64,000 nucleotides of DNA. Origin: a virus. This document shows positions 1-64,000 of this stretch, in pieces. The stretch is taken from the IMG/VR virus record IMGVR_UViG_3300045988_149288; one strand, given 5' to 3'. The position numbers were made by a program, and so were the translations under genes. The first letter of the stretch is position 1. Every line of letters begins with the position of its first letter. The notes beneath the pieces were generated by a model. The model was not told the origin of the DNA. It did no database searches and was given only the letters and a program-made list of their open reading frames with translations.

Positions 1-82
1 AGCTAGCTTTTCAGCTTCAGCCACACATTCACGTTCTGTCTTACAATTACTCAAAAACTTGATATAGTCATCAGTTATTAGC

Positions 83-220
83 ATCATCAATTTCCTTCAT
101 AATAAAATTTCCATTTGCGTCTAGCTTATAATGAAAAACACGTCTCTCAGCGTCCCACACTTCGAGGTATGTTATACCGTTATCACGGTATTTGTCTACT
201 TTTTCGGTTTTCTTAGCCAT
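83..220 (-). CDS. small hypothetical protein (45 aa)
   Basis: ATG (rc of 218-220) overlaps stop of upstream gene (TAATG); short ORF MAKKTEKVDKYRDNGITYLEVWDAERRVFHYKLDANG... Confidence 0.2.
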
Positions 221-636
221 TATGCGTCAATCTCCTGAATAATAACCTTTAACGGCTTTCCAGCAGCTTGGATTCTTTCGATATTGCACTTGACGCCATA
301 GCTTGTACCGTTCCAGAATGCAATAGCACCGTCACAGGCTTCGCACATGGCCTTATCCTTGACCTGGTAGAATTCCTCGCCGTACTTTCCCTGAGATTGC
401 TCCCATAAAGAAACGACGTTTGGGAACTCACAGCGCCTCGGTTTTTCCGTGGACGTATAAACTGTTACCCGGTCAAAACCGTGAGCTTTAAGGTACTTCT
501 GTGCGAGAATATCGACGCCGTAGCAATCGCCTACGATAACATTGACATCCTGTTTCATTAAATCGTCCAGGCATGCCATCATTTCCGGGTTTAGTTTCTT
601 AATTTTTGAACTACCCGATATAAAAACAGTTTTCAT
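220..636 (-). CDS. Rossmann-fold SLOG/LOG-like (YpsA/DprA-like) protein
   Basis: Pattern ISGSS...IVGDCYGVD...GFDRVTVY typical of SLOG/LOG Rossmann domains; tightly coupled to neighbours. Confidence 0.3.
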   Translation of the reverse strand: MKTVFISGSSKIKKLNPEMMACLDDLMKQDVNVIVGDCYGVDILAQKYLKAHGFDRVTVYTSTEKPRRCEFPNVVSLWEQSQGKYGEEFYQVKDKAMCEACDGAIAFWNGTSYGVKCNIERIQAAGKPLKVIIQEIDA

Positions 637-939
637 TTAATCCTCTGCAGATTCTTCAAAAGTTGGAACTACTCCGTCTTCTTTTGCATATTTTATGATT
701 GTTCCAAATGCCTCATTGAATTCTTCTGTGTCTTTGTATTCTTGACGGTAAGTACCAAGTTGAATAACATAATGATCTGCATAAACTTCTATGTAATTAA
801 CCTGGCTAAAACGGACTGTCCAAGCCCAAGAACCAAGTTTTTCCCCACAATCAGACATGCCGATTACCTTATAAGGTAAATCGGCAGATTCAATCATATC
901 ACAAATGTAACTTAAATCATAATCGTAATATGGCTTCAT
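637..939 (-). CDS. hypothetical protein
   Basis: 100-aa ORF, stop-start overlap with neighbours. Confidence 0.3.
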   Translation of the reverse strand: MKPYYDYDLSYICDMIESADLPYKVIGMSDCGEKLGSWAWTVRFSQVNYIEVYADHYVIQLGTYRQEYKDTEEFNEAFGTIIKYAKEDGVVPTFEESAED

Positions 940-1382
940 AGTCTTTTACCGCACTTTGGACAAAAATCGATATATTCGCTGCCATAATATTCAGCTTTAA
1001 TATCGCTTTTAACCAGTGACATAATAAAATATAGCCCAGTTTCGGACTCTTTAGTCACCCTTTGCTCAAAAACATCTGATAAACTGAAGTTTTGACCGCA
1101 TTGCATTCCGTAAACATTCTCAGACATCGTGCAATAAGGACATGTCTTCTTACCGATATTTCCGGCCTTAGGATGAACATGCGCCATAGACACATAATGT
1201 GTAGGATATTTTTCGTCTTGTACTTCAATCATATTAACGGATATTGTGGTTAATAAACCAATCGATTTCGTTAAAACTATCGGCATTGACAACCTTATTT
1301 CCCATACCGTCATAGACATAGAAGCTAGAACGGTTAAGCATGAGGTTATACTGTTCGATACGGAACTGCATTTTGCCAACAT
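936..1382 (-). CDS. Zn-ribbon hypothetical protein (true start probably internal, ~1230)
   Basis: CPYC...CGQN and CPKCGKRL Cys pairs; N-terminal 50 aa look out-of-frame and overlap ORF 1234..1452. Confidence 0.3.
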   Translation of the reverse strand: MLAKCSSVSNSITSCLTVLASMSMTVWEIRLSMPIVLTKSIGLLTTISVNMIEVQDEKYPTHYVSMAHVHPKAGNIGKKTCPYCTMSENVYGMQCGQNFSLSDVFEQRVTKESETGLYFIMSLVKSDIKAEYYGSEYIDFCPKCGKRL

Positions 1383-1439
1383 TTACGCCAACAATCTTGC
1401 CGTTATCATCATGGAGATATTCAACTTTCTTCTTAAACA

Positions 1440-2267
1440 TTATGCACCACACATTTTTACAAAGTCTTCTTCGGAAATAAGGGTCGTTCCTTGCTTACGG
1501 GCTTTTTGAGCCTTGCTCGAAGTGGAATTCGGATCGGCGAGCACGAGGAAGTTCGTAGTCTTCTTCATGGTTTCATCAACGACACCGCCGTTGTTTTCGA
1601 CCAATGCCCAGAGTTCCTTACGAGAACGGGAAGCCGCACCAGTGAAACAGAAAGACTGACCGTTGAGAACACCCGCGACAGGAGCCTTCGGAACGAGAAT
1701 GGAGATATACTTCAAAGTTTCTCGCATGTCGGATTCGAGTGCCTTCAGACCAGCTTTGAGCTTATCGGACGTAATTTGACCCACGCCTTCGCAAACATAA
1801 TTGTTACAGTTGATGAAGTCTTCGAAAGTGGTCAATTTCTTCGCATCGATAATCCTCTGGACGATTCTTTCGCCAAGGCCTGAGATGTTATAGCCCGAGA
1901 TAAATTGAGCCAATGTGGCTTGTTTATGGGCTTCTATTTGAGCCTTAATGATTTCAGCGGAACGTTTGCCGTAACCTTCAAGATTTTCAATCTTCTTGTA
2001 GTCAATCTTGTAGAGGTCCGAGATAGACTTGAAAACGCCAGCGTCATAAAGAGATTCAATGGTAGTCAAGCCAAGTTCCATAATCTGAAGCTTTTCAGTC
2101 CATTTCGAAATACGACCGGAAAACTTGCTCTTGCACAATTCGTTAGTGCAATAAAACTGTTTATGGTTTTCGGAAACTGCCAAATCACCGCCGCAAATCG
2201 GACAAACGGTCGGCATGTTCCAGTTATGAAGGCTTGCTAAAGTTTTAACGTCCATTGTAATCTCCAT
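1440..2267 (-). CDS. NAD-dependent DNA ligase C-terminal module (Zn finger, HhH, BRCT), stand-alone
   Basis: CPICGG..C..C Zn finger, HhH repeats, BRCT-like GQSFCFTG; no adenylation domain; start placed at ATG MEITMD preceded by TTTGCTATATTG motif (track start is TTG). Confidence 0.7.
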   Translation of the reverse strand: MEITMDVKTLASLHNWNMPTVCPICGGDLAVSENHKQFYCTNELCKSKFSGRISKWTEKLQIMELGLTTIESLYDAGVFKSISDLYKIDYKKIENLEGYGKRSAEIIKAQIEAHKQATLAQFISGYNISGLGERIVQRIIDAKKLTTFEDFINCNNYVCEGVGQITSDKLKAGLKALESDMRETLKYISILVPKAPVAGVLNGQSFCFTGAASRSRKELWALVENNGGVVDETMKKTTNFLVLADPNSTSSKAQKARKQGTTLISEEDFVKMCGA

Positions 2268-2315
2268 TGTATGACTACAATATAGCAAATTTGGCAAGCA
2301 TTGTCAATGGTAAAT

Positions 2316-2510
2316 TTATGGGTTATCTATCGGGACGAGCTTCCATCCATATTTTCCGCACCTTTCTCTCGCGAATGCTGCGGCTTTTTCGTCGTCAGTC
2401 CAGGTTTTCACGTTTTTATCCATCATATACTGATATGTATTGGAATTCGTAGGAAATACCGGACCATTAGGAAAATCAAACTGTACTGTCCAAATATTAT
2501 TACATGTCAT
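2316..2510 (-). CDS. hypothetical small protein
   Basis: 64-aa ORF. Confidence 0.25.
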   Translation of the reverse strand: MTCNNIWTVQFDFPNGPVFPTNSNTYQYMMDKNVKTWTDDEKAAAFARERCGKYGWKLVPIDNP

Positions 2511-2688
2511 CTTGAATTACCTTTTCTGAAAATTCTTCGAGCTTATCTAGGCTCTTTTCTGCTGCGACGCGTTCTTCTGTAACGACGTCGGTATCAAATC
2601 TATCGAGATGAAGCATGGCCCTAGCCAATTCTGCGGCCGGGAACATTTCCATCATTGTTTTCGGTCTTTCTTTATTTTCTTCGTCCAT
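2500..2688 (-). CDS. small acidic hypothetical protein
   Basis: ATG at 2688 immediately downstream of TTTTACTATATTTT motif; upstream part of track ORF overlaps uvsX and is probably not coding. Confidence 0.3.
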   Translation of the reverse strand: MDEENKERPKTMMEMFPAAELARAMLHLDRFDTDVVTEERVAAEKSLDKLEEFSEKVIQDDM

Positions 2689-2712
2689 AATAATAAAATA
2701 TAGTAAAATAAA

Positions 2713-2737
2713 AGGGCCCATTTGGACCCTTTTATTT
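2713..2737. terminator. bidirectional rho-independent terminator downstream of uvsX
   Basis: aaaagggcccatttggaccctttta hairpin flanked by A-run and T-run. Confidence 0.5.
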
Positions 2738-2755
2738 ATTTGTTCTGGAAAACAA

Positions 2756-3949
2756 CTACATATCGTCGTCGTCTTCAGCGAGAATATCACCGTCGAGTTC
2801 GTCGAGGTTAGCACCAGTACGGTTAACCATAGCGATACCTGTATTTTCACTGAGGTCTTCGTAACCCGCATTCATAAGAGCGAGAACGTCTTCGTTTGCG
2901 TTGATAAGTACCTGTTCTTCGAATGCGAACTTGGATTCTACATAGTGCCTGAACGTTTCATCCTTATAGAGAGGAATCCAGAATTTAGCACAGTAGAGTT
3001 CTTCTTCCTTCCACATTCTTTCCGGCTTGCCAAGTTCACCAGTTTCAGGATCAACCTTGGTGTCATAACCGATACGTGCATAATAACCCGGCTTCGGCTT
3101 GTAAACTACGCCACATTCCATGGCTTCATCCAAAAGTCCGTAGTACGGAGATACACCACCTGCATGAAGGATAAGATACTTGGTCTTGACGAATTCCTTA
3201 GCGGAACGACCCTTAGCAACAGCACAGGTAACGACCTTACCAAGAACATTCTTGCCCTTGTCACGTTCCTTCTTAGAGGAGTAACCGAGAACAATACCGT
3301 CAGCGTTAAAGATAATACGCATACCGCCAGGAATCTTATACGGGTCGCCGAACATTTCAAGAGAAGCATAAACGTGGTTCATGACGAGAGTCGTGAAACC
3401 GCCACTCAAAATAATGTTTGCGAGTTCGTTTTTGAATTTTGCGGAAGACATGTTAACAGCGGAACTTCCCTGTTGAGCCTTTTCAAGAACCTGGTCTTCG
3501 ATAATCGGACCCCAGGAGTCAAACAATACGAAAGTATTGCGACGTTGCTGAAGCGAGCCACACTGAGCCGAGAGCTTAGCGATGAACTGCTTAATTTTCG
3601 GAATGCTGTTCGTAGGACCGTGAACACCGACTTCATCCATGTTAATTCCGAGCTTCGTAAGAAGGTCATAGTTAACGGAGTTTTCAGTATCGACAATGAA
3701 ACAGTCCATACCAGAATCCTGTGCAGCCTTAAGAACTGAATAACCAATCATGGACTTACCCCAGCCGGAACCGGCAGCAATCATGCTGATTGAACCCTTC
3801 TTAATACCACCCTTAATTTTACCAGAAAGAACGAGGTTAACCGAAATACAGTTCGTACTAAGCCATTCCACAGGAATACGCTCAGTATGAAGAAGATCGG
3901 CCAAATCCTTATCTTTCTTCATTTTCGCCAAAAGCGCGTTTTTTGCCAT
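2756..3949 (-). CDS. uvsX: UvsX-like RecA-family recombinase
   Basis: Walker A AAGSGWGKSM; blocks VNLVLSGKIKGG, HAGGVSPYYGLLDEAMECGVVYKPKPGYYAR and KFWIPLYKDETFRHYV align to T4 UvsX from memory. Confidence 0.85.
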   Translation of the reverse strand: MAKNALLAKMKKDKDLADLLHTERIPVEWLSTNCISVNLVLSGKIKGGIKKGSISMIAAGSGWGKSMIGYSVLKAAQDSGMDCFIVDTENSVNYDLLTKLGINMDEVGVHGPTNSIPKIKQFIAKLSAQCGSLQQRRNTFVLFDSWGPIIEDQVLEKAQQGSSAVNMSSAKFKNELANIILSGGFTTLVMNHVYASLEMFGDPYKIPGGMRIIFNADGIVLGYSSKKERDKGKNVLGKVVTCAVAKGRSAKEFVKTKYLILHAGGVSPYYGLLDEAMECGVVYKPKPGYYARIGYDTKVDPETGELGKPERMWKEEELYCAKFWIPLYKDETFRHYVESKFAFEEQVLINANEDVLALMNAGYEDLSENTGIAMVNRTGANLDELDGDILAEDDDDM

Positions 3950-4072
3950 TTTTTACCTATTATTTTATTTTGTCATCGAATTTGTCATCATGAGCTTTAA
4001 TCGGCTAACGTACTTTGAATCGCCCTTTTCATTGTACTTTTGCTGTTAGTCAGAATATTTATAATATAGAAA

Positions 4073-4094
4073 AAATGGTAAACTTTCATTTACC
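4073..4094. terminator. hairpin terminator followed (minus strand) by promoter-like TTTTTTCTATATTATAAATATT
   Basis: atggtaaactttcatttaccat 8-bp stem. Confidence 0.45.
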
Positions 4095-4115
4095 ATTCTT
4101 AAATTTGTTCCGATT

Positions 4116-4478
4116 TTATCGGCCGAGGAACTCATTGAGAACTTCACCTTCCGACGGATATAAATCACGGTACGGATTATGATATTCTGCTTTCTGTTTT
4201 ACGAATTCACTCTTTTCCGTCTTTTCGACAACGAAATCCTTATCAATCTTTGCAGCGGGTGCTTCAAGAATTTCCTTAGATTCCGTAATCTGTTGCGGCT
4301 TAATCAAACCTTCAGCAGCCTTAGGCTTTGATGATTCGTTAATCTGCGGAGCCGGAGTTTCTTGGTGAACGGCTTCATATTCCTTGAGCTTAGTCTTATG
4401 CTTTGTCCACATGTGAGAGCCAAGCTTCATACGGTTTTCAAAAGTTTCACCACAAATAGGGCAAGTTACTTGATCCAT
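4116..4478 (-). CDS. C2H2-type zinc-finger protein
   Basis: CPICGETF...H...HK.K.KEY resembles N-terminal module of HEG-like 53173..54093 and ORF 36658..36963. Confidence 0.45.
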   Translation of the reverse strand: MDQVTCPICGETFENRMKLGSHMWTKHKTKLKEYEAVHQETPAPQINESSKPKAAEGLIKPQQITESKEILEAPAAKIDKDFVVEKTEKSEFVKQKAEYHNPYRDLYPSEGEVLNEFLGR

Positions 4479-4490
4479 AGTCTACTCCAA

Positions 4491-5111
4491 TTATTTCTTT
4501 TTAGTATTCTTCTTTGCAGGCTTCTTCTTGTTCTTCTTTCCGTTAACTGCCTCATTTTGGCGGGGCTTAGTTTTCTTCGGAGTGCTTTTGCCTGGCTTGA
4601 CAGTTTTCTCAGTCTTCTTCTTGGTTTCATTTGTTGTTTCCTTACGTGAACGCTTCTTTTCAGTCGGCTTCTTGACCGGCTTAAGAGCCTTTGCAATCTT
4701 CTTCAGATCTTCATCGGAAATCTTGTCGGTTTCCTTTTCAACGACCTTCGGAGTAGCAGGAACTTCAGCCTTAGCCACTTCCAATGTTTCTGGAGTTTCA
4801 GCGAGAACCTTGCCAGCGAGCTCTTCTGTTACAGTATATGTCGGTTCCAATTCAACCATCGGTTCCGGCTTATTTGCTTCTTCGCAAATAATGTTTCCGG
4901 CTTCCATGATGTCGCATGCTGTCTGCTGACATTCTGCTTCATGCTGAGCTGGATCTTCTTCATATCCTTCAATCATAGAGTCAAGCGGATTTTCGTCAAG
5001 CTTAACGATTTCCGGCTTCTGTTCACGCAATGCCTTGCGGAGCAAGAAATATCCGATTACAACCAAGATTACGGCGAGCGCAATCAAACCAATTACTAAT
5101 GTAGTATTCAT
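4491..5111 (-). CDS. membrane protein with Lys-rich histone-H1-like tail
   Basis: N-terminal TM helix LVIGLIALAVILVVIGYFLL; C-terminal KKPTEKKRSRK...KKNKKKPAKKNTKKK. Confidence 0.45.
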   Translation of the reverse strand: MNTTLVIGLIALAVILVVIGYFLLRKALREQKPEIVKLDENPLDSMIEGYEEDPAQHEAECQQTACDIMEAGNIICEEANKPEPMVELEPTYTVTEELAGKVLAETPETLEVAKAEVPATPKVVEKETDKISDEDLKKIAKALKPVKKPTEKKRSRKETTNETKKKTEKTVKPGKSTPKKTKPRQNEAVNGKKNKKKPAKKNTKKK

Positions 5112-5159
5112 TTTTTCACCTCATTAAAATATAACTTGTGTATTGTATATATAAAATTT

Positions 5160-6236
5160 CTAACTGAAAAACTCGAACATTGTCGGTCGTTCCAAATTAA
5201 TTTCTTCCTTCGGACCTAACCAACCAGCGATTCTGAACATCGTATCGAAAAGCTGACAGAAAGATTTTCTGAATGCGGTTTCATAGTCAATCTCAAAGTA
5301 TTTATTAAATTCTTGCGGCCAAGATTCGAGATATGCGACTGCTTCAATCGGCGAAGTTTTTCCGTCCATATCCTTGGCTACAATCTTCTGAGATGGCTTT
5401 ACATATACATATCGTAATTTGGAATTATTACGAATCGGGTTATATTTCAACCTGTCCTTAGTAACGATATAGTTGTAGATAATCGAAATCTTTGCACCGA
5501 AAATGAGACCAGTCGGAAGAATCAAACCATGGTCCATGTAATAGTCCATGAGCGTCTCGTATTTCATATCGAATGGCGTCGTATTCATCGCGCTTTCAGA
5601 ATACAGTTCTCTGAATTTGTCCATAGCGATTGTCGTATATTTCGTATAGTTCTTAATACCGATAACCGACGAAATAACGTTCAAATCCGAGCTCTTGAAC
5701 TGGTCATAAACCTTATAGATATATTCCTGCGCTTCTTCCTTACCGATACCATCACAGATTTTGAATGCGAGTTCTTCAGCAGCCGTTTTACAGAAGTCAG
5801 GCATGATCGATTTCTTAATAGGAACGCCCATAATTTTATGCTTCATGTGGTCAAGCGGGTACAATGAACCTTCGCTGTCGATAATGTTACCGATATACAA
5901 CTTCTTGGCAAAACAGAACATGTTTTTGAAGATGTTTTCACGGTTGAAATTAATCTTATTGACAGTATGGAACTGCTTGGCTCGAATGTCGAGAATCTTA
6001 TCGAAGAAACGCTGGAACACGTCCTCGCATTTCTGGAAATAGCTTCGATATTCCTCTTCGTTCGTAATCGATAAACCAGATTCCATCAAACGCTTCTTTA
6101 GCTCAATAATCGAAAAATAAACTGAGTCCGTATCATTATGGATCGCACAGACATCGCGACCTTTCACGACAAGAGGACTCATGTCGTTCATTTGAAATTT
6201 ATCAATCTTTACATCTAATGCTTTCTTAAATTTCAT
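5160..6236 (-). CDS. family-B DNA polymerase, C-terminal cistron (43B-like: motif C, thumb)
   Basis: Motif C HNDTDSVYF; start ATG at 6236 one nt after TAA of upstream cistron (GAGGATTAAAATG with SD GAGGA); first 35 codons of track ORF are out-of-frame overlap. Confidence 0.8.
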   Translation of the reverse strand: MKFKKALDVKIDKFQMNDMSPLVVKGRDVCAIHNDTDSVYFSIIELKKRLMESGLSITNEEEYRSYFQKCEDVFQRFFDKILDIRAKQFHTVNKINFNRENIFKNMFCFAKKLYIGNIIDSEGSLYPLDHMKHKIMGVPIKKSIMPDFCKTAAEELAFKICDGIGKEEAQEYIYKVYDQFKSSDLNVISSVIGIKNYTKYTTIAMDKFRELYSESAMNTTPFDMKYETLMDYYMDHGLILPTGLIFGAKISIIYNYIVTKDRLKYNPIRNNSKLRYVYVKPSQKIVAKDMDGKTSPIEAVAYLESWPQEFNKYFEIDYETAFRKSFCQLFDTMFRIAGWLGPKEEINLERPTMFEFFS

Positions 6237-6237
6237 T

Positions 6238-8445
6238 TTAATCCTCAATACCGAGAAGGTCCGTGTCCTTGTTGAATTCATAAGCATAGATTTCCATTTC
6301 ATCATTACCGCGAAGAACAGTAATCTTTTCATAGAAATCAAACTTATATGTCTTTTCTTCTGTAATAATGGAAACTGTCGAGAATTCCTTAACTACATCC
6401 TTGAGCAAGAACGGAGAAACATAGTATTCATTGAGATTCTTAGTCAACCAGTCTCTCAAGGTAACACGAGCACAACGGCAAATAGCACGAGCAACATCTG
6501 GGTCATACAATGCGAAGCTGTTTGCAAGAGATACACCGTAAACCGAGTTAATGATGAGCTTTTTAGTCATCTGTCGATTATGATACAAATGTTCACCAGC
6601 CTTATCGCCTTTCTTGTGACATTCCTTTTCCTTATTCTTATATACCTTACGTTCTGCAAACACCTGCTTAACAACGTTCGGAAGAATACCGTCATCGCGG
6701 TTATAGAAACCGAGTTCTGCAACGTCTGTCGGAATAACCTCACCTGATTCAATCTGTTCCTTGGTCGGATGAACAACCTTCAATTCCGGAGAGATATGGA
6801 ATTCCATAATGTGGTGCGGATATGACGAGGTAATATCGAAAGACATACAGTCGTCATGTCGACCAGGATAGTCATAGCAATAACCTGCCTTTACCTGGAA
6901 TTCTGGGAACGGATGAGGATCCTTCTTATACGCTTCCCATGCGGCAAGGAAATCCTTTTCAGTTTTCCAATGCTCGAATCTTCTCTGTCCGACAAGTCGC
7001 TTGATTGTATCATAATCATACTTTCCTTCAGTCTGAGCTTCCTTATAAGCATCATAGAAAACACGGAACTTACAATAGTCCTTATAACGTTTTGCGCCCG
7101 GTTCCCATTCAGTGTTCTGGAAGTAATCGTTTCCGTCCTTATCCTTTACGATATAGCAACGTTCGTTTCTCCACCAGTCAACATGATGGTCTTCACGGTC
7201 ATTCAAAACACGGTTGGTCTTATGTAAGAATTTTAAGATATAACCAGTAGTCGTAGGAACCTTCTGTTCAACCTTATCGAGAGTAACAAGGCAATCGAAT
7301 GCATATTCAATAATAAGGTCGAAGAGCTTGTTTTTCTTTTCAAGGTCGACCATAATCATAACGTCTTTTCTGTTATACTTCAGGAAGTTATTACCGTCAA
7401 TCTTGTAGGTTTCAGAAATTGCACCGCTATATTCCAACTTTTGATCATTCAATTCGAGGTTGGCAACATAGTTAAGGGAATACGAAGAAAGAGGCGGATG
7501 AGATCCGAAGACTTCGTACAGTTTCATGTAGTCAAGAGAATACAAACCAGGAATCGTGTACTTCGTTCCAAGTTCAACGTTTTCCATCTTGCGGTCAGTA
7601 ATCTTTTCAGCCACAGGCATCATGCCGAGAGGAGACAGATTCTTTTCCCATTCAACCTTGATGTCGTATTTCTCTCTGAGAACTTCACAACGACGCATGA
7701 TATAGGGAATATCGTATGCGAGCGAGTTCCAACCTGTAATGATGTCAAAATGATTATTGGCGAACCACTTAATCCATTCACGGATAAGTACCATTTCTGA
7801 CTTACAGTACGTATAATTCGGTAAATCCTTCGGGTCATCTGTATATCTGATTGTGCTCCAGGTATAAGATTGACCGGTCTTTGTAGAATAACAAGTAATG
7901 GCGTTAATTGGCCACTGAGCTATTTCAGGAGACGGGAAGTCATAAGAAACGAAACAGCTATCATCATAGGGAAGCCATTTCTGAACTTCAATGTCATAAA
8001 CGAAATACTTGTCATGGTCAAACTTCATATCGAAATCAATAAGACTGATGTCGAGAGTCTTCTTGGTTTTCTTTTCGCAGACCTTAATCAATGTTTCGTC
8101 ATAATACTTACTTCCTGACGCAACTTCAATATCGAAGAAACAGATATTCCATTTGCTCATGTCAACTTGGAGTTCTTCGTTATCGTATAGTTGGTGCATG
8201 TATTTGACTTCTGGACGCAAATTACCTTCACATACGCCTCTAAGACCCATAAGGGAATTACGGTCACTATAATCGAACCGTATCATCGGTGTCTTGTGAA
8301 TGTCAGTAATATTGCTCTTCTTTGAAGGATCCGGCCTGTAGCACCAGTTATGAAATTCAACTTCTTTAAAATCAATATCATCTTGGGCTTTAAAATAGAG
8401 CTTTTGTTTTTTAAAGTCCCAGTAACAATTCTTAAATCCACTCAT
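6238..8445 (-). CDS. family-B DNA polymerase, N-terminal cistron (43A-like: 3'-5' exo, pol motifs A and B)
   Basis: Exo I FFDIEV, Exo II GWNSLAYD, pol motif A DITSSYP, motif B KLIINSVYG. Confidence 0.85.
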   Translation of the reverse strand: MSGFKNCYWDFKKQKLYFKAQDDIDFKEVEFHNWCYRPDPSKKSNITDIHKTPMIRFDYSDRNSLMGLRGVCEGNLRPEVKYMHQLYDNEELQVDMSKWNICFFDIEVASGSKYYDETLIKVCEKKTKKTLDISLIDFDMKFDHDKYFVYDIEVQKWLPYDDSCFVSYDFPSPEIAQWPINAITCYSTKTGQSYTWSTIRYTDDPKDLPNYTYCKSEMVLIREWIKWFANNHFDIITGWNSLAYDIPYIMRRCEVLREKYDIKVEWEKNLSPLGMMPVAEKITDRKMENVELGTKYTIPGLYSLDYMKLYEVFGSHPPLSSYSLNYVANLELNDQKLEYSGAISETYKIDGNNFLKYNRKDVMIMVDLEKKNKLFDLIIEYAFDCLVTLDKVEQKVPTTTGYILKFLHKTNRVLNDREDHHVDWWRNERCYIVKDKDGNDYFQNTEWEPGAKRYKDYCKFRVFYDAYKEAQTEGKYDYDTIKRLVGQRRFEHWKTEKDFLAAWEAYKKDPHPFPEFQVKAGYCYDYPGRHDDCMSFDITSSYPHHIMEFHISPELKVVHPTKEQIESGEVIPTDVAELGFYNRDDGILPNVVKQVFAERKVYKNKEKECHKKGDKAGEHLYHNRQMTKKLIINSVYGVSLANSFALYDPDVARAICRCARVTLRDWLTKNLNEYYVSPFLLKDVVKEFSTVSIITEEKTYKFDFYEKITVLRGNDEMEIYAYEFNKDTDLLGIED

Positions 8446-8447
8446 AG

Positions 8448-8462
8448 TATCAAATATAGAAA
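8448..8462 (-). promoter_or_regulatory. upstream motif TCTATATTTGAT (TAnnTTTG-like) before DNA pol
   Basis: member of recurring TTTACTATATTTG motif family 5-40 nt upstream of ATGs. Confidence 0.4.
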
Positions 8463-8463
8463 A

Positions 8464-8493
8464 AACCTACAAACGATTAAGTTTGTAGGTCTT
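8464..8493. terminator. bidirectional terminator
   Basis: aacctacaaacgattaagtttgtaggt hairpin + T-run. Confidence 0.55.
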
Positions 8494-8513
8494 TTTATTC
8501 CAAATTTCTTCAA

Positions 8514-8720
8514 TTATGCATTCAACGTCTTGATGAAGGTCTGCATGTCCTGGAAAGCCTGGAGGTAACCAGCCTTGAATTCAGCCTTTTCAGCCGGAAC
8601 TTCGGTCTTGCGGACTTCATCGATCTTTGCGACCACGATTTGCTTGATTGCACGGAGGTTGTTAACAACAACGTCTTCGGCGTCAACTGCATCATTAAAG
8701 TTATTAGCATTAGTCATCAT
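8514..8720 (-). CDS. hypothetical protein
   Basis: 68-aa ORF. Confidence 0.3.
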   Translation of the reverse strand: MMTNANNFNDAVDAEDVVVNNLRAIKQIVVAKIDEVRKTEVPAEKAEFKAGYLQAFQDMQTFIKTLNA

Positions 8721-8733
8721 AATTTGTTTTCCT

Positions 8734-8964
8734 TTATCGTTTAGTTAACCATATGTTATAGGTTCTTGTGTCTTCTTTTTGTGTCTTCGCATTGTCAGGA
8801 ATCATAGATTGATATTCTTCCGGAATTTCAGAAAAATCTGGAGCTTGCTCATACTGTTTCCACACATTGGTATTGGCAATAGCATTGGCTATTTCCGGCA
8901 TACCTTCTGTAGCTTCTTCAATATCAAGCGGAAGTCTTCTCTTTCTGCTGTACTCTGGTATCAT
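8734..8964 (-). CDS. hypothetical protein
   Basis: 76-aa ORF. Confidence 0.3.
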   Translation of the reverse strand: MIPEYSRKRRLPLDIEEATEGMPEIANAIANTNVWKQYEQAPDFSEIPEEYQSMIPDNAKTQKEDTRTYNIWLTKR

Positions 8965-9214
8965 ATCTAAATTTTATCCTTCCTTTACTCATATCGTAGA
9001 TGTTAACGCCGATGAGGCATTTGTCACCTGGGGTGATATGAATATGCTTAACACGAATTTTACCAGATATTGTGCAGAGCACTCTCTGGCCATTTTCGAG
9101 TTCTACGTCAAACATCGCGTTAGGGCGGGCTTCCAAAACCGTGCCGATAACATCGACTTCTGACAAGTTTTGTTTTTCTGCTTTATCTTTTTTATTAGTT
9201 TTATTTTTCTTCAT
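8924..9214 (-). CDS. infA: translation initiation factor IF-1 homolog (S1/OB domain) with Lys-rich N-extension
   Basis: GTVLEARPNAMFDVELENGQRVLCTISGKIR...ITPGDKC...YDMSKGRIKFRY closely matches bacterial IF-1. Confidence 0.8.
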   Translation of the reverse strand: MKKNKTNKKDKAEKQNLSEVDVIGTVLEARPNAMFDVELENGQRVLCTISGKIRVKHIHITPGDKCLIGVNIYDMSKGRIKFRYDTRVQQKEKTSA

Positions 9215-9216
9215 TT

Positions 9217-10227
9217 TTAATTCGCAGCTGTCTCAAGCTCAGCATTAGTGGTCGTGTTTTCTTCAGCAGATGGCATTTCAAAAGTTGATTCTCCGTCAGC
9301 AACGACTTCGAATTCTTCTACAGGTTCATTAGATTCTTCAATTTTTTGCTGTGCTTCTTTCTTTTCTTCAGATAGCTTTTTAATTCTTTCACTATTGGCC
9401 TGCACCAAAGCAAGACGTTTAGCACCTTCGTCAACCTGGACGGAGGATTGCTTTGTAAGCGTGCTTCCCAATTCACTCAGATCTGCGGTTTCGAGCATTG
9501 CATCGAGGTTAGCTTTCTTTTGTTTCAAGATTTCTTCTTCAGATTTCGCAGGTTCTGCTTTTTTAACAACTCTGGGCTTCGTTACTTGTGGTGCTGCAGC
9601 AGCTTCAGCAACTTTTTCAGTTTTTGCTACTGCGGGCTTTTTCTTAACAACAGTCTTCTTTACAGGAGCCGGAGGAGTTACAACTACTTCCGGTTCTTTT
9701 TCTTTGTAAATAATCTTCGGAGCTGGCGGAGGTGGATTCATGATTTCATCACACATATCCAACATGCATTCATTGAGCTTCTCAAGGCCAGTCATTCCAT
9801 ATTTAAAAAACATTGCGGTCATTTTCTCTTTCATTTCATCGATAAGAGAAAAAGCTTCAGAAAAAGCGGGGTTATTAATATAACCCGCACTTTCTGCAAT
9901 ACTTTGTGGCTTTTTAGCTGGACGTCTGCGAACAGGCGCCGGCTCTACATAATTATCATCGTCAAAATCGGGTTCAGCAGGCATAGGAGCAGGACGCGGG
10001 GCCGGAGCCGGAGCAGGACGCGGAGCAGGCCTTGGTGAAGGACGCTGCGTACGGTGAGCTTCGTTAATTTCCGGAACTTCATCATTATAAAAATCATCAT
10101 CTTCTAGCTCATCGACAGAAACTGTCTGAGCTGTAGACTTATAATTCTTATATGCCTCGAGTTGCTGTTCTTCGGTATAAGACGGGTCGTTTTTATGTAG
10201 AAAGCTTAAAAAATCACCTTTACTCAT
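9217..10227 (-). CDS. Pro/Ala-rich disordered protein (possible scaffold-like)
   Basis: PRPAPRPAPAPAPRPAP repeats, charged C-terminal coiled-coil; TATAAATA-type motif upstream. Confidence 0.4.
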   Translation of the reverse strand: MSKGDFLSFLHKNDPSYTEEQQLEAYKNYKSTAQTVSVDELEDDDFYNDEVPEINEAHRTQRPSPRPAPRPAPAPAPRPAPMPAEPDFDDDNYVEPAPVRRRPAKKPQSIAESAGYINNPAFSEAFSLIDEMKEKMTAMFFKYGMTGLEKLNECMLDMCDEIMNPPPPAPKIIYKEKEPEVVVTPPAPVKKTVVKKKPAVAKTEKVAEAAAAPQVTKPRVVKKAEPAKSEEEILKQKKANLDAMLETADLSELGSTLTKQSSVQVDEGAKRLALVQANSERIKKLSEEKKEAQQKIEESNEPVEEFEVVADGESTFEMPSAEENTTTNAELETAAN

Positions 10228-10235
10228 AATTATAC

Positions 10236-10252
10236 CTTATTTATAGAAGTTA
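10236..10252 (-). promoter_or_regulatory. T4-late-like TATAAATA motif upstream of 9217..10227
   Basis: minus strand reads CTTCTATAAATAAGGTATAATTATG. Confidence 0.4.
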
Positions 10253-10272
10253 TTTTCAAAATATAGAAATTT

Positions 10273-11019
10273 TTAAACTAACTTCGTCTTTACCTTGTCA
10301 ATTAATCCGATTTTCTTTGCTTCGTTTGCCGACATGAAGTTATCGAACGAAGTAAGTTCACGGAGTTCTTCAGTAGTCTTTCCAGTCTGCTTCTTGAACA
10401 CACGATTCATGCTATCAGTCCAGTTCTGCAATTCCTTCTGGAGAATGCTAACGTCCTTGAGACGACCAGCAAAACCATCGGCGACAATACCAGCCTGATG
10501 AATCATGATACGAGAAGACGGGAAAGCATAACGATGGCCAGGAGTTCCATTAGCGAGAATAACAGAAGCCATGCTCGAGCAAGAACCACATGCAATCGTA
10601 TTGATAATAATACCCTTACGCTTCAGTTCGTCCATGACGTCGATGAGTGCGAAACCAGCGTCGCAATCGCCACCAGGAGAAGAAAGGTAAATGGTAACAG
10701 GTTCCTTCAGGTCATCATCGTAGAACGAGAGACGCTGGATAGTACGGATAGCGATACTCCAGTCAATAGCGCCCGTAATCCAAATACAACGCTTGACTTC
10801 GAAGTAATTCTGACGCATGATTTCGAAATAACCGCCCATTTCACCAAGAGGAATTCCCTGTTGTTCAGGTTCTTCCGGCTGACCTTCAGGAGGAACAGCT
10901 TCAGGATTTTCCGGACCTACAGGAGGCATTTGACCCGGATTCGGAGTAACCATCGGAGCAATCGGTGCTTCTACTGGCTTATTATCAGATTTCTTCTTTA
11001 CGATGCGCTTTAAAGACAT
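10273..11019 (-). CDS. ClpP-family serine protease
   Basis: IYLSSPGGDCDAGFALIDVM, active-site-like GSCSSMASVI, RIMIHQAG. Confidence 0.7.
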   Translation of the reverse strand: MSLKRIVKKKSDNKPVEAPIAPMVTPNPGQMPPVGPENPEAVPPEGQPEEPEQQGIPLGEMGGYFEIMRQNYFEVKRCIWITGAIDWSIAIRTIQRLSFYDDDLKEPVTIYLSSPGGDCDAGFALIDVMDELKRKGIIINTIACGSCSSMASVILANGTPGHRYAFPSSRIMIHQAGIVADGFAGRLKDVSILQKELQNWTDSMNRVFKKQTGKTTEELRELTSFDNFMSANEAKKIGLIDKVKTKLV

Positions 11020-11320
11020 TTAAATATCCTTCATTATTTAAGTTGATTTCAATTTGCTTCTTGGATTTCGATCTTTCTTCAACATCGATCTCCGGGTCGA
11101 ATCTAAGTTTGAACGGACCAGCAGACAATAACGGCTTTCCATACTGGATAACTGTATCATTGCCAGAATACAGGACATACCTAAATCGTTTTGTGACATT
11201 GCGGAATTTGACATTCACGAAGTTTTCGTCCAAGGACAAAACCGTGTATTCGTTACCATCAACGCCTTTGTAAGTTTTTCCGACTTCAAATTTCATGTTA
11301 CACCAATTTGTTCTTTTCAA
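10985..11320 (-). CDS. hypothetical protein
   Basis: 111-aa ORF. Confidence 0.3.
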   Translation of the reverse strand: MKRTNWCNMKFEVGKTYKGVDGNEYTVLSLDENFVNVKFRNVTKRFRYVLYSGNDTVIQYGKPLLSAGPFKLRFDPEIDVEERSKSKKQIEINLNNEGYLNVFKAHRKEEI

Positions 11321-11522
11321 GGAAAACGCTAATCTTATGGTTAAGGTCTTCGTTCTTCAAGAAAATTGCCTTAAGTTCTTCGTCGTTATAGTTATCGTAA
11401 TTCTTTACGAAAACCTTCGCGTATTCCGAAAAATTCTTGTAGACATCTTCCAGAACAGACGCATAGACGGTCTTAACAAGGTTCAGAGGTGTTACTTCCT
11501 TTTGATTCATTCGAATATTCAT
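11298..11522 (-). CDS. hypothetical protein
   Basis: 74-aa ORF. Confidence 0.3.
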   Translation of the reverse strand: MNIRMNQKEVTPLNLVKTVYASVLEDVYKNFSEYAKVFVKNYDNYNDEELKAIFLKNEDLNHKISVFLEKNKLV

Positions 11523-11763
11523 TTACTAGATCCTTTAGTTTTTCGCAGAATTCTGCGTCAGTTTCAAATTTGGGCAAAATAGAAATAACATAAACCATCC
11601 AATCGTTAAGATTCTTCGGATGTACGATATTGTCTGTAACGTGATTAGCTTGTGCCACCATATCCTTCAAGGCCGCGAGGGTTTTCGGATTATTGATTGC
11701 TTTCAGATAATCCTTTTCCTTTCGGAACAACGGTTGCATTTTTACTGGTTTATGTTTCTTCAT
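11473..11763 (-). CDS. hypothetical protein
   Basis: 96-aa ORF. Confidence 0.3.
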   Translation of the reverse strand: MKKHKPVKMQPLFRKEKDYLKAINNPKTLAALKDMVAQANHVTDNIVHPKNLNDWMVYVISILPKFETDAEFCEKLKDLVNEYSNESKGSNTSEPC

Positions 11764-11766
11764 ATT

Positions 11767-12240
11767 TTACTCGACGATTTCAAGTTCTTCCGGGTCTGTC
11801 ATCGGTTCTGGGCCATTCGACGGTTGGGTATTCTCGAGATACTTACCAGCATAGAGCACAGCAGTTTCACCTTGAATAGTATCAACCATGTCCTGAATTC
11901 CAGCCATGAAGGCGGACTCATTAGACTCTTCAGTTTTTTCCTCGACGTTGATATTCATCTTGTCGTAGGCTTCGAATACAGCTTTATTAATCTTGTCCGC
12001 AAGCGGCTTCTTAATAGGCTGGACGAAACACAGCTCACGCTTGTTATTCACGTTCTTAGGGTAAATAACGTAACGCTTGCCGTAGTAGTCCATCAATGTA
12101 AGGCCAGTAAGTAGAAGTTCGTGGTCAAGAATAACCTGACACTTGCCGAGCTTTCCGTACTTTACATTGTAGGGATAAATTTTGACTTTTGTTACTTCCA
12201 TATTACGGTAAATCCTTTCTGTACTCTTCGAGAGCTTCAA
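11767..12240 (-). CDS. spoVG: SpoVG-like protein
   Basis: MEVTKVKIYPYN...CQVILDHELLLTGLTLMDYYGKRYVIYPKN...KINKAVFEAY matches SpoVG N-terminal domain pattern. Confidence 0.6.
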   Translation of the reverse strand: MKLSKSTERIYRNMEVTKVKIYPYNVKYGKLGKCQVILDHELLLTGLTLMDYYGKRYVIYPKNVNNKRELCFVQPIKKPLADKINKAVFEAYDKMNINVEEKTEESNESAFMAGIQDMVDTIQGETAVLYAGKYLENTQPSNGPEPMTDPEELEIVE

Positions 12241-12658
12241 TATCCTTTGTAACCTTCATCAGGTCGATTTCCTTTGCCACAGCAATGGAAATGATGTCAT
12301 TGAAGATACTCTGCACAGCAGGAACAGGTTCAACATCTGCGACTTTAATCATACGTTCTACGACTTCTGCAGAAGGAACCGGATGTTCATTAGTTACATT
12401 GCCACTTCCATCAACAAAATTCTTGAGGAAGTCATTAAGATAGAAAATAGCCTTTCCCAAATCCTGATACGGTGTTGCATGTTCAGGATCGGTCTTTACC
12501 TTATCAAGGTAGCGCATGGAATACTTCCATACATTTGCACAGTCACAATCAAGATAGCGTGTAATAGTAATAGTTTCAATTCCAGATGCGTTATTACAGT
12601 AATGATCAGGGTGATTAACGGCTCGGTCAATTTTTTTAAGCTGTTCTTCAGTATGCAT
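12203..12658 (-). CDS. hypothetical protein
   Basis: 151-aa ORF. Confidence 0.35.
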   Translation of the reverse strand: MHTEEQLKKIDRAVNHPDHYCNNASGIETITITRYLDCDCANVWKYSMRYLDKVKTDPEHATPYQDLGKAIFYLNDFLKNFVDGSGNVTNEHPVPSAEVVERMIKVADVEPVPAVQSIFNDIISIAVAKEIDLMKVTKDIEALEEYRKDLP

Positions 12659-12674
12659 TGTATTTTACCTTAAA

Positions 12675-13088
12675 TTATTTAAATGTTTCGTTAGAGTTCA
12701 ATGCTTTTAAAATATTTTCTTGCAATTCATGAGACTTATTGGCATGGTCTGTCAACTTCTTATCGAAAGCCCGGTCTTCTCGAATTTCTTTATTACGAGC
12801 AAGAGCCTGACTGATACGAATAGGAAGGAATACTGCCATAAAATAACCGAACGCCATCGCAATGTATGGAACGATGTCGGTCATAAAATACATTATTCCT
12901 TTCTTGAGTGTATCTCCAAACACGCCAAATGAGCCTAAAACTAAGGTATAAACCACGGCGCTAATAAGAGAACCGATAATGAGTTTCTTATTGGCCTTGA
13001 TTTTAGACCAAAATGTTTTCATTTTGGTCTGAAAACCCTTCATCTTAGTCTTGAAATTTGACTTATTTGTCTGCTTAGATGTCTTCAT
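12675..13088 (-). CDS. membrane protein (2-3 TM)
   Basis: hydrophobic segments LIIGSLISAVVYTLVLGSFGVF and PYIAMAFGYFMAVFLPI. Confidence 0.35.
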   Translation of the reverse strand: MKTSKQTNKSNFKTKMKGFQTKMKTFWSKIKANKKLIIGSLISAVVYTLVLGSFGVFGDTLKKGIMYFMTDIVPYIAMAFGYFMAVFLPIRISQALARNKEIREDRAFDKKLTDHANKSHELQENILKALNSNETFK

Positions 13089-13404
13089 TGTCTTCCAAGA
13101 TTACTTCCACTGCCGAATCAGGAATCTGGTAATACTTAGTCTTAACGTAAGCACCCTTATCATTCTTCGCAGCGATGTTAAGTTCGATTGCACGCAAGTC
13201 CGTAAAGATAATGCGGTCACCAACAGATACAACACACGGAATACGGGAATCCGTGACAGGATTGTACTTGCCTGGGCCAACGGCAACAACTTCACCATAA
13301 ACAAGCTTACCCGAGCTATCAAGTTCCGGAATATAGATACCGCCAGCGGTCTTAGTGTCACCGTTACGGCGCTTTACAAGCACATAGTTATCATTCATCT
13401 TCAT
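13075..13404 (-). CDS. groES: GroES-like co-chaperonin (copy 1)
   Basis: VLVKRR...TKTAGGIYIPE...GEVVAVGPGK...VGDRIIF matches GroES. Confidence 0.75.
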   Translation of the reverse strand: MKMNDNYVLVKRRNGDTKTAGGIYIPELDSSGKLVYGEVVAVGPGKYNPVTDSRIPCVVSVGDRIIFTDLRAIELNIAAKNDKGAYVKTKYYQIPDSAVEVILEDNEDI

Positions 13405-13418
13405 AGTTAAATTTCCTT

Positions 13419-13748
13419 TTACTTAATTTCTTCGTTATCGTCAAGAATGCAGGTACATTCGTTTTCTGGAACCTTAACAAGTTTGAGCTTAGATACGTTT
13501 CCGTTTTCGTCCTTGACAGAAACCGTAATTTCTGTAGCGACACCTGGATTATAAATCACACGGTCACCAACCTTGAGGTTGATGGGCGCAATCTTATTGG
13601 TGTAAGGATTGAATTTACCCGGACCAAGCTTTACGATGGTACCAAGGGCCATAGGAATCGTTCCAATTCGGGGAATAAATAAGCCTCCGACAGTCATTTT
13701 GTCGAAAGGTTCCTCTTTTACGAGTACGTTATTTTCTGTAGTTTTCAT
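13419..13748 (-). CDS. groES: GroES-like co-chaperonin (copy 2)
   Basis: VLVKEEP...MTVGGLFIP...GTIVKLGPGK...VGDRVIY; tandem paralog. Confidence 0.75.
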   Translation of the reverse strand: MKTTENNVLVKEEPFDKMTVGGLFIPRIGTIPMALGTIVKLGPGKFNPYTNKIAPINLKVGDRVIYNPGVATEITVSVKDENGNVSKLKLVKVPENECTCILDDNEEIK

Positions 13749-13758
13749 CTCAGTTTCC

Positions 13759-14400
13759 TTAAATTTTAAATAGAAAGTCTTTCTTAGTGTACTTTGTGCT
13801 CTTATCGATGCACGAATTATTTATTAAAAACGTGTCGCCGATTTCGCAAATGGACTTTTTCTTGTCCTGACCGAAGTGCCAGATCTTTCCATTCACATTT
13901 AAATTCATCTTTCTGGGGTCATAATAAGAAACAACGACGTCGGGAACAGACTCCGCGATTTTACGGAACCTATCAACTTCATCGTTGTACATCTCATCGA
14001 TATTGGTTGTCCACCAATTCCATTTTTTAATATTAACACTAGGGTCAATTCCAGACGCACCGCCAAATACATGCTTATCTACCATAACTACTTGCCCATC
14101 TAACCTAGTTGGCGTACAAAGTTTGCGCTGGAATGACCTTAGTGAATCTTTAACTTTTTCAAATTTCAAATCAAGCGGCATATCAGATTTCATATCACAA
14201 CCACCATATACATACAGCACGTTTTTGTAATGCTGTCCGAGGTAAACCAGAAAACGCCTAGTCATCTCGTAGTCTTCCGATATGCCGCTTATACACAATA
14301 CATCAGCAGGGAGAAATTCTTCATCGAGTAATTTCTTAAAATCAGCAAACATGTGCTTGCTAGGCTTAAGATTCAAATTATTGATGAAGAAACAATCCAT
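13759..14400 (-). CDS. hypothetical protein
   Basis: 213-aa ORF. Confidence 0.35.
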   Translation of the reverse strand: MDCFFINNLNLKPSKHMFADFKKLLDEEFLPADVLCISGISEDYEMTRRFLVYLGQHYKNVLYVYGGCDMKSDMPLDLKFEKVKDSLRSFQRKLCTPTRLDGQVVMVDKHVFGGASGIDPSVNIKKWNWWTTNIDEMYNDEVDRFRKIAESVPDVVVSYYDPRKMNLNVNGKIWHFGQDKKKSICEIGDTFLINNSCIDKSTKYTKKDFLFKI

Positions 14401-14403
14401 GCT

Positions 14404-14580
14404 TACTTAGTCCAGATAGTAGTCCACTTTCCACCGATAAACTGTTCAATCTTGACAACTGAACGAAGACGCGGATTCTTGTAAGATTCCATGAGTTCTT
14501 CAGTATAGCAGTCAGAAGTAAACGGTTCACCATACGGTGTACCAGTTTCATCAACGTGATAGCGAGTAATGCGCCACATT
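14404..14580 (-). CDS. small hypothetical protein (59 aa)
   Basis: ORF below the track threshold, stop/start-coupled to neighbours. Confidence 0.2.
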
Positions 14581-14851
14581 AGGCCATAACCTCCTGTTGA
14601 AGTGTACGATAGAGAGCAACCATATTGCGGTCGAGTTCAGAACGCTTGTGCTTGCCACGAAGAACCTTTTCAGCCATATAGCAGATAGTTGCTTCAGTCT
14701 GAGAAAGTGCAACGAGACTTGAACGAGCATAACGGGTATGTTCCGGATTACGGACTTCCATACCTTCGAGCTGCAGACGGTCGCGGGTTTGTTCATTGCC
14801 GGTTGTGACCACATAGGCCTTACCGGTCTTACGATTCATAGCATAATTCAT
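14579..14851 (-). CDS. hypothetical protein
   Basis: 90-aa ORF; upstream CTATATTTG motif and AGGAGA SD. Confidence 0.4.
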   Translation of the reverse strand: MNYAMNRKTGKAYVVTTGNEQTRDRLQLEGMEVRNPEHTRYARSSLVALSQTEATICYMAEKVLRGKHKRSELDRNMVALYRTLQQEVMA

Positions 14852-14939
14852 ATTAATCTCCTATTATTTGCTTGGTAATAACAAATATAGTTAAATACCT
14901 GTAAATTATTTTTTAACATAGGAAAAAGATTTGAATTTT

Positions 14940-15512
14940 TTACAGGGCTGAGATTGGGAATAATATGAGTTCATTTTTAAGAGATAAAAGCTTGTCCATC
15001 ATAGACTTAACGAATTCATGATGGGCATCCGAATTTTTATCAAATAACGGATCTGTTTCATCTGTATGATTAACTATCTTACAAAGCTGACCAAGAGCCT
15101 GGTCATACTTGTTTAATACATGGAAAAATTCCAGAAGCCTTTCAAATGTAAACCATTCTCGGAATTTAGCGACGTTTTTGAAAGCTAACGTCTGATATTT
15201 ATCGATACCGTCCTTAAAAAACATATCATCGAAATACTCGTACATTTCTTGCCGAGCAGGACAGCCATAAGTATAATGTTCTTGAATAAATGAGTCGGCG
15301 ACGTAAATAATTCCGACCTTATTATCATCGGTTACGGCGATTTTGACATCGTGCACGCCAAAGGGCACAACAATACACGTACCATATACCTTAACATACG
15401 GAAATTTCAATTTAGTCGTATGTAGTGCGGTTTCAACAATTTCTATAACTTCCTTATTAGGGAAAGTTCCCCAGTCTTCACGAATTAATCTGTCTTTTTT
15501 CGCCATATACAC
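14940..15512 (-). CDS. hypothetical protein
   Basis: 190-aa ORF. Confidence 0.35.
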   Translation of the reverse strand: MYMAKKDRLIREDWGTFPNKEVIEIVETALHTTKLKFPYVKVYGTCIVVPFGVHDVKIAVTDDNKVGIIYVADSFIQEHYTYGCPARQEMYEYFDDMFFKDGIDKYQTLAFKNVAKFREWFTFERLLEFFHVLNKYDQALGQLCKIVNHTDETDPLFDKNSDAHHEFVKSMMDKLLSLKNELILFPISAL

Positions 15513-15557
15513 TTACCGTAATACATTGTACTACACAAGCATAATATAGTAAACAGA

Positions 15558-15586
15558 CGGGCGTTTGTAAACCCGTCTTGCTATAT
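15558..15586. terminator. bidirectional terminator
   Basis: agacgggcgtttgtaaacccgtct hairpin. Confidence 0.55.
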
Positions 15587-16119
15587 TATTTTAGTCTTTC
15601 GATTATCTTCTGAACAATTCCGTTATATCCATCCTCAGTTCCATCAGCGACTTCATAATGTAGGCCGTTTGAATCCAAAAAATCAAGCAATCGACCGTCA
15701 ATAGCCTTAGCTTCCTCTTCAGTTTGGTTTCGACCGTTAGGATTATATTTCTTGGCACGCTTTACAAAAATATTGAATGTATTTTTATATTTCTTCGCTT
15801 CATAAAGGCACACATCCTGATACGGTTTTTCATCAGTATACATTGCACCCATAGCAATCGGACTATCGGTAACAATCACATCGACTTTTCCGAGAAGTCT
15901 GGCAACTTTAAGGCATTGCTTACCCGTGACATACAGCTGACAGAACTTGAGCGGAAACTGATCATCCTGCCATACCCTATCCTTGGCATATTCTGAGACG
16001 TATTCGCAATCAACTCCAGCCATTTTAAGTTTTGCAAAAATATAAGCGGCTCCGGTTGATTTTCCCGAGCCTGGACCTGCATAAAGATTAACTAATAATG
16101 TGTCTTTCATAATTTTCAC
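15586..16119 (-). CDS. P-loop nucleotide/nucleoside kinase-like protein
   Basis: Walker A YAGPGSGKST. Confidence 0.5.
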   Translation of the reverse strand: MKIMKDTLLVNLYAGPGSGKSTGAAYIFAKLKMAGVDCEYVSEYAKDRVWQDDQFPLKFCQLYVTGKQCLKVARLLGKVDVIVTDSPIAMGAMYTDEKPYQDVCLYEAKKYKNTFNIFVKRAKKYNPNGRNQTEEEAKAIDGRLLDFLDSNGLHYEVADGTEDGYNGIVQKIIERLK

Positions 16120-16122
16120 CTG

Positions 16123-16213
16123 TGATACAAATATAGTAAAGTTTTTATTACATTTCGTAACGTTTATAAAAATCTGTATTTACAAAAACGCTTCGGTTTG
16201 CTATATTTATTAA
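16123..16213. promoter_or_regulatory. divergent promoter region carrying the CTATATTTG motif in both orientations
   Basis: minus: TTTACTATATTTGTATC before 16119; plus: GGTTTGCTATATTTATTAATATG before 16215. Confidence 0.5.
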
Positions 16214-16214
16214 T

Positions 16215-17402
16215 ATGAAAATTGATTTATCGACTATCAAAAATGACCTTCTCACTTCTGGTATGAAACTTGCTTCCGCTATCGAAAGCAAGGGTTATGA
16301 AGCATACCTGGTTGGCGGTTGCGTTCGTGATATGGTTCGCTGGTCTCTCGGCCAGAGCGGTTTTCCTGATATTCATGATATTGACATCAGTACGAACATG
16401 CCTATCGAAGAACTTCAGAAAACCTTCAAGACCGCATCCAACAACGGTGAGGCTCACGGCACTATTCTGGTTTTCCAGGACGGTGAACCTTTCGAGGTGA
16501 CTCAGTTCAGAACCGACGGTGCATATACTGATGGTCGTCACCCCGATTCAATCACTTTCGCCAAGACTTTCAAGGAAGACTGCTTACGTCGCGATTTTAC
16601 CATCAACGCTATGGGACTTAGCGGCAAGGGTGAAGTGATTGACTATTACGGTGGTATCGCTGATGTCGAAAACGGTATTATTCGAGCTGTCGGCAAGGCA
16701 GAAGATCGTTTTGCTGAAGACTACCTTCGAATTTTCCGTGGTGTTCGCTTCATGGTCAACTTCGATTATTCTTTGGCTGATAGCACTTACGAAGCGATGA
16801 AGACTACTGCTTCTACTTATACCTATAAGCTGGATTCTCTGTCTTATCCTCGTATTCGTGGTGAAATTAGCAAGGTCAAGAACCCTTCTAAGAATCTTGC
16901 GAAGTTCTTCTTTACCTTGAACCATACTGGTGTTCTTAACTGGCTTACTACTTTCAGAAATGTCGATGTTCCTGCAATGATTAAGCGTTTGGAATCTGTA
17001 AAGCATCTCAACGAAGATAACATTTTCGCTGTAATCGCTTTCGGTGAAGAACCTGAAATGCTTGAACGCCTTTCTGCTACTCGCGAAGATTCTCGTCTTC
17101 TCAAGTGGTATAATTACATGCTCAAGAAGCTGAAGGAAACAAACGAGAACATTAGCTGGGATAGTATTGTTAAGTTCGTTGAGGGTGATTACAAGACACT
17201 CCTCGAAATGACCAAGATTATTCCTGCATGGTATCATCGAATTCCTATCGCTCTGAAGCTGAAAGACGATAAGCCTGATTTACATGCCATCGTCGAAAGA
17301 GTTCAGAACGAATTAGGTATCAAGCCAAGTGCTAAGTTCGGTCTTGCGGTTGACGCACTTCTCGAACAAGAATACGAAGCGAAAGCAACGAAAATCCAAT
17401 AA
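16215..17402 (+). CDS. cca: CCA-adding tRNA nucleotidyltransferase / poly(A) polymerase family
   Basis: Head-domain motif YLVGGCVRDMV...DIDI and class-II NTase body; plus-strand gene in a minus-strand block. Confidence 0.8.
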   Translation: MKIDLSTIKNDLLTSGMKLASAIESKGYEAYLVGGCVRDMVRWSLGQSGFPDIHDIDISTNMPIEELQKTFKTASNNGEAHGTILVFQDGEPFEVTQFRTDGAYTDGRHPDSITFAKTFKEDCLRRDFTINAMGLSGKGEVIDYYGGIADVENGIIRAVGKAEDRFAEDYLRIFRGVRFMVNFDYSLADSTYEAMKTTASTYTYKLDSLSYPRIRGEISKVKNPSKNLAKFFFTLNHTGVLNWLTTFRNVDVPAMIKRLESVKHLNEDNIFAVIAFGEEPEMLERLSATREDSRLLKWYNYMLKKLKETNENISWDSIVKFVEGDYKTLLEMTKIIPAWYHRIPIALKLKDDKPDLHAIVERVQNELGIKPSAKFGLAVDALLEQEYEAKATKIQ

Positions 17403-17404
17403 AA

Positions 17405-17436
17405 AACAAACCCGGTTTTTAACCGGGTTTTCATTT
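17405..17436. terminator. bidirectional rho-independent terminator
   Basis: aaaaaacaaacccggtttttaaccgggttttcatttt. Confidence 0.7.
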
Positions 17437-17681
17437 TATGCGATTGTTTCCCAACTGATTGTAATCATCTTTGAATCTTCATCTATTCGCATGAACTTAA
17501 ACTCAAATTCATTGAATTCGATGTCTTTTCGATTCAATGCTGGTAGTTTCACTTGGCTTTCGAGAATCGGCAAGCACTTTTCGCGGAATCGAGTGATTTG
17601 GCGAGAAGCTCCTGGAGTTCCTTCAGCTTCGTCAACAATAGTACATTTCTTTGTTTTCTTATCAACTCTTACAATAACCAT
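17436..17681 (-). CDS. hypothetical protein
   Basis: 81-aa ORF. Confidence 0.3.
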   Translation of the reverse strand: MVIVRVDKKTKKCTIVDEAEGTPGASRQITRFREKCLPILESQVKLPALNRKDIEFNEFEFKFMRIDEDSKMITISWETIA

Positions 17682-18121
17682 CAGATTCTCCGTTTAATTT
17701 TGATTTCATTTTCCTGGTCCACAAAATGTTCCTTCATGTATGCGACCTTATCAGCCGGTACATTGTGAACATTCTGGAATTCATTATCCATACGGTAAAT
17801 CGTAACTTTAATGTCACGAGCTTCCGCTTCTCTCAAATACGGTTTCAAATCCTTACGGGTTACGAACGTATTTGCGACGATAACATACTGTGCACCTTCA
17901 TCAAAAGCCCTAAATACTCTTTCAAAACAGTTTTTATGGGCATAATAAAGTTTACTAGTATGGAAAACGTATTCGCCCTTATCGTTATACCAATAATCAT
18001 CTGCCTCTACGTGCTCGACTTTGAAGCCTTGCTTTTCGAGGTCAGCTTTCAGCGTTTTGGCATAAGTAGACTTTCCGGAACCAGGTATTCCACGAACAAC
18101 AATCAATGTCTGTGTATTCAT
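17681..18121 (-). CDS. pnk: polynucleotide-kinase-like P-loop kinase (Pnk kinase domain only)
   Basis: Walker A VVRGIPGSGKSTYA; resembles T4 Pnk kinase domain in size and motifs; lies next to RNA ligase. Confidence 0.6.
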   Translation of the reverse strand: MNTQTLIVVRGIPGSGKSTYAKTLKADLEKQGFKVEHVEADDYWYNDKGEYVFHTSKLYYAHKNCFERVFRAFDEGAQYVIVANTFVTRKDLKPYLREAEARDIKVTIYRMDNEFQNVHNVPADKVAYMKEHFVDQENEIKIKRRI

Positions 18122-18339
18122 TTGATTTCCCTTGAGGAAACCAAATAAAAATCTGGTTTCCTATTCTGTTAACCTATATGCCGCAGCAACCAACAGAACA
18201 TTCAGTAAATAGAATTTAAAGAATATTCCGAAGACTGACCTACAGCCTAATTCCTCTCGACTTGTTCCTATTGAAGATATGATTAGAAACACAAATTCCA
18301 ATACGAACAATAACGTTCCATATTCAAATATAGTAAAAA

Positions 18340-19572
18340 TCATTCTTCAATAGTCCTTTGCACGTTAGAAGGTTCCAATTTTTTGTGTACAGCACGCTTT
18401 ACAGAAACAAAGCTCTTGTCATTGCGAGAAATACACTTGATAGCCTGCATAATAGCCCCTACATCGCTTTTATAGTGTGCTGTGGCATATTCATAGCGAG
18501 AACGCTGGTCTTCAACAGCCTTCATGGTTTCACGAGCTTCAGAGACGACTACTTCAGTTAATTCTGCTACCCTTTTACGTACGCTTTCGGCGTATTCACG
18601 TAATTCCGGGAATTCTTCAGGAATATACAAAACTTCGTCGTCAATCGGCTTGTAACCCTTTGTCTTGTCGACATTGGCATGGAAGAAATCCTTTTCACAG
18701 TCGTAAGCTACCCAGATATTCCATTCACTAAGGCATTCGAGCATTTTCGCAAGCTGGCACCATTCATCAGACTTTACCTTAATCTTGAAACCGTGTTCCG
18801 GGAAAGTGATAACGTAACCTTCCTGGTTTGACGGAAGCTTGGTTGCGATATTTCGAGCTTCATTGAAAGTATCGAATTCGTAAATCTCCGCCATCTTGAT
18901 TCCCCAAGCATTAGCATAGACACGAAGTCCGGTAATGTGTTCTTCTTCGTCAGTTTCATTATCGATAACAGCGAGCAGCACAAGGCCTTCGAAGTCATAA
19001 CGGATCGGATGGAAATCCTCGTTATAAACGATTTCGAACAGGTAGGTCTTCTTCGGGTTCAAGAGTTCCTTTTTGATATGCTGGTCAAACCAACGCTGTC
19101 CCCAGATTGCCTGGTCAGAATCGAAAGAACCGCCGGTTTTCAACTGCCAATGTTTCAGATACGGATTCCAGAATACGATACCCAAAGACCCGTCAACCTT
19201 TTCCATAGTATGGAAACGAATAGACTTCAGAATCTTTCGGATGTCAATCTTCTTCTGGTACTTCATGACCTTCTTTGCGAGTTCCGTCAGTTCGCCAGTC
19301 TCGCTGTCAATCAGTTCACCGTAGTTGAAGAACTTATCGAACGGACGAGCTACGATTTCGCCGGTTTCAGAATCGAAAACGATACCACGGGAGGTGAGAG
19401 TAATCTCATCCCAATCCGAAGTATATACTGTTTCTCGAGTATACTTGAAACCAACGAGCTTACCGTACCAGTGAGCTGTGATTCGTCCTTTTTCTGCCGC
19501 CTTCAAATACTTACGAAGCTTGTGCTTCTTCTGTATTTTCCTTAGCAGGTTCTTCAACTTTTCCGTTATCAT
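18340..19572 (-). CDS. rnlA: RNA ligase 1 (T4 RnlA-like)
   Basis: Motif I EKVDGSLG (KxDG); N-terminal RGIVFDSETGEIVARPFDKFFNYGE aligns with T4 Rnl1 [28 protein letters not shown]. Confidence 0.8.
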   Translation of the reverse strand: MITEKLKNLLRKIQKKHKLRKYLKAAEKGRITAHWYGKLVGFKYTRETVYTSDWDEITLTSRGIVFDSETGEIVARPFDKFFNYGELIDSETGELTELAKKVMKYQKKIDIRKILKSIRFHTMEKVDGSLGIVFWNPYLKHWQLKTGGSFDSDQAIWGQRWFDQHIKKELLNPKKTYLFEIVYNEDFHPIRYDFEGLVLLAVIDNETDEEEHITGLRVYANAWGIKMAEIYEFDTFNEARNIATKLPSNQEGYVITFPEHGFKIKVKSDEWCQLAKMLECLSEWNIWVAYDCEKDFFHANVDKTKGYKPIDDEVLYIPEEFPELREYAESVRKRVAELTEVVVSEARETMKAVEDQRSRYEYATAHYKSDVGAIMQAIKCISRNDKSFVSVKRAVHKKLEPSNVQRTIEE

Positions 19573-19786
19573 CTTTTTCTACCTTTTTCTTTGCACCGAC
19601 CTTATGGGTCTTGTCAAGTTCCACATGTTCGATTTTACAACCAGCTTCATATCTTTCCTTAATGAAGCTTTCAAGTTCACCACGAACTTCAGTTTCCGTT
19701 TCACCGTAACGCTTGAAAATAAGCGGTCCAGGAAGTCCATCGATAAAAACAATACACTTATAACGTTCTTTCATTACTTTTCCCAC
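19511..19786 (-). CDS. hypothetical protein
   Basis: 91-aa ORF overlapping gene ends. Confidence 0.25.
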   Translation of the reverse strand: MGKVMKERYKCIVFIDGLPGPLIFKRYGETETEVRGELESFIKERYEAGCKIEHVELDKTHKVGAKKKVEKDDNGKVEEPAKENTEEAQAS

Positions 19787-20442
19787 ATGGCATCGATTTT
19801 GACCAGTTCATCAATGCTTACGGGACGATACCATGCTTCCCAGCTAACATTGTTTTCAATCAACCGCATATCGTCCTGGTCAATAACACTGGTTTTATTG
19901 AATTCGTGTGTATGACCATGCACGACATAATCGATTTGACGACCTTCGTTGAGGTACTGGTTCAGAGCCGTAGGATCTCCGGAAGTACCATCATGTTCGT
20001 TAAGTGTTTTATCGTAGTTAAAATGCTGGAACAGATAATTCTTACCGTTATATGTCAAGAAAATATTGTCCTTTACCATTGTGATGTTCGGGAACATAGT
20101 GTCCTTAACCGGATAGAGCTTCTTAAACAACTGATAGTCATGATTTCCACGAATCATGTACATGTGCTTGAAATTCAACTTATTCGTGTAATAGTCACCG
20201 AAAACTTCGAGCAACTTGCTACCAGGAGTACCAAGAGTAAAGTCACCGAGAAAGATAACGGTATCATTCGGTGAAACGGTCGCATTCCACTGCTTAACGA
20301 TGTCTTCGTTCATTTCGTCGACTGTCACATACTTACGGGTACGGTCGAAATGATCTTCATAACTGGTACAAAGCTTTCGATGGTTAACGTGCAAGTCGCT
20401 GACGACAAAAATCTTTTCTGTATTAGGTAATTGTAAATCCAT
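19774..20442 (-). CDS. calcineurin-like metallophosphoesterase
   Basis: Motifs VVSDLHVNH, GDFTLG, RGNHD, GHTHE; start placed at MDLQLP preceded by TTATATTTGCAAT motif. Confidence 0.7.
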   Translation of the reverse strand: MDLQLPNTEKIFVVSDLHVNHRKLCTSYEDHFDRTRKYVTVDEMNEDIVKQWNATVSPNDTVIFLGDFTLGTPGSKLLEVFGDYYTNKLNFKHMYMIRGNHDYQLFKKLYPVKDTMFPNITMVKDNIFLTYNGKNYLFQHFNYDKTLNEHDGTSGDPTALNQYLNEGRQIDYVVHGHTHEFNKTSVIDQDDMRLIENNVSWEAWYRPVSIDELVKIDAMWEK

Positions 20443-20461
20443 ATTGCAAATATAATAAAAA

Positions 20462-20490
20462 TAAGGCATTTTGTAAATGCCTTATTTTTT
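20462..20490. terminator. bidirectional terminator
   Basis: aaggcattttgtaaatgcctt + T-run. Confidence 0.55.
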
Positions 20491-20655
20491 ACTCCTGAAC
20501 TTCGGCCAGTTATAACAAATTAGTATCAGAAACAGTGTTTCAAGAATTACGTAAACCATTGAAAACTGTAATTGTAACAACTTACAGAAAATGAACATTG
20601 TTACAAGTACCGATAAAAATGTGTTAATAACGAATAATGCGAATTTTTCCATGCT

Positions 20656-21771
20656 TTATTTATTAAGGTAATCTTCAATAATCTGCTCGTGATGGAAACC
20701 CATCTTCGGGAGGTCATTAACATCGAACCATGCAGCATCCTTGGCGTCGTCACCGGCCTTTGCGAGCTTCTTTTCCTTGCCAGATACCTTCACAGACACT
20801 GCTGTATCGATAATACGCAAGCGTGGGTCAAACATGTGGCTGTAGGTCTTAATCTGCTCAAACTTTTCAACCGGAAGGTCCAGGGACGTTTCTTCGCGGA
20901 ATTCACGCTGTGCTGCATGTTCCAAAGAAGCATCTGCTTTTTCCGGAAGTCCGGTTTCCTTATTAGTATAGTCGGTCGGATTAAAAAAACCACCGGGTGT
21001 GCAGAAGTAGTTCATGTAAGGCGGTTTCTTACGGCGAATCAACAGAACTTGGTCACTAGAAATACCGACAATATCGACGGTATTGGCGAACTTGCCCCAG
21101 CCCTGCTTCTTGTAGTTTTCAAGCCACTGCTTTTCGAGTTCTTCGTAATTGGACGGGTTCTGGTCATAAAGGCTGTTAGTCTTGATAGGCATATCACGGT
21201 CATCAGTCAGTTCGCCTTCTTTACGGATATATTCGAAAACCGGCTTGCTGATATACTGCTTCACATCCTTGTAATGACATTCAGGATTTCTGTAGAAAAT
21301 ATCACGAGCTTCGCTACTGGAAATATCGCCCTTGAGACCGAGATCGAGCAAAGAACAACCTTCACGCTTTTCGATACCAGTCGGAAGACCAGGATAACGA
21401 ACACAGACAATAAACTTGTAATTCTTCAAGAGACGGTCGCTAAACTTCCACTTCTTATCGAGCAATGCCTGCCATTCGTCTTCACCGATAACGATAGTAA
21501 TATCTGTATCTTCGGTTCCGAACTTGGAAGTAATGAATTCATAAGTTCTGTTATTCTGGATAAGAATAGTCGGATTCAACTTACGTGCCTTCATCGCAAC
21601 TTCAACCATAGCGGCACGTTCATTCACTGGCGTCTTGTAATTCTTTTCATCTGTATTGGAAACGATGACATAAAGTTCATCGCCTTTACGAACCTTCTTG
21701 CTCACAGCCTTGATAATAGCTTCATGAGCGTGTGTAATCGGATCAAATGCACCACCAATCAAATACTTCAT
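20656..21771 (-). CDS. bifunctional NMN adenylyltransferase / Nudix hydrolase (NadM-Nudix, NatV-like)
   Basis: N-terminal GGAFDPITHAHEA (HxGH nucleotidyltransferase); C-terminal Nudix box AAQREFREETSL. Confidence 0.8.
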   Translation of the reverse strand: MKYLIGGAFDPITHAHEAIIKAVSKKVRKGDELYVIVSNTDEKNYKTPVNERAAMVEVAMKARKLNPTILIQNNRTYEFITSKFGTEDTDITIVIGEDEWQALLDKKWKFSDRLLKNYKFIVCVRYPGLPTGIEKREGCSLLDLGLKGDISSSEARDIFYRNPECHYKDVKQYISKPVFEYIRKEGELTDDRDMPIKTNSLYDQNPSNYEELEKQWLENYKKQGWGKFANTVDIVGISSDQVLLIRRKKPPYMNYFCTPGGFFNPTDYTNKETGLPEKADASLEHAAQREFREETSLDLPVEKFEQIKTYSHMFDPRLRIIDTAVSVKVSGKEKKLAKAGDDAKDAAWFDVNDLPKMGFHHEQIIEDYLNK

Positions 21772-21772
21772 A

Positions 21773-22141
21773 TTATCTCCCAAAGAAATTTCCACAATGA
21801 GTTTCGACATCACCCATGACATCGCCCTTAACTGTAATGTTTCCGGCTTTTGTTTCTACATCGCCCATAACATCACCGCCAATTTCAACATTGCCAGCTG
21901 AACATTCAACATCACCGTCGACATCACCCTTTACAGTAATATTATGTCCTTTACAGGTACTGATAATGTCGCCATTAACGGTAATGTTGATAATCTTATC
22001 AGTTACTTCAATGGTCTTGGTACCGATAGTGATATTGTTACCATTGATACTAACATCACCAACAGGGTTATGAATTTTATGGCCATTAATTTCGATGCTC
22101 TTTACACCACCGAGACCTTTAAGAATATTCTCTTCAGACAT
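21773..22141 (-). CDS. bactofilin-like beta-helical repeat protein
   Basis: Repeats VKGDVDGDVE / IGGDVMGDVE / VKGDVMGDVE typical of bactofilin (DUF583) windings. Confidence 0.5.
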   Translation of the reverse strand: MSEENILKGLGGVKSIEINGHKIHNPVGDVSINGNNITIGTKTIEVTDKIINITVNGDIISTCKGHNITVKGDVDGDVECSAGNVEIGGDVMGDVETKAGNITVKGDVMGDVETHCGNFFGR

Positions 22142-22180
22142 AGCTGTTCCTTATGTTTTTACGAAATATAGTAAAAAGAA

Positions 22181-22200
22181 AGGGCTTTGTAAGCCCTTAA
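22181..22200. terminator. terminator
   Basis: aagggctttgtaagccctt. Confidence 0.5.
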
Positions 22201-22201
22201 A

Positions 22202-22474
22202 TTATTTTACTGTATAAGTTTGTCCTTCGTACTCAATTGTTCGCTCATGTTTCGGGTTCCTAACTTCTTTAGGATCCATCTTAAGCGAAAATCCGCTTGT
22301 CGTTTCCGTAGTAATCTTTCGGCTGTCATCTTTATATCCGAAACACGGTCCTGTTCCAGCAGAGTCGGCATTAGTATGCATATCTTTAATGACAATACAC
22401 GAAATACCGAAAACAAATGCAAGAATCAATAAGATGCACCAATGTTTTTCTCTTGAAGAATTCCACATTTTCAT
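22202..22474 (-). CDS. small membrane protein
   Basis: TM WCILLILAFVFGISCIVI. Confidence 0.35.
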   Translation of the reverse strand: MKMWNSSREKHWCILLILAFVFGISCIVIKDMHTNADSAGTGPCFGYKDDSRKITTETTSGFSLKMDPKEVRNPKHERTIEYEGQTYTVK

Positions 22475-22478
22475 TGTA

Positions 22479-22889
22479 TTACCTCTTTATAAATTTTTCA
22501 TAATCAGAAAGTACGCTTGCTTTGTATTTTTCCTTTTCAGCATTATAAATCAGCATTTTTGTATAAAGCCATTTAACTATGCTGAACGGTGACTTCAAAA
22601 TTATCAAACATAATTTGAAAAAGTTATATACAACAGCCATGCCGGTAATTCCTTCGAGCAGCTGCACAATCATCATGACAACACCCGTATTTACATAACA
22701 CCATGCCAGATAGCAGAAGAACGAATGTTCATGTAAATAACAGTTTCGCTGAGCACAAAGAATCGTATGCTGTTCAAGGTGCATACAGATACATGTTGCC
22801 GCAATTGTGATGATTATTGCCGGAAGCCAGTCATATAGGAATAAATCCAGCACATCATCATTGTCATCATCTTTATAATCCCAATACAT
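22479..22889 (-). CDS. membrane protein
   Basis: multiple hydrophobic helices. Confidence 0.35.
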   Translation of the reverse strand: MYWDYKDDDNDDVLDLFLYDWLPAIIITIAATCICMHLEQHTILCAQRNCYLHEHSFFCYLAWCYVNTGVVMMIVQLLEGITGMAVVYNFFKLCLIILKSPFSIVKWLYTKMLIYNAEKEKYKASVLSDYEKFIKR

Positions 22890-22891
22890 TC

Positions 22892-23212
22892 TTATCCCTT
22901 ATATTTGAAGTAAGTTCTGAATAACCACGGAGCCTTTCTAATCTGATTTGTCAGCTCTTCAATAGCACGATATGTAAAGACTTCTCTATTTTCGTCATCG
23001 ATTTTTACGGTATCGCCGTAATAAAGCTCATTGAACAGTTTAACAAATTCGTCATTAGAAAGATACTTCTGACGGTCATGAATTTCTACAAGTTTTTCCC
23101 GGACAGACTTTGCATTGTCTGTAACGACAGCATTTGCTGCACAGTATTGGGAAGTAAATACACCGATAACGACACCGACCAAAGTGCTGAGGATTATTGC
23201 CAGAATTACCAT
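22892..23212 (-). CDS. membrane-anchored protein
   Basis: N-terminal TM MVILAIILSTLVGVVIGVF. Confidence 0.35.
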   Translation of the reverse strand: MVILAIILSTLVGVVIGVFTSQYCAANAVVTDNAKSVREKLVEIHDRQKYLSNDEFVKLFNELYYGDTVKIDDENREVFTYRAIEELTNQIRKAPWLFRTYFKYKG

Positions 23213-23215
23213 GAT

Positions 23216-23776
23216 TTACCCCTTAAGCACAGTAGCATGACGGGAAGCTGTAACGGTTGTAAGTTCGACACCAGTAGCGTCAAAAATACTGAGCTTCGTA
23301 GAACTGAAAGAAACTGTAAAGTACGGATTCTGACTCGGCGCTTCAATCGTCAAATCCAGAGCACTAATGCCAGTAACCTTGACCTTTTCATAAACATAAG
23401 AACCATAAGGAATACTCGGATTCAGCTTGAACTGGTCGACAACAAGCTTGTCAAGCATATAACCATTCTTCAAAGCGTCAATCCAGAAAGCATAATCGAC
23501 GATGTTTGCTGCCTTGAAAACAATCGAGAAACAAAGATTAGCTGAATCTGTGAATTCACGCATAGCATCAGATTCACCCTTCGTATTTGCCGCCATCGGA
23601 GCACCGTCTACACGATTAACACGACTGCTAAGATGTTCACTCCAAGCATTAATCAAAGTCTTGTTAGCGATATACTTGGAATTCGTGTTTTCACCGAATT
23701 CAAAACGAAGTTTCATTCCATATCCGTAGTCACGGGTAGCAGTTTCTTTTTGAGGGTAGATTTGCTGGTTATTCAT
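23216..23776 (-). CDS. hypothetical protein (possibly virion structural)
   Basis: 186-aa ORF directly downstream of a 638-aa gene; upstream TTTACTATATTATAC + AAGGAA. Confidence 0.3.
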   Translation of the reverse strand: MNNQQIYPQKETATRDYGYGMKLRFEFGENTNSKYIANKTLINAWSEHLSSRVNRVDGAPMAANTKGESDAMREFTDSANLCFSIVFKAANIVDYAFWIDALKNGYMLDKLVVDQFKLNPSIPYGSYVYEKVKVTGISALDLTIEAPSQNPYFTVSFSSTKLSIFDATGVELTTVTASRHATVLKG

Positions 23777-23837
23777 AGTAGTTCCTTTTGTTTATGTGTA
23801 TAATATAGTAAATTCGCCTATAAATGTCAACCCAAAA

Positions 23838-23867
23838 AATAAAAGGCCGACTTGCGTCGACCTTTTA
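23838..23867. terminator. terminator
   Basis: aaaaggccgacttgcgtcgacctttta. Confidence 0.5.
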
Positions 23868-23899
23868 CCCATCACACATCCGAATTATCCACACACTTC

Positions 23900-25816
23900 T
23901 TACTTATCTGCTTCGGAGAACAGATTAATAAGCGTGTCCTTGCTCAACTGAGTCAAGTCAAGAGCAACTTCAGTCTCAGTATCGGAATCATCGACAAATG
24001 TAAAACCTGCTCTTTCGAGAATCGGCTTCAGGTCGACGAACGAACGACACTTGTTCTTGAGGTTCTCAATATACACGTCTGCATATTCTTGACTCGGGAC
24101 ACGTCCTCCTCCCTGGGTAAGGTCCATGAGATAGACTTTGTTGTCCACGATCAATGCACACTGCTTGTCGCGTTCGTTATCCACCGGAACGATGAATTCA
24201 GCGACAACATTGTTCGGGTCAACCTTTGCACTTACCCTGTATGCGTCATTCTTCTTTTTCTTTTGACGAGCGACGAAGAACTTAAACTGGGACTTTGCGG
24301 AACCATTGTACTGACTTACGGAAATCTTTCCATCCGGGCACTTGCAGTCGATGTAGAACAATTCTGTTGCTTCAGGGTCTGCATTAGTCATGTCGCCAGA
24401 GAAAATAATCTTATTTTCACGGTCAGTGAATGATGCGTTCCAGCCATAGCTACTACCGTTAATATCAGCCATATGAAGGTCGAAGTCACGAGTACCCCAT
24501 TCGTTACGCCAATAGATACCGACGATATTGTGATCGTCAGCCATATTGACAGAGGTACCGAACGGATAGTTACCGATGAAGTTTTTTTCTGACGTTGGGA
24601 CGGTCAGATTGATATTCAACGGATAACGAACAGTACATGCCTTACCCTTGATGGAATTGACAATGGAATCTTCGAGCATTCCATAGAGTACCATCAGGTA
24701 AGAATTCATGGACTGGCTTGTAGCCGGAGTGTCCTTGCGGATCCACATCTTGCCGTTACGAATTACGTACATCTTGCCGCGAGCGTTCTGGAGCTTAGCA
24801 AGAATACCTTGCATGAGAGTAATCTTCTTGAAGTTGGTGATTTCACCCTTTTCAAGACGAGCACGTACATCGTCCAGCTTCTTCTGTTCAGAAAGTACGG
24901 TTTCCCAGAAACCGGCAGTGAACGGCTTATGGTCAGTAACAGCCAAACGACGGATATGGTTAATAACCGATGAATTCGACTTCTTGCCAACAACAGCGGC
25001 CTTAAGCTTTGCTGCAGCCTTTCTGAAAGCTTCATTCTTGAAAACAGACGACTTACCAGCATCCTTCTGATTCTTGAATGCCAAGAACAGAGGCTTGAAG
25101 CGGTAGAAAATTGAAGCGAGTGCATGACACTGCTCTTCCGACAGTTTAGTGAAGTCGACGCTTTCAGCCTTTTCCTTAATCATGCGGATAGTCTTCTTGT
25201 CCTTGATGAGCATAGCTGCACCAGTAGCCTTGAAGACAAAATATCGAAGCATGTTAAACGGATCCTTACCGTAGAAACCAGTTGCATCCATCAGGGCGAT
25301 GGTTGCTTCCTTATTCTTAATGGTATCAATATCGAGACCATAGGTCTTGAAGCGCTTCTGTTCGGTAATGAAGCCAACAAGTGCGTTAACGGTTTCAGTT
25401 TCAAGAGCGATACCAGCCTGGAGCATCTTAACACAACGGTTATAGATTTCTTCGTCAGTTGCCGGCATAATCACCTTGAAAGAGTCATATGGGATTTCAA
25501 CGTCCGGAGCGTTGTTCGGAACGTATGTTTCACCCGTATAATCGGTTCCGTAGGTCGAGGCGTAATGAAGAAGTTGATCTACCAACAATTCAAAACGCGT
25601 CTTAGACGTGATGTCGGACCATTTGGCGTAGAAAGTCTTATTGTAATTTGTCTTCGCTTCAGCCTTGACCCAATCGAGTGCGAGCTTGGAACAACAATCC
25701 GGGTGGATAATCCAACCGTACTTTGCGGATTCAGCGTTGACATCTTCAAAAGAACGCTTTGAGTTACCTTCTGCCTTAGGCATGACATTGAACATTGTAA
25801 TCAACTTAAGATTCAT
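23900..25816 (-). CDS. large hypothetical protein (638 aa)
   Basis: long ORF with 100-nt leader containing GAGGAA SD; no recognisable motif. Confidence 0.4.
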   Translation of the reverse strand: MNLKLITMFNVMPKAEGNSKRSFEDVNAESAKYGWIIHPDCCSKLALDWVKAEAKTNYNKTFYAKWSDITSKTRFELLVDQLLHYASTYGTDYTGETYVPNNAPDVEIPYDSFKVIMPATDEEIYNRCVKMLQAGIALETETVNALVGFITEQKRFKTYGLDIDTIKNKEATIALMDATGFYGKDPFNMLRYFVFKATGAAMLIKDKKTIRMIKEKAESVDFTKLSEEQCHALASIFYRFKPLFLAFKNQKDAGKSSVFKNEAFRKAAAKLKAAVVGKKSNSSVINHIRRLAVTDHKPFTAGFWETVLSEQKKLDDVRARLEKGEITNFKKITLMQGILAKLQNARGKMYVIRNGKMWIRKDTPATSQSMNSYLMVLYGMLEDSIVNSIKGKACTVRYPLNINLTVPTSEKNFIGNYPFGTSVNMADDHNIVGIYWRNEWGTRDFDLHMADINGSSYGWNASFTDRENKIIFSGDMTNADPEATELFYIDCKCPDGKISVSQYNGSAKSQFKFFVARQKKKKNDAYRVSAKVDPNNVVAEFIVPVDNERDKQCALIVDNKVYLMDLTQGGGRVPSQEYADVYIENLKNKCRSFVDLKPILERAGFTFVDDSDTETEVALDLTQLSKDTLINLFSEADK

Positions 25817-25924
25817 AACATTTCCTCATTAAAAGTGTTAAAGCGAGAAGTAGTATTTATTTGCCTAAATTATAATGATATAGGAACATCTTTTGCTTTA
25901 ACGGGTTAAAATATAGTAATTATT

Positions 25925-25952
25925 GAGGGTTTTGTAAACCCCTATTTTTTAG
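25925..25952. terminator. terminator
   Basis: gagggttttgtaaacccctatttttt. Confidence 0.5.
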
Positions 25953-26133
25953 TTTTTTCCTTGGTTACTTTCTTCTTCAAGGAGTTTTCTGTTTCCAACG
26001 TACTTCCCATAAAAACTTACCGCTCGGATCGTGTTAGAATAGTTTAGGGATTGAGTTCTGTTTGACGATAAACAACCCGAACGGTCTGTATAATATAGCA
26101 AGTGCTTTGTCTGTTGTAAACCCTATATATGAA

Positions 26134-26162
26134 AAAAGTAGAGCCGGTAGACTCTACTTTTC
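26134..26162. terminator. terminator downstream of patatin gene
   Basis: aaaagtagagccggtagactctactttt. Confidence 0.5.
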
Positions 26163-26177
26163 ATTCAAATTCCGATG

Positions 26178-27053
26178 TTATCTATTTTTTATAAAATCCA
26201 AAACATCTTTTTTGACTGTTTCATAGTAGTCTTCCCAAATATTGATGACCGTTGTAAGATTCGAACTGCTTACGTCGTCCATCTTCAGCTTCTTTTTGTA
26301 TTTAGGGCAAGCGTTAAATACATATTTGTCGCCAAGTATCGCCTTCGCTTCGTAAATCGGAGATTTACTGGCTCGCGCGGCCCAATCCGAAATGATGTAT
26401 TCAGCCCAACCGACCAAGGACTTGTTTCCGGAATCAGTATTCGGTGTATCGAGACCGGTTCCGAAATTCAAAATCTTGATGTCCTTGTGGTTCTGCTTGA
26501 ACTGACCTGCTAAAAGAACGTCTGTACAGTTATTGGCCCACATGCCACCGTCGCAGAACGAATTTCCCTTATCATCAACAATAACGTCGAAATAGGTCGG
26601 AGCACTGCAACTTGTCAAAATGGCGAACCATTTATTTGTATCAGTATCGCCGAGGTCCCATACCTTTTCTACGGATTCTCCGTTCATGTATGTAACCGGG
26701 ATAAATGTCGGTTTCTTCCAGTCTGAAACCTTACCATTGAAATTCTTTTTCAAGAGAGCTTTCAAATTGGAATTATCATAGGTCGGACAGGACGGTTTCA
26801 AACGCTTATACCAGGAATACTTAGTAAAAATCTTGCTAAGGTTTGCCTTGTAGAGTTCGAAAAGGTCATGTGCCGAATATCCTTCAGAAAGACCGCCAGC
26901 AATGATAGAACCGGTACTTGTTCCAGCAAAAGCCGTTGACAAATCACCGAGTTTCTTACCGAGGTCCTGTTCAAGACGACACATAAAAGCTAATGGGCCG
27001 ATTCCGAGAGCACCACCGCCTTCAACTGAAATACATAATTGTTTCTTTGCCAT
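26178..27053 (-). CDS. patatin-like phospholipase
   Basis: Oxyanion GGGALG, nucleophile elbow GTSTGS (GxSxG), catalytic DGG in FCDGGMW. Confidence 0.8.
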   Translation of the reverse strand: MAKKQLCISVEGGGALGIGPLAFMCRLEQDLGKKLGDLSTAFAGTSTGSIIAGGLSEGYSAHDLFELYKANLSKIFTKYSWYKRLKPSCPTYDNSNLKALLKKNFNGKVSDWKKPTFIPVTYMNGESVEKVWDLGDTDTNKWFAILTSCSAPTYFDVIVDDKGNSFCDGGMWANNCTDVLLAGQFKQNHKDIKILNFGTGLDTPNTDSGNKSLVGWAEYIISDWAARASKSPIYEAKAILGDKYVFNACPKYKKKLKMDDVSSSNLTTVINIWEDYYETVKKDVLDFIKNR

Positions 27054-27093
27054 ATTTTCTCCTATACTATTTATAAGAGAAAAATGACCAGAA

Positions 27094-27573
27094 TTATGCT
27101 AAATTTTTCAATATCATGGTTTCAAGCTCGAAATCATTCATGCTCTTTTTATATTCAAAACTATCATCATGTCCAGAAAGTCTCGAATATGGAATTCCCA
27201 TAGAATCCCAGATTTTATGCTGCATAACTATCCAGCCATTCTCAGCATAAAAATCTTCCCATCTATTAAGAAATTCAATCAAATCATTTAGCTTAGATTT
27301 TGTCAGCCATTCCAACATTTTAAAGACATTATCTTTATGGTCAAAAATCATTATTGCACATCTGTCTTTAATGGGCATAAGAGTACATGTGACCATAATT
27401 TCAAACTTTTCTTCATCTTCATACCAGCTGAGTTCAACCTCAAATCGATTATCCTTATCACGAAGACAAATACTTTCATGGGTTTGAGAAGTATTTATAC
27501 TCATGTAATAATTATCTGGTTTAATTCGAAGAATATAGTTTTGAAAATGCTGAAATGTATATGCGTCAGACAT
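27094..27573 (-). CDS. hypothetical protein
   Basis: 159-aa ORF. Confidence 0.35.
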   Translation of the reverse strand: MSDAYTFQHFQNYILRIKPDNYYMSINTSQTHESICLRDKDNRFEVELSWYEDEEKFEIMVTCTLMPIKDRCAIMIFDHKDNVFKMLEWLTKSKLNDLIEFLNRWEDFYAENGWIVMQHKIWDSMGIPYSRLSGHDDSFEYKKSMNDFELETMILKNLA

Positions 27574-28019
27574 TACTTCTTACCTAGAAGCTTATTAAAG
27601 GCATTTACGAGCTTACTGATTTCGTCTTCACCGTGTGTAGGTTCATAATCAATACTTGTATCATAAACAACACGACGTTGAACTGGTTCTTTCTTCATTT
27701 TTTCCTTATGTTCATTCATAAGTTTTTCAGCAAGTTCATATGACGGAATATAAAATCCAACATCCCATGAAGCATCTTTTGAACAAATATGAGGTTTAGA
27801 TTCTTCTTTCCAAAGACAGCTATCACGGTATCTTAAGTATCGTTCCATATTATAGGTCAAACGAAACCAAGTCTTCGAACCACTATTTATCTTACGGTAT
27901 TCAACAACAAACCATGACGGGTCTCGGTTTGCAATACTTGGAGAAACATCAAAATCGAACACTGGATATTCAAATGTACCAAGTTCTATAATACGATATT
28001 CATAAAGTGATTTTTCCAT
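27573..28019 (-). CDS. hypothetical protein
   Basis: 148-aa ORF. Confidence 0.35.
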   Translation of the reverse strand: MEKSLYEYRIIELGTFEYPVFDFDVSPSIANRDPSWFVVEYRKINSGSKTWFRLTYNMERYLRYRDSCLWKEESKPHICSKDASWDVGFYIPSYELAEKLMNEHKEKMKKEPVQRRVVYDTSIDYEPTHGEDEISKLVNAFNKLLGKK

Positions 28020-28064
28020 ATAATAAAATATAATAAAAAATATATTATTTGTTAATATATTATT

Positions 28065-28934
28065 TTAATTATCTTTATTTTCAACATATTCCCATTTTAA
28101 TTTTTCATTAGTTATAGGATCTCTACCTGCAGTTTTTCTTGTTCCATGTAAAACTTCTATAATTTTTGATGCTTTTTTAGCCCATTTTTTTGCATCAATA
28201 ATTGTTTTAAAAATCATACCATTATTTACGCACCGTATAGGTTTATATCTTGTTTCCCATGGATTCCAACCAGTTTCACGTTTTTCTTTATATTTTTCTC
28301 TTGCTAAAATACTATGTTCTTCAAGTTTATTTGGATTTGACCACGTAATTTTATTTGAATTCCTAATTTTTTCACGCCATTCCAGATTATCTTTATTTTT
28401 ATCTATATTATTTCGTAATGTATTACAAATAGTTTCATAATATTCAGAATTAGTCTTATATGTATTTTTCATACCTATTGATTTTCTATTTTTTATTTCT
28501 GGATTATTTGCTATTTGTTTTAACTTATTTTTTATTTTTTCTTTTTCTTCTTCTGTTCTATTTTTCCACATGTTATATGAAATTTCAGATTGCTGTTTTC
28601 GACGTTTATCATCAAAAACAGTACAATGATATTCATTTCTTATAATTTCATAAGTTCTTGATGAAATTTTTGATGTATATGTATTATTTAATGACAAAAA
28701 TATCCACATTGCACATGCGGTTTTTTGACATGGCCAAATTTTATAGCAAAGTATATGTGCAATAAAATGTTCTCGTGGTGTTAATAAAATAAAATTATGC
28801 TTATTTGAAATATATTGTGGAAAAATACATTTTGGAAATATATGATGTTTTTCATAATATATACCATTATGCTTACATCTATTTTCTAATTTTGCCTTTT
28901 TAATCAAATTTATATAAATTTTTCTATAATTCAT
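28065..28934 (-). CDS. HNH-like homing endonuclease (AT-rich islet)
   Basis: YYEKHHIFPKC motif; strongly AT-rich relative to flanks; TATAAATATAAT directly upstream of ATG. Confidence 0.5.
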   Translation of the reverse strand: MNYRKIYINLIKKAKLENRCKHNGIYYEKHHIFPKCIFPQYISNKHNFILLTPREHFIAHILCYKIWPCQKTACAMWIFLSLNNTYTSKISSRTYEIIRNEYHCTVFDDKRRKQQSEISYNMWKNRTEEEKEKIKNKLKQIANNPEIKNRKSIGMKNTYKTNSEYYETICNTLRNNIDKNKDNLEWREKIRNSNKITWSNPNKLEEHSILAREKYKEKRETGWNPWETRYKPIRCVNNGMIFKTIIDAKKWAKKASKIIEVLHGTRKTAGRDPITNEKLKWEYVENKDN

Positions 28935-28945
28935 ATTATATTTAT

Positions 28946-28968
28946 AATAAAAGGGGTTTTGACCCCTT
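28946..28968. terminator. terminator
   Basis: aaaaggggttttgacccctttatt. Confidence 0.55.
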
Positions 28969-28970
28969 TA

Positions 28971-30083
28971 TTAAAAAACATAACCATCGCGACTTATACC
29001 TGTAGTTACATCACGTAAAATGCATGGAATTACTTCATTTGAACGTGTAATAATAACTTCATGGCCGATTTCAATACCCATATATTCAAGCATATCAATA
29101 TTACACATATTTGCACGTTGAATTGTTGCACCACATAATTCTACTTTTTCTACAATAGCAACCGGAGTCAAATTGCCATTCTTGATAGACCATTCAATGT
29201 TAAGGATCTTGGTCTGAGCAAGAGAATACTTCGGCTTCAAAGCGATAGAGAATTCCGGGAGGTAATTCGTTTCAAGATCTTCATAATCGATAACAGAAGT
29301 CTTCCAAACAAGACCGTCAATCTGATAATCGCGTTCTTCATGCCAAACCTGGTCCATAATGGCAACAGCCTTATCGCCAGTCATAGAGTCGAGGTCATAA
29401 ATTTTGTATTCGACGACATCGAAACCCTGCTTGGTCATCCAGTCGAGCATATCGACCTGAGTATGAAATTTAGTGTTCTTCGGGCGAGCTTCATAAACCT
29501 TGATATTGAGCTTGTCACAATCAGAACCATCGAGATGCTTCATAATACCAGAAGCGGCATTACGACAGTTCTTGTACTTCGGGAAGAACTGTTCCTTAAC
29601 GGACTTGTAGAGCAAAATTTCACCACGGATAGTTCCGGTAAATTCCTTATCCTTAAGCTTCTTGACAGCACCTTTCATTTTGAGGATATTATCGGTAATA
29701 TCATCACCGTATTCACCGTCACCGCGAGTAATGCCCTGAACGAGCTTACCGTCAACGTATTCAAGAGCAATAGAACAACCGTCAAGCTTCAAAGGAGCGA
29801 CGACAAATTCATGACCGGCCATACGACACTTATTGAACCAGACGTTCATTTCTGGAGCCGTATTGGCCTTATTCTGAGAGCCCATGATAATGTTGTGTTT
29901 TACTTTTTCAAATCCTTCGGTATGATCCTTACCGACTTCCTTCAAAACATCAGAATCAGGATAATTGGTTTTGAGTTCATCCCAGAGAGCATCGAATTCG
30001 ATGTCGCTCATAATCGGGGTGTCGGAGTTATAGTAGGCATCTTGTGCCTGGCGGATTTTAGCTTCAAGTTCGTTCTTATTCAT
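28971..30083 (-). CDS. NAD-dependent DNA ligase N-terminal module (Ia, adenylation, OB), stand-alone
   Basis: Ia-like YYNSDTPIMSDIEFDALWDEL, motif I APLKLDGCS (KxDG), TRGDG; start set at MNKNELEAK after TTTTTTACTATATTG. Confidence 0.8.
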   Translation of the reverse strand: MNKNELEAKIRQAQDAYYNSDTPIMSDIEFDALWDELKTNYPDSDVLKEVGKDHTEGFEKVKHNIIMGSQNKANTAPEMNVWFNKCRMAGHEFVVAPLKLDGCSIALEYVDGKLVQGITRGDGEYGDDITDNILKMKGAVKKLKDKEFTGTIRGEILLYKSVKEQFFPKYKNCRNAASGIMKHLDGSDCDKLNIKVYEARPKNTKFHTQVDMLDWMTKQGFDVVEYKIYDLDSMTGDKAVAIMDQVWHEERDYQIDGLVWKTSVIDYEDLETNYLPEFSIALKPKYSLAQTKILNIEWSIKNGNLTPVAIVEKVELCGATIQRANMCNIDMLEYMGIEIGHEVIITRSNEVIPCILRDVTTGISRDGYVF

Positions 30084-30115
30084 GTTATACAATATAGTAA
30101 AAAATATAGGCCTTG

Positions 30116-30382
30116 TCAACCCATTTTTTCTAAAGCATTGAGAATACAAAAATCATGCTTAAATGCAAGATTTTCTTTTTCAACGTCCATATCGTATTTC
30201 TTGTCACCCATTTGGATAATCTTATAAGAAGAATTTGCGATATGAGTATCGCTTTCTCGCGTCCACGAATACGTATAGCCACCAATCAGTTCTTGTTTAA
30301 GGGTTCTCCGTATAAGTCCATGAATATAACAATCACAGTCGTCTTTAACACCATCTTTGTCAATTATTGTTACTAGAATCAT
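30116..30382 (-). CDS. hypothetical protein
   Basis: 88-aa ORF. Confidence 0.3.
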   Translation of the reverse strand: MILVTIIDKDGVKDDCDCYIHGLIRRTLKQELIGGYTYSWTRESDTHIANSSYKIIQMGDKKYDMDVEKENLAFKHDFCILNALEKMG

Positions 30383-30761
30383 TCAGATTACACTCCATTT
30401 CGTAAATATCTGTCTGGTTCAGAATATATAACTGCGCTTTCTTGAAATCCGTACCGTATTTCAGAAACATGTCATAAAGTACATCGGTAGTGACATCCAT
30501 TCCTGGATGTTTATCATAAAACTCAATAATACTATAATTCGGTTTCATGCCGGTTTCGAGAATATACGACATTCCATAAACCCACAAGTCTTCGACACGC
30601 ATTCCGTTTCGAATAATACTCTGTGCCCATTCATTACAACGTTTTTTATCTACATTACCAGTCCGGGCTTTCTCTTCGTAAAAACAATAACGCATTACGT
30701 CTGGTGCATAATCAGCCCAGTCGTCAACGTCTTTAAAATATTCTGAAAATGTCGACATCAT
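30360..30761 (-). CDS. hypothetical protein
   Basis: 133-aa ORF. Confidence 0.35.
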   Translation of the reverse strand: MMSTFSEYFKDVDDWADYAPDVMRYCFYEEKARTGNVDKKRCNEWAQSIIRNGMRVEDLWVYGMSYILETGMKPNYSIIEFYDKHPGMDVTTDVLYDMFLKYGTDFKKAQLYILNQTDIYEMECNLNDSSNNN

Positions 30762-31087
30762 AAAGACTCCAATGCTAATATAGAATAAAAATAATTAGTA
30801 AACGAGGCACGTTGTTCTTTATCATCCAATTTAAACTTCATTTTGTTTATTTCAGCTGTACACGGAAATGTAAAATGTATTGAATTAGGCTGATTTTTTG
30901 GCTTAGGTTTCTGTCCCCAAATTTTTTCGCCCTTATGTTTGGATGGAGGAGCCGGAGTATAACAGAAATTTTCTACAATATACAAATCAATCGAAATAGG
31001 TTCGGTACTATTCCAAAAATTATAACTATAGTGAATACCTGTAACACTATATGTCGAACCATTAATTTTAACTTTTACTACTGCCAT
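30758..31087 (-). CDS. hypothetical protein
   Basis: 109-aa ORF. Confidence 0.35.
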   Translation of the reverse strand: MAVVKVKINGSTYSVTGIHYSYNFWNSTEPISIDLYIVENFCYTPAPPSKHKGEKIWGQKPKPKNQPNSIHFTFPCTAEINKMKFKLDDKEQRASFTNYFYSILALESL

Positions 31088-31097
31088 ACGTATAATA

Positions 31098-31130
31098 TAG
31101 AAAAAGGGTCGACTTACGTCAACCCTTTTA
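31098..31130. terminator. terminator (GTCAACCC hairpin family)
   Basis: aaaagggtcgacttacgtcaaccctttta. Confidence 0.55.
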
Positions 31131-31151
31131 TTTTTATAGGAGAAATCCTGA

Positions 31152-32801
31152 TTAGCGGCGGCGGCGACGCGTTGCTTCGGAAATGACGGACGGATCGTTC
31201 ATCAAATCAGCGAGGTTGCGACCGATAGAAGAAGTATTGAATGCGGCAGATTCCTTAGTCGGATCTTCCTTCGGCTGTGGAGTTTCCGGACGAGCTTCGT
31301 CCTTGGCTTCGTTTACGACTTCAGCTTCAGCCTTTTCGACCTTCGGAGCGCCGGAAACACCAGCGAGTCGGGCACCGAACATAGAACCGAGAACGGTCTT
31401 AAGGTCCATACCGAGAGAATCGGTCAAACCGCTAGAAATCTGAGTAAGCGTCTTGGTAATATCGCCGGTAAGCTTTGCGGTACCACTTTCACCGTACATG
31501 TTGATGTTACCAATCTTTTCCATCGGCTTAGCAACTGCGGCAGCGACAGCCGGGAGCTGTTCGAAATACTTTTCGATGGTCTTGAGCTGCATTTCCTGAC
31601 GAGCTGCGTCACCATACTTCTTCATGGCTTCAGCCTTCTGGTCAAGAGCTGCTGCTTCTGCAAGACCCTTAGCCTTTACAGCATCAGCCTCAGCTTCACC
31701 TTTAGCCTTAGTAGCTGCGGCTTCAGCGAAAGCCTTTTCCTTATCAGCTTCAGCCTTGGCGATAATTGCCTTAGCTTGCTGCTGCTGGGTAAAGAGTGCT
31801 GCTTCAGCTTCCTTCTGCTGCTTATAAAGTTCAGCATCAGAACGCTGCATCTGAGCCTGCTTATCGGCTTCAGCCTTCTTCTGAATTTCAGCTTCGAGTT
31901 CCTTCTGACGGACAGCTACCATACGTTCGCGAATTTCAATCTGTTTTTCCTGCTTTGCAACTTCTGCAGCTGCTGCGGTAATATTGATGGTCTTCTGCTG
32001 TTCCTGCTTCTGAATTTCATAAGCGGCATCAGCTTCGGCCTTCTTAGTATCAGAAATTCGCTTAAGGTCAGCCTTCTTAACTTCGAGGTCGTTCTGCTTC
32101 TGAGCGATTTCAAGGTTTGCTGCAACCTGAGCGTCGTTTGCGGTCTTTGCTGCTTCAGCTTGAGCAATCTTCACGTCACGTTCTGCATTTGCTCGAGAAA
32201 TTGATGCAGCCTTCTGAATAGCCACTGCCTTATCGACACCGAGGTTTTCAATAACCTTACCGTCATCGGAGAAGTTCTGAATATTGAAGGTCTTAACGAT
32301 AATACCGAGTTTTTCAAGGTCTGGAATAGCATTTTCGAGAACCTTTTCAGAAACCTGCTTTCGATCCGTAACCATGTCGACCAGATTCATCTGACCAACA
32401 ATCTCACGCATATTACCCTCAAGCACGTCAACAATCATCGCCTTAATCTGTTCAATCGGTTTATTGAGGAAGTTCTGTGCAGCTTTCTTAATTGCTTCAG
32501 GTTCATCAGAAATCTTCGCATTAACAACAGCGTCAACTGTTACATTAATGTAGTCCTTGGTCGGAACTGCCTGCTTAGTCTTGACGTCAATCGGAATCAA
32601 CTTCAAGCTAAGAACGTCAGCACGTTCAAGGAACGGGATCTTGAAACCAGCATGTCCGATAATTGTTCGAAGCTGTCGGAAACCCGAAATAATAATTACT
32701 TCATCCGGCGCCGCCTTAATGTAAGACGTAATGAAGAGGATAACGAGGAAAAGTACGAGCAGGCCGATACCCGCACCGATGAGGATATTTGAACTAATCA
32801 T
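31152..32801 (-). CDS. flotillin (SPFH/band-7 domain + EA-rich flotillin repeats)
   Basis: N-terminal TM, SPFH-like region, long EAxxK/AEAA coiled-coil repeats typical of FloT/YqiK. Confidence 0.75.
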   Translation of the reverse strand: MISSNILIGAGIGLLVLFLVILFITSYIKAAPDEVIIISGFRQLRTIIGHAGFKIPFLERADVLSLKLIPIDVKTKQAVPTKDYINVTVDAVVNAKISDEPEAIKKAAQNFLNKPIEQIKAMIVDVLEGNMREIVGQMNLVDMVTDRKQVSEKVLENAIPDLEKLGIIVKTFNIQNFSDDGKVIENLGVDKAVAIQKAASISRANAERDVKIAQAEAAKTANDAQVAANLEIAQKQNDLEVKKADLKRISDTKKAEADAAYEIQKQEQQKTINITAAAAEVAKQEKQIEIRERMVAVRQKELEAEIQKKAEADKQAQMQRSDAELYKQQKEAEAALFTQQQQAKAIIAKAEADKEKAFAEAAATKAKGEAEADAVKAKGLAEAAALDQKAEAMKKYGDAARQEMQLKTIEKYFEQLPAVAAAVAKPMEKIGNINMYGESGTAKLTGDITKTLTQISSGLTDSLGMDLKTVLGSMFGARLAGVSGAPKVEKAEAEVVNEAKDEARPETPQPKEDPTKESAAFNTSSIGRNLADLMNDPSVISEATRRRRR

Positions 32802-32838
32802 TTGTGTTCCTTTTGTTGAGTTTTTATTTGTTAAGAGC

Positions 32839-33579
32839 TTAATCGTTCAGCCATGAGTTCTCCATTGCAATGAAGACACAGCAGATTACGATAATAACCG
32901 TTGAGAAAATAAGCCAGAAGTAAAGTACAGTGTGTTTCCAACTGAATGACTCTACCGCCTGGTCAATGCGTACACCATCTCGATATTCAGCATCATTCAT
33001 CCGATGATTATCAATATTGGCATAAACAGTTCCAGTATAGCTTAAAGACCTACAATAATAAACATATCTCTTATGATGAGCAAAATTAATCGTCTTTACA
33101 TAATGACCTTCCGGCAATTTCGGGAATTGACTGTAATAAAAGTCCTTCTTGATGAAATTGACCTTATCAACAGCCCAATCCTTGGCACCGTGATAGTCCC
33201 AGGTCCAATATACCTTGGTATGACAGCTACGTGTCTTACCAGAACCAGTACAGACGAGCTTTGTGTGCATCGTATAGACCTCAAGCACTCGATGTATCGA
33301 CATATACTGGCCAGGCAAACCGTTGTCCGTAACGCTTCCTATTGCATTAACGGTGCCGTATGCCAAAGTATGCCCAGCATTGGTTTTAAAAGCATATTCA
33401 AACTGTGTGGAATCGTTATCGATCTTTACAGCCTGATTATACTTGGCGTTATGTTCGTCCTGCCAAATACCCATCCTGTTCCCGACATAGAAACCTACGC
33501 CGAGGGAGATAAGGGCGAAAATGAGGGCGATAATAACTTCGCGCTGGGTTACTTCAATATTGGTATTACCAAGATACAT
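32839..33579 (-). CDS. membrane protein (N- and C-terminal TM helices flanking a soluble domain)
   Basis: TM IIALIFALISLGVGFYV and VLYFWLIFSTVIIVICCVFIAM. Confidence 0.4.
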   Translation of the reverse strand: MYLGNTNIEVTQREVIIALIFALISLGVGFYVGNRMGIWQDEHNAKYNQAVKIDNDSTQFEYAFKTNAGHTLAYGTVNAIGSVTDNGLPGQYMSIHRVLEVYTMHTKLVCTGSGKTRSCHTKVYWTWDYHGAKDWAVDKVNFIKKDFYYSQFPKLPEGHYVKTINFAHHKRYVYYCRSLSYTGTVYANIDNHRMNDAEYRDGVRIDQAVESFSWKHTVLYFWLIFSTVIIVICCVFIAMENSWLND

Positions 33580-33583
33580 TTAT

Positions 33584-34135
33584 TTAGTCCTTGAGAAGTC
33601 CAGTAGGTGCGTCAACAGGCGCATTCTTGAATTCGAGGAATTCATAATCCTTTTCTTGATACCCGAGAATGCTTAAGAACATACGAGTCGGGAACATACG
33701 AACATGTTGCTTGTATTCACGAACATTCGAATTGTAATACTTACGGTGTGAAGAAATACGGTTTTCAGTCATCGCAAGTTCCGTCATATAACGGTCATAA
33801 TTCTCGATACTGCGAAGCTGAGGATAGCGTTCTACAACGCCCTTGATATATGCAGAAGCATTAACATTGCCATTGCCTTCACTTGGCGTACGAGCCTGAG
33901 ACAACTGGACAAGCACTTCAGCTTCATGCTTGTTATAGGATTTGACTGCTTCAGCCAAATTCACGAGCAAACCGGATCTACGGTTGTATTCTGCGTTCAA
34001 ATCACTTAGAGAGCTTTCAATAAGCTGTTCCTTTGCGATTGCGGTATTCTGCGAACTCTGAATTCCGAGCACGCCAGCGATGATTGCGGCACCGATGACC
34101 AAAAGGCCTACGAGTAGCATTGTTACGGGTTTCAT
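33584..34135 (-). CDS. lemA: LemA-family membrane protein
   Basis: N-terminal TM plus LemA-like core (LVNLAEAVKSY...ARTPSE...RMFPTRMFLSILGYQEKDYEF). Confidence 0.65.
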   Translation of the reverse strand: MKPVTMLLVGLLVIGAAIIAGVLGIQSSQNTAIAKEQLIESSLSDLNAEYNRRSGLLVNLAEAVKSYNKHEAEVLVQLSQARTPSEGNGNVNASAYIKGVVERYPQLRSIENYDRYMTELAMTENRISSHRKYYNSNVREYKQHVRMFPTRMFLSILGYQEKDYEFLEFKNAPVDAPTGLLKD

Positions 34136-34144
34136 TGGTTTCTC

Positions 34145-34651
34145 CTATTTGTTTAAAAGTTCAGAATAGTCCTTGATAACCTTGGCAGTGTCGACATCAT
34201 CGACCTGATTATCGTTATCTTCCTTGCCAAGAATAAAATCTTCGTTTCCAAGATATTGGAAAGACCAAGAAATTGTCTTTCCATCATGACTTTCAAGTAA
34301 TGGAACAAGAATATAATACTTGCCATTGAATTTCTTATTCTTATCCTGCAATTTCTTCAGAATATCGATAGCCGATTGCTTGATAATCATATTTCGAATA
34401 TCAAGAATATCTTTTTCGGTAAGACGGTTCAAACTATCTGTATATGACCAAAATACGAGCTTATCGTAACGGAACCATTCGTCAACGACCGTGCCATAAT
34501 TCTCTCGCATATAGCTTGTAACGGTTCGTTCTTCCTTCTTCTTTTCGTTTGTCTTTTCGTAATAGTCAATATAGGCCCTAGCAGTAAGGCGATTAACCAC
34601 AATAGTCCAGATTGTCAAGAAAATTACGCCTGTGATAACAAATGCAACCAT
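34145..34651 (-). CDS. membrane-anchored protein
   Basis: N-terminal TM MVAFVITGVIFLTIWTIVVN. Confidence 0.4.
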   Translation of the reverse strand: MVAFVITGVIFLTIWTIVVNRLTARAYIDYYEKTNEKKKEERTVTSYMRENYGTVVDEWFRYDKLVFWSYTDSLNRLTEKDILDIRNMIIKQSAIDILKKLQDKNKKFNGKYYILVPLLESHDGKTISWSFQYLGNEDFILGKEDNDNQVDDVDTAKVIKDYSELLNK

Positions 34652-34687
34652 TTAAGTCTCCGTATTTACGTGTCTAAATATAAAAAA

Positions 34688-34715
34688 AGAGTTGACGTTT
34701 GTCAACCCTTTTTAT
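34688..34715. terminator. terminator (GTCAACCC family)
   Basis: aaaaaagagttgacgtttgtcaaccctttttat. Confidence 0.55.
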
Positions 34716-34730
34716 CAATTATTTACAGGC

Positions 34731-35102
34731 TTATTCTTTTTTGATGTTGTTTATGGTCTGCATAATCTTATTCTGATCTTCTAATGCCTTTACAAGGTGT
34801 TCCACTTGACAGTTCAACTTAACAAGTTCCTGGTTAACAAGATTAAGTCTATCATCTATGGATTCAAGTCTTGTTTTGTGAATATCCACAATTTCTTCAA
34901 GATTTGAAACTTTGAATTTAAGGCTGAGAATGTCATCATGAATAGATTGACTATCCGCATCGCGGTTTACTTTTGTTACTTTTCTATCATCTTCAACTTT
35001 TTTAAATTTGAAGTAAAGATATACACATCCCAAAATCACCGCTACTAACGGAAGCGCAGACGGATTTATCGCCGCTATAATCGCTGTTATCGTATTAGTC
35101 AT
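34731..35102 (-). CDS. membrane-anchored coiled-coil protein
   Basis: N-terminal TM + coiled-coil. Confidence 0.4.
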   Translation of the reverse strand: MTNTITAIIAAINPSALPLVAVILGCVYLYFKFKKVEDDRKVTKVNRDADSQSIHDDILSLKFKVSNLEEIVDIHKTRLESIDDRLNLVNQELVKLNCQVEHLVKALEDQNKIMQTINNIKKE

Positions 35103-35131
35103 AGTTTGTACCTCCTCAACAAATTACAACA

Positions 35132-36448
35132 TTAGTCCTTAAACAGCGTATATCCGGCCTGCAAAAGAATACGTTTCGCTTCGTTGAAATCGTCAACATC
35201 GGAAATTTCTTCTTTATTCTTCCAATATTCTGCTGTTTCCTTATCAATCTGGTCTACCATGAAGGTAGTAACTTCATCAAAAATCTTAAACAATGTTCTA
35301 GTAGTATAGCCACGGTTGAATACAATCTTGAACTTGTCATAGAATTCCTGGATTGTACCTTCGAAAGCACCTCTCTGACCGACATGGAACTTACGGTTGA
35401 GCTGGTTCATACAATACTTGTAGCTTTCGACTACCTGCTTCTTATCGACCTTACCAATTTTGGACTTATCGACAGAACCTTCTTCAGCGGCAACTGCTGC
35501 AATCTTCTTGATAACGCCGATAGGAATCGCGAATCCACCGAAGTTACCGGAGAAACTTCCGAAATAATCGGTATCACGGTCGTCAGAACCGGCGAGATTG
35601 CCAGAAGCGATACGACGCTTTTCTTGTTTTTCAATCTGGTCGATGTACTTCGGATCGTCAAGAGCCTTCATAATACGCTTCAATTCACGTTCAAGAGCGG
35701 TTTCATCTGCATGGATAACCTTATGTCCAGCCATTTCGCCAACCATCTTGGCAACGTAGAAGAATAAGCCCTTATTTCCGATAATACGTTCGGCATCCGG
35801 CATATTTAAGAGGTCTTCGAGCTTATCAAGAACATATTCGCTGAGGCAATAGTTATCGCCAGCCTTACGAGCACGGTGCCAGTCCCAGAATTCGTCAATG
35901 GCTTCTTCATAGCTTCCAGCATAATCCTTAACGACATACGGAGCAAGCCAACGTACAGCCTTATCGTAATCTTTTCCGAAAACTTCCCTAGCCTTTTCAG
36001 GGTCATTTCGGAACATATCAATCATCTGCTGCATAGTCTTGTCCTGACTCGGGTCAAAGGATGAAAGATCATTGCCTTCAGACTTGGCCTTGTAGTATGC
36101 CCAGAAAGTATCAATCATATCATCATACTTGTCTTTATTTTCTTCAACATAGGCATGATTATCATCCAAATCGATATTATACTTCTTTGCCCAATTGTTG
36201 ATATTCCAGTTCAAGTCAATTCTACCAGTGCTTCCCTTCCAATACTTTATATTGAGCATATTAAGTATCTTTTCGGCGTCATCACCATAATAACGCTCGA
36301 TAAACTTGTAGGTCTGGTTAGGTGTAACTTTTCCCTGATTCTTATTGGCAAAATCCTGAAGAACATAGAGAACATTAGCCATTGATTCCCTTCCGAGGGT
36401 TCTATCCGAAGCACGGGACATTTCGTTAATAATATTCTTAAATCTCAT
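35132..36448 (-). CDS. hypothetical protein (438 aa)
   Basis: long ORF; TATAAATA motif upstream. Confidence 0.4.
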   Translation of the reverse strand: MRFKNIINEMSRASDRTLGRESMANVLYVLQDFANKNQGKVTPNQTYKFIERYYGDDAEKILNMLNIKYWKGSTGRIDLNWNINNWAKKYNIDLDDNHAYVEENKDKYDDMIDTFWAYYKAKSEGNDLSSFDPSQDKTMQQMIDMFRNDPEKAREVFGKDYDKAVRWLAPYVVKDYAGSYEEAIDEFWDWHRARKAGDNYCLSEYVLDKLEDLLNMPDAERIIGNKGLFFYVAKMVGEMAGHKVIHADETALERELKRIMKALDDPKYIDQIEKQEKRRIASGNLAGSDDRDTDYFGSFSGNFGGFAIPIGVIKKIAAVAAEEGSVDKSKIGKVDKKQVVESYKYCMNQLNRKFHVGQRGAFEGTIQEFYDKFKIVFNRGYTTRTLFKIFDEVTTFMVDQIDKETAEYWKNKEEISDVDDFNEAKRILLQAGYTLFKD

Positions 36449-36467
36449 AATAACCTCTATATACTAT

Positions 36468-36495
36468 TTATAAAAAAGACTAGAACCCAAAAGTT
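36468..36495. terminator. terminator
   Basis: aaaaagactagaacccaaaagttctagtcttt. Confidence 0.5.
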
Positions 36496-36657
36496 CTAGT
36501 CTTTAATTATTTTTCGATTTTAAACTGCTTTAAATAGTCACATCCATATTTTTCTTTTATATAATTTAATATTGGTTTTATATCATCAGATCTTAAAATA
36601 ATTACATTATTATCTATCATACATTGATATTTTGCTGCATAAATTTCATTTTTAGTT

Positions 36658-36963
36658 TCATCCCATGGATTGTCTTTTTCCATTTTTTACATCTTCTGCA
36701 ATTTGTTGATATGTTGCTTTTCGAGTACAATCTCTTGAACAATATTTGCATAATCCGAGTTTTAAATTAATTAAATTACATTGATTTATTTTACAATATT
36801 TACAATATATTTCATTTTTATCTTGTAAAATATATTTTATATAATAATCTCTAATATTAAATTCAGATGTTTTTGTAATTTTATGATTATATCTTAAATG
36901 TAATGCAAATTTTTGAAAATTATCATTATTATCTATATAATCGCATAAAGCACATTTTATCAT
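36658..36963 (-). CDS. Cys-rich Zn-finger protein, probable truncated HEG DNA-binding module (AT-rich islet)
   Basis: CALCDY..H..H and DYYIKYIL resemble N-terminus of 53173..54093 (CKICNSEF...YYDKYL); AT-rich; preceded by cassette A. Confidence 0.4.
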   Translation of the reverse strand: MIKCALCDYIDNNDNFQKFALHLRYNHKITKTSEFNIRDYYIKYILQDKNEIYCKYCKINQCNLINLKLGLCKYCSRDCTRKATYQQIAEDVKNGKRQSMG

Positions 36964-37007
36964 AAATACTTCCTTTTATTTTTATAGTTATGGGCATCAT
37001 AACTTAT

Positions 37008-37080
37008 TTTATTTATAAAATAAGTTAGGGAAAGGTTGCCGCCTTTCCCAAATAGCAGGAAGTATTTTTGCTATCTGTCC
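37008..37080 (-). promoter_or_regulatory. cassette A: hairpin + CTAACTTATTTTATAAATA + RBS-sequestering IR
   Basis: shared architecture with cassettes B, C, D; IR AGGAAGTAT (37058-37066) pairs with SD region ATACTTCCT (36966-36974). Confidence 0.5.
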
Positions 37081-37087
37081 TTATATA

Positions 37088-37879
37088 TTATTTATAATAT
37101 CTACCCGTTTTTGACATCTGGCGATTTACGTTTTCGATATTCTTTTCACGATAACATGCATAAATCTCGGAAGGTGTCATATTAAGATTTACAAAAATCT
37201 TCATAAACTTAATAAACATCTTATCACCGATTTCTTGAATTTTAAGCGGGTCTTCCTTCCAAGTATCGTAAACGCGCCAATCCTTATAACTCGCACAATT
37301 CTGATACAAGTCACCGACTGCTACGATGAAATCACCGATGAGATACTGAAGACTATTAGAACCGATAGTACCGGTCTTGGTATCTTCAACTGCTAAATCA
37401 TAGAACTTCTGAAGAGTCATCTTCGGACGATACTTGAGGTAAAGCAACTGATTATAAACGAAATGCAATGCGTCAACTGCTTCAGCCTTACCTTCCTTGG
37501 TTACTTCAAAATTGTCCTTTTCAAGCTGTTCCATGAGTTCAAAGAGTTCAGTAACGGTGCTCATCATGAAATAACCTGAACGCTTTGCATTCTGATGGTT
37601 ATCTTCATTATTCGTCGGAGCGAGAGTACCACGCTTTGCAGCAAGAATATTCTGAAGAGCTTCCTGCATATTATACATGGTTTCAAGTGCCGTTGCTTCA
37701 ATATATTCTTCAGGAAAATCCGGAAGCTTAATTTCAGAAGCCTTCAACTGCGGTGGAAGCGGCACTGATTCAGCAAACTTCTTAGCTTCTTCTGCACGCT
37801 TAGCCAGCTTTTCCTGAAGGACTACGAATTCGTCCCTTTCTTCCTGTACGTTTCCGTACATTTCACCTGTACTAATCAT
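37088..37879 (-). CDS. hypothetical protein (possible all-alpha NTP pyrophosphatase)
   Basis: 263-aa helical ORF; weak resemblance only. Confidence 0.3.
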   Translation of the reverse strand: MISTGEMYGNVQEERDEFVVLQEKLAKRAEEAKKFAESVPLPPQLKASEIKLPDFPEEYIEATALETMYNMQEALQNILAAKRGTLAPTNNEDNHQNAKRSGYFMMSTVTELFELMEQLEKDNFEVTKEGKAEAVDALHFVYNQLLYLKYRPKMTLQKFYDLAVEDTKTGTIGSNSLQYLIGDFIVAVGDLYQNCASYKDWRVYDTWKEDPLKIQEIGDKMFIKFMKIFVNLNMTPSEIYACYREKNIENVNRQMSKTGRYYK

Positions 37880-38235
37880 TAGTTAACCTTCTCCTTTCGA
37901 CTCTTCTTGGCCGGACGAGCAACAGGCTGTTCAGTCTTGATTTCATCTGCGGACTTCTGAAGAGTTTCCAATAAATTTTTCTGCATACGGATTGCGTCAA
38001 GAATACGAGTAGATTCTGCCGTAAGAAGAGTTTCATTACGTTCATATTCTTCGTCTGTAAGGCCAAGCAAATCCTTCATCACAAATTCACGAGAGAAAAG
38101 CGGAATAAAACCACTATCCAACTGAGGCATGAACTGCGCGAAAGTTCCCAAAAGCCCCGCAATCTTTGCAGAACGTTCATAATCAAATTTCTTTGATGTC
38201 TTTGTAGTCTTTGTTGTTTTCTTATTTGTTTTCAT
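37879..38235 (-). CDS. hypothetical protein
   Basis: 118-aa ORF; TTTACTATATTTGCAAT 8 nt upstream. Confidence 0.35.
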   Translation of the reverse strand: MKTNKKTTKTTKTSKKFDYERSAKIAGLLGTFAQFMPQLDSGFIPLFSREFVMKDLLGLTDEEYERNETLLTAESTRILDAIRMQKNLLETLQKSADEIKTEQPVARPAKKSRKEKVN

Positions 38236-38298
38236 AATATTGCAAATATAGTAAATAAATTTTTAACTAATTTTTGTTTACACGAAAAACTTCTGAAA

Positions 38299-39396
38299 TT
38301 AAAGGATTTCAAAATACGGTGCATACTTTTCCATCACTTCGACAACCTTCTTATATTCAATCTTGTCAAGATTCTTCGGAAGCATCATACCGCCCTTATT
38401 AATCAAATCTTCACAATGAGAATAATAAAGGAGCTTGTCTTCTTCTCGAGCAATCTTTTCCTGTTCAATAACAAGGTTAAATTCCTTCTTCGGAAGATAC
38501 TTCTTGAAATTCGAAATATACTTAGTATAGACAGACTTCAATTCTTCGGCATGTTCAGGATCTGTTGTTGCGGAAAGAATCAAAAGACCGTTATTGACAT
38601 ATTCCATGACACCAGCACGAGACTGATATGCAAGACCACGCTTTTCACGGATTTCATGATAAAGCGGAGAAGTCAACTTACCGTTAAGCATTTCAAGAGC
38701 GATAACGACATACGGATAGTCCTTCTTAGAAACCGGTCTCCTACAGATTGCAAAAACCGTTTCTTTTTCAGGAGCGGGAACAGGCATCAAATTAACCCTG
38801 TAATCCTTCTTCCAACGAAGATTAACTGTAATCTGCGGTTCCTTTGTCAAGAACTTGACCTTGACACCAGTAGTCTGGCGAGGACCAACTTCGACAATAC
38901 GAACAGGCTTGAAAAGTTCCTTATAGAGCTTCTTAGCGTCTGCAAGAGTAAAATTCATAACGTCTTCAGTCTTACCGAGAACAAGCTCGTTATTGAAGTG
39001 TTGACGAAGAATATTATGGAGCTTACCTTCTACAGGACGGTTATAGGCATCCAAGATTTCCTGATAAACAATCTTCTGTTCCTTTTCGAAAACTTCCTTG
39101 GTAACGTAAGTTTCGAAACCGCTGGTAACGCGTTCAATAAGCAACTTCTTCCATTCCGGAGTAAGATACTTGTCCATGCCAGTAAAATGAACAACGAGCA
39201 AGTCAGTGCTAGTATAAGCATTAAAATTAATGTTATACTTCTGGAAATCATCGAATTGGTCCTGAATGGTATTTGTAATCAAATGTTCCATCAGGTGATG
39301 ACAACCGTGCTGACCTTCCTTTTCATAGCTGGAGCCAGCTTTGAATACGATATACAAGCCAGTCTTCTTAAAAGATTTCTTCTTATAGATATACAT
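38299..39396 (-). CDS. M16-family (pitrilysin/insulinase-like) zinc peptidase
   Basis: Inverted zinc motif HxxEH in GCHHLMEHL near N-terminus. Confidence 0.55.
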   Translation of the reverse strand: MYIYKKKSFKKTGLYIVFKAGSSYEKEGQHGCHHLMEHLITNTIQDQFDDFQKYNINFNAYTSTDLLVVHFTGMDKYLTPEWKKLLIERVTSGFETYVTKEVFEKEQKIVYQEILDAYNRPVEGKLHNILRQHFNNELVLGKTEDVMNFTLADAKKLYKELFKPVRIVEVGPRQTTGVKVKFLTKEPQITVNLRWKKDYRVNLMPVPAPEKETVFAICRRPVSKKDYPYVVIALEMLNGKLTSPLYHEIREKRGLAYQSRAGVMEYVNNGLLILSATTDPEHAEELKSVYTKYISNFKKYLPKKEFNLVIEQEKIAREEDKLLYYSHCEDLINKGGMMLPKNLDKIEYKKVVEVMEKYAPYFEIL

Positions 39397-39417
39397 TGTT
39401 TTTCCTTATATTAATGT

Positions 39418-39912
39418 TTATATTTGTTCAATATTTACACCATTTCGTTTTAAAAATTCGATTGATTTAGAACCTCTATCATATGGTTCAACAAACATAA
39501 CATTTTTTATACCTACAGAATATATAAGTTTTGCACAATTTTCACAAGGTTGATGCGAAACAACCATAGTATAATTATGAATAGGTATATTATTTTTATT
39601 TGCCATTGCTATACAATTCATTTCTGCATGGATTTCTTGTTCATTTGCGAATTCGTGATGTTTGGCTCTCCATTCCATTTCTGGAACTTCCTTCCATTCT
39701 TCTTCCTTATTATCTCGCAGGTAAAACTTTCCGTTTTCAGATTTAAAAATTTCGTTACAGTTCACTTGTCCAGACGGAGTTCCGTTATAGCCGCAAGAAA
39801 TAATACGGCCTTTTTCAACGAGCAATGCAGCAACTTTCATCCTAGAACATTTGCTCAGGTTCTGATATTCCTTAAGAACTGTTTTATAAAGATGTTTATA
39901 CTTGAGTTCCAT
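39418..39912 (-). CDS. cd: dCMP deaminase
   Basis: Zinc-binding HAEMNCI and PCENCAKLI. Confidence 0.8.
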   Translation of the reverse strand: MELKYKHLYKTVLKEYQNLSKCSRMKVAALLVEKGRIISCGYNGTPSGQVNCNEIFKSENGKFYLRDNKEEEWKEVPEMEWRAKHHEFANEQEIHAEMNCIAMANKNNIPIHNYTMVVSHQPCENCAKLIYSVGIKNVMFVEPYDRGSKSIEFLKRNGVNIEQI

Positions 39913-40423
39913 AAAGTATTTCCTTTGGAAGTTCTAAAAACAGTTTACTAATTTTGATTATTTCTTTACGATATAATCGAATATAACGACTTCTATCATA
40001 AATACGATTTCCATGACCATCCCTGTGAAAACCCGTATATAAACGTTTATGATTAAGTTCGTTTTCAACCAAGGCCAAAAGTTTTTTTGGTGATGGCATA
40101 TAAAGTTTATTATCGTTCAAATATAATAATCCAAATTGAAATTTTTTGATAATGCCTTCAATATCGATACGCTGATTATTTCTGTTAATTATATCAACAC
40201 ATAAATATTTATCACCATTATCACCTTGTCCAGTTTTAAGCTGCATATTCCTTGTTTCACCAGTTATCAAATCTCGAATAATCAGGTCTATACCGTCAAG
40301 GTCTTCCTTTGACAAATAACGTGTACATTGAACATTGTACCGGCCTTTAAGACGAGCATTCATACCAATAGCAACAAGTGGCTGTGCAATTTTTCCAGCC
40401 TTTCTAGGATCTTTTTTATTCAT
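39896..40423 (-). CDS. hypothetical protein
   Basis: 175-aa ORF. Confidence 0.35.
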   Translation of the reverse strand: MNKKDPRKAGKIAQPLVAIGMNARLKGRYNVQCTRYLSKEDLDGIDLIIRDLITGETRNMQLKTGQGDNGDKYLCVDIINRNNQRIDIEGIIKKFQFGLLYLNDNKLYMPSPKKLLALVENELNHKRLYTGFHRDGHGNRIYDRSRYIRLYRKEIIKISKLFLELPKEILYGTQV

Positions 40424-40501
40424 ATAATTTCCTCATTAAAAATTGTTAAAAAGAAAAACAAAATAATAGGAAAATTAATTCCTATTATTTTGTCAGTTTG
40501 T

Positions 40502-41116
40502 TTAGAATACTTCTACCCATGCGCTTTGCGGCAAATGGTTAACTGTCACATAAGCGGTACATTTTACAATACCGTTAGGATTAGCTATCCTTTGAGCTTC
40601 AATATTCTTGATTTCTTTTTTCAATTTCGGATCTGACAAAGCATAATCCCATGCAGCGTCAGCATCAACGATGAACATTCTTGTCCAGTCTTTGCTAACG
40701 CAAAGGTACAAGGATAATCCGTCGTTTTGATGGAAATCATATAAAGAACTTATCGGAATTGAACCAGCTACGTAAGATGGAAGGCCCTTAGCATTTTCAA
40801 CCATTTCACAGGATGCAACTTTTAAATCGATCCTATATCCATTTTGGTACCAGTCGCCATTCGACCTATCGAAGTCGGTAAATTCCCAGTTGTCTTTGTC
40901 TTTAAGATGTTTGTTATACTTTACAAGATACTCAGGATTCTGAGTCTTATGCAAAATATTGATTTGCGGCGCAACCTTCTTCACGATGCTGATGAAACCC
41001 TGTTCTTCGGAATTTCCGTATGTATTCGGAATTACCGTAGGCGGATTTGCAATGCAAGCACCCTTAATTAAAGTTGAACTACCATTAAATAATGCAGAAA
41101 TAAGATTTCCTGTCAT
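40502..41116 (-). CDS. hypothetical protein
   Basis: 204-aa ORF. Confidence 0.35.
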   Translation of the reverse strand: MTGNLISALFNGSSTLIKGACIANPPTVIPNTYGNSEEQGFISIVKKVAPQINILHKTQNPEYLVKYNKHLKDKDNWEFTDFDRSNGDWYQNGYRIDLKVASCEMVENAKGLPSYVAGSIPISSLYDFHQNDGLSLYLCVSKDWTRMFIVDADAAWDYALSDPKLKKEIKNIEAQRIANPNGIVKCTAYVTVNHLPQSAWVEVF

Positions 41117-41235
41117 TTATTATCTTTGCTCCAAACCGCTTTTGAAGACTTCAAGATGATAATACAGACTTATACATTAATTTGTAGCTCGTCTGCCTGG
41201 GGCATAGCGGTAATGCCCTAGTTAGATGTCAAATT

Positions 41236-42090
41236 TTACTTTATACTTTTGATAATATTCGTATATTCAATAATGTTGGTTACTAACAATCCAATTCCGG
41301 AATTATTCGCAAATTCATTGAACTTTTTTGCTCTTGGTTCAGGATTATATTCAAACGAGTCAACGACACGATTAATTGCTTCAACATATTCTGTTGGAAT
41401 ATTTTCAAAAGAGATAAGCTTGGAATTTAATAAAAACTGTTCATTGAGATTGTTTTCGTCAAGCCACTTATCAAGCTCTCCGGAATTAACAATCTTTTCT
41501 GCGGTTTTCAGGCCAGTTCCGCGTTTAATTCCCGGAATGTCATCAGACTTATCGCCAGTAATAATCTTTACGAGCAAATCTGTTTCCGGGTTCAATGTTC
41601 CTAAATACTCTTTCTTTATCGCGTCGAACTGGTGATAATTTGGGTAAACAAAAAGTTGCATAAAGTCTCTATCAGAAGAAACATTATAGCATTCCCACTG
41701 TGGATGATACTTCGTAATTACTGCAATTTGATCGTCAGCCTCGGTCTTGGGCACATCTACGAAATAGATATTGGTACCTTCGAACGCTTTTTTCATACGT
41801 TCGAGCAAGTTACCCCAGACTTCAAAAAATTTATCGAAATTAACAATAGATGCGGAACGCTTTGCTGCACGACTGGCTTTATAGCCTTCATAAATGTCCT
41901 TACGCCAACTTGTTCCGTCAATACAACAAAATACCCTATTAGGATTGATTTCACTAATAGCCTTAAAGAAAGATGAGAAGAATGTCGCCTTAAATAACAG
42001 AAACTCCTTTTCTTCAGGTCCAGGAGTTTGCGCAAACAAACAGCGCATAATCATGTTAGAAATATCGAGGGTTAGTATCTTATTACTCAT
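41236..42090 (-). CDS. rnh: 5'-3' exonuclease / flap endonuclease (T4 RNase H-like)
   Basis: PIN-like N-domain with acidic clusters and H3TH GDKSDDIPGIKRGTGLKTAEKI. Confidence 0.85.
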   Translation of the reverse strand: MSNKILTLDISNMIMRCLFAQTPGPEEKEFLLFKATFFSSFFKAISEINPNRVFCCIDGTSWRKDIYEGYKASRAAKRSASIVNFDKFFEVWGNLLERMKKAFEGTNIYFVDVPKTEADDQIAVITKYHPQWECYNVSSDRDFMQLFVYPNYHQFDAIKKEYLGTLNPETDLLVKIITGDKSDDIPGIKRGTGLKTAEKIVNSGELDKWLDENNLNEQFLLNSKLISFENIPTEYVEAINRVVDSFEYNPEPRAKKFNEFANNSGIGLLVTNIIEYTNIIKSIK

Positions 42091-42133
42091 ACACCCTCAA
42101 ATATAGGTAAAAATAATTTTTTAGTCTTTCGCT

Positions 42134-42628
42134 CTATGGAGTTTTATCCGACTTTTTGATTTGGTCCATCAGGCAACGGCTAATAAAACCTTCAATATCA
42201 TTGACATCGGTATCGATATAGTAATATTCCTTCTTCAGTTGTTCAACAGTTCCGAAATAATACTTCTTGATATAGCACTGGGATTTAGTGTCTACTAAGG
42301 AATAACCGGAATTATTGGCGAAGGAATAGAATTCAAGCATTTCATTTCCGTTAAAATATTCACGGACTTTCGCAGCCTGACTGATTATACCTTCCGTCTT
42401 TACCTTGTTGATTGTAGTAGTATCAACAACGTAGTCATACACGTTTTCCTTCATATCGATAACAGTCACCCTCTTGTCGGTGATAGAAATCTTGGATTCG
42501 GTATTCATCGTAGCACAGTAACGAATGTTATCGATTGCCGTACAGATGGCATACGTGTTGAATTCCTTGAAAACCTGGGCGAAGGCACAGGCAGCAGAAA
42601 AGAAAATGGGTAATACGAACTTAATCAT
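42134..42628 (-). CDS. secreted protein or lipoprotein
   Basis: Signal peptide MIKFVLPIFFSAACAFAQ when started at ATG 42628 preceded by TTTTCTATATTGGGTAAT. Confidence 0.4.
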   Translation of the reverse strand: MIKFVLPIFFSAACAFAQVFKEFNTYAICTAIDNIRYCATMNTESKISITDKRVTVIDMKENVYDYVVDTTTINKVKTEGIISQAAKVREYFNGNEMLEFYSFANNSGYSLVDTKSQCYIKKYYFGTVEQLKKEYYYIDTDVNDIEGFISRCLMDQIKKSDKTP

Positions 42629-42797
42629 ATTACCCAATATAGAAAAATGTTGTGTTTTTGTCAATAGTTAAATTAAAGCGAACATGACGATAATACCACC
42701 GAAGAGACCGACAAGGATGAGGGTCGCGATTATCTTCAGTGCTAATTCTTCAATGCCGTTGCCGAATAGATTTTTATCTTCATCTTTTGTCATATCA

Positions 42798-43214
42798 TCA
42801 ACCTGTTGTATAGAGCATTTTCTTGTAATCCAAATAATTCTTAATAGTAAATCCGAGATTCTTAATATTTACCAGCGTTTCTTCGATAAAGTCATAATAA
42901 TACTTCTGAGTATCGTATTCCTTTACTGCTGCCAGATATTTCGAATCCTTATAAATCTGAGATTCGATTTCCTTGGTCGTTCCCCAGCTTACGTTATCGT
43001 TGAACTTGTAATAGTAATAGAGTTCTCCATAAATCTTGTTGAGACTGACCTTTAGCTGCGATACCAGATATTTCTGGGTAGTATACAACTTCGTCCATTT
43101 CTGAATAGTAGAAGGCAATAAGTTATTTACACGCATCACCTCTTCGATATTATCAGGCAATGCCGTATCTTCATCTGCATACTTCTTTAAAACTTCAAAA
43201 TCTTCTACTTTCAT
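42798..43214 (-). CDS. hypothetical protein
   Basis: 138-aa ORF; TTTGCTATATTTAAGC + AAGGA upstream. Confidence 0.35.
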   Translation of the reverse strand: MKVEDFEVLKKYADEDTALPDNIEEVMRVNNLLPSTIQKWTKLYTTQKYLVSQLKVSLNKIYGELYYYYKFNDNVSWGTTKEIESQIYKDSKYLAAVKEYDTQKYYYDFIEETLVNIKNLGFTIKNYLDYKKMLYTTG

Positions 43215-43724
43215 AATTTATCCTTAATGCTTAAATATAGCAAATCCATTACGATTCAATTACAACATATATATAAAATTTCCATGATTTTTTAAAATGA
43301 CAGAATATTTTATTTTTAGTTAAAAAATTTTTTGCAAAAACTTTCTATACTTGGGTTTACATATTCAAGTCTGATTCCTCGGAACGAAGACCAATCCAAT
43401 GGAATTGTCGGTAGAGGGTCAGCCATTGAAAACTTCAGATACGGGTTTTCCAGAAATGAGCTGGAATATCGTTTTGAAACATACTCGGTAACAGCTAGTG
43501 GAAGTATCAGCGAAGTGCAGATTAGCAATCTGCACGTTTAGCCGCCATGGTTTTAACGGATATAGCCGAAGTACAGGATGACCGCCTCGTAAGCCGTTAT
43601 GTAAATCCCGAAAGATTGACGATGAAGCTTTATACCAAAAGTGGAATAGTCATAGTCTGGAAGTTCCTTCTAGGCTTATGATCTCTGAATCGCATTACCC
43701 AAAAGATAGAACAAATAAAAATAA

Positions 43725-43755
43725 AACCTAGTCGTTAAACTAGGTTTTAAAATTT
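43725..43755. terminator. bidirectional terminator closing an ORF-poor region
   Basis: aaacctagtcgttaaactaggtttt. Confidence 0.5.
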
Positions 43756-43926
43756 AACTTTTTGACTTATTCAACTGTTAAATCAACTTCGTCAGCAATT
43801 TCCTGCAATTCTTCAAGTTCTTCATCAGTAAATTTCTTTTTCTTCTTATTCAGAACTGTTTCATCCAATTCCATGGAATTTAACTCGACGAATTCTTCAT
43901 TTGTATTGTACATCATAATTTTCTCC

Positions 43927-44796
43927 TTACATTGGATTCAAATCACCAAGCGGGTCTTCTTTTCTAAACATCTGCTTTGGAATTCGATGTTCAGAATAAT
44001 ATCTATTGAAATCTCTTGAAACTGACATATTCTTGAAATCTTCCGGTTTCAAAGTCGGCCACATACGTGTCCATTTTCCAATCATATAGCTTGGCAAACC
44101 AGCTGCACGAGCAGACTGACCGGATTCGAGAGCCTTCAACAGTTTAGCCAAAATCGGATTATTCTTAGAAACGCAATAAATTCGATTTTCCCTAACACCA
44201 GTTTCCTGTTTCAAGATAACGTTTTTGAGACAGAACTCAACAAGATACTTCTTATCCATCTGAGCGACGCCCGTTTCAGCATTATGAACGGCATAACGCT
44301 CGATATTACCAAGTTCAGGATATTCAGCAGACATCTGGTCAGCCAAACGTTTCCAAACACCAGTATGACAGGTTTCATCAGTATGATTCAAGATTCTACG
44401 ATAACGAAGAATATCATGATAGCTCAAAGCACGTCGTGCAGCTTCCCATTCTTCGTCAGTAAATCCAACAACGCAGTCACGGTAGTAATGGAGCATTTCA
44501 TGAACAAAAGTATTTCTGAATGCTGCAAAAGTACCACAGGCATTGATATTGAGTTTGATTTCTACCGGTTCGATTTTCTTTAAAATGACGTTACCCGGTT
44601 GAGATCTGAAATAACCGTGTACCCTAGTACCCTTGAACCATGAAAAGGAAATCGGTTTCAAGTCACCATGGAAGTATTTCTCGTTAAAAATATTGAAATA
44701 CTTCTTCATGGCTTCGACATTTTTTTCGAATTCCTCGCCGGTGTCTGGGTCAGTAAGCTTAAAGCTTTCTTCTAATAAATTTTCGTTATTTTCCAT
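43927..44796 (-). CDS. SprT-like zinc metalloprotease domain protein
   Basis: HEMLHY (HExxH) in SprT-like context. Confidence 0.45.
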   Translation of the reverse strand: MENNENLLEESFKLTDPDTGEEFEKNVEAMKKYFNIFNEKYFHGDLKPISFSWFKGTRVHGYFRSQPGNVILKKIEPVEIKLNINACGTFAAFRNTFVHEMLHYYRDCVVGFTDEEWEAARRALSYHDILRYRRILNHTDETCHTGVWKRLADQMSAEYPELGNIERYAVHNAETGVAQMDKKYLVEFCLKNVILKQETGVRENRIYCVSKNNPILAKLLKALESGQSARAAGLPSYMIGKWTRMWPTLKPEDFKNMSVSRDFNRYYSEHRIPKQMFRKEDPLGDLNPM

Positions 44797-44803
44797 ACAT
44801 TAT

Positions 44804-45619
44804 TTATGACAATGCTTCAATGCAGGTAATGAACTTCATCGGGATATTTTGGTTAGTAAAGCATGCACAGGAGGACAATTCGTCATCGTCGTCGAATTCC
44901 GGGTCCTTATGGACTGGCCAATTTTCCGGAAGGTCGATTCTGTACATATGCATCTGAGGCATTTCCTCGTCATGGTCTTTTTCCCATTCGATTACAATCT
45001 GGTTAAACATGGACTGGGCGAGGTTATACATTTCGTCATTAAGCTTGTGCTGGGCCATTCTTACGCTTGTGTCTATATCTATATCCCCTCTGAGAATAAG
45101 GACCTTCAAAGCCATCTTACCGTTAATCATGTAGATACGTGGAGGATAGTTGACGCTCTTAGACTTTCTCTTGCAACGGAGACCTCCAGTTTTAATCAAT
45201 TCGTCAGGAGTAGCACTGCTTATATGATAGAACTTGGTAAAATCGAGCTTTCCGAGGAACTTGTTGAAAGTAGCCATGTATTCCTTGTTTTTGAAAAGCT
45301 CAAGTTCATAATAAGGCTTGACGTTATCGACTTCTTCACGTCCCTGACGGAAAATGACTTCATCAGTAGTATAGTTGCCTTCGTCATCAACGAGAGAACA
45401 ATCGTACCAGCCGTTAGCGGCAAAAAACTTGGCAACGTCATGAACATCGAGGTCGTTTTCCTTCAATATCTCCTGGCTGAACTTTACTTCCATTCCGTTT
45501 AGAGTCATACGCTTAGCACAGTTCTGTAATGGAATATGAAATCTTACCCTGAACTTTTTCACAAGTTCCGGCAAGTCTACGAATTTAAGCGATTCCGTTA
45601 AAATATTCAAAAGTCTCAT
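44804..45619 (-). CDS. hypothetical protein (paralog of 45620..46342)
   Basis: C-termini YRIDLPENWPVHKDPEFDDDDELSSCACFTNQ vs YLVRLPESVKVYKDPEYTELEEEVSTGACFTTQ. Confidence 0.4.
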   Translation of the reverse strand: MRLLNILTESLKFVDLPELVKKFRVRFHIPLQNCAKRMTLNGMEVKFSQEILKENDLDVHDVAKFFAANGWYDCSLVDDEGNYTTDEVIFRQGREEVDNVKPYYELELFKNKEYMATFNKFLGKLDFTKFYHISSATPDELIKTGGLRCKRKSKSVNYPPRIYMINGKMALKVLILRGDIDIDTSVRMAQHKLNDEMYNLAQSMFNQIVIEWEKDHDEEMPQMHMYRIDLPENWPVHKDPEFDDDDELSSCACFTNQNIPMKFITCIEALS

Positions 45620-46342
45620 TTATTCTCCAATCATTTTCTTTAAATTCTGAACAGTGTCTTTATATGTTCCACCCGAACTGATAAGTTCAATCCAGGATGG
45701 GTCTAATTTCTGGGTCGTAAAACAAGCGCCAGTAGAAACTTCTTCTTCGAGTTCCGTATATTCTGGGTCCTTATATACTTTTACGGACTCTGGCAGACGA
45801 ACCAGATATGTATTCCTACCGTAAGCTCTCATGGCTTCGATTGTATAATAGACGTTATCCCAGAATTCGTACTTGTTCTTTACATGAGCCGCAATTTCTT
45901 CAAGGCTCCAAAGATATACACGGCCTTCGTTATAAATCGGACCTACCTTGGTCGCATTCGGCTCTTCATCAGTCCATGCGTTTTCCTTATGCGGTCGGAA
46001 TCCAATCTTCGAGAACACTTCGATATTTCTATGAGCTGCACGAAGATATAAACCGTGGAACTGCTTTGCAAATTTCGAATCTGACTTATATTCAGTCCTG
46101 GAATTTCTCAAAACAAGTGACCAGTCGCTATATGCACCGATTCTCCAACCATAGTTATCAAGAAGCTCGTCGAAACCCTTTACGGTGTAGTCAATCTTGT
46201 CGAAAATAGAAGGATCCATTTCGATTACGCTATCCGTCTCGTCGAGAACATAATGGGCAACGTCAATACCGAGCTTTCCCTTCAAGAACCCGACCAGCTG
46301 CTTAGGAGTGGTGGTATGTGTAAGAAATTCAACTAGACGCAT
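45620..46342 (-). CDS. hypothetical protein (paralog of 44804..45619)
   Basis: see above. Confidence 0.4.
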   Translation of the reverse strand: MRLVEFLTHTTTPKQLVGFLKGKLGIDVAHYVLDETDSVIEMDPSIFDKIDYTVKGFDELLDNYGWRIGAYSDWSLVLRNSRTEYKSDSKFAKQFHGLYLRAAHRNIEVFSKIGFRPHKENAWTDEEPNATKVGPIYNEGRVYLWSLEEIAAHVKNKYEFWDNVYYTIEAMRAYGRNTYLVRLPESVKVYKDPEYTELEEEVSTGACFTTQKLDPSWIELISSGGTYKDTVQNLKKMIGE

Positions 46343-46674
46343 TCTTTACCTATAATCAACTTTATATTCTTCTTGATTTCATATGTCAGTGAATCAGGAA
46401 CTATTGGAAGAACCTTGATTGTACTGTCGTCGATAATCATTGTTACATGGCTGTTTCCGAAAATGTAGTAGAAGTTGATTTCTGTTCCTCTGTCTTCCAC
46501 TGATAACGAAAGTGCTTTAGTGTCTTTATTCTCGTTAGTCCTCGACATGATAACATTACGGTCGTGAATCGACTTGTTCATATCCGTAAAAACAGTCTTG
46601 ACATTATTGTAATTAATTGATCGCCAGTTTATATTGTCGTTCATATCATATTTATAAGTGGACAAAAATCCCAT
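46333..46674 (-). CDS. hypothetical protein
   Basis: 113-aa ORF. Confidence 0.3.
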   Translation of the reverse strand: MGFLSTYKYDMNDNINWRSINYNNVKTVFTDMNKSIHDRNVIMSRTNENKDTKALSLSVEDRGTEINFYYIFGNSHVTMIIDDSTIKVLPIVPDSLTYEIKKNIKLIIGKECV

Positions 46675-46700
46675 TTTTATAAATATATCAGTGAGGATTT

Positions 46701-47966
46701 ATGAAATTAACAGAAGCTAAAAAAATACTTGTGGAATATGGATATTTGCTTAAAGAATATTCGCCGCATCAAGAAACATATAGCCATGACAGTGAAGGCT
46801 GGGATGAAGCCGAAAAGCGTTTTAAGGCCGGTGCAGACTTAGTAAAAAAGAAAATTGATTCTTTGGACCTCGAAATTACTTCTGAAAATATGTCAGAACC
46901 CGCTCCGATGAATGATACATGGAATTATACCGTTAGGGCTAAATCTGATAATAATCTGACTTATTATTTTTCATTCCATGAAACTAAGCCAGAACGTCTT
47001 AAAGGAAAAGAAGATGTTAAAGGCGAGATGTATGATTACCGTTATTACGTATCTGTTGACGGTGCAATCAATAAGACTCTTTCGCCTGAAAAATCTTTTG
47101 AAAATTCTATAGATTGCGCTAAAGAAATGATAAATGCGATTGATTCCGTGATAAATATTGATACTTCTGGAGTAATTGCGGTTGCTGATAAGATTAAAGA
47201 TGAGTTAGACCCTTGGACTGCAAAGGGATATACAGTAAATGTTAAGATAAAAGAAGCAAATTATGGACATAATAAAGACTACGAAACATTCCTTGACATC
47301 ATTGTACAAAAGAAACTCAGTGACGAAGTTAGGAAATATACATATCAGGGATTTTCTGAACATTTGGCTGTAGCTTTCACCATTAATGGTAAAACATTAA
47401 AATGGAATATTTCTGCTATAAGAGGACATTCTCCGGAAACGATTTCCGCTGATGAAGGTTCTCTTGATAAAATGACTGAATTGATTCAGAAATATGTTCT
47501 TATAAAATATAATGAAATGCTGAGATCGATGAGCGATTCCAAGAAGCGTGCCAATACAGTCAAACCAGATAATTCTAATAAGAAGAAAGCGCAAGCCCGT
47601 CTTAAAGCACACATAGAGGACTTACTCGAAACCGATCTTATCGGTAATTTCGATAAGGCAGTAGAACTTAATAAGGATTACGTCAACGCCATAATCATGA
47701 AACCTGTTGCAGAAGCAGTAAATGATTATGTATATGATAATTACAGTGACGAAGACGGTAGCGTAGGTACTTGGGATGCTGATGACGCTTGGGATTATTT
47801 CGATGATGACTTTGTTGGTTATATCGAAAAGGAATGGAACGGTAGTATTAAGGACTATTGTGATGAATCCGATATTACAACCCTTGACGAATTACAGGAA
47901 GATGTAAAAGAAAATTGGGATTGGGATAGACCAAGCGAAAGTGCATTAGAATACGACCCATATTAA
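46701..47966 (+). CDS. acidic hypothetical protein (421 aa)
   Basis: plus-strand ORF preceded by TTTTTATAAATATAT...GAGGATTTATG and followed by a terminator. Confidence 0.45.
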   Translation: MKLTEAKKILVEYGYLLKEYSPHQETYSHDSEGWDEAEKRFKAGADLVKKKIDSLDLEITSENMSEPAPMNDTWNYTVRAKSDNNLTYYFSFHETKPERLKGKEDVKGEMYDYRYYVSVDGAINKTLSPEKSFENSIDCAKEMINAIDSVINIDTSGVIAVADKIKDELDPWTAKGYTVNVKIKEANYGHNKDYETFLDIIVQKKLSDEVRKYTYQGFSEHLAVAFTINGKTLKWNISAIRGHSPETISADEGSLDKMTELIQKYVLIKYNEMLRSMSDSKKRANTVKPDNSNKKKAQARLKAHIEDLLETDLIGNFDKAVELNKDYVNAIIMKPVAEAVNDYVYDNYSDEDGSVGTWDADDAWDYFDDDFVGYIEKEWNGSIKDYCDESDITTLDELQEDVKENWDWDRPSESALEYDPY

Positions 47967-47984
47967 TAGTTAATAAATTATAAA

Positions 47985-48015
47985 ATAAAAACCGGTTAAT
48001 TATAACCGGTTTTTA
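47985..48015. terminator. bidirectional terminator
   Basis: aaaaccggttaattataaccggttttt. Confidence 0.65.
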
Positions 48016-48057
48016 TTTACTTGTCTCGTTTTACAAAAATCGTAAATCCAAGGAAAC

Positions 48058-49107
48058 CTAAGAAATCAACATTTGTTTTTTATTTAAACTGTTTAAAAAA
48101 TTACTACCATATTTAAAATTCACATAATCCAAATATTTATCACAGTTTATAATTATTTTAACATTATGTTTTTTCATACAATCATATTTAGCTGCATCTT
48201 TCGTATTTTCAATTAACATTTTTTCATATAAAAATTTTGATTTTATTTCAACAAAAGTATTAAAAACTTTAAAATCTGGAAAATAATAATGTTTTTTATT
48301 ATTCCAATAATATTCAAATTTTTCTGTATGATATTCAAAACGTACATTATGATCTTTTAAATAAATGTAAAATGCAACTTCCCAGCTGCTATCAAACCAT
48401 TTATTATCATAAATATATTTAAACTGTGGCGAAACTGAATTATATTTTTCCATACATGTATTAAACTGTTTTTCTCTAACAACAGCTGCTTTCCATGGAT
48501 GATTAACACCATAATTTTCTAGCCATGTTTTTGCCCGCTTTTCACTAATTTCTTTATTATTTAATGAACATTTATCACCATAACGTTCAATATTAGTATT
48601 ATACATTTTTTCTAAATTATTTACCCATGGCTTATTATATTTTTCTAAACATGTTTGTATAGATTTTTCATGAAAAACTTCTCGATAATTTTCACCATAT
48701 TTTTTAATATTAGTTTTATGTAATTTTTCTTGATTATTATAATTTCTATTTCCATATTTTTCTAAGCATGTTTTATATTGTCCTTTTTCCCGTAATTCTT
48801 TTGAAGCCCAATTATGTTTTACTCCATATTTAGCTAAACATGTTTCTTCTGTCTTTTTACGAACTTCAGGACTATTATGTATTTCTTTAGATATACAATT
48901 TTTACAAATAAATGGAAATTTGAAAAATGTATCAGCTCTTCGAGATACAATAGAATTACATCGTTTACATTTAAATTTAACATGTAATCGATTTACTGAT
49001 TTTATTTTTGGAAGAGTATTAAATAATTCAAAATTATTATTATTGACAATTATTAAATCATTATCTTTTTCAAAATGATCTAGTATTATTTGAATTTCTT
49101 TTTTCAT
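48058..49107 (-). CDS. homing-endonuclease-like protein: Zn finger + repeated KYG modules + PD-(D/E)xK-like C-domain (AT-rich)
   Basis: Five to six repeats of (C/N)LEKYGxxxx; C-terminal YFPDF...VEIK nuclease-like; paralog of 53173..54093; RBS enclosed by IR. Confidence 0.5.
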   Translation of the reverse strand: MKKEIQIILDHFEKDNDLIIVNNNNFELFNTLPKIKSVNRLHVKFKCKRCNSIVSRRADTFFKFPFICKNCISKEIHNSPEVRKKTEETCLAKYGVKHNWASKELREKGQYKTCLEKYGNRNYNNQEKLHKTNIKKYGENYREVFHEKSIQTCLEKYNKPWVNNLEKMYNTNIERYGDKCSLNNKEISEKRAKTWLENYGVNHPWKAAVVREKQFNTCMEKYNSVSPQFKYIYDNKWFDSSWEVAFYIYLKDHNVRFEYHTEKFEYYWNNKKHYYFPDFKVFNTFVEIKSKFLYEKMLIENTKDAAKYDCMKKHNVKIIINCDKYLDYVNFKYGSNFLNSLNKKQMLIS

Positions 49108-49154
49108 ATATTACCTCAGTTATTAGTTATTAGTATGCTGCAACATACTATATT

Positions 49155-49220
49155 ATTTATAAAAAGTTAGACTGACCTTGCAGGGTCAGTCAAGTGTAAC
49201 TGAGGTAACACCTGTCCTTT
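49155..49220 (-). promoter_or_regulatory. cassette B: hairpin + CTAACTTTTTATAAATA + RBS-sequestering IR
   Basis: tatttataaaaagttag + gactgaccttgcagggtcagtc + cctgtcc; IR TAACTGAGGTA (49198-49208) vs TACCTCAGTTA (49112-49122). Confidence 0.5.
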
Positions 49221-50366
49221 TTATGATTTACGTCTTACGCAAATCGTAAAACCAAGAAAAGCTATTAAATATAAACTAGCTAAAATTAAGTATAATATAT
49301 TACCCGTAAAGGTATTTGCAAGAATTACAGAAGTTATACCAGCTAAACCCCAACCAGAAAGTGTCATTGAATGAACAGTTGATAAACAACTATCACCAAA
49401 TTGCTTAGCTAATAATGATGGCAATACAGAAAAATTACCGCCATATGCAAATTCACAGAATAATATACCACCTACCAATAAAACCGGATTTTGTGTATAA
49501 CATAAAAATGCGCCTAAAATACCAATAGTACATATAACATTATAGCTTCCTTTTCGTCCAATATAATCACTGGCCGTACTCATTCCAAATCGACCGCCGA
49601 CATTTGCAACAGCGGTAGCAGCCATGAGTGAAGCAATAGCAGTATATCCAGCATTTAAAAATAAGCTTTTTTCCTGTGAAATCAAAGCGAGTCCGCACGT
49701 AATGTTGATAAAGAACATGAACCAGATGGAAATATATTCTTTCGTCAGGAATTTCGCTTTCCATAGGTTCTTATAAGGAACAGCGGTATAGATGGTCGAA
49801 ATAAATGCAGGATTCGGTCTATATAACCAGGAAGAGAAAGACATTACTACAAGGAAAATCAGTCCCATGAGCAAGAATACAACAGGCAACGTAAAGTTTG
49901 CAAGCAAGTATTCAATCATAGGTGCTGCAACAAATTTACCAAGACCGAAACCACAAATACTTAATCCACTAAAAAATCCTTTATGATTTTGAGATAATGA
50001 TAATAATTGTTTAATGGGCGACGTATAACCTATACCAGTGCCGGTTCCCATAAATGAACAACCAATATAATATAATGGTAAAATTCCGGTATAAGATGCA
50101 AATGAGATAGTTAATAATCCTATTGCAAACAAAATTGTTGAAACTATCGCCATTCGTTTAGGAAACATTTCAACGAATCTTCCAAAAACAGCCGCACCCA
50201 TACCAAGGAAGAAAATAATCAATGTAAATCCAATATCAGCGGAGAACTTTGAAATATTAAAAACCTCCATGATATTTTTAGCATATTGCGAATAATTATA
50301 TACACTTCCTAAAACTAATGGAATAAAAATTCCTGGTAAAACAATATTAAATAAATCTTTTTTCAT
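49221..50366 (-). CDS. major facilitator superfamily transporter (10-12 TM)
   Basis: MFS motif-A-like GRFVEMFPKR and DYIGRKG; 12 hydrophobic segments; AT-rich; flanked by cassettes B and C. Confidence 0.65.
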   Translation of the reverse strand: MKKDLFNIVLPGIFIPLVLGSVYNYSQYAKNIMEVFNISKFSADIGFTLIIFFLGMGAAVFGRFVEMFPKRMAIVSTILFAIGLLTISFASYTGILPLYYIGCSFMGTGTGIGYTSPIKQLLSLSQNHKGFFSGLSICGFGLGKFVAAPMIEYLLANFTLPVVFLLMGLIFLVVMSFSSWLYRPNPAFISTIYTAVPYKNLWKAKFLTKEYISIWFMFFINITCGLALISQEKSLFLNAGYTAIASLMAATAVANVGGRFGMSTASDYIGRKGSYNVICTIGILGAFLCYTQNPVLLVGGILFCEFAYGGNFSVLPSLLAKQFGDSCLSTVHSMTLSGWGLAGITSVILANTFTGNILYLILASLYLIAFLGFTICVRRKS

Positions 50367-50377
50367 AATGCAATATT

Positions 50378-50446
50378 TATATATTTAAAAAAGTTAGGGT
50401 AATGCCGCAAACATTACCCAAGCGCTACGGAAAACGCCTGTCCTTT
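50378..50446 (-). promoter_or_regulatory. cassette C (no RBS-sequestering IR evident)
   Basis: atatttaaaaaagttag + gggtaatgccgcaaacattaccc + cgcctgtcc immediately after stop of 50447..50815. Confidence 0.45.
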
Positions 50447-50815
50447 TTAATTAAATGCCTTCGCTGTCATATCTTCGTCATAAAGTTCTTTATACTCATG
50501 CATAAGTTTCAAATTGAAATGCCAATATGGATCTTCTGCATTATCATATTCGATTTTTCCTGTACACTTGTATTCTTCCTTAGGAATATCCCAATAAATA
50601 TCGAGTCCGCCATCTAATTCTTCGATTTTGAGACTAATATTTGGAAGTATTCCATAAGGGTCAAAGATATGCCCGAAAAATCCAGAAATCTGTCGAGAAA
50701 GATATAATACATTATTGCCATTTACTGGTTTTATCAATGCATTATAAATTTTACGTCTGAATTCAATATTATTATCATCGACTATATTACGCCATTCATC
50801 TTGTGTCATTTTCAC
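50447..50815 (-). CDS. hypothetical protein
   Basis: 122-aa ORF. Confidence 0.35.
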   Translation of the reverse strand: MKMTQDEWRNIVDDNNIEFRRKIYNALIKPVNGNNVLYLSRQISGFFGHIFDPYGILPNISLKIEELDGGLDIYWDIPKEEYKCTGKIEYDNAEDPYWHFNLKLMHEYKELYDEDMTAKAFN

Positions 50816-51591
50816 CTCGTCTTATAACCAAAGGGCACCATTTCGGCCTTTATGAATTCTTTATATTTATTCAAACCAATTTCGTTAATTACCCAATTTT
50901 CATCGACTGGTTTTTTAAAATCATAGACAGGTACACAGTCATATTTTGAGTGTTGATTGAATTTATAAAGATAATTCAGAAACATTGCAATGTCGGTATT
51001 GCAATAATCGATAAAATTCTGACATTCAGTTTTGGTAGCAAATCCAATATACTGATTTTTGAGTTTTAAGGCACTTTCGGGGACATTTTGGACTGGGGTG
51101 TATCTTTCCTTGGATAAAAGTGTACACCAGTCCCAGGCTCGTCTATGGCCTCTTATATCGCTTAATTGGATATACCAGGTATTCTTCTTTCCCTGTTCAG
51201 TTCCGATAGTCTTTTTTCCTATTAAATAAGCGTCAACTATCTTCGTAATTTCCTTATATTTCTCAGGATCCGAAAATCTGTTGAATCTGAGGTCATAAAG
51301 GTCAAGTTGCTTCTTGTCGAACTTGAAAATACCGACATCTGAGAAAAATTCGGCATCATCAAACTTTGCATCTCCGACGACAGTCTCAATACGACTGAAA
51401 GACTCGAATCTTTCGTTAAGAATCGAAATATGCTTGTTATTGATATTTTCCTTGATACGATGGTTGTCAACAAAATCTGTAGGTACTAGCCAGACAGCGG
51501 AATCTGTGAACTTCTCACATTCCGACATTACTTTGAGGTAGAACTTTTCACCTTTACCAATATAAGGAGGATTTCCGATTATCGTAAACAT
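50812..51591 (-). CDS. N6-adenine DNA methyltransferase, C-terminal piece (motif IV NPPY onwards)
   Basis: Begins MFTIIGNPPYIG (gamma-class motif IV, cf. M.TaqI FDLILGNPPY). Confidence 0.65.
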   Translation of the reverse strand: MFTIIGNPPYIGKGEKFYLKVMSECEKFTDSAVWLVPTDFVDNHRIKENINNKHISILNERFESFSRIETVVGDAKFDDAEFFSDVGIFKFDKKQLDLYDLRFNRFSDPEKYKEITKIVDAYLIGKKTIGTEQGKKNTWYIQLSDIRGHRRAWDWCTLLSKERYTPVQNVPESALKLKNQYIGFATKTECQNFIDYCNTDIAMFLNYLYKFNQHSKYDCVPVYDFKKPVDENWVINEIGLNKYKEFIKAEMVPFGYKTR

Positions 51592-52010
51592 TTTAAATTA
51601 CTTTCAGTTTCAAGATTGGAAGCAAGTTTCAAAAAGTCCGCGTCTGTATTTATGGTTATCGACCAGTCCCTGCATTGAACTATATCGTTTCGTTTGAAAA
51701 CGACATCACATACTTCTGGCATGATGTCATAAACTGGTTTTTCACGTGTATTATAAATCGCTTCATACTTTTTGGAGCAAATACCGATTCCAGCATACAT
51801 GTTGGGAAATTTGAACATTCCCCAGACACATGGACGTCGACCAAGATTGTCTGTATAATCCTGACTTGAAAAATGACAAATAAGCGGAAGCTGATGATAA
51901 TACACTGACTTCTTTATTTTTTCATTACCTCTTAGAATGGTAATTTTGATTTTATTTTTATTTAAGAACACACTCAGTCTCCAAATTGTGAATAAATTTT
52001 TGAAATGCAT
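51579..52010 (-). CDS. small protein, tandem paralog 3 of 3 inside split MTase
   Basis: C-terminus RNDIVQCRDWSITINTDADFLKLASNLETESNLK conserved with two neighbours. Confidence 0.4.
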   Translation of the reverse strand: MHFKNLFTIWRLSVFLNKNKIKITILRGNEKIKKSVYYHQLPLICHFSSQDYTDNLGRRPCVWGMFKFPNMYAGIGICSKKYEAIYNTREKPVYDIMPEVCDVVFKRNDIVQCRDWSITINTDADFLKLASNLETESNLKCLR

Positions 52011-52293
52011 AATTAGAATCTAATTTAATTGTCCATCCACGACATGAAACGGTATCGCCTTTAAAAAACTCTGCAGCCTTGATATAAAATGGTAGAGTTC
52101 CAGCCATGAATTCTTTATATTCATCTTTATACAATATTACAAACTTGACATAATTACCATTATTGTCATACTCATACCAGCTAAGACAGGTATTATTTAT
52201 CTCTGAATAACAAACATAGAAAGCTTTTGATTTGTTTTTACGTTTAATCCGAACCTTTATTGCTCCAAGTACATATTTTTTACTGCAATACAT
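51958..52293 (-). CDS. small protein, tandem paralog 2 of 3
   Basis: KGDTVSCRGWTIKLDSNYAFQKFIHNLETECVLK. Confidence 0.4.
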   Translation of the reverse strand: MYCSKKYVLGAIKVRIKRKNKSKAFYVCYSEINNTCLSWYEYDNNGNYVKFVILYKDEYKEFMAGTLPFYIKAAEFFKGDTVSCRGWTIKLDSNYAFQKFIHNLETECVLK

Positions 52294-52714
52294 TTTCCAT
52301 CTCCAAATTGTTTACAAGTCTGTCAATATCGCCGCTAGTTTTGATTTCAAGTGTCCAAGTAGGAAATACAACAGTATCTCCACGCTTGATAATATATGTT
52401 GCACGGTCTGGAGTTAACAAACCATAAAAATACCCAGTATTACTTCTATCGATTTCACTTACGGGAATATACTGTACACCAAGGGCATATTTTTCATCTG
52501 GCGGAACATTAGTATGTGGTTTGCCCATCATTAACATGTTTAAATAATCCATAGTGTCTCGCCATTTTTCGGTCAAATCTGGATTATATTTTTTACTGGT
52601 GAAAACTTCTATTCTAAACCAGGGCGCATATTCGACTCTGCTTGAATGTCCGTTTCTAATTACAGTAAACAAAATAGGCTTTGCATGATTTTCAGTAGTA
52701 TCGATAGAACACAT
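52280..52714 (-). CDS. small protein, tandem paralog 1 of 3
   Basis: RGDTVVFPTWTLEIKTSGDIDRLVNNLEMENVLQ. Confidence 0.4.
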   Translation of the reverse strand: MCSIDTTENHAKPILFTVIRNGHSSRVEYAPWFRIEVFTSKKYNPDLTEKWRDTMDYLNMLMMGKPHTNVPPDEKYALGVQYIPVSEIDRSNTGYFYGLLTPDRATYIIKRGDTVVFPTWTLEIKTSGDIDRLVNNLEMENVLQ

Positions 52715-52722
52715 TTGGCCTC

Positions 52723-53172
52723 CTAAGAAACGAATTCAGCAAATCCGCTATTCTTAATATCGGATTCGTTTACTTCTTCCTTTGGCTTCCAGTTTTCAAA
52801 ATCCCATTTGAAAAAGTCAGCACATACAATATTACGGTTTACAATCTTTGCGTATTCAGGTCCAACAATCTCAAGAATTCGTCTTACACATAAATCTCTG
52901 TTATCCTGCATGAGTTCAACACCATAAAGTGTCTTTACCGCATCTTCTGTTGAAATACCTGAAGCAAGGCGTTTTTTTAACATACCTATTAAAATTTGAC
53001 CATTTCCTGCACAAGGATCTAGAAATTTTGCTTTAGGATCTTTCCATTTAACTTCCGGAATTTTGCTAATCATTTGGTTAATAACAGAAAATGGAGTAAA
53101 TACTTCTCCATTTTTCTTTATACGTTCTTTATCACGTATTATACCGTCATTATTTGTAAACAAATCACACAT
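52723..53172 (-). CDS. N6-adenine DNA methyltransferase, N-terminal piece (motifs X, I-III)
   Basis: GEVFTPFSV (motif X), FLDPCAGNGQIL (motif I FxGxG), CADFFKW (cf. M.TaqI ADFLLWEP) then stop before motif IV. Confidence 0.65.
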   Translation of the reverse strand: MCDLFTNNDGIIRDKERIKKNGEVFTPFSVINQMISKIPEVKWKDPKAKFLDPCAGNGQILIGMLKKRLASGISTEDAVKTLYGVELMQDNRDLCVRRILEIVGPEYAKIVNRNIVCADFFKWDFENWKPKEEVNESDIKNSGFAEFVS

Positions 53173-54093
53173 TTAATCTCTCTCTAAAATGATATTCTTT
53201 ATAAAAGATAGCATATTATCTTTATTTTGTAAATAGTCATTTTCTTTAATTCTTATTAACGTAATACCCAATGATAAACATAAAGCATCTTTTTTAGCAT
53301 CACGTTCCCAAATATCTTTAGCTAATGTATTTTCAATAAAATCTGTTTCTTTATAAATGTTTGGGTCAGCATGCCAATATCTGCCATCATATTCAAATGC
53401 TATTTTTAATTCTGGCAAATATATATCTAATTCTCTACCTTTTAAAATGGATCTATCATGCGCTATTATATTACCGTTATAAAATTCACATATCCAAGAA
53501 TATATTTCAAATTCTGCTTTTGAACCAGCTAAATGTTTTTGTATTTTATTTGCTATTTTTTCTTTAACTTCTGGCCATTGAAATGGATTTTCGAAGCCAT
53601 GATTTTTTATATTTGTAGCCTTTATTTTTTCTCTATTAAAATTTTTACCAAATTTTTTACAGGCTTCTTCAGAATGATAATTACCGTTATGTTTCATTCT
53701 TCGAGTTTCTTCTTGTTTTTTACGATTTATTGGATCTGCAAAATTTGAACTATAACCACAATGTTTAATAAATGTATTTACTTTCTTTTCTTTAATTATA
53801 GAAGATTGTGATGGATTTTTTACACCATATTTTTTAAGACATGTATTTTCACGTTGTAGTTTTTTATTTGGGTCTAACATCTGACATTTAACAGAACAAA
53901 ACTGTCTATATCCTGTAGAAATATTAATATAATGTGTTTTGTTATTGCAATCTGGATTATGACAAATATCTTCATTTTCTCGCTTTAGATATTTATCATA
54001 ATATTCTTTACTTTTTAATTTATGAACTGACTTTAAATGACATACCAATGTATGAAATTTGTCAAATTCGCTATTGCAAATTTTACAATACAT
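53173..54093 (-). CDS. homing-endonuclease-like protein: C2H2 Zn finger + KYG repeats + Vsr/DUF559-like PD-(D/E)xK domain (AT-rich)
   Basis: C-terminal ELDIYLPELKIAFEYDGRYWH; N-terminal CKICNSEF..H..H; adjacent to split MTase; RBS enclosed by IR. Confidence 0.55.
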   Translation of the reverse strand: MYCKICNSEFDKFHTLVCHLKSVHKLKSKEYYDKYLKRENEDICHNPDCNNKTHYINISTGYRQFCSVKCQMLDPNKKLQRENTCLKKYGVKNPSQSSIIKEKKVNTFIKHCGYSSNFADPINRKKQEETRRMKHNGNYHSEEACKKFGKNFNREKIKATNIKNHGFENPFQWPEVKEKIANKIQKHLAGSKAEFEIYSWICEFYNGNIIAHDRSILKGRELDIYLPELKIAFEYDGRYWHADPNIYKETDFIENTLAKDIWERDAKKDALCLSLGITLIRIKENDYLQNKDNMLSFIKNIILERD

Positions 54094-54139
54094 ATTTACC
54101 TCGTAATTTTAAAATATTAATTTCCTAGATTAATTTTAT

Positions 54140-54210
54140 TATATTTATAAAAAGTTAGCCAGGAACTAGGAATTCCTGGCAAGCACTACGAGGTATGCCT
54201 GTCCTTTTGT
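54140..54210 (-). promoter_or_regulatory. cassette D: hairpin + CTAACTTTTTATAAATA + RBS-sequestering IR
   Basis: atatttataaaaagttag + ccaggaactaggaattcctgg + gcctgtcc; IR CTACGAGGTA (54186-54195) vs TACCTCGTAA (54097-54106). Confidence 0.5.
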
Positions 54211-54222
54211 TTTATTTATATA

Positions 54223-54996
54223 TTATCTGCCCTTTGTAAAGCGATGATGACATTCATACTCCTGTTCAAAAGCATGATCAACACTATTCAACATATCCAG
54301 ATTATTGATAATAGCCGGAATAGTACCTTCTTTAAATTTCTTTGCGTCATCTGATGTTTTTAAAGAAAGCAATGCATGTAAAATATGGAAAAAACATTCA
54401 ATATCTGTCTTGTCTGAATCTTTTGTAATATACGGTGTTGTTTTGGACGCTCTGACTTTATTCTGAATACTATACACACAGTTTCTGACCATATTCAGTT
54501 TTCCAGAATTTTTATTTACAGTTTCTTTTCGCGAGTTATTATTCCTATAAAGACAGAAGTACATTTCATAACCTTTTGATGTAGTTTCCATCTTCGTCTT
54601 GTCTTTCAAATAATATACATCTTCAGTAATGACATAATCTGCAATAACATTTATAATAACGTCATTATCCGGATGTTTTACCTGGAATACAATCGTTGAA
54701 TATACAAGATTGTCTTGTAAATTTGACTTATCTACATAATATACGAAATTGCCATCTTTATCTACATGCCGTTGATTATCATCTTCTATCGGTGCTCTAA
54801 AAGCGGATAGGTCATAACCACATATTTCAACACCGTTATCTGCAAACAATTTGACTATCCAAGAAACATCATTGGATTTACTTGTCAGTTCTTTCTTAAC
54901 TTTCTTAACCTGTTCAATAACGTGTTGATGAATAAACACTTGCTCATCGAGACAAGCATTAATATCTTTTACAAGTTGTTTATCCACATCTTTCAT
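54223..54996 (-). CDS. hypothetical protein
   Basis: 257-aa ORF. Confidence 0.35.
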   Translation of the reverse strand: MKDVDKQLVKDINACLDEQVFIHQHVIEQVKKVKKELTSKSNDVSWIVKLFADNGVEICGYDLSAFRAPIEDDNQRHVDKDGNFVYYVDKSNLQDNLVYSTIVFQVKHPDNDVIINVIADYVITEDVYYLKDKTKMETTSKGYEMYFCLYRNNNSRKETVNKNSGKLNMVRNCVYSIQNKVRASKTTPYITKDSDKTDIECFFHILHALLSLKTSDDAKKFKEGTIPAIINNLDMLNSVDHAFEQEYECHHRFTKGR

Positions 54997-54998
54997 AA

Positions 54999-55406
54999 TT
55001 AACCGGGCAAAGAATCCAAAGCTTCTTCTGTTTCACTCTGTTGTACTCGCAAATAGATATTGCGATAATCAATGACGTTTTCGTAGATTGCATTAAATAC
55101 GGTCTTGATGTCTCGCAATTCTCTGCTGTTAAACCAGATAGTAAAAGAATCAGCACTACGTTGATTTCCATTACATAGAATCATGCATTGATTATGAAGT
55201 TCAATGCAAAGCTGATTTCCGGGAATATGGAAAAACTTCGAACGTTCAGGACGAATAAAACCGTGATGAATCATAAAAGAATGAACAGTGTCGTGAACTT
55301 CGTCAGAAAACGGAATGGCATCACTTATCGTATTAAGGAAATAAGCATGCTGTTCAGCCGGTGTCATTTCCCTAAAACTTTTTATTTCTTTTTTCTTTCT
55401 AGCCAT
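54999..55406 (-). CDS. hypothetical protein
   Basis: 135-aa ORF. Confidence 0.35.
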   Translation of the reverse strand: MARKKKEIKSFREMTPAEQHAYFLNTISDAIPFSDEVHDTVHSFMIHHGFIRPERSKFFHIPGNQLCIELHNQCMILCNGNQRSADSFTIWFNSRELRDIKTVFNAIYENVIDYRNIYLRVQQSETEEALDSLPG

Positions 55407-55407
55407 A

Positions 55408-55986
55408 TTAATCCAGCTTTTTAAGAGTTTTAATCACTTGCAAATTTTTCTTTGCCATTGCACAAACATATTCTTTATATTTTGTGTAATCTTCTTCAGT
55501 TACGATATTAGATAAACCGTCAACCAATAAGAAGAAAGTATCGACCTTTTCAGGTTCAGTATCTGCGAAGATTTGGATAAATGGAGTTTCCTGTGTAGCA
55601 CGAGCATAATAGTATTTTGCACTATGCTTCTTGCTGACAAATCCGGTCTTGTGACGGATAGTCAAATACAGCTTATTCTGTTTATCTTCTTTCTTCGAAG
55701 CCGAGATATTGTAATTCAGAACGACCGGATGTTCAGAATCTTTCTTACGAATATGAATAGACGAAATTTTGTTTTCGACATACGTATTCTGAATTATTGG
55801 TTGTTCGATTTCGTGATAAACGATTTCATAGCCTCTTGAAGTGATGAGATTTTCAAGAGTTTCGGCGTCTGCCTGATTTTTCGTAAAAATACCTTTATAC
55901 CGTTCAATGGAACGGTCACGCATATCATTGTAGTATTTCTTGATACGCTCAATATTGTCATCTATGATACTTGAAAAACGTGCCAT
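55408..55986 (-). CDS. hypothetical protein (paralog of 55988..56584)
   Basis: GYEIVYHEIE...ISSIHIRKKD...LYLTIRHK vs GYKIIGYSMF...VSLVIQKGDG...YYMTLRGK. Confidence 0.35.
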   Translation of the reverse strand: MARFSSIIDDNIERIKKYYNDMRDRSIERYKGIFTKNQADAETLENLITSRGYEIVYHEIEQPIIQNTYVENKISSIHIRKKDSEHPVVLNYNISASKKEDKQNKLYLTIRHKTGFVSKKHSAKYYYARATQETPFIQIFADTEPEKVDTFFLLVDGLSNIVTEEDYTKYKEYVCAMAKKNLQVIKTLKKLD

Positions 55987-55987
55987 A

Positions 55988-56584
55988 CTAATCCAATGAG
56001 TTAAGAAGGTTTAAAGTTTTCATGTCTTCACGAGCCTTAAAACAGATACCTTGAGAATAATGTTCAGAACTCTGAGTTTGACGAACTTCTTCCATACCGT
56101 TCAGCAACGTAAAGAAAATATCCTTCAATTCGCGACAACTGTCTACACGAATATGACAACGCGGGCGAGCATTCATCGCATTCAGCATTACTAGTTCCTG
56201 TTCTGCCCAATCATCGCTATATTCCTTGTTATACATAGTCTCGTCAAACTTTCCGCGTAACGTCATGTAATAACGACCAGTCTTTTTCTTATTGTTACTG
56301 GCAATATCGACATGATGCTTGATTCCGTCGCCCTTTTGGATAACAAGAGAAACACGGTTAGATTCGAAATTAAACATTGAATAACCGATAATCTTATAAC
56401 CGTATTCTGCCAACATGTCGTTGAAGCGAATAATCTGTTCCTTGTAGATTGCTTCAAGTTCTACGCTTCTAACACGTTTTGATTCGATGACAGCCCGAAG
56501 AGACTGGATCTGCTTTTCGAGTTTTTCTTCATCGCGATGAAATGCGGCATTGACTGAATCTAAGAAATTATTATACATGACCAT
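55988..56584 (-). CDS. hypothetical protein (paralog of 55408..55986)
   Basis: see above. Confidence 0.35.
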   Translation of the reverse strand: MVMYNNFLDSVNAAFHRDEEKLEKQIQSLRAVIESKRVRSVELEAIYKEQIIRFNDMLAEYGYKIIGYSMFNFESNRVSLVIQKGDGIKHHVDIASNNKKKTGRYYMTLRGKFDETMYNKEYSDDWAEQELVMLNAMNARPRCHIRVDSCRELKDIFFTLLNGMEEVRQTQSSEHYSQGICFKAREDMKTLNLLNSLD

Positions 56585-56593
56585 AATATAATA

Positions 56594-56625
56594 AAAAGGC
56601 TGACTTTCGTCAACCTTTTTTATTT
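56594..56625. terminator. terminator (GTCAACC family)
   Basis: aaaaaggctgactttcgtcaaccttttttatttt. Confidence 0.55.
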
Positions 56626-56641
56626 TAACTATTACAGTGTG

Positions 56642-58195
56642 TTAATTTTGTTTCAAAGTTACATTAATTTCATAACCCTTACCGTACTTATAGTTAGGAA
56701 TATACTTAGTAATGAATTCTTCGAAATATTCCTTATTTTCCGGATAAGTAAGGTTATAAGTATTACCGTCCATATCTTCTTCAGCTAGGTCGTAATTCAA
56801 TTCTTTACTACAGAACTTAGTCCAGTTTTCCGGAGTTCCTGTAATCTTGAGAGCCCAGGTTCTTTCGGAATATGTGGTAAAATAAGTAATATAGTTGGAA
56901 TTTTCACCATACGGACCATAGTGACCCCAGTCTGCAACCGGTTCTTCATCAACATCCTGAGAAACAGTAGCCTGTGTATGCTGTTCAGAAACATTCAAAC
57001 CGAAATCGGCAAAGAAATCCTTGATAGCAGCAGTATCTACCCATGTCCAAGATTTACTAGAATCAAAATCGGCCTTTCTGTGAATCATACCAATGGTAGT
57101 GCTACCCATTTGTTGAGCATCCTTACCGAGTGCATTAGCTTCAGCACGTTTTTTCATAGCACGCTGAAGCATTTCCTTACGGGTTTCAGCAGTCTCCTTC
57201 GGAGCTTCTTCACCCTTCTTAGGTCTGTAATCTTCAAGACCATAGGCCTTTGCATTCATGTGATATGTTCTACGGCCTTCCGGTGTACGATTGTCAGCAG
57301 CCTTTGTTGTTTCGTGCTTGATGTAAGTATTGACAATGAGAGTAATTTCGTTAGTCGCTTCGTTGAGAACCGCTTCATAGCCGAGACGCTTGAGGGTTTC
57401 GAGAGCTTCTTCAACCTTGTTCTTATCTTTCTTGTTCTTCTTAGCCCAGAACGGCATCCACTTAGCCTTCTTGTTATTCTTCTTCTTACCGCCACAGCAA
57501 CAGCTTTCGCCGATTTCGAGATTCATTTCCGGATCTATGTAATCGCCAGTAGCGAGACCATCTTCGCCTTCCTTAGCAACAACTTCTTCCGGAGTACCAA
57601 ACTTAGCAACCATGTCGTCGTAAGAAATGGAAGAAAGGAATTCTTCAACTTCTTCCTGATTATCGAAACGATTGATGTCGCCAGTATAGTCAACAGCGAA
57701 GTCAAGCCAAGACATATCCTGTCCGTCAAGTTCACCGTATTCCATACACCAGTCGAAACCGGTTTTTCCGGAATTGTCGCATGAACCACCGGCACAAGAA
57801 GCAGCACCGCATTCATTTACGGACTGTTCATCCTGGACTGCCTGTTCAGGTGTACCGAAGAGTTTAACGAAATCATCATAAGAAGATTCGTCAAGCCAAA
57901 CAGGAACTTCGGTTTCCATCATAGAATCTTCCCAGAGAGCGTCATCACTGTCGAAAGGATAATTCAAATCTTGCAAGCCGTTATAAGGAAGAGAGTCTTT
58001 CCAAAGCTGAAAAACTCCGTCCTTACCGCCGAGTGCTTCGTATTTGTTAAACCAATCACGACCGGTCATATTGGAAGTATCACAAGAACTGTCTCCGCAT
58101 TCATTTACGAAATTATTACGGAAAGAACGGAATTCATCTCTGAACTTCACTGATTCTGGAAGAATCGCATAATTTTGTTTATCGTGAGAATACAT
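56642..58195 (-). CDS. hypothetical protein with duplicated Cys-rich acidic domain and Lys-rich segment
   Basis: Two ~95-aa internal repeats (NECGDSSCDTSNMTGRDWF... / NECGAASCAGGSCDNSGKTGFDW...), CCCGGKKKNNKK stretch. Confidence 0.4.
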   Translation of the reverse strand: MYSHDKQNYAILPESVKFRDEFRSFRNNFVNECGDSSCDTSNMTGRDWFNKYEALGGKDGVFQLWKDSLPYNGLQDLNYPFDSDDALWEDSMMETEVPVWLDESSYDDFVKLFGTPEQAVQDEQSVNECGAASCAGGSCDNSGKTGFDWCMEYGELDGQDMSWLDFAVDYTGDINRFDNQEEVEEFLSSISYDDMVAKFGTPEEVVAKEGEDGLATGDYIDPEMNLEIGESCCCGGKKKNNKKAKWMPFWAKKNKKDKNKVEEALETLKRLGYEAVLNEATNEITLIVNTYIKHETTKAADNRTPEGRRTYHMNAKAYGLEDYRPKKGEEAPKETAETRKEMLQRAMKKRAEANALGKDAQQMGSTTIGMIHRKADFDSSKSWTWVDTAAIKDFFADFGLNVSEQHTQATVSQDVDEEPVADWGHYGPYGENSNYITYFTTYSERTWALKITGTPENWTKFCSKELNYDLAEEDMDGNTYNLTYPENKEYFEEFITKYIPNYKYGKGYEINVTLKQN

Positions 58196-58214
58196 TTAAC
58201 CCCTCCTAATAAAA

Positions 58215-58592
58215 TTAAGCGGTGAATGTGTTCTTTGCGTTAGAAATGTCAACACCGATATGACGGAAGAGGTCAACCATAGTACCACCAGCGTTAAGAC
58301 CAATTTTCTGGTCAACGAAGTTTTCGTACTTGGCCTTAGCGTCAATAGAATCGAACTGGTCTTCGGAAACGACCTGATTCTTGGCGTAGTCAACGATAGC
58401 CTGGACGAGATCTTGAGCAAGGTTCTTGAAACCTTCCTTGAGGTCGCCGTTCTTCACGTACTGAGCAATAATGCTAGCAGCACCGCTCATCGGAGCTTCA
58501 GAAGGCTGAGCCTGAGGAGCAGCAGCAAGAGCAGCTTCTTCGTCGAGCTTCTGGCGCATATAGGTCTTGAAATCTACATCTTTAATATCCAT
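58215..58592 (-). CDS. hypothetical protein
   Basis: 125-aa ORF. Confidence 0.35.
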   Translation of the reverse strand: MDIKDVDFKTYMRQKLDEEAALAAAPQAQPSEAPMSGAASIIAQYVKNGDLKEGFKNLAQDLVQAIVDYAKNQVVSEDQFDSIDAKAKYENFVDQKIGLNAGGTMVDLFRHIGVDISNAKNTFTA

Positions 58593-58619
58593 AATTGTTT
58601 CTCCTAAATTTTTTATTAT

Positions 58620-58970
58620 TTATAGTTCCTTGGCCAGTTCCTTAACTGCGTCCTTGTATTTCTTTATCAGAATACGAGTTTCTGCACCGACTTCAAGAAG
58701 CGGTTTTCCAGCCTTGTAAACACGCTTGTTGGCTTTCATCAAAGACTTGATTTTTCCCTTGTTCTTACTTCCAGTAAGAGTGAACGTTACTTCACCTCCC
58801 TTAGAAACGGTAATAGAACCGATTTCACCGGTTTCATCGGAGCAAGTCATTGAATTGTCAACGATTTTAATCTTGGAATCGCTATAAAAACTGTACTTGA
58901 ATCCAGCCTTTGTAAGAATATCCAAGATTTTGTTTAATTTTGGGTCAATTTCTTTAAAATCTCTAGTCAT
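58620..58970 (-). CDS. hypothetical protein
   Basis: 116-aa ORF; TTTTATAAATAATAT immediately upstream. Confidence 0.35.
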   Translation of the reverse strand: MTRDFKEIDPKLNKILDILTKAGFKYSFYSDSKIKIVDNSMTCSDETGEIGSITVSKGGEVTFTLTGSKNKGKIKSLMKANKRVYKAGKPLLEVGAETRILIKKYKDAVKELAKEL

Positions 58971-58987
58971 ATATTATTTATAAAACC

Positions 58988-59503
58988 TTAGTAAAATTTG
59001 GCATTTTTATAGATGTAGAAATCGACGTCAAAATCGTCACCTTCTTGACCATGTGCTTCGCCGGTCTTTTCCTTTTTCCACTTGGTTTCGTCAATTTCAG
59101 GGAAGAACACATCTGCTTCCGGAAATTCCTGATTAACGTCTGTAACATAGAGATAGTCTACACAGCCCGTATTCATCATCTGGCGATAGATTGTCGCACC
59201 GCCAATAATGAATACTTCTCGTTCGTTTCGTGAGGCCACGTAGTCCATTGCGAGCTGTAATGTGGGTTTTACGACGCATCCTTCAGCCTTGAAGTCAGGA
59301 TTGCTGGAAACTACAACATTTGTTCGATTCGGAAGTGCTTTTCCGATAGATTCAAAACAGCGACGACCCATAATGACACAGTGTCCACTGGTAATTTCCT
59401 TGAAATGCTTCAAGTCAGATTTAATATGCCAAGGCATACAATTTTTGGAACTAATACCGATTTCGTTATTTCGTCCCTTAGCTACAATTAAACTTATTTT
59501 CAT
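58988..59503 (-). CDS. frd: dihydrofolate reductase
   Basis: ISLIVA...NEIG...MPWHIKSDLKHFK...VIMGRRCFESIG...PNRTNVVVS. Confidence 0.85.
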   Translation of the reverse strand: MKISLIVAKGRNNEIGISSKNCMPWHIKSDLKHFKEITSGHCVIMGRRCFESIGKALPNRTNVVVSSNPDFKAEGCVVKPTLQLAMDYVASRNEREVFIIGGATIYRQMMNTGCVDYLYVTDVNQEFPEADVFFPEIDETKWKKEKTGEAHGQEGDDFDVDFYIYKNAKFY

Positions 59504-59513
59504 AATTTAGTCC

Positions 59514-59945
59514 TTATAAAAGTTCTTCAAATTCGGACATATCTAGTTGACGTTCTTTATACATCTTTCGACTTTCACGAATTTTGATTTTGCGTTTTTC
59601 AGTTTCTTTCATTTTTATATACTGATGAGCATTAACGTGTCTATAACAATATTTTAGACATTTGCCCATTTTAATAAGCAATAAATGACAGATATGGTGT
59701 TCTTTCGGAGAAAGTTCAATTTTATTTTCTTTCTTATTGCTTCCGCCTTCGGACCTGGGTATGATGTGGTGGTTTTCGATTTGACCCATTAATAATCTGT
59801 TTTTTGCTCGCTCGATTATCTTATTATAGATTTTTTCGTAATCCAAACTAATATCCCTTGTTGGTAATTGTAGACAGTTCTCTGAGAGCATCTTTCTGAA
59901 TGTTGTTTGACATAAAGAAATCCGATGGTAAACCCAGTATTTCAC
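59514..59945 (-). CDS. HNH homing endonuclease
   Basis: NHHIIPRSEGGSNKKENKIELSPKEHHICH (H-N-H); located immediately downstream of frd. Confidence 0.75.
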   Translation of the reverse strand: MKYWVYHRISLCQTTFRKMLSENCLQLPTRDISLDYEKIYNKIIERAKNRLLMGQIENHHIIPRSEGGSNKKENKIELSPKEHHICHLLLIKMGKCLKYCYRHVNAHQYIKMKETEKRKIKIRESRKMYKERQLDMSEFEELL

Positions 59946-60309
59946 CTATATAATCATTTTTGATTCGATAACAGCTTCTGACTCTCTCCTTTCTGTACAT
60001 TTTCAGGCCATAGCCAATATCTGAAAAACATCTATTGAGTTCATAACCATTAAAAATGCAAGGAACATCCTTATCCATAATATTCTTCATTTTCTGCATA
60101 TTAGTAAGTATCTTTTTAATAATGTCGGTATTGAAGTAATGAAAGTTTATACCAGCAAACAAAGATTCCATCGGAGGTGCATAGGCACAGTAGATAACTG
60201 GAGATTTATCTGTTCCGACAATATTCTTAGCCTGATAGTTAAACGTATAAAAATAGCCAGCTATTACCTGACTAGTATATTCAAGTGCTTCATTAGTATC
60301 AACTGCCAT
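59848..60309 (-). CDS. hypothetical protein
   Basis: 153-aa ORF overlapping HNH gene start by ~100 nt. Confidence 0.35.
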   Translation of the reverse strand: MAVDTNEALEYTSQVIAGYFYTFNYQAKNIVGTDKSPVIYCAYAPPMESLFAGINFHYFNTDIIKKILTNMQKMKNIMDKDVPCIFNGYELNRCFSDIGYGLKMYRKERVRSCYRIKNDYIGEILGLPSDFFMSNNIQKDALRELSTITNKGY

Positions 60310-60351
60310 ACGTTATTTATGTTAATATAGCTTAATTTAAAGGAAAACAAA

Positions 60352-60382
60352 CAAAAAACTCAGTAAGAATACTGAGTTTTTG
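60352..60382. terminator. terminator
   Basis: aaaaaactcagtaagaatactgagtttttg. Confidence 0.6.
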
Positions 60383-60404
60383 AATATAAAGGATTGTTTG
60401 TCTA

Positions 60405-61286
60405 TTACTTCTTGAGAGCGGCTTCGCGGAGTTCCTTCTTGGCTTCTTCGATACGCTTTCTGATCTTTGCATTGATAGCAGTCATAATCGGTTCAAAGAG
60501 CAAGTCAAAACGGGATTCGTTGAGCTTACCAATGAGGTAGTCGCTCTTAGCGTTCAAGTAACGACCCTTACGGTGCCAGTAGTTGTAGGCTTCAGACTTA
60601 GTAGAGTCGTCTTCGGAAGTATCTTCCTCACCTTCGCCTTCAGAACCTTCTTCAGATTCGCCTTCACCTTCAGTACCCTCTTCAGATTCACCTTCACCAC
60701 CTTCTTCGCCTTCGCCTTCGGTACCTTCTTCAGATTCACCTTCGCCTTCAGCGCCGTTATCTTCGTCACCAAGTTCAGCGTCTCCGAAATCTTCGGTGCT
60801 GGCTTCTTCAGATTCGCCTTCACCTTCGCCTTCTTCGGAACCTTCTTCATTGTTGTTTCCAAGGTTTTCTACCTTGTCAGACAAAGTTTGAATTGCGGTT
60901 GTAAGAGTGGAGAGGAGGTCCTTAAGTTCGGTTGTTACACCGGCTTCAGCTTCCTTGGCAGCGCCATCGTCTTCTTCGCCTTCACCCTTGAAATCTTCGA
61001 GGTTGTCGGTATTTTCTTCTTCTTCTTCGCCTTCGGTAGAAGTTTCGTCATCGGACTGAGATTCGTCGTCAGAACCCTCTTCACCTTCAGCACCTTCTTC
61101 TGGTTCTTCAGAAATATCAAGATCTGAATTCTTTTCATCCTCGTTAGAAAGTTCTTCGAGGTTTTCTTCACCAGTAGAATCATCGGAAGTTACCGGCTTT
61201 TCTTCGTCACCGTCCAAGAAGCCTTCATTGAGGCCCTTCTTGTTGGCACGCTTCCATTCTTCAAAAATTTGCTGTTCGTTTTTCAT
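60405..61286 (-). CDS. hyper-acidic Glu/Gly/Ser repeat protein
   Basis: EGEGESEEGTEGEGEEGGEGESEEG tandem repeats; basic helical C-tail. Confidence 0.45.
   Translation of the reverse strand: MKNEQQIFEEWKRANKKGLNEGFLDGDEEKPVTSDDSTGEENLEELSNEDEKNSDLDISEEPEEGAEGEEGSDDESQSDDETSTEGEEEEENTDNLEDFKGEGEEDDGAAKEAEAGVTTELKDLLSTLTTAIQTLSDKVENLGNNNEEGSEEGEGEGESEEASTEDFGDAELGDEDNGAEGEGESEEGTEGEGEEGGEGESEEGTEGEGESEEGSEGEGEEDTSEDDSTKSEAYNYWHRKGRYLNAKSDYLIGKLNESRFDLLFEPIMTAINAKIRKRIEEAKKELREAALKK
60590..60870. repeat. tandem nucleotide repeats (ccttc(a/g)ccttc...ttcagattc units) encoding E/G/S repeats
   Basis: visible periodic repeat in sequence. Confidence 0.6.
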
Positions 61287-61346
61287 ATTTTTAAATCCTC
61301 TATATTCTTATTTATAAAATTTTTAAAAAGGCTCGTTTTTGCAAAA

Positions 61347-61751
61347 TTAAAGGGTATTTCTAAATGTTAACATTTCTGGAGAATTATACATTTCATCAAA
61401 TTTCTTGGTAAGTTCAACACACTTTAAGAAACTTGTCGTGTTATTAGTGATAATATCACGGAAATCCCTATAATATTCGTCAAGAGTAGTCTTGTAGTTC
61501 TTGCTGAGCTTGAACATATCCAGAACTGCAGCACTCTTGAATTCCTTCTTGAGTTGCTTGATTGTAGCTGGGGTAAGGGTCTTGATATAACGTTCAACAG
61601 TATCAACCGCAGCCTTAAGAACGACGTCAGCCTTGATTTCTTTCTTATCAGCACATGTGATAAGACGAGGACTGATGAGAGTATAAATCAACGGATTGTT
61701 TTCCATCGAACTAAACTCTGCAGATTCATTCATTAAATAGTCTCTTAACAT
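61347..61751 (-). CDS. hypothetical protein
   Basis: 134-aa ORF. Confidence 0.35.
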   Translation of the reverse strand: MLRDYLMNESAEFSSMENNPLIYTLISPRLITCADKKEIKADVVLKAAVDTVERYIKTLTPATIKQLKKEFKSAAVLDMFKLSKNYKTTLDEYYRDFRDIITNNTTSFLKCVELTKKFDEMYNSPEMLTFRNTL

Positions 61752-61775
61752 ATTGTTTTCCTTTTGACTTGTCTT

Positions 61776-62591
61776 TTAATTATTTATTGCCTTCTCCAAC
61801 TTAGTTATACGCTTCTTTATGTCAGTAACTACATTATTTGCGATAGTTTGAGCAGCTTCTGCATCTTCAAGAGCGGTTACTCTTTCGTCAAGTGCTGTAA
61901 TTCTTGTACTTAGGTCATGAACACTTTCCTTTAATTCGGCAATATAATTCATGACTACATCGCATTCTTTATTGGTAACTAGGGTATACGGATAACTATT
62001 TGGATTTTCTGGGTCATCAGCAGACGGTTCATAAGTAACTGATAAAACTTTTTCAAATGCCAATTCGCCGATTGGATTAAATCTTAAAACATGGTCCTTT
62101 GTACCGTTTCCAACGAAATATGTCGGATCTGCATAAACTTCCTTGAGGCATGCACTAGTTGCCGAATAATATGCCTTTTTCGCAACTTGAGCAGAAATCG
62201 CAGAAAGTTTACTGTAAATATCCGGCACTGAACTGGCAGCACTTGTCCAATTTTCCCAGTTCTCTCCAACAACCCATGCTGCAGAAAGCATTTCAGAAAT
62301 TCCAGAGAGAGCACTTAATCCACTAAAATCGTTGATATTCAATGCTGTAAAACCAAGTACAGCAGAAATCGAATTCCACATGTTAATGTCTTCGTAGGTC
62401 ACGCAAACGCATTCGTCAGCGGACGGAGGACAACAAGGAGCATTCCAAGGAACCAGTGCTGCAGGTTCGGAATCGTTCCAATGATGCCAGTAACGATAAT
62501 GAGGCCAGTCCGGATGAACATTTGGACCTGGCCAATCCGGTCCGTAAGGACGCGGAGGATAGGGTGGATATGGTGGATAACCGTTATTCAT
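61776..62591 (-). CDS. Pro/Tyr/Trp-rich N-terminus + coiled-coil C-terminus protein
   Basis: GYPPYPPYPPRPYGPDWPGPNVHPDWPHYRYWHHW; TATAAATATAAT immediately upstream. Confidence 0.4.
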   Translation of the reverse strand: MNNGYPPYPPYPPRPYGPDWPGPNVHPDWPHYRYWHHWNDSEPAALVPWNAPCCPPSADECVCVTYEDINMWNSISAVLGFTALNINDFSGLSALSGISEMLSAAWVVGENWENWTSAASSVPDIYSKLSAISAQVAKKAYYSATSACLKEVYADPTYFVGNGTKDHVLRFNPIGELAFEKVLSVTYEPSADDPENPNSYPYTLVTNKECDVVMNYIAELKESVHDLSTRITALDERVTALEDAEAAQTIANNVVTDIKKRITKLEKAINN

Positions 62592-62605
62592 ATTATATTT
62601 ATAAA

Positions 62606-62640
62606 TTTTGAAAACACCCTAAATTTTGGGTGTTTCAAAA
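62606..62640. terminator. terminator
   Basis: aaaacaccctaaattttgggtgtttcaaaaaa. Confidence 0.6.
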
Positions 62641-62662
62641 AATTTTTATATAAAGTATTTGA

Positions 62663-63028
62663 TTAGAGATACTTGGAAGCGATGTCCATAGAATAATCAA
62701 ATGCAGACTTGCGTGGTGCTTCAGCTGGTGCAGCAGGGGTGGCAGAAGTTTCAGTACCAGTCGAAACCGGTGCTTCAGCCGGTTTTGCAGCAGGTGTAGC
62801 CGGAGCTTCAGCTGGCTTAGCGGCAGGAGCCTGAGCTGGCTTAGCAGCAGGAGCAGGAGCCGGAGCAGGCTCATCAGCCTTACGAACATTATAACCAGCA
62901 GCCATTGCGATATTGCGTGCCTGTTCTACCTCATCCTTCGGAAGTTCAACGGTATAACCGTTATTACGAACCATACGCTTTGCTCTGATAATATCTTCAA
63001 CACTGTAATCACTCATATTTTTCCTCAC
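62663..63028 (-). CDS. protein with AKPAEAPA-type Ala/Pro repeats
   Basis: C-terminal PAPAPAPAAKPAQAPAAKPAEAPATPAAKPAEAP; DNA-level repeats 62740-62880. Confidence 0.4.
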   Translation of the reverse strand: MRKNMSDYSVEDIIRAKRMVRNNGYTVELPKDEVEQARNIAMAAGYNVRKADEPAPAPAPAAKPAQAPAAKPAEAPATPAAKPAEAPVSTGTETSATPAAPAEAPRKSAFDYSMDIASKYL

Positions 63029-63055
63029 TATGTTTTGAATGTTATAACTTATTTA

Positions 63056-63973
63056 TTAAATTTTTACTGTGCCATATTTCTTGGCAGTATCATCATTCTT
63101 CGCCCATGCATTTAGAGTTCTCCAAATTTTTTCGCAACGTTGTGCAATTTGAGAATTCGGTTCCTGAATGATTTTGATTGCTGTTTGTGTAACAGAAAGG
63201 AATTCGTCTGTTTCACGGTCATAAAGAACAGAATTACTTCCAGTATCATCACTGAAATATTCTACTTCAATAGGTTCTTCAAGCGGGTCAGGGAAGATTT
63301 GAACTAAATCACAACCCTGTCTCATATATACATTTCCTTCGGCGTCGACTTCAAGACCATCCGCAAGTTCCTCAGTAGTAAACAATTCTTTATTTACACT
63401 CTTGTCTCTATCCCAAGCAGCTTGAATAGCGTCTTTCTTCTGAGAAAAGTATTTAACCATTTTATTCTTACGCCAAGTGTCCTTGCTCTTAAATTTTGTC
63501 CAACTAAACTTACCGTCTTCGGTAGTCACGTCAGCCCAGGAAATACCACCCGGGAAAATATTTTTGGAAAGGTCATAGGCATTATTTGCCTTGCTCAATT
63601 CATCCGGATTTACGATAACATCACATATCGTATCAATATCATTTACGGCGTCATTAATCATAACTGTATTTCCTTCGATTGCGCCGTAAGTGCTATTCTT
63701 GTATTCTGGATCTACATACCAAGTATCACCACTCTTCGTAATATGCATTGTAGCACAAGCATTCTTGTAGTAATTACTAGAAGTAGCAATAGATGAACAG
63801 GTTTCTTCGGAATCAATAACGCAGTTAAACAAACCTTCGATTTTGTTAAGATAATCGACAATACCGGTACTAAATGTCCATTCGAGATACTGTTCCAAAT
63901 ATTTTTTAATAGCATCGATTTTCTTGTTGACCAATTCACGGTTAACAAGAAGTTGCTTTTTCAAGCCGAGCAA
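63056..63973 (-). CDS. hypothetical protein
   Basis: 305-aa ORF. Confidence 0.35.
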   Translation of the reverse strand: MLGLKKQLLVNRELVNKKIDAIKKYLEQYLEWTFSTGIVDYLNKIEGLFNCVIDSEETCSSIATSSNYYKNACATMHITKSGDTWYVDPEYKNSTYGAIEGNTVMINDAVNDIDTICDVIVNPDELSKANNAYDLSKNIFPGGISWADVTTEDGKFSWTKFKSKDTWRKNKMVKYFSQKKDAIQAAWDRDKSVNKELFTTEELADGLEVDAEGNVYMRQGCDLVQIFPDPLEEPIEVEYFSDDTGSNSVLYDRETDEFLSVTQTAIKIIQEPNSQIAQRCEKIWRTLNAWAKNDDTAKKYGTVKI

Positions 63974-64000
63974 AATCTGTTTAATTGTTTCAACACCAAA

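Follow-up and report, generated by a model that had tools for sequence, protein, structure and literature searches.

A transporter gene of a T4-type gut phage, probably invaded at both ends by homing endonuclease genes that carry a portable leader

Introduction

Does a transporter gene that sits between two direct repeats in a phage genome, next to a homing-endonuclease-like gene, move as cargo of those repeats, or is it a resident whose ends have been invaded? The question is raised by a locus in IMG/VR record IMGVR_UViG_3300045988_149288, of which a stretch of 64,000 nt (the window) was analyzed. A sequence-only reading had proposed that an MFS transporter gene was recent cargo moving between the repeats. 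The reading we favor, with a probability of roughly 0.7, is that the transporter gene is resident, that homing endonucleases have invaded both of its ends, and that the repeats are portable leaders confining endonuclease expression to late transcripts. The features of the locus are collected in Table 1.

The window derives from a phage of T4 type, though a distant one. Among its genes are those for a gp43-like polymerase, UvsX and an RNA ligase, with others of phage type, and IMG/VR contigs as long as 411 kb are syntenic with it at 81-94% nucleotide identity; its close relatives are contigs of 411-415 kb from metagenomes of herbivore gut or rumen. An SPFH/flotillin-like membrane protein is also encoded by these phages.

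Table 1. Features of the locus and of related sites in the window
Feature	Position	Strand	Basis or remark
Terminator hairpin, common to the convergent gene 46701..47966 (+); the original MFS terminator	47983..48018	-	directly after the MFS stop in relative L007
Out-of-frame remnant of the resident MFS C-terminus (FLGFLGFTIFVKRDK, then stop)	48017..48064	-	48 nt; overlaps the HEG1 stop codon
HEG1, free-standing DUF7487 endonuclease gene	48058..49107	-	C-terminal PD-(D/E)XK domain (E243, D278, E287, K289)
HEG1 leader cassette	49108..49221	-	boxes, hairpins, fold, duplex test
MFS transporter gene, SfMCT/OFA-like, predicted monocarboxylate carrier	49221..50366	-	Pfam, NCBIfam, profile-to-PDB matches, dN/dS
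3' mosaic segment of MFS, putatively co-converted with HEG1	49221..49800	-	identity tracts against L011 and L038
5' mosaic segment of MFS with 29 nt upstream	49966..50395	-	common to alleles with an upstream HEG370
Solo leader cassette, read as the scar of a deleted HEG370	50375..50447	-	fused to the last 29 nt of HEG370 and the MFS start
122-aa ORF of unknown function	50447..50815	-	stop abuts the MFS start (TAATATG) in endonuclease-free relatives
HEG2, second DUF7487 endonuclease-like gene, 306 aa	53173..54093	-	DUF7487 1.1e-7; GC 25.2%
Third leader cassette, upstream of HEG2	54094..54208	-	anti-SD/ribosome-binding-site duplex -16.0 kcal/mol, rank 1
Fourth leader cassette (37084-37010) and 101-aa zinc-finger-like ORF	36658..37084	-	duplex -16.8 kcal/mol, rank 1

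Results

The MFS gene encodes 381 aa. Pfam MFS_1 (PF07690) matched residues 30-345, most of the protein, with 79.7 bits (E 2.5e-22) against a curated gathering threshold of 33.4 bits, which bears out the earlier assignment of an MFS solute transporter to a phage genome. The motif-A-like strings on which that assignment leaned are also there, GRFVEMFPKR at residues 62-71 and SDYIGRKG (given before as DYIGRKG) at 266-273. Motif A, sought as GxxxD[R/K]xGR[R/K] in the TM2-3 and TM8-9 loops of the two six-helix halves, was found, and both strings line up with the corresponding OxlT and SfMCT loops. The best NCBIfam matches were SfMCT (2.8e-55) and then OFA TIGR00890 (2.5e-35). The scores fell below the cut-offs, at 187.5 bits against 320 for the SfMCT equivalog NF049980, 122.1 against 374.85 for the OFA family (TC 2.A.1.11, TIGR00890) and 57.7 against 335 for OxlT-type TIGR04259; a Fibrobacter homolog likewise scored under the NF049980 cut-off (212.5 bits against 320). 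When a profile was built from 12 MFS alleles, its only PDB sequence matches were SfMCT 6g9x and OxlT 8hpj (E-values 1.3e-14 and 1.2e-12). Alignment to a 12-TM template covers residues 3-377; an AF2 model, with a pLDDT of 43, did not confirm this topology. As judged by these profiles, the protein is a 12-helix MFS member of SfMCT/OFA type, which we place as a relative of the OFA family outside its curated membership. Among 50,697 deposited phage records nothing closer than 25% identity was found. The protein matches PHROG 2034, to which no function is assigned, and its relatives, on contigs up to 431 kb, fall into more than 100 clusters with identities of 64-95%.

The MFS gene stands at the same locus in relatives L001-L007, all without HEG1. 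Every syntenic relative found, including the 411-415 kb contigs, has it there, mostly without HEG1 or cassettes, and the cassette was absent from each of the intergenic regions read in L001-4 and L007. Seven IMG/VR loci, on six contigs, and several contigs from ENA and Logan have it in synteny between viral genes. Relatives without MFS were sought via a flanking gene and none was found, all that hold enough sequence carrying MFS; the comparison with relatives thus speaks against the gene being a recent insert bounded by the repeats. Across the phage alleles dN/dS was 0.06-0.26. The description "strongly AT-rich" overstated the case for MFS, whose GC content of 33.3% compares with 38.2% in the window as a whole and 40-45% in the genes for polymerase and UvsX, and proved apt for HEG1, with 21.9% GC and 9.7% GC3. 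Taken together, these data indicate that MFS is a resident phage gene under selection, an auxiliary metabolic gene.

Its closest cellular homologs are chromosomal genes of Fibrobacter and Paludibacteraceae MAGs. The Fibrobacter MAG contigs (GC 55%) have only MFS in common with the window, at 66-76% aa identity, and every locus with enough flank keeps the order FabV, DUF2334, acyl-CoA synthetase, MFS, HemL-like, the adjoining synthetase being short-chain and MbcS-like. Homologs from MAGs labelled Paludibacteraceae are 73% identical in aa and lack the acyl-CoA synthetase neighbor. Phage and bacterial clades were interleaved in an unrooted tree that is affected by recombination and from which the direction of transfer is not readable. 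Phage and gut bacteria (Fibrobacter and the Paludibacteraceae-labelled MAGs) thus have the gene in common, and the phage probably acquired it from them. The phage host is inferred likewise, the Paludibacteraceae-labelled homologs being about as close as those of Fibrobacter.

HEG1 was correctly recognized as homing-endonuclease-like from its letters. The 349-aa product matches DUF7487 at 7e-23 and PHROG 3339 "homing endonuclease" at 1.6e-12, with a weak Phage_endo_I match; both motif and fold of a PD-(D/E)XK nuclease were found, and the catalytic motif is intact. In each of four different phage contexts, the HEG1 ortholog (80-96% identity) follows immediately 3' of an MFS gene. The block 48024-50395, comprising MFS and HEG1, is 95.2% identical to L011 while the flanks are unrelated, so that the idea of MFS sequence traveling with an endonuclease gene holds. 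In L007 the flanks are 96-100% identical to the window, HEG1 is absent and MFS is 60-82% identical, and identity breaks sharply at about 50815 and 48066.

The sequence directly behind HEG1 records what was there before. The last 13 residues of the remnant listed in Table 1 are the protein C-terminus of the endonuclease-free L007 allele, blastn matched 48021-48066 to the MFS 3' ends of relatives, and the same terminator lies 3' of the remnant and of L007 MFS. Analogous remnants of other MFS alleles lie behind HEG1 in L011, L038, L042 and L043; in one HEG1 context, L041, a remnant of the resident MFS was looked for behind HEG1 and none was seen. Because a resident remnant persists behind HEG1, the endonuclease element would have inserted into a pre-existing MFS gene. 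The last ~15 codons of MFS (LIAFLGFTICVRRKS, then stop) are a surrogate C-terminus supplied by the HEG1 element. From about 49800 down to 48050 the window is 98-100% identical to L011 and 93-100% to L038; upstream of about 49800 identity to L038 is only 48-73%, and the protein mosaic P0035 backs the 3' segment. A degenerate HEG1 copy occurs in L064. The element would consist of the surrogate MFS C-terminus (~15 codons), a leader cassette and the HEG1 ORF; it probably entered at about MFS codon 366, in TM12, with repair then co-converting about 580 nt of the MFS 3' part. The mobile part of the locus, as these comparisons indicate, is HEG1.

As noted earlier, two same-strand cassette copies of ~70 nt do bracket MFS, at 50447-50375 and 49221-49154. 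They are 61% identical overall and have the boxes AAAAGGACAGG, CTTG, CTAACTTTTT and TAAATA in common. On its own AAAAGGACAGG is within chance (3 matches vs 1.2 expected; 10 of 100 shuffles reach 3); CTAACTTTTTNTAAATA is beyond it (3 vs 0.29 expected; none of 100 shuffles), and the full arrangement of boxes and hairpins is a repeated one, with 4 occurrences in the window and others in 21 further IMG/VR stretches. The HEG1 leader contains a AAGGACAG box, an anti-SD hairpin (~49211-49197), a terminator-like hairpin (49191-49170), CTAAC-T5, TATAAATA at 49161-49154, a third hairpin and the SD GAGG, and in its predicted fold the 5' arm pairs with the ribosome-binding site (-40.4 kcal/mol, z -6.7). 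Adjoining HEG2, identity to L007 drops to 67-85% at 53200-52741. The 101-aa zinc-finger-like ORF behind the fourth cassette, in a region of 20.3% GC, had no match in Pfam and is probably an endonuclease gene remnant.

Among 23 distinct cassette instances, the duplex of anti-SD and ribosome-binding site averaged -15.3 kcal/mol for cognate vs -8.0 kcal/mol for non-cognate pairs, an excess reached in 0 of 10000 permutations, and the anti-SD arm complementary to the ribosome-binding site co-varies between copies. In every copy TATAAATA lies between the two pairing arms. It occurs on the coding strand 17 of 18 times, with 6.6 occurrences expected on both strands together; this strand bias and the analogy with T4 point to a late promoter. 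All cassettes seen, other than the solo copy, precede homing endonuclease genes, and on many phage contigs they serve no fewer than two kinds of nuclease, DUF7487-type genes and ORFs in which an HNH-like HH motif was read by eye. We therefore read the cassette as a portable 5' leader for homing endonuclease genes. In read-through transcripts from upstream, the anti-SD arm would pair with the endonuclease's own ribosome-binding site; with a terminator-like hairpin 3' of that arm and the putative late promoter between the two pairing partners, the endonuclease would be translated only from late-promoter transcripts, as is the case for T4 I-TevI, segB and Aeh1 mobE.

The cassette upstream of MFS has no endonuclease gene behind it. 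Of its sequence, 58 nt are identical to a cassette in L017 (3617-3674) that precedes HEG370, a 370-aa DUF7487 gene absent from the window. The window junction of CTAACTTTTT with TAAATATATAAATATTGCATTATG corresponds to the 5' part of the L017 cassette joined to the 3' end of L017 HEG370. The 5' mosaic segment is 92-100% identical to L017 and 82-95% to L011, and MFS outside it is 42-78% identical to L017. The 122-aa ORF on the far side of the cassette had no match in Pfam or PHROG and is absent in L007. HEG370 would once have stood just upstream of the MFS start, where its arrival co-converted some 400 nt at the 5' end of MFS; it was probably deleted later between TTTTTA(T)AAATA microhomologies, its leader staying behind as a solo cassette. 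The upstream cassette is, on this reconstruction, what a second endonuclease gene left as a scar when it was deleted. The MFS ATG is preceded, at a distance of 7 nt, by a perfect TATAAATA, in line with the late promoter proposed for the gene, and no recognizable SD was seen at the MFS start. MFS is probably transcribed from this TATAAATA, whose closeness to the ATG would leave the mRNA almost without a leader. A further consequence would be that the window MFS is now insulated from upstream transcription.

Were MFS recently acquired cargo, a unit bounded by the two cassettes and moved by recombination or transposition at these repeats, one would understand why same-strand copies bracket it, why it forms with HEG1 a 95% identical block in another phage context and why it is somewhat AT-richer than core genes. 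This account is nevertheless very improbable. Neither limit of the block common with L011 coincides with a repeat end, the one at 50395 falling inside the upstream cassette and the other at 48024; the upstream cassette of L011 is a different, diverged copy in front of HEG370; the low identity of the repeats, the cassette-free relatives with MFS at the same site, the resident remnant behind HEG1 and the position of cassettes before homing endonuclease genes throughout these phages all tell against it. A repeat-bounded mobile cassette was rejected as a candidate on the grounds that the block excludes most of the upstream repeat and that sites without HEG1 still hold MFS. One could also take the upstream cassette for the ancestral MFS promoter, HEG370 having been inserted between cassette and MFS in L017, as the two states differ only by the endonuclease ORF and their polarity is not directly observable. 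That order of events seems quite improbable to us, since no cassette precedes MFS in endonuclease-free relatives, all other copies directly precede homing endonuclease genes, the solo anti-SD fits the ribosome-binding site of L017 HEG370 (-13.0 kcal/mol) and not the MFS 5' region (-5.0 kcal/mol), and 29 nt persist in the window that belong, in L011 and L017, to the 3' end of the HEG370 coding sequence. We thus retain the reading of a resident gene invaded at both ends.

What the resident gene does was approached through its substrate site. The SfMCT ligand-site residues Y119, N276, R280, Y331 and F335 have been shown experimentally (PMC6573034). They align with phage Y114, N255, R259, Y308 and F312, which, like both motif-A loops, are invariant among the 12 diverse alleles; the site comprises Arg259 in TM8, held by Asn255, together with Tyr114 in TM4 and with Tyr308 and Phe312 in TM10. 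SfMCT L28, L145 and F359 have the conservative replacements V22, F140 and L336. Of the SfMCT proton-site residues H250, D257 and D378, the first two are not kept, being aligned with Q231 and N238, and D378 lies beyond the stretch aligned with the phage protein. OxlT handles its dicarboxylate with a pair of basic side chains, R272 (TM8) and K355 (TM11). The former corresponds to phage R259; K355 has no basic counterpart and is aligned with the invariant W339, as is SfMCT C362. The Asn/Arg/Tyr site suggests a monocarboxylate substrate. Since this carboxylate-binding site is kept and the second basic residue of OxlT is absent, the protein is most likely a monocarboxylate carrier acting across the host inner membrane. 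Our best guess for the substrate is short or branched-chain volatile fatty acids, which would be taken up, because the Fibrobacter homolog sits directly 3' of acyl-CoA synthetase and FabV; once imported, they may provide CoA primers for lipid synthesis, or carbon, during infection. We infer both substrate and direction from residue conservation and from the gene neighborhood in the putative donor genus.

Discussion

HEG1 resembles the T4-type seg/mob free-standing homing endonucleases in its presence/absence polymorphism between near-identical genomes, its sharp identity breaks and variable co-conversion tracts (reviewed in PMC2988022), and in being an AT-rich ORF with its own regulatory signals and with degenerate and deleted copies. 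It differs in its nuclease, which is DUF7487 with PD-(D/E)XK and not GIY-YIG or HNH, in its target, a transporter gene and not one of DNA metabolism, and in its place, the seg/mob genes lying between genes whereas the HEG1 element lies inside the 3' end of the target ORF with a surrogate C-terminus. In Allomyces mitochondrial atp6, Paquin, Laforest and Lang reportedly described in 1994 a mobile endonuclease element that brings a foreign C-terminal gene piece. The HEG1 element is similar in inserting in the 3' end of a host gene, in its replacement C-terminus and in the displaced resident end left downstream; the Allomyces element is mitochondrial and of a different nuclease family, whereas the present one is in a phage and has a separate promoter leader.

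The PeSLs of T4-type phages, which Arbiol et al. are said to have called "mobile regulatory cassettes" in 2010, are comparable to our cassette as short stem-loop and promoter modules that are repeated between genes and can mediate deletions and shuffling. Their promoters are early and sigma-70-type and they are not specific to homing endonuclease genes, whereas the cassette described here has a putative late promoter, and its anti-SD is matched to the individual endonuclease gene. The window also has PeSL-like early-promoter stem-loop repeats (families D3, D5 and D7). Hairpins that sequester the ribosome-binding site and embed a late promoter are established for I-TevI, I-TevII, I-TevIII and segB of T4 and mobE of Aeh1 (PMC2988022). 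As in I-TevI, segB and mobE, the ribosome-binding site would be paired in upstream transcripts and late transcripts would be free of the inhibitory arm; unlike those cases, control here resides in a module whose boxes (AAGGACAG, TTGG, CTAAC-T-run-ATAAATA) are conserved and to which a terminator-like hairpin is added.

The phage carrier is of the same MFS fold family as SfMCT, an L-lactate/H+ symporter of Syntrophobacter fumaroxidans and SLC16 homolog (PDB 6G9X, 6HCL) with which its ligand residues align, and as the oxalate:formate antiporter OxlT (PDB 8HPJ). It is set apart from them as phage-encoded and below equivalog cut-offs, with Q231/N238 in place of the SfMCT proton site and without K355 of OxlT. 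Transporter-type auxiliary genes known in phages include the PnuC-like NMN transporter of vibriophage KVP40 and PstS of cyanophage. The MFS gene would likewise provide a host-derived uptake function to a large lytic phage, unlike them through another family and with another predicted substrate.

Carriers of SLC16/OFA type are reversible, and Fibrobacter excretes formate, acetate and succinate. Both facts would suit a carrier that exports or exchanges, removing fermentation acids (formate, lactate, acetate) or working as an OxlT-like anion:anion antiporter, the aim being to keep fermentation and pH of the infected cell running and not to import nutrients. The presence of the antiporter OxlT and the OFA family among the best structural and sequence relatives would fit as well, as would the changed proton site, which is consistent with a different coupling mode. 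However, K355, which OxlT needs for oxalate, is an invariant Trp in the phage protein, and the location of the Fibrobacter homolog just 3' of acyl-CoA synthetase and near FabV suggests uptake and activation; we hold export to be unlikely, though not negligible. The absence of K355 and the Fibrobacter gene placement are both compatible with monocarboxylate export. Phage inner-membrane proteins often function in exclusion, and it might be asked whether MFS is kept for a non-transport role (superinfection exclusion, membrane remodelling, receptor masking) or mainly as the homing platform of two endonucleases, given that it is a hotspot for their genes and has no obvious SD. Such a role is hardly credible in view of purifying selection across alleles up to 36% different, of the invariant ligand site and motif-A loops, and of a surrogate C-terminus that keeps the ORF intact, which implies selection for the full-length protein. 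A monocarboxylate carrier working in uptake remains our preferred function.

Tentatively, and at odds clearly below even, a wider picture can be drawn, in which a ~400-kb herbivore-gut phage clade has long kept, under purifying selection, a host-derived carrier of short or branched-chain volatile fatty acids feeding the acyl-CoA/lipid-primer pool of the infected cell, the same gene being the homing platform into which two lineages of endonuclease have moved from either end. If this is true, a phage-encoded nutrient importer would act on a cross-feeding currency of the rumen, and both endonuclease lineages would bring with them surrogate ends for the gene and a portable leader for late-only expression.

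The locus would be a natural record of the life cycle of homing endonuclease genes, from the empty site through invasion with a surrogate end and co-conversion mosaics to internal degeneration and precise loss that leaves a solo leader, with the "late-only" translational control of T4 packaged as a reusable cassette. For annotation it teaches that, in such phages, a gene flanked by short direct repeats is not thereby shown to be mobile. Solute carriers have seldom been reported as conserved genes of lytic phages, and this one is retained on many contigs of huge phages assembled from gut metagenomes, those of ruminants among them. In Fibrobacter, an important degrader of fiber, its nearest cellular relatives form part of a locus for fatty-acid primers, which gives a clue to the host of an uncultured phage clade and leads us to offer the hypothesis that huge phages may rewire the use of volatile fatty acids by a rumen bacterium.

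A transporter gene between shared repeats, next to an endonuclease gene

The sequence-only reading had described a strongly AT-rich MFS-type transporter gene carried as cargo between direct-repeat cassettes, next to a homing-endonuclease-like gene. The transporter ORF (MFS), its endonuclease-like neighbor (HEG1) and two bracketing repeats are indeed present. The transporter call was correct: the MFS protein matched Pfam MFS_1 over its gathering score (E 2.5e-22), and this assignment ruled out a holin or an abortive-infection membrane protein. In NCBIfam it scored best against SfMCT, a carrier of L-lactate (2.8e-55), and against the oxalate/formate antiporter family (2.5e-35); neither match reached its curated cut-off. 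HEG1 belongs to DUF7487, with a weak Phage_endo_I match, and also matched a PHROG annotated as homing endonuclease. The two cassettes round MFS have the boxes AAAAGGACAGG, CTTG, CTAACTTTTT and TAAATA in common at an identity of only 61%. These assignments, the base composition and the boxes in both elements confirm the observation; "strongly AT-rich" better fits HEG1 (21.9% GC) and is less apt for MFS (33.3%, versus 38.2% for the window). PHROGs and Pfam gave no match for the 122-aa ORF upstream or for the tested 638-, 517- and 438-aa ORFs. An AlphaFold2 model of MFS (12-sequence alignment) reached a pLDDT of 43 and was left out of the fold search.

Features of the transporter locus and related elements in the window
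Feature	Position	Strand	Remark
122-aa ORF	50447..50815	-	first in order, reading 50815 down to 47983
Upstream cassette, ~70 nt	50447-50375	-	between 122-aa ORF and MFS
MFS ORF, 381 aa	49221..50366	-	
Second cassette copy and about 45 nt of leader	49221-49154	-	between MFS and HEG1
HEG1 ORF, 349 aa	48058..49107	-	
Hairpin terminator	after HEG1, locus ending 47983	-	common to convergent gene
Cassette copy	54208-54142		before endonuclease-like gene HEG2
Cassette copy	37084-37010		before 101-aa remnant
Very AT-rich island	28065-28934	-	23.7% GC; TATAAATA 4 nt from ATG
Very AT-rich island	36658-36963	-	20.3% GC; preceded by leader cassette
Methylase N-fragment	52723..53172	-	motif I FLDPCAGNG; Pfam N6_Mtase 1.6e-7
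Methylase motif IV fragment	50812..51591	-	begins MFTIIGNPPY
Three paralogous small ORFs	52280..52714, 51958..52293, 51579..52010	-	amid split methylase
Stem-loop/promoter modules, examples	15543-15579, 20448-20488, 31094-31129, 56585-56621	-	
TATAAATA boxes close to next ATG	28939, 58975, 62596, 50374, 10238	-	ending only 4-10 nt before ATG

MFS is a resident phage gene

More than 100 MFS protein clusters (identity 64-95%) were found, on contigs up to 431 kb, and the gene lies at the same locus in the relatives L001-L007. No relative without MFS was found; a search with a flanking gene in place of the MFS query returned the same contigs. In endonuclease-free relatives, the MFS start abuts the stop of a homolog of the 122-aa ORF (TAATATG) or that of a methylase fragment, and there is no cassette. 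Pairwise dN/dS among phage alleles was 0.06-0.26, and neither the two motif-A loops nor the predicted ligand site varied among 12 diverse alleles. We conclude that MFS is a conserved resident of the locus rather than a recent insertion. In two contigs of Band_7/Thy1 context (L042 3852-4880 and L044 2242-3270) it was called at 342 aa rather than 378, which may reflect 5' damage or an alternative start. A literature search found no paper on a phage-encoded MFS of this kind.

The cassette is an endonuclease leader

Apart from the pair round MFS, all further cassette copies sit before a homing-endonuclease-like ORF. A pattern scan of IMG/VR recovered 21 stretches with the cassette, each ahead of such an ORF; most of these are DUF7487-like and a few have an HNH-like HH motif, as read by eye and not HMM-based. 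When read-through RNA was folded, the 5' arm of the cassette paired with the endonuclease's own Shine-Dalgarno region, in HEG1 GUGUUACCUCAGUUAC with GUAACUGAGGUAAUAU (overall -40.4 kcal/mol, z -6.7). The arm varies among copies, yet it always fits the ribosome-binding site of its own gene. Across 23 instances, which are distinct but not all independent since several are orthologous HEG1 copies, the mean duplex energy was -15.3 kcal/mol for cognate and -8.0 kcal/mol for non-cognate pairs, and not one of 10,000 permutations gave a mean as low as the cognate one. The stretch that separates the arms contains a hairpin, rich in G+C, accompanied by a T-run and flagged as terminator-like, and the putative late promoter TATAAATA.

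In T4 I-TevI, I-TevII, I-TevIII and segB and in Aeh1 mobE, transcripts that come from upstream keep the ribosome-binding site concealed, and those from the late promoter leave it free (PMC2988022). The cassette has the same arrangement; by analogy, its arm would hide the endonuclease ribosome-binding site in read-through RNA, and late transcripts from TATAAATA would leave it free. Unlike in the T4 and Aeh1 cases, control in the window phage would take the form of a modular leader with conserved boxes. A group I intron round the endonuclease genes was rejected, as an Rfam search at gathering thresholds gave cow-rumen-2 only.

HEG1 is the mobile part and MFS its target

The flanks of this locus are 96-100% identical to those in the endonuclease-free L007. 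From about 50815 to 48066, where the window has the 122-aa ORF, cassette, MFS, cassette and HEG1, L007 has an MFS allele alone, 60-82% identical. Window positions 48024-50395 are 95.2% identical to L011, whose flanks are unrelated (PolyA_pol, AAA_28 and a 370-aa DUF7487 gene upstream, SLT downstream). Identity scored in 60-nt windows revealed mosaic tracts. From about 49800 to 48050, covering the 3' part of MFS, cassette and HEG1, the window matches L011 at 98-100% identity and L038 at 93-100%, whereas the 5' part of MFS matches L038 at only 48-73%. Positions 50395-49965 are 92-100% identical to L017, the rest of the L017 MFS 42-78%, and the protein P0035 shows the same mosaic pattern. HEG1 orthologs (80-96% identical, next best at most 46%) occur in four different gene contexts, every time immediately downstream of an MFS gene.

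Right behind HEG1 and overlapping its stop codon, positions 48064-48017 encode the out-of-frame peptide FLGFLGFTIFVKRDK, which ends in a stop. Its final 13 residues, GFLGFTIFVKRDK, agree exactly with the C-terminus of the L007-type MFS, the endonuclease-free allele whose 3' end includes TTTATTTCATAGGGTTCTTAGGGTTCACAATATTTGTT, and the same terminator follows. Matching remnants of their own resident MFS alleles occur in L011, L038, L042 and L043. We regard the remnant behind HEG1 as the decisive evidence for HEG1 mobility. The element consists of a surrogate MFS C-terminus (LIAFLGFTICVRRKS, then a stop), the leader and the HEG1 ORF; it entered a pre-existing MFS gene at about codon 366 (TM12), with repair copying a variable length of donor MFS sequence. 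The remnant C-termini, together with the mosaic tracts, argue for such an insertion with variable co-copying. The mobility idea of the sequence-only reading was half right: MFS sequence does travel, with HEG1 and as its co-converted target, but not as the repeat-bounded cargo first proposed. In L064, MFS and a cassette are followed by HEG1 reduced to its last 45 codons, which we read as a degenerating copy. The related phage L038 also has an IS605 OrfB/TnpB-like gene with a Cas12f1-like TNB domain (6667-7851, minus strand), as do L039 and L040; a few genes separate it from the MFS-HEG1 pair, which lies upstream.

The upstream cassette appears to be a scar

In L017, AAGGACAGGCGTTTTCCGTAGCGCTTGGGTAATGTTTGCGGCATTACCCTAACTTTTT reproduces the upstream cassette of the window exactly. 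There it is followed by TATAAATA, a leader and a 370-aa-type DUF7487 gene (middle masked by an N run), and the 3' end of this gene (...ACATTTTTAAATATATAAATATTGCATT) leads directly into the ATG of MFS. In the window, the 5' part of the cassette is fused, inside the T-run, exactly to the last 29 nt of the L017-type endonuclease gene. This junction suggests that an endonuclease ORF upstream of MFS was deleted between TTTTTA(T)AAATA microhomologies, leaving the cassette as a scar. The orphan anti-Shine-Dalgarno arm pairs at -13.0 kcal/mol with the L017 endonuclease ribosome-binding site and at only -5.0 kcal/mol with the MFS 5' region. The 5' segment of the window MFS is of L017 type, which fits co-conversion by the lost endonuclease gene. 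As a consequence of the proposed deletion, the window MFS now lies behind the terminator-like hairpin; TATAAATA is 7 nt from its ATG with no Shine-Dalgarno sequence, and its mRNA may be nearly leaderless.

Other endonuclease-like genes

Comparison of the HEG1 nuclease listed Bax1 (5.3), Vsr (5.0), VRR-NUC (4.7), the homing endonuclease I-Bth0305I (4.5) and Hjc (3.5); in a literature search, DUF7487 was mentioned in no paper. L017 encodes, convergent with MFS (6171-7907, minus strand), a 578-aa fusion of a DUF7487 endonuclease-like region (PD-(D/E)XK string YYPDFKV...YIELKG) and a C-terminal methyltransferase (Pfam Methyltransf_15, 9.8e-6); fusion partners of other DUF7487 proteins are PF01555, PF04480 or PF18741. 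At 52741-53200, in the methylase N-fragment adjoining HEG2, identity to L007 is only 67-85%, rising to 92-100% beyond, and this looks like a second endonuclease-linked co-conversion tract. The two very AT-rich islands, which had no Pfam match, are probably more homing endonuclease genes or remnants; the one at 28065-28934 has KYG-repeat-like DNA repeats in common with HEG1 (family D11).

The phage and its relatives

The window encodes a gp43-like DNA polymerase (about 30% identity to cyanomyovirus gp43), UvsX, an RnlA-like RNA ligase, a protein with cytidylyltransferase-like and NUDIX domains, an NAD-dependent DNA ligase, an M16 peptidase and an SPFH/flotillin-like protein. TATAAATA occurs 18 times (6.6 expected), in 17 cases on the coding strand. 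If start placement follows that of T4, late mRNAs from the ATG-proximal copies of TATAAATA would be leaderless or nearly so. Many intergenic gaps are filled by sigma-70-like promoter and stem-loop repeats: modules of a stem-loop and TTGACA/TTTACA-N17-TATATT occur on the minus strand at about a dozen intergenic sites (families D3, D5, D7, D9). In form the modules are like the early promoter/terminator cassettes (PeSL) known from T4-type phages, and they point to a host RNA polymerase with a sigma-70-like consensus. An N6-adenine methyltransferase is seemingly split across 50812-53172 (minus strand); the intervening small ORFs, which matched nothing in Pfam or PHROGs, have a C-terminal W-T/S-L/I...NLE-M/T-E motif in common, and the arrangement is kept in L007 at about 94%. 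Minus-strand ORF 60405..61286, whose product would be an acidic repeat protein rich in Glu/Gly, contains imperfect tandem repeats of 24-30 nt (CTTCxxCxCCTTC...; 60623-61099; families D1, D4, D6).

A megablast search with positions 47000-52000 gave zero matches among 50,697 phage records, so no deposited phage there is similar at the DNA level, and tblastn of MFS against the same records gave only 24-25% matches, in five unannotated Listeria/Salmonella "phage" records; no cultured relative is available. Syntenic IMG/VR relatives (81-94% nucleotide identity) reach 411 and 415 kb, and the recurrence of this synteny in independent assemblies led us to reject contamination by bacterial DNA or a chimeric assembly. 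The names of the records point to herbivore gut and rumen as sample origin, as does an Rfam match to cow-rumen-2. This RNA (RF02947; 43509-43613, plus strand, opposite to the majority of window genes) scored 107.5 bits against a gathering score of 66, and its region is kept at 69-80% nucleotide identity in the divergent phage loci L005 (287-554) and L008 (13908-13973). From the match and this conservation, the orphan metagenomic RNA motif appears to belong to these huge phages.

Cellular relatives, candidate host and predicted substrate

A scan for bacterial homologs, with one genome per species, recovered two kinds of bacterial context. Fibrobacter MAG contigs (55% GC) have only MFS in common with the window, at 66-76% amino-acid identity and always within about 100 nt after an AMP-forming acyl-CoA synthetase gene; FabV and a DUF2334 protein precede this pair, and a HemL-like gene follows it. 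The best NCBIfam match of the synthetase was MbcS (441 bits, below the 850 cut-off), described in PMC10026030 as the S. aureus CoA ligase for short branched-chain carboxylates. Contigs labelled Paludibacteraceae (50% GC) have a 73% identical MFS gene in another chromosomal context. Other "MAG" matches (29% GC) were rejected as mis-binned phage contigs. Phage clades were interleaved with both bacterial clades in an NJ tree rooted at its midpoint.

The window has no tRNA genes in its 64 kb. More distant MFS-carrying phage contigs have a GH10 protein gene (L015 2366-4138 and L016 2378-4162, both minus strand, the latter with CBM_6); this gene of fibre-degradation type may hint at a fibrolytic host. 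The promoter consensus of Bacteroidales differs. Together with this difference, the sigma-70-like early promoters and the GH10/CBM6 gene of a related phage slightly favor Fibrobacter over Paludibacteraceae as the candidate host. A literature search found no paper on huge Fibrobacter phages.

The profile of phage alleles matched only OxlT (8hpj) and SfMCT (6g9x) in the PDB. The alignment was transferred onto SfMCT residues established by mutagenesis and structure (PMC6573034). Five of these are identical in the phage protein (SfMCT Y119, N276, R280, Y331 and F335; phage Y114, N255, R259, Y308 and F312), three are conservatively replaced (L28 by V22, L145 by F140, F359 by L336), C362 differs (W339), and the proton sites H250 and D257 are not conserved (Q231 and N238). 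OxlT R272 corresponds to phage R259, and the second basic residue of OxlT, K355, to the invariant W339. With one arginine and without the lysine, the phage site suits a monocarboxylate better than oxalate. From this site and the Fibrobacter neighborhood, we infer that MFS would import short or branched-chain carboxylates. F. succinogenes needs branched- and straight-chain volatile fatty acids as lipid primers.

All components of the locus belong to kinds described before, namely an auxiliary metabolic gene, a free-standing homing endonuclease gene and T4-type translational control. What is new is the conservation of this transporter subfamily in huge gut phages and its Fibrobacter link, an endonuclease element placed in the 3' end of its target gene with a surrogate C-terminus, and a packaged leader cassette.

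Follow-up and report, generated by a model that had tools for sequence, protein, structure and literature searches.

The locus described here probably encodes a naturally two-gene (split) gamma-type N6-adenine DNA methyltransferase, with three small paralogous genes between the two methylase genes and outside the catalytic core; we put the probability of this reading at about 0.6. The DNA studied is a 64,000-nt stretch (the window) of IMGVR_UViG_3300045988_149288, a giant gut phage. Motifs X and I-VIII and the recognition domain, which a gamma-type enzyme carries in one polypeptide, are here divided between two genes 1.13 kb apart with separate stop and start codons. Indirect support comes from the motif sets of the two halves, the purifying selection on them, their natural fusion and their adjacency in many genomes. 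From these sequence comparisons we infer that the two halves assemble into one enzyme. It counts against an obligate pair that the pieces are not always neighbours and that the bacterial, Lak-phage and L018 partners keep their own N half.

The five ORFs described in the earlier note are all on the minus strand, with coordinates and strands unchanged. They belong to a unit of seven abutting or overlapping genes with Shine-Dalgarno sequences, which sits between two terminator-promoter elements. The upstream element (54142..54207, minus strand) contains a conserved 29-nt box (AAAGGACAGGC...CGTAG), a 10-bp hairpin, TAACTTTTT and then TATAAATA, which is the T4 late-promoter consensus. The downstream element (50374..50446, minus strand) has the same 29-nt box, two hairpins, TAACTTTTT, and TATAAATA preceding an MFS transporter gene. 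Both copies of the box in the window are in these boundary elements (2 observed vs. 0.04 expected). The last gene of the unit (50447..50815, minus strand) has a GTG start, overlaps the stop codon of the catalytic methylase gene by 4 nt and encodes 122 aa. It is conserved, with 90% identity in L004 and a dN/dS of 0.07, and in L005-L010 a homing endonuclease gene replaces it. At the nucleotide level, none of 50,697 phage records matched the region. A single late transcript, started at the TATAAATA promoter and bounded by the hairpin terminators, would give both methylase proteins through translational coupling of its ORFs.

The N piece (52723..53172, minus strand; 149 aa) is a stand-alone gene for what is probably half of a gamma-type N6-adenine methyltransferase, the half that binds AdoMet. 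Its motif X reads NGEVFTPF, motif I FLDPCAGNG, motif II YGVEL and motif III CADFFKW, which gives the AdoMet-binding set X, I (FxGxG), II and III of gamma-type enzymes. Motifs X and I had been claimed for this ORF before and both were seen, with a Pfam N6_Mtase match at E 1.6e-7 over profile positions 21-96 of 311. The protein ends in a conserved C-terminal tail, WDFENW...GFAEFVS, followed by its own stop codon. This tail is present on split N pieces and missing from both fused forms that were read. The dN/dS of 0.10 indicates strong purifying selection.

The C piece (50812..51591, minus strand; 259 aa) is the putative catalytic half. It comprises motif IV NPPY (residues 7-10), the next strands and a C-terminal domain (residues about 113-259) common to Eco57I-family methylases. 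Judged by its motifs, it appears to hold the motif IV, catalytic sub-domain and C-terminal recognition domain of a gamma-type enzyme. The ORF had been said to begin exactly at motif IV, and it does: the protein opens with MFTIIGNPPY, and an in-frame stop two codons before the ATG leaves no space for an N-terminal half. A Pfam search with the C-piece protein of the window alone gave no match, and Pfam Eco57I matched 32 of the 49 members of its family. The dN/dS of 0.04 indicates very strong purifying selection, and NPPY is invariant.

Neither the single N-piece sequence nor the single C-piece sequence matched PDB sequences, and family profiles were needed to reach solved methylases. The N-piece profile matched the N-terminus of M.BseCI (residues 11-92, E 8.8e-4), and the C-piece profile matched the CamA adenine methyltransferase in its motif III-IV-V region (E 1.2e-4). 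In the profile check proposed in the earlier note, each half thus matches a solved gamma-type adenine methylase over its own half only. Some C-piece homologues are 330-470 aa long. The idea that their N-terminal extensions are diverged N pieces was rejected at the level of detectable homology (hhalign probability 0.1%); through a family profile the same extensions align to the motif II-III region of CamA.

Three small genes, all on the minus strand, lie between the two methylase genes. P1 (52280..52714, 144 aa) has an AGGAGG Shine-Dalgarno sequence overlapping the N-piece stop codon. P2 (51958..52293, 111 aa) overlaps P1 by 14 nt, and its Shine-Dalgarno sequence is a GGAG inside the P1 codons for 'NLE'. 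P3 (51579..52010) overlaps the C piece by 13 nt and encodes 143 aa from an ATG at 52010 or 130 aa from a GTG at 51971. The GTG is more likely the true start, because a GGAG lies 7 nt upstream of it, the resulting 14-nt overlap is that found at P1/P2, and some relatives are called so. The shared C-termini pointed out in the earlier note proved to be real: P1-P3 are homologous over their last 35-45 residues, with pairwise BLASTP E values of 6e-7, 3e-7 and 9e-9. We considered whether the conserved 'NLE' is a mere Shine-Dalgarno footprint. GGAG lies within the 'NLE' codons at two junctions, and P3 keeps the motif with CTT GAA. This codon choice and the 35-45-residue homology mean that a footprint explains the conservation only in part.

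The paralogs have a conserved C-terminal module (a hairpin and a helix) and a variable N-terminal part; the AlphaFold2 model of P1 has a pLDDT of 76.5 and a pTM of 0.70. Pfam found no domain in the three inner ORFs, and the paralogs gave no profile match and no fold match. No sequence or fold similarity was seen to HsdS-like recognition domains, DNA mimics or anti-defence families. Reading them as DNA mimics or DNA binders by charge was uninformative, as their pI is mixed (4.8-9.6). They form an orphan family of 10 database clusters. By comparison of the loci, the paralogs appear to be a clade-specific, fast-evolving family that occupies the slot between the methylase genes and is genetically tied to the catalytic piece.

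The gene directly upstream of the N piece (53173..54093, minus strand) encodes a free-standing homing endonuclease of 306 aa, and its stop codon abuts the N-piece ATG. A homing-endonuclease-like gene had been suspected at this position, and the identification is borne out by a match to PHROG 3339 (E 1.7e-31) and by relatedness to F-LimX-like genes of Dickeya phages. Its N-terminal part matches DUF7487 (Pfam E 1.1e-7). The C-terminal part resembles Vsr/PD-(D/E)xK nucleases, and its assignment to PD-(D/E)xK rests only on weak Pfam matches (MTES_1575, 0.025; DUF2726, 0.051). Homologues occur in 197 phage records, several per genome. The gene is missing at this site in L004 and L015, both of which are still split, and L005-L010 have a 33%-identical homologue downstream of the C piece. 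Both this presence/absence polymorphism and its sequence membership place it with the F-LimX-like free-standing type. Its presence varies at the borders of the cassette and not inside.

The same methylase family was found in many other genomes. Diverged relatives, with 45-98% protein identity and contigs of up to 415 kb, have the same five-gene layout. We found 256 N-piece homologues, and roughly 80 relatives of the C piece; among the 120 matches listed, all are stand-alone proteins of 86-155 aa. A stand-alone AdoMet half without such paralogs occurs at hundreds of phage and bacterial loci. At no fewer than 47 of 80 bacterial loci, the gene for a half-protein of 215-290 aa overlaps the beginning of a gene for an NPPY methylase of the Eco57I family, about 500 aa long; Riemerella columbina DSM 16469 is one example of this pair. 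The half-protein has a canonical GxG motif I, and motif I of its partner reads K-S-G or K-x-G in 43 of 48 cases. No curated family or name was found for this bacterial half-protein. Cyanophages and Klebsiella phage PKO111 have the N piece and a separate NPPY piece as adjacent, overlapping genes. The gene order in cyanophages, Klebsiella phages and Lak phages is opposite to that of the window, and the two methylase pieces of a Lak phage and of L018 are 1.1-1.5 kb apart. Both homologues are fused in Aeromonas phages, with the NPPY piece followed by the X-I-III piece. This is a circular permutation, in which the polypeptide runs from the motif IV strand to motif III. A natural fusion is also present in a Paludibacteraceae-binned contig. 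The NPPY partner retains its own N-terminal half in bacteria, the Lak phage and L018; there the half-protein may act as an accessory and not as a missing half. In L013/L016, L023, L024 and L109/L110 the 6.5-10 kb around the C piece contain no N piece, and in L017 and L019 the 8 kb around the N piece contain no C piece. The split appears to be ancient and family-wide, an old two-part layout common to many phages and bacteria.

One candidate explanation in the earlier note was a mobile insertion that had inactivated the methylase. As considered here, an intact gamma-class gene would have been broken by a mobile paralog cassette or by the homing endonuclease, and the pieces would be decaying remnants. 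A split at the motif III/IV loop and an endonuclease gene abutting the cassette speak for it. Decay is contradicted by the intact motifs, by the dN/dS values of 0.10 and 0.04 for the two pieces, and by an arrangement that is kept across relatives, and in distant phages and bacteria the halves are as a rule encoded separately. The endonuclease gene does not lie within the pair, is missing in L004 and L015 and lies elsewhere in L005; neither an endonuclease gene between the halves nor an intact gene in relatives without the endonuclease was seen. A search of relatives for an intact orthologue found no N-to-C single gene with a canonical N half. No direct or inverted repeats bracket the paralogs, and the only meaningful repeat brackets the seven-gene unit. 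Rfam gave no intron match in 50300..54300 at E up to 1, and Pfam found no intein or Hint domain in the inner ORFs. We therefore regard the broken gene as hardly credible. Because the AdoMet half stands alone in hundreds of paralog-free phage and bacterial loci, the split is not due to the small genes. The two-subunit enzyme offered as the other explanation is supported by the comparative evidence as to its two subunits, but the three small genes did not make the split.

In the split enzyme that we favour, the N piece (149 aa) would supply the AdoMet-binding sub-domain, with helix X and strands 1-3, and strand 4 with its NPPY catalytic loop, the other strands and the domain for DNA recognition would come from the C piece (259 aa). 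The two proteins would associate non-covalently, probably via the conserved C-terminal tail of split N pieces, to complete the seven-stranded sheet. The complex would methylate adenines in phage DNA and so protect it from host restriction. A different view is that the pieces are not one enzyme at all, the N piece being an AdoMet-binding accessory or regulator for other partners and the C piece a non-catalytic DNA-binding protein or a partner of the paralogs. This would suit the pieces that are often far apart, the bacterial partners that retain their own N half, and an artificial N+C fusion model that was not confidently folded (pLDDT 62; a weak model, built from a block alignment). It is difficult to reconcile with the natural fusions in Aeromonas phages and in the Paludibacteraceae-binned contig, with an invariant NPPY in a C piece under very strong constraint, and with a C piece that has no strands 1-3, which to our knowledge every Rossmann-type methylase needs. 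We judge it quite improbable.

The three paralogs are predicted to be expressed with the catalytic piece and to lie outside the catalytic core; their role could be accessory to the catalytic subunit, or that of unrelated counter-defence or host-takeover cargo. In every arrangement sampled they were seen only upstream of the C piece, also where the N piece is not nearby. They are directly upstream of it (one gene removed in L024) and usually translationally coupled to it. This persistence across differing neighbourhoods would fit interchangeable methylase subunits, whose C-terminal hairpin and helix would dock on the C piece while the variable N-terminal parts alter specificity, assembly or regulation. 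In alpha-class methylases the recognition domain is at the position in the motif order that matches the paralog slot. Such subunits are unlikely, however, as the paralogs are found in none of the other lineages of the split enzyme and so are not a core requirement, the C piece already has an Eco57I-family C-terminal domain, one decayed copy (in L015) and single-copy genomes exist, and the paralog charges are mixed. Of the embedded accessory module put forward in the earlier note, the constant linkage to the C piece keeps an accessory function possible, but a core role is not supported. If the paralogs were subunits, the enzyme would be modular and multi-specific. Distinctly unlikely is the version in which each paralog serves as an exchangeable third subunit, docked on the catalytic half, and gates or re-targets an adenine methylase of three components. 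In that case a single split enzyme would be served by a small, fast-diversifying set of specificity or assembly factors carried by the phage, at the protein level a counterpart to multispecific Bacillus phage methylases with their tandem recognition domains. Unrelated cargo, duplicated in tandem in a hyperplastic slot as in T4-like variable regions, is a possibility that we rate somewhat below even. The paralogs evolve fast, with 38-56% identity between genomes whose C pieces share 81-94%, and are under weaker selection than the methylase pieces (dN/dS of 0.22-0.33 for P1, 0.35-0.56 for P2 and 0.20 for P3). Their copy number varies from 1 to at least 5 across loci, with one copy decayed. In L011 the slot contains, besides family members, at least 7 small ORFs that do not belong to the family, and in L018 the two methylase pieces flank a paralog pair of another kind. 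The orphan status of the family and the low GC of the region (an island of 28-34% vs. about 40%) point in the same direction. Against cargo, the strict linkage to the C piece survives the change of all other neighbours, and neither a fourth copy in the 64-kb window nor a copy at any other locus examined was found.

M.AquI and M.EcoHK31I are naturally heterodimeric DNA methyltransferases whose two polypeptides must associate (PMC3404938, PMC2836561), and M.HhaI, M.SssI and M.BspRI have been split artificially; fragment complementation is well established for the methyltransferase fold. The locus in the window resembles M.AquI and M.EcoHK31I in probably having one methyltransferase fold as two polypeptides. 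That group methylates cytosine at C5 and is split inside the variable region or beyond it (motifs I-VIII vs. IX-X, or IX alone), whereas the putative enzyme here is N6-adenine and Eco57I/TaqI-like, is divided between motifs III and IV in the middle of the Rossmann sheet, and has other genes between its two genes. Amino-methyltransferases fall into the permutation classes alpha, beta and gamma, for whose origin duplication or fission and fusion have been modelled (PMC3320104; bioRxiv 10.1101/2023.12.13.571470). In the portions of PMC3320104 on which we draw, DNA methyltransferases are placed under the duplication model, and independent halves are what the review would expect to see after fission and fusion. 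The break point in the window is the one by which the gamma order (X, I-III, IV-VIII) and the beta order (IV-VIII, X, I-III) differ. The beta-order fusion of Aeromonas phages is a sequence relative of gamma-type enzymes and not a member of the classical beta class.

Genes in pieces are also known from T4-like phages, where nrdA is split by mobE in Aeromonas phage Aeh1 and the T4 topoisomerase genes 39 and 60 are associated with mobA. A further source on such genes is bioRxiv 10.1101/2022.08.31.505936. In these cases and in the window alike, a T4-like phage has a two-piece enzyme that presumably reassembles, and the locus includes a homing endonuclease gene of the free-standing type. Unlike in those cases, the endonuclease gene of the window does not separate the pieces, and its presence at the flanks is polymorphic; the split is older than the endonuclease and also bacterial, and no intact orthologue was found in close relatives. 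The bacterial half-methylase/Eco57I pair shares with the window the N-piece family, the gene order (half first) and the Eco57I-type catalytic and C-terminal domains. In the bacterial pair, however, the two genes overlap directly and the NPPY protein has an N-terminal half, whereas in the window this half is gone and three paralogs lie between the genes. Multispecific methyltransferases of Bacillus phages have tandem recognition domains, and the HsdS proteins of Type I systems are specificity subunits. Both provide a conceptual model for the paralogs, which are likewise tandem, related, variable modules beside a methylase. The paralogs differ from them in lacking sequence or fold similarity, in being separate small proteins and in accompanying a catalytic piece with a recognition-type domain.

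One sequence family contains separate halves in both orders, halves spaced by other genes and a fused, permuted form. Together these forms are the signature to be expected if fission and fusion took place. Duplication is the usual explanation of the motif orders of DNA amino-methyltransferases (PMC3320104). If fission and fusion were the route here, the family would be the first natural series to document it between the gamma and beta motif orders. Should a two-protein adenine methylase split between motifs III and IV work, it would provide a natural template for split, targetable m6A writers, which so far have been built from cytosine methylases. A half-methylase beside an Eco57I-family gene is common in bacteria, and annotation pipelines call it methyltransferase or hypothetical, missing its half-enzyme nature. 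For the giant gut phages, the paralog array is a compact orphan family in which new restriction-evasion factors may reasonably be sought.

The two methyltransferase pieces carry the motifs that the earlier note had assigned to them. The N piece (52723..53172, minus strand), the AdoMet-binding half of a gamma-type N6-adenine methyltransferase, contains motifs X (GEVFTP) and I (FLDPCAGNG) and also motifs II (YGVEL) and III (CADFF). Its match to Pfam N6_Mtase is limited to profile positions 21-96, and its family profile matches M.BseCI within the first 92 residues. The catalytic C piece (50812..51591, minus strand) indeed starts at motif IV (MFTIIGNPPY), with no coding room upstream; its family profile matches CamA over motifs III-V, and Pfam Eco57I was matched by 32 of 49 C-piece homologues. 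The three ORFs between the pieces, P1 (52280..52714), P2 (51958..52293) and P3 (51579..52010), all on the minus strand, are mutually homologous as proposed, over their last 35-45 residues (pairwise E 6e-7 to 9e-9). No further copy was found elsewhere in the window.

From 54093 to 50447 on the minus strand, seven ORFs adjoin or overlap: the homing endonuclease gene (53173..54093, 306 aa), the N piece (149 aa), P1 (144 aa), P2 (111 aa), P3 (143 or 130 aa, by start), the C piece (259 aa) and a trailing ORF (50447..50815, 122 aa). The endonuclease stop directly adjoins the N-piece ATG, and the N-piece stop is overlapped by AGGAGG, 4 nt ahead of the P1 ATG. P1/P2 and P2/P3 overlap by 14 nt (P3 starting with GTG at 51971), with GGAG 7 nt upstream of the P2 and P3 starts; the overlaps are 13 nt for P3/C piece and 4 nt for C piece/122-aa ORF. 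A regulatory cassette, consisting of a conserved 29-nt box, hairpin(s), TAACTTTTT and TATAAATA, the last being the T4 late-promoter consensus, is present at both ends (54142..54207 and 50374..50446, minus strand), and the two copies bracket exactly the seven-gene unit. Because of the tight junctions and these bracketing copies, the unit reads as one putative, translationally coupled late transcription unit. The regulatory cassette is similar to mobile promoter/stem-loop cassettes known in T4-type phages. It is also found at L005:2140-2210, a locus from a relative, ahead of an alternative homing endonuclease gene, and is missing in L004, an endonuclease-free relative.

We compared the unit with relatives L004, L015 and L005. 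The dN/dS values were 0.04 for the C piece, 0.10 for the N piece, 0.07 for the trailing gene and 0.20-0.56 for the paralogs. The order N piece, three paralogs, C piece also occurs in L004, L015, L005-L010, L105-L108 and L111. These genes are alive and keep their layout. A mobile insertion that broke the methyltransferase, one explanation offered in the earlier note, is contradicted by the low dN/dS of the pieces, the conserved layout and the family-wide split. Searches for an Rfam intron, an intein-like domain or repeats flanking the inner genes were all negative. The ORF directly before the N piece is, as had been suspected, a genuine homing endonuclease gene. L004 and L015 lack it at this position, and in L005-L010 a 33%-identical homologue is located downstream of the C piece instead. 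The endonuclease gene is a mobile passenger at the edges of the methylase gene set and not the cause of the split, which is a family trait rather than a local accident.

Other phages arrange the halves differently. PHROG 11371 (383 positions) matches the C piece over positions 122-243 and the N piece over 282-383. In Aeromonas phages, ZPAH1 orf67 (387 aa) and CC2_106 (383 aa) each form one polypeptide. ZPAH1 orf67 runs from the motif IV strand (FDYVIMNPPY) to motif III (HKDFLKV), a circular permutation of the window gene order. P-SSM2, S-SKS1 and Klebsiella phage PKO111 have an NPPY/NPPF piece first, and an N-piece gene overlaps its end. PKO111 gp114 (L021:288-2223 = gp114/gp115) joins a GIY-YIG-like N-terminus (YVYMILINKNVVYIGKG) to the NPPF catalytic piece; after a 14-nt overlap comes a stand-alone N piece, annotated as DNA methyltransferase. 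In Lak-B6 and L018 the NPPY piece again comes first, and 1.1-1.5 kb separate it from the N piece. In L018 (5723-8459), with this opposite gene order, ORFs of 168, 61 and 267 aa fill the interval; the 168- and 267-aa ORFs have a common C-terminus, SP(E/A)WTELKL, and form a second paralog pair between methylase halves, unrelated to the window paralogs. N-piece homologues were 86-155 aa in all 120 listed of 256 matches. An exhaustive C-piece search gave 79 relatives, some standing alone (250-280 aa, starting at NPPY) and others (330-470 aa) extended by a short N-terminal stretch without canonical motif I. When an intact orthologue was sought, no N-to-C single gene with a canonical N half was found among N- and C-piece relatives, which places the window at one end of a series, its NPPY protein being entirely without its own N-terminal half.

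A prokaryote scan with one genome per species gave 152 relatives. In 47 of 80 kept loci, spread over many phyla, a half-protein of 215-290 aa (stop-to-stop ORF length) directly precedes an Eco57I-family methylase of ~500 aa, mostly overlapping it. In the half-protein, motifs X and I-III are present and GxG is canonical; in the partner, NPPY lies near residue 200, and motif I was K-S-G or K-x-G for 43 of 48 partners. This pair is widespread and without a curated name (Riemerella columbina L101:2986-5122 and ~46 other bacterial loci, L035-L102), and its half-proteins have a common C-terminal peptide, e.g. EFPPIHYLKL. Split N pieces have conserved C-terminal tails: G-h-x-E-F in giant phages, GVLKF or GVEQFF in cyanophages and a P-x-H-Y-L-K-L type in bacteria. 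The fused ZPAH1 protein is without such a tail. We infer that the tail may be a docking element. A model of N and C pieces as an obligate pair is weakened because they are not neighbours in several relatives, and because the bacterial, Lak and L018 partners retain an N-terminal half.

The paralogs diverge far faster than their neighbours (38-56% identity vs 81-94% for the C piece). Those of L004 are one-to-one orthologues of the window set in identical order, so the triplication predates the window/L004 separation. One family member lies upstream of the C piece in L023, L024 and L109/L110, three in the window, L004 and L013, three in L015 (the third decayed to 59 codons) and at least five in L011. 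In L011 (785-4992), twelve small ORFs fill 4.2 kb between the methylase pieces and five score as family; several others have N/H-N-L-x-x-E-x-x-L-like ends, a hint of a wider superfamily that has a C-terminal helix in common. With the family HMM, all members found lie upstream of the C piece, separated from it by one gene in L024, and this linkage persists even where no N piece is present within 6.5-10 kb and every other neighbour differs. It is the sole evidence for a functional tie of the paralogs to the catalytic subunit, and a role as accessory to the methylase, or as its specificity subunit, seems unlikely. Since the family is absent from every other split-methylase lineage examined, it is not a core component of the methylase. 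That the paralogs are unrelated fast-evolving cargo occupying a plastic slot is a tentative reading, at somewhat under even odds.

A T4-related giant phage is the source of the window, which encodes UvsX, a family-B polymerase, RNA ligase and NAD ligase. The deposited phages searched included no near relative, and relatives are present on metagenomic contigs of up to 415 kb. The polymerase is a second enzyme in pieces in this genome (5160..8445, minus strand), its ORFs 6238..8445 and 5160..6341 matching PHROG 262 positions 110-376 and 573-742, respectively. A major-facilitator-superfamily transporter gene (49221..50366, minus strand; Pfam MFS_1, 2.5e-22) adjoins the methylase gene set, a placement conserved in L004, L005 and L015. 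The methylase gene set, transporter gene and endonuclease gene lie in a low-GC island (46000..56000; 28-36% vs ~40% elsewhere), and ORF 48058..49107 weakly matches the endonuclease repeat region (E 0.002). IS605 OrfB/TnpB-type genes occur on related giant-phage contigs (L017:15165-16358 and L023:4804-5856), the latter ~160 bp upstream of two small ORFs preceding the C piece.

The feature is real and conserved: a probable split or heteromeric methyltransferase, a kind of enzyme already known, plus a paralog array that is an orphan family. Among cytosine-C5 enzymes, M.AquI and M.EcoHK31I are documented natural DNA methylases made of two polypeptides, and fragment complementation has been described for several other DNA methylases (PMC3404938, PMC2836561). 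A limited literature search turned up no natural adenine methylase reported to be divided at the III/IV loop. The window pieces are divided at the very point that distinguishes gamma from beta motif order. Unlike the 'genes in pieces' of homing endonucleases, the window has its endonuclease gene outside the pair, and the split is older. A review of the topic places DNA methylases under the duplication model and names independent halves in related species as the evidence expected for fission and fusion (PMC3320104). Such independent halves, its expected sign of fission and fusion, are found in this methylase family.
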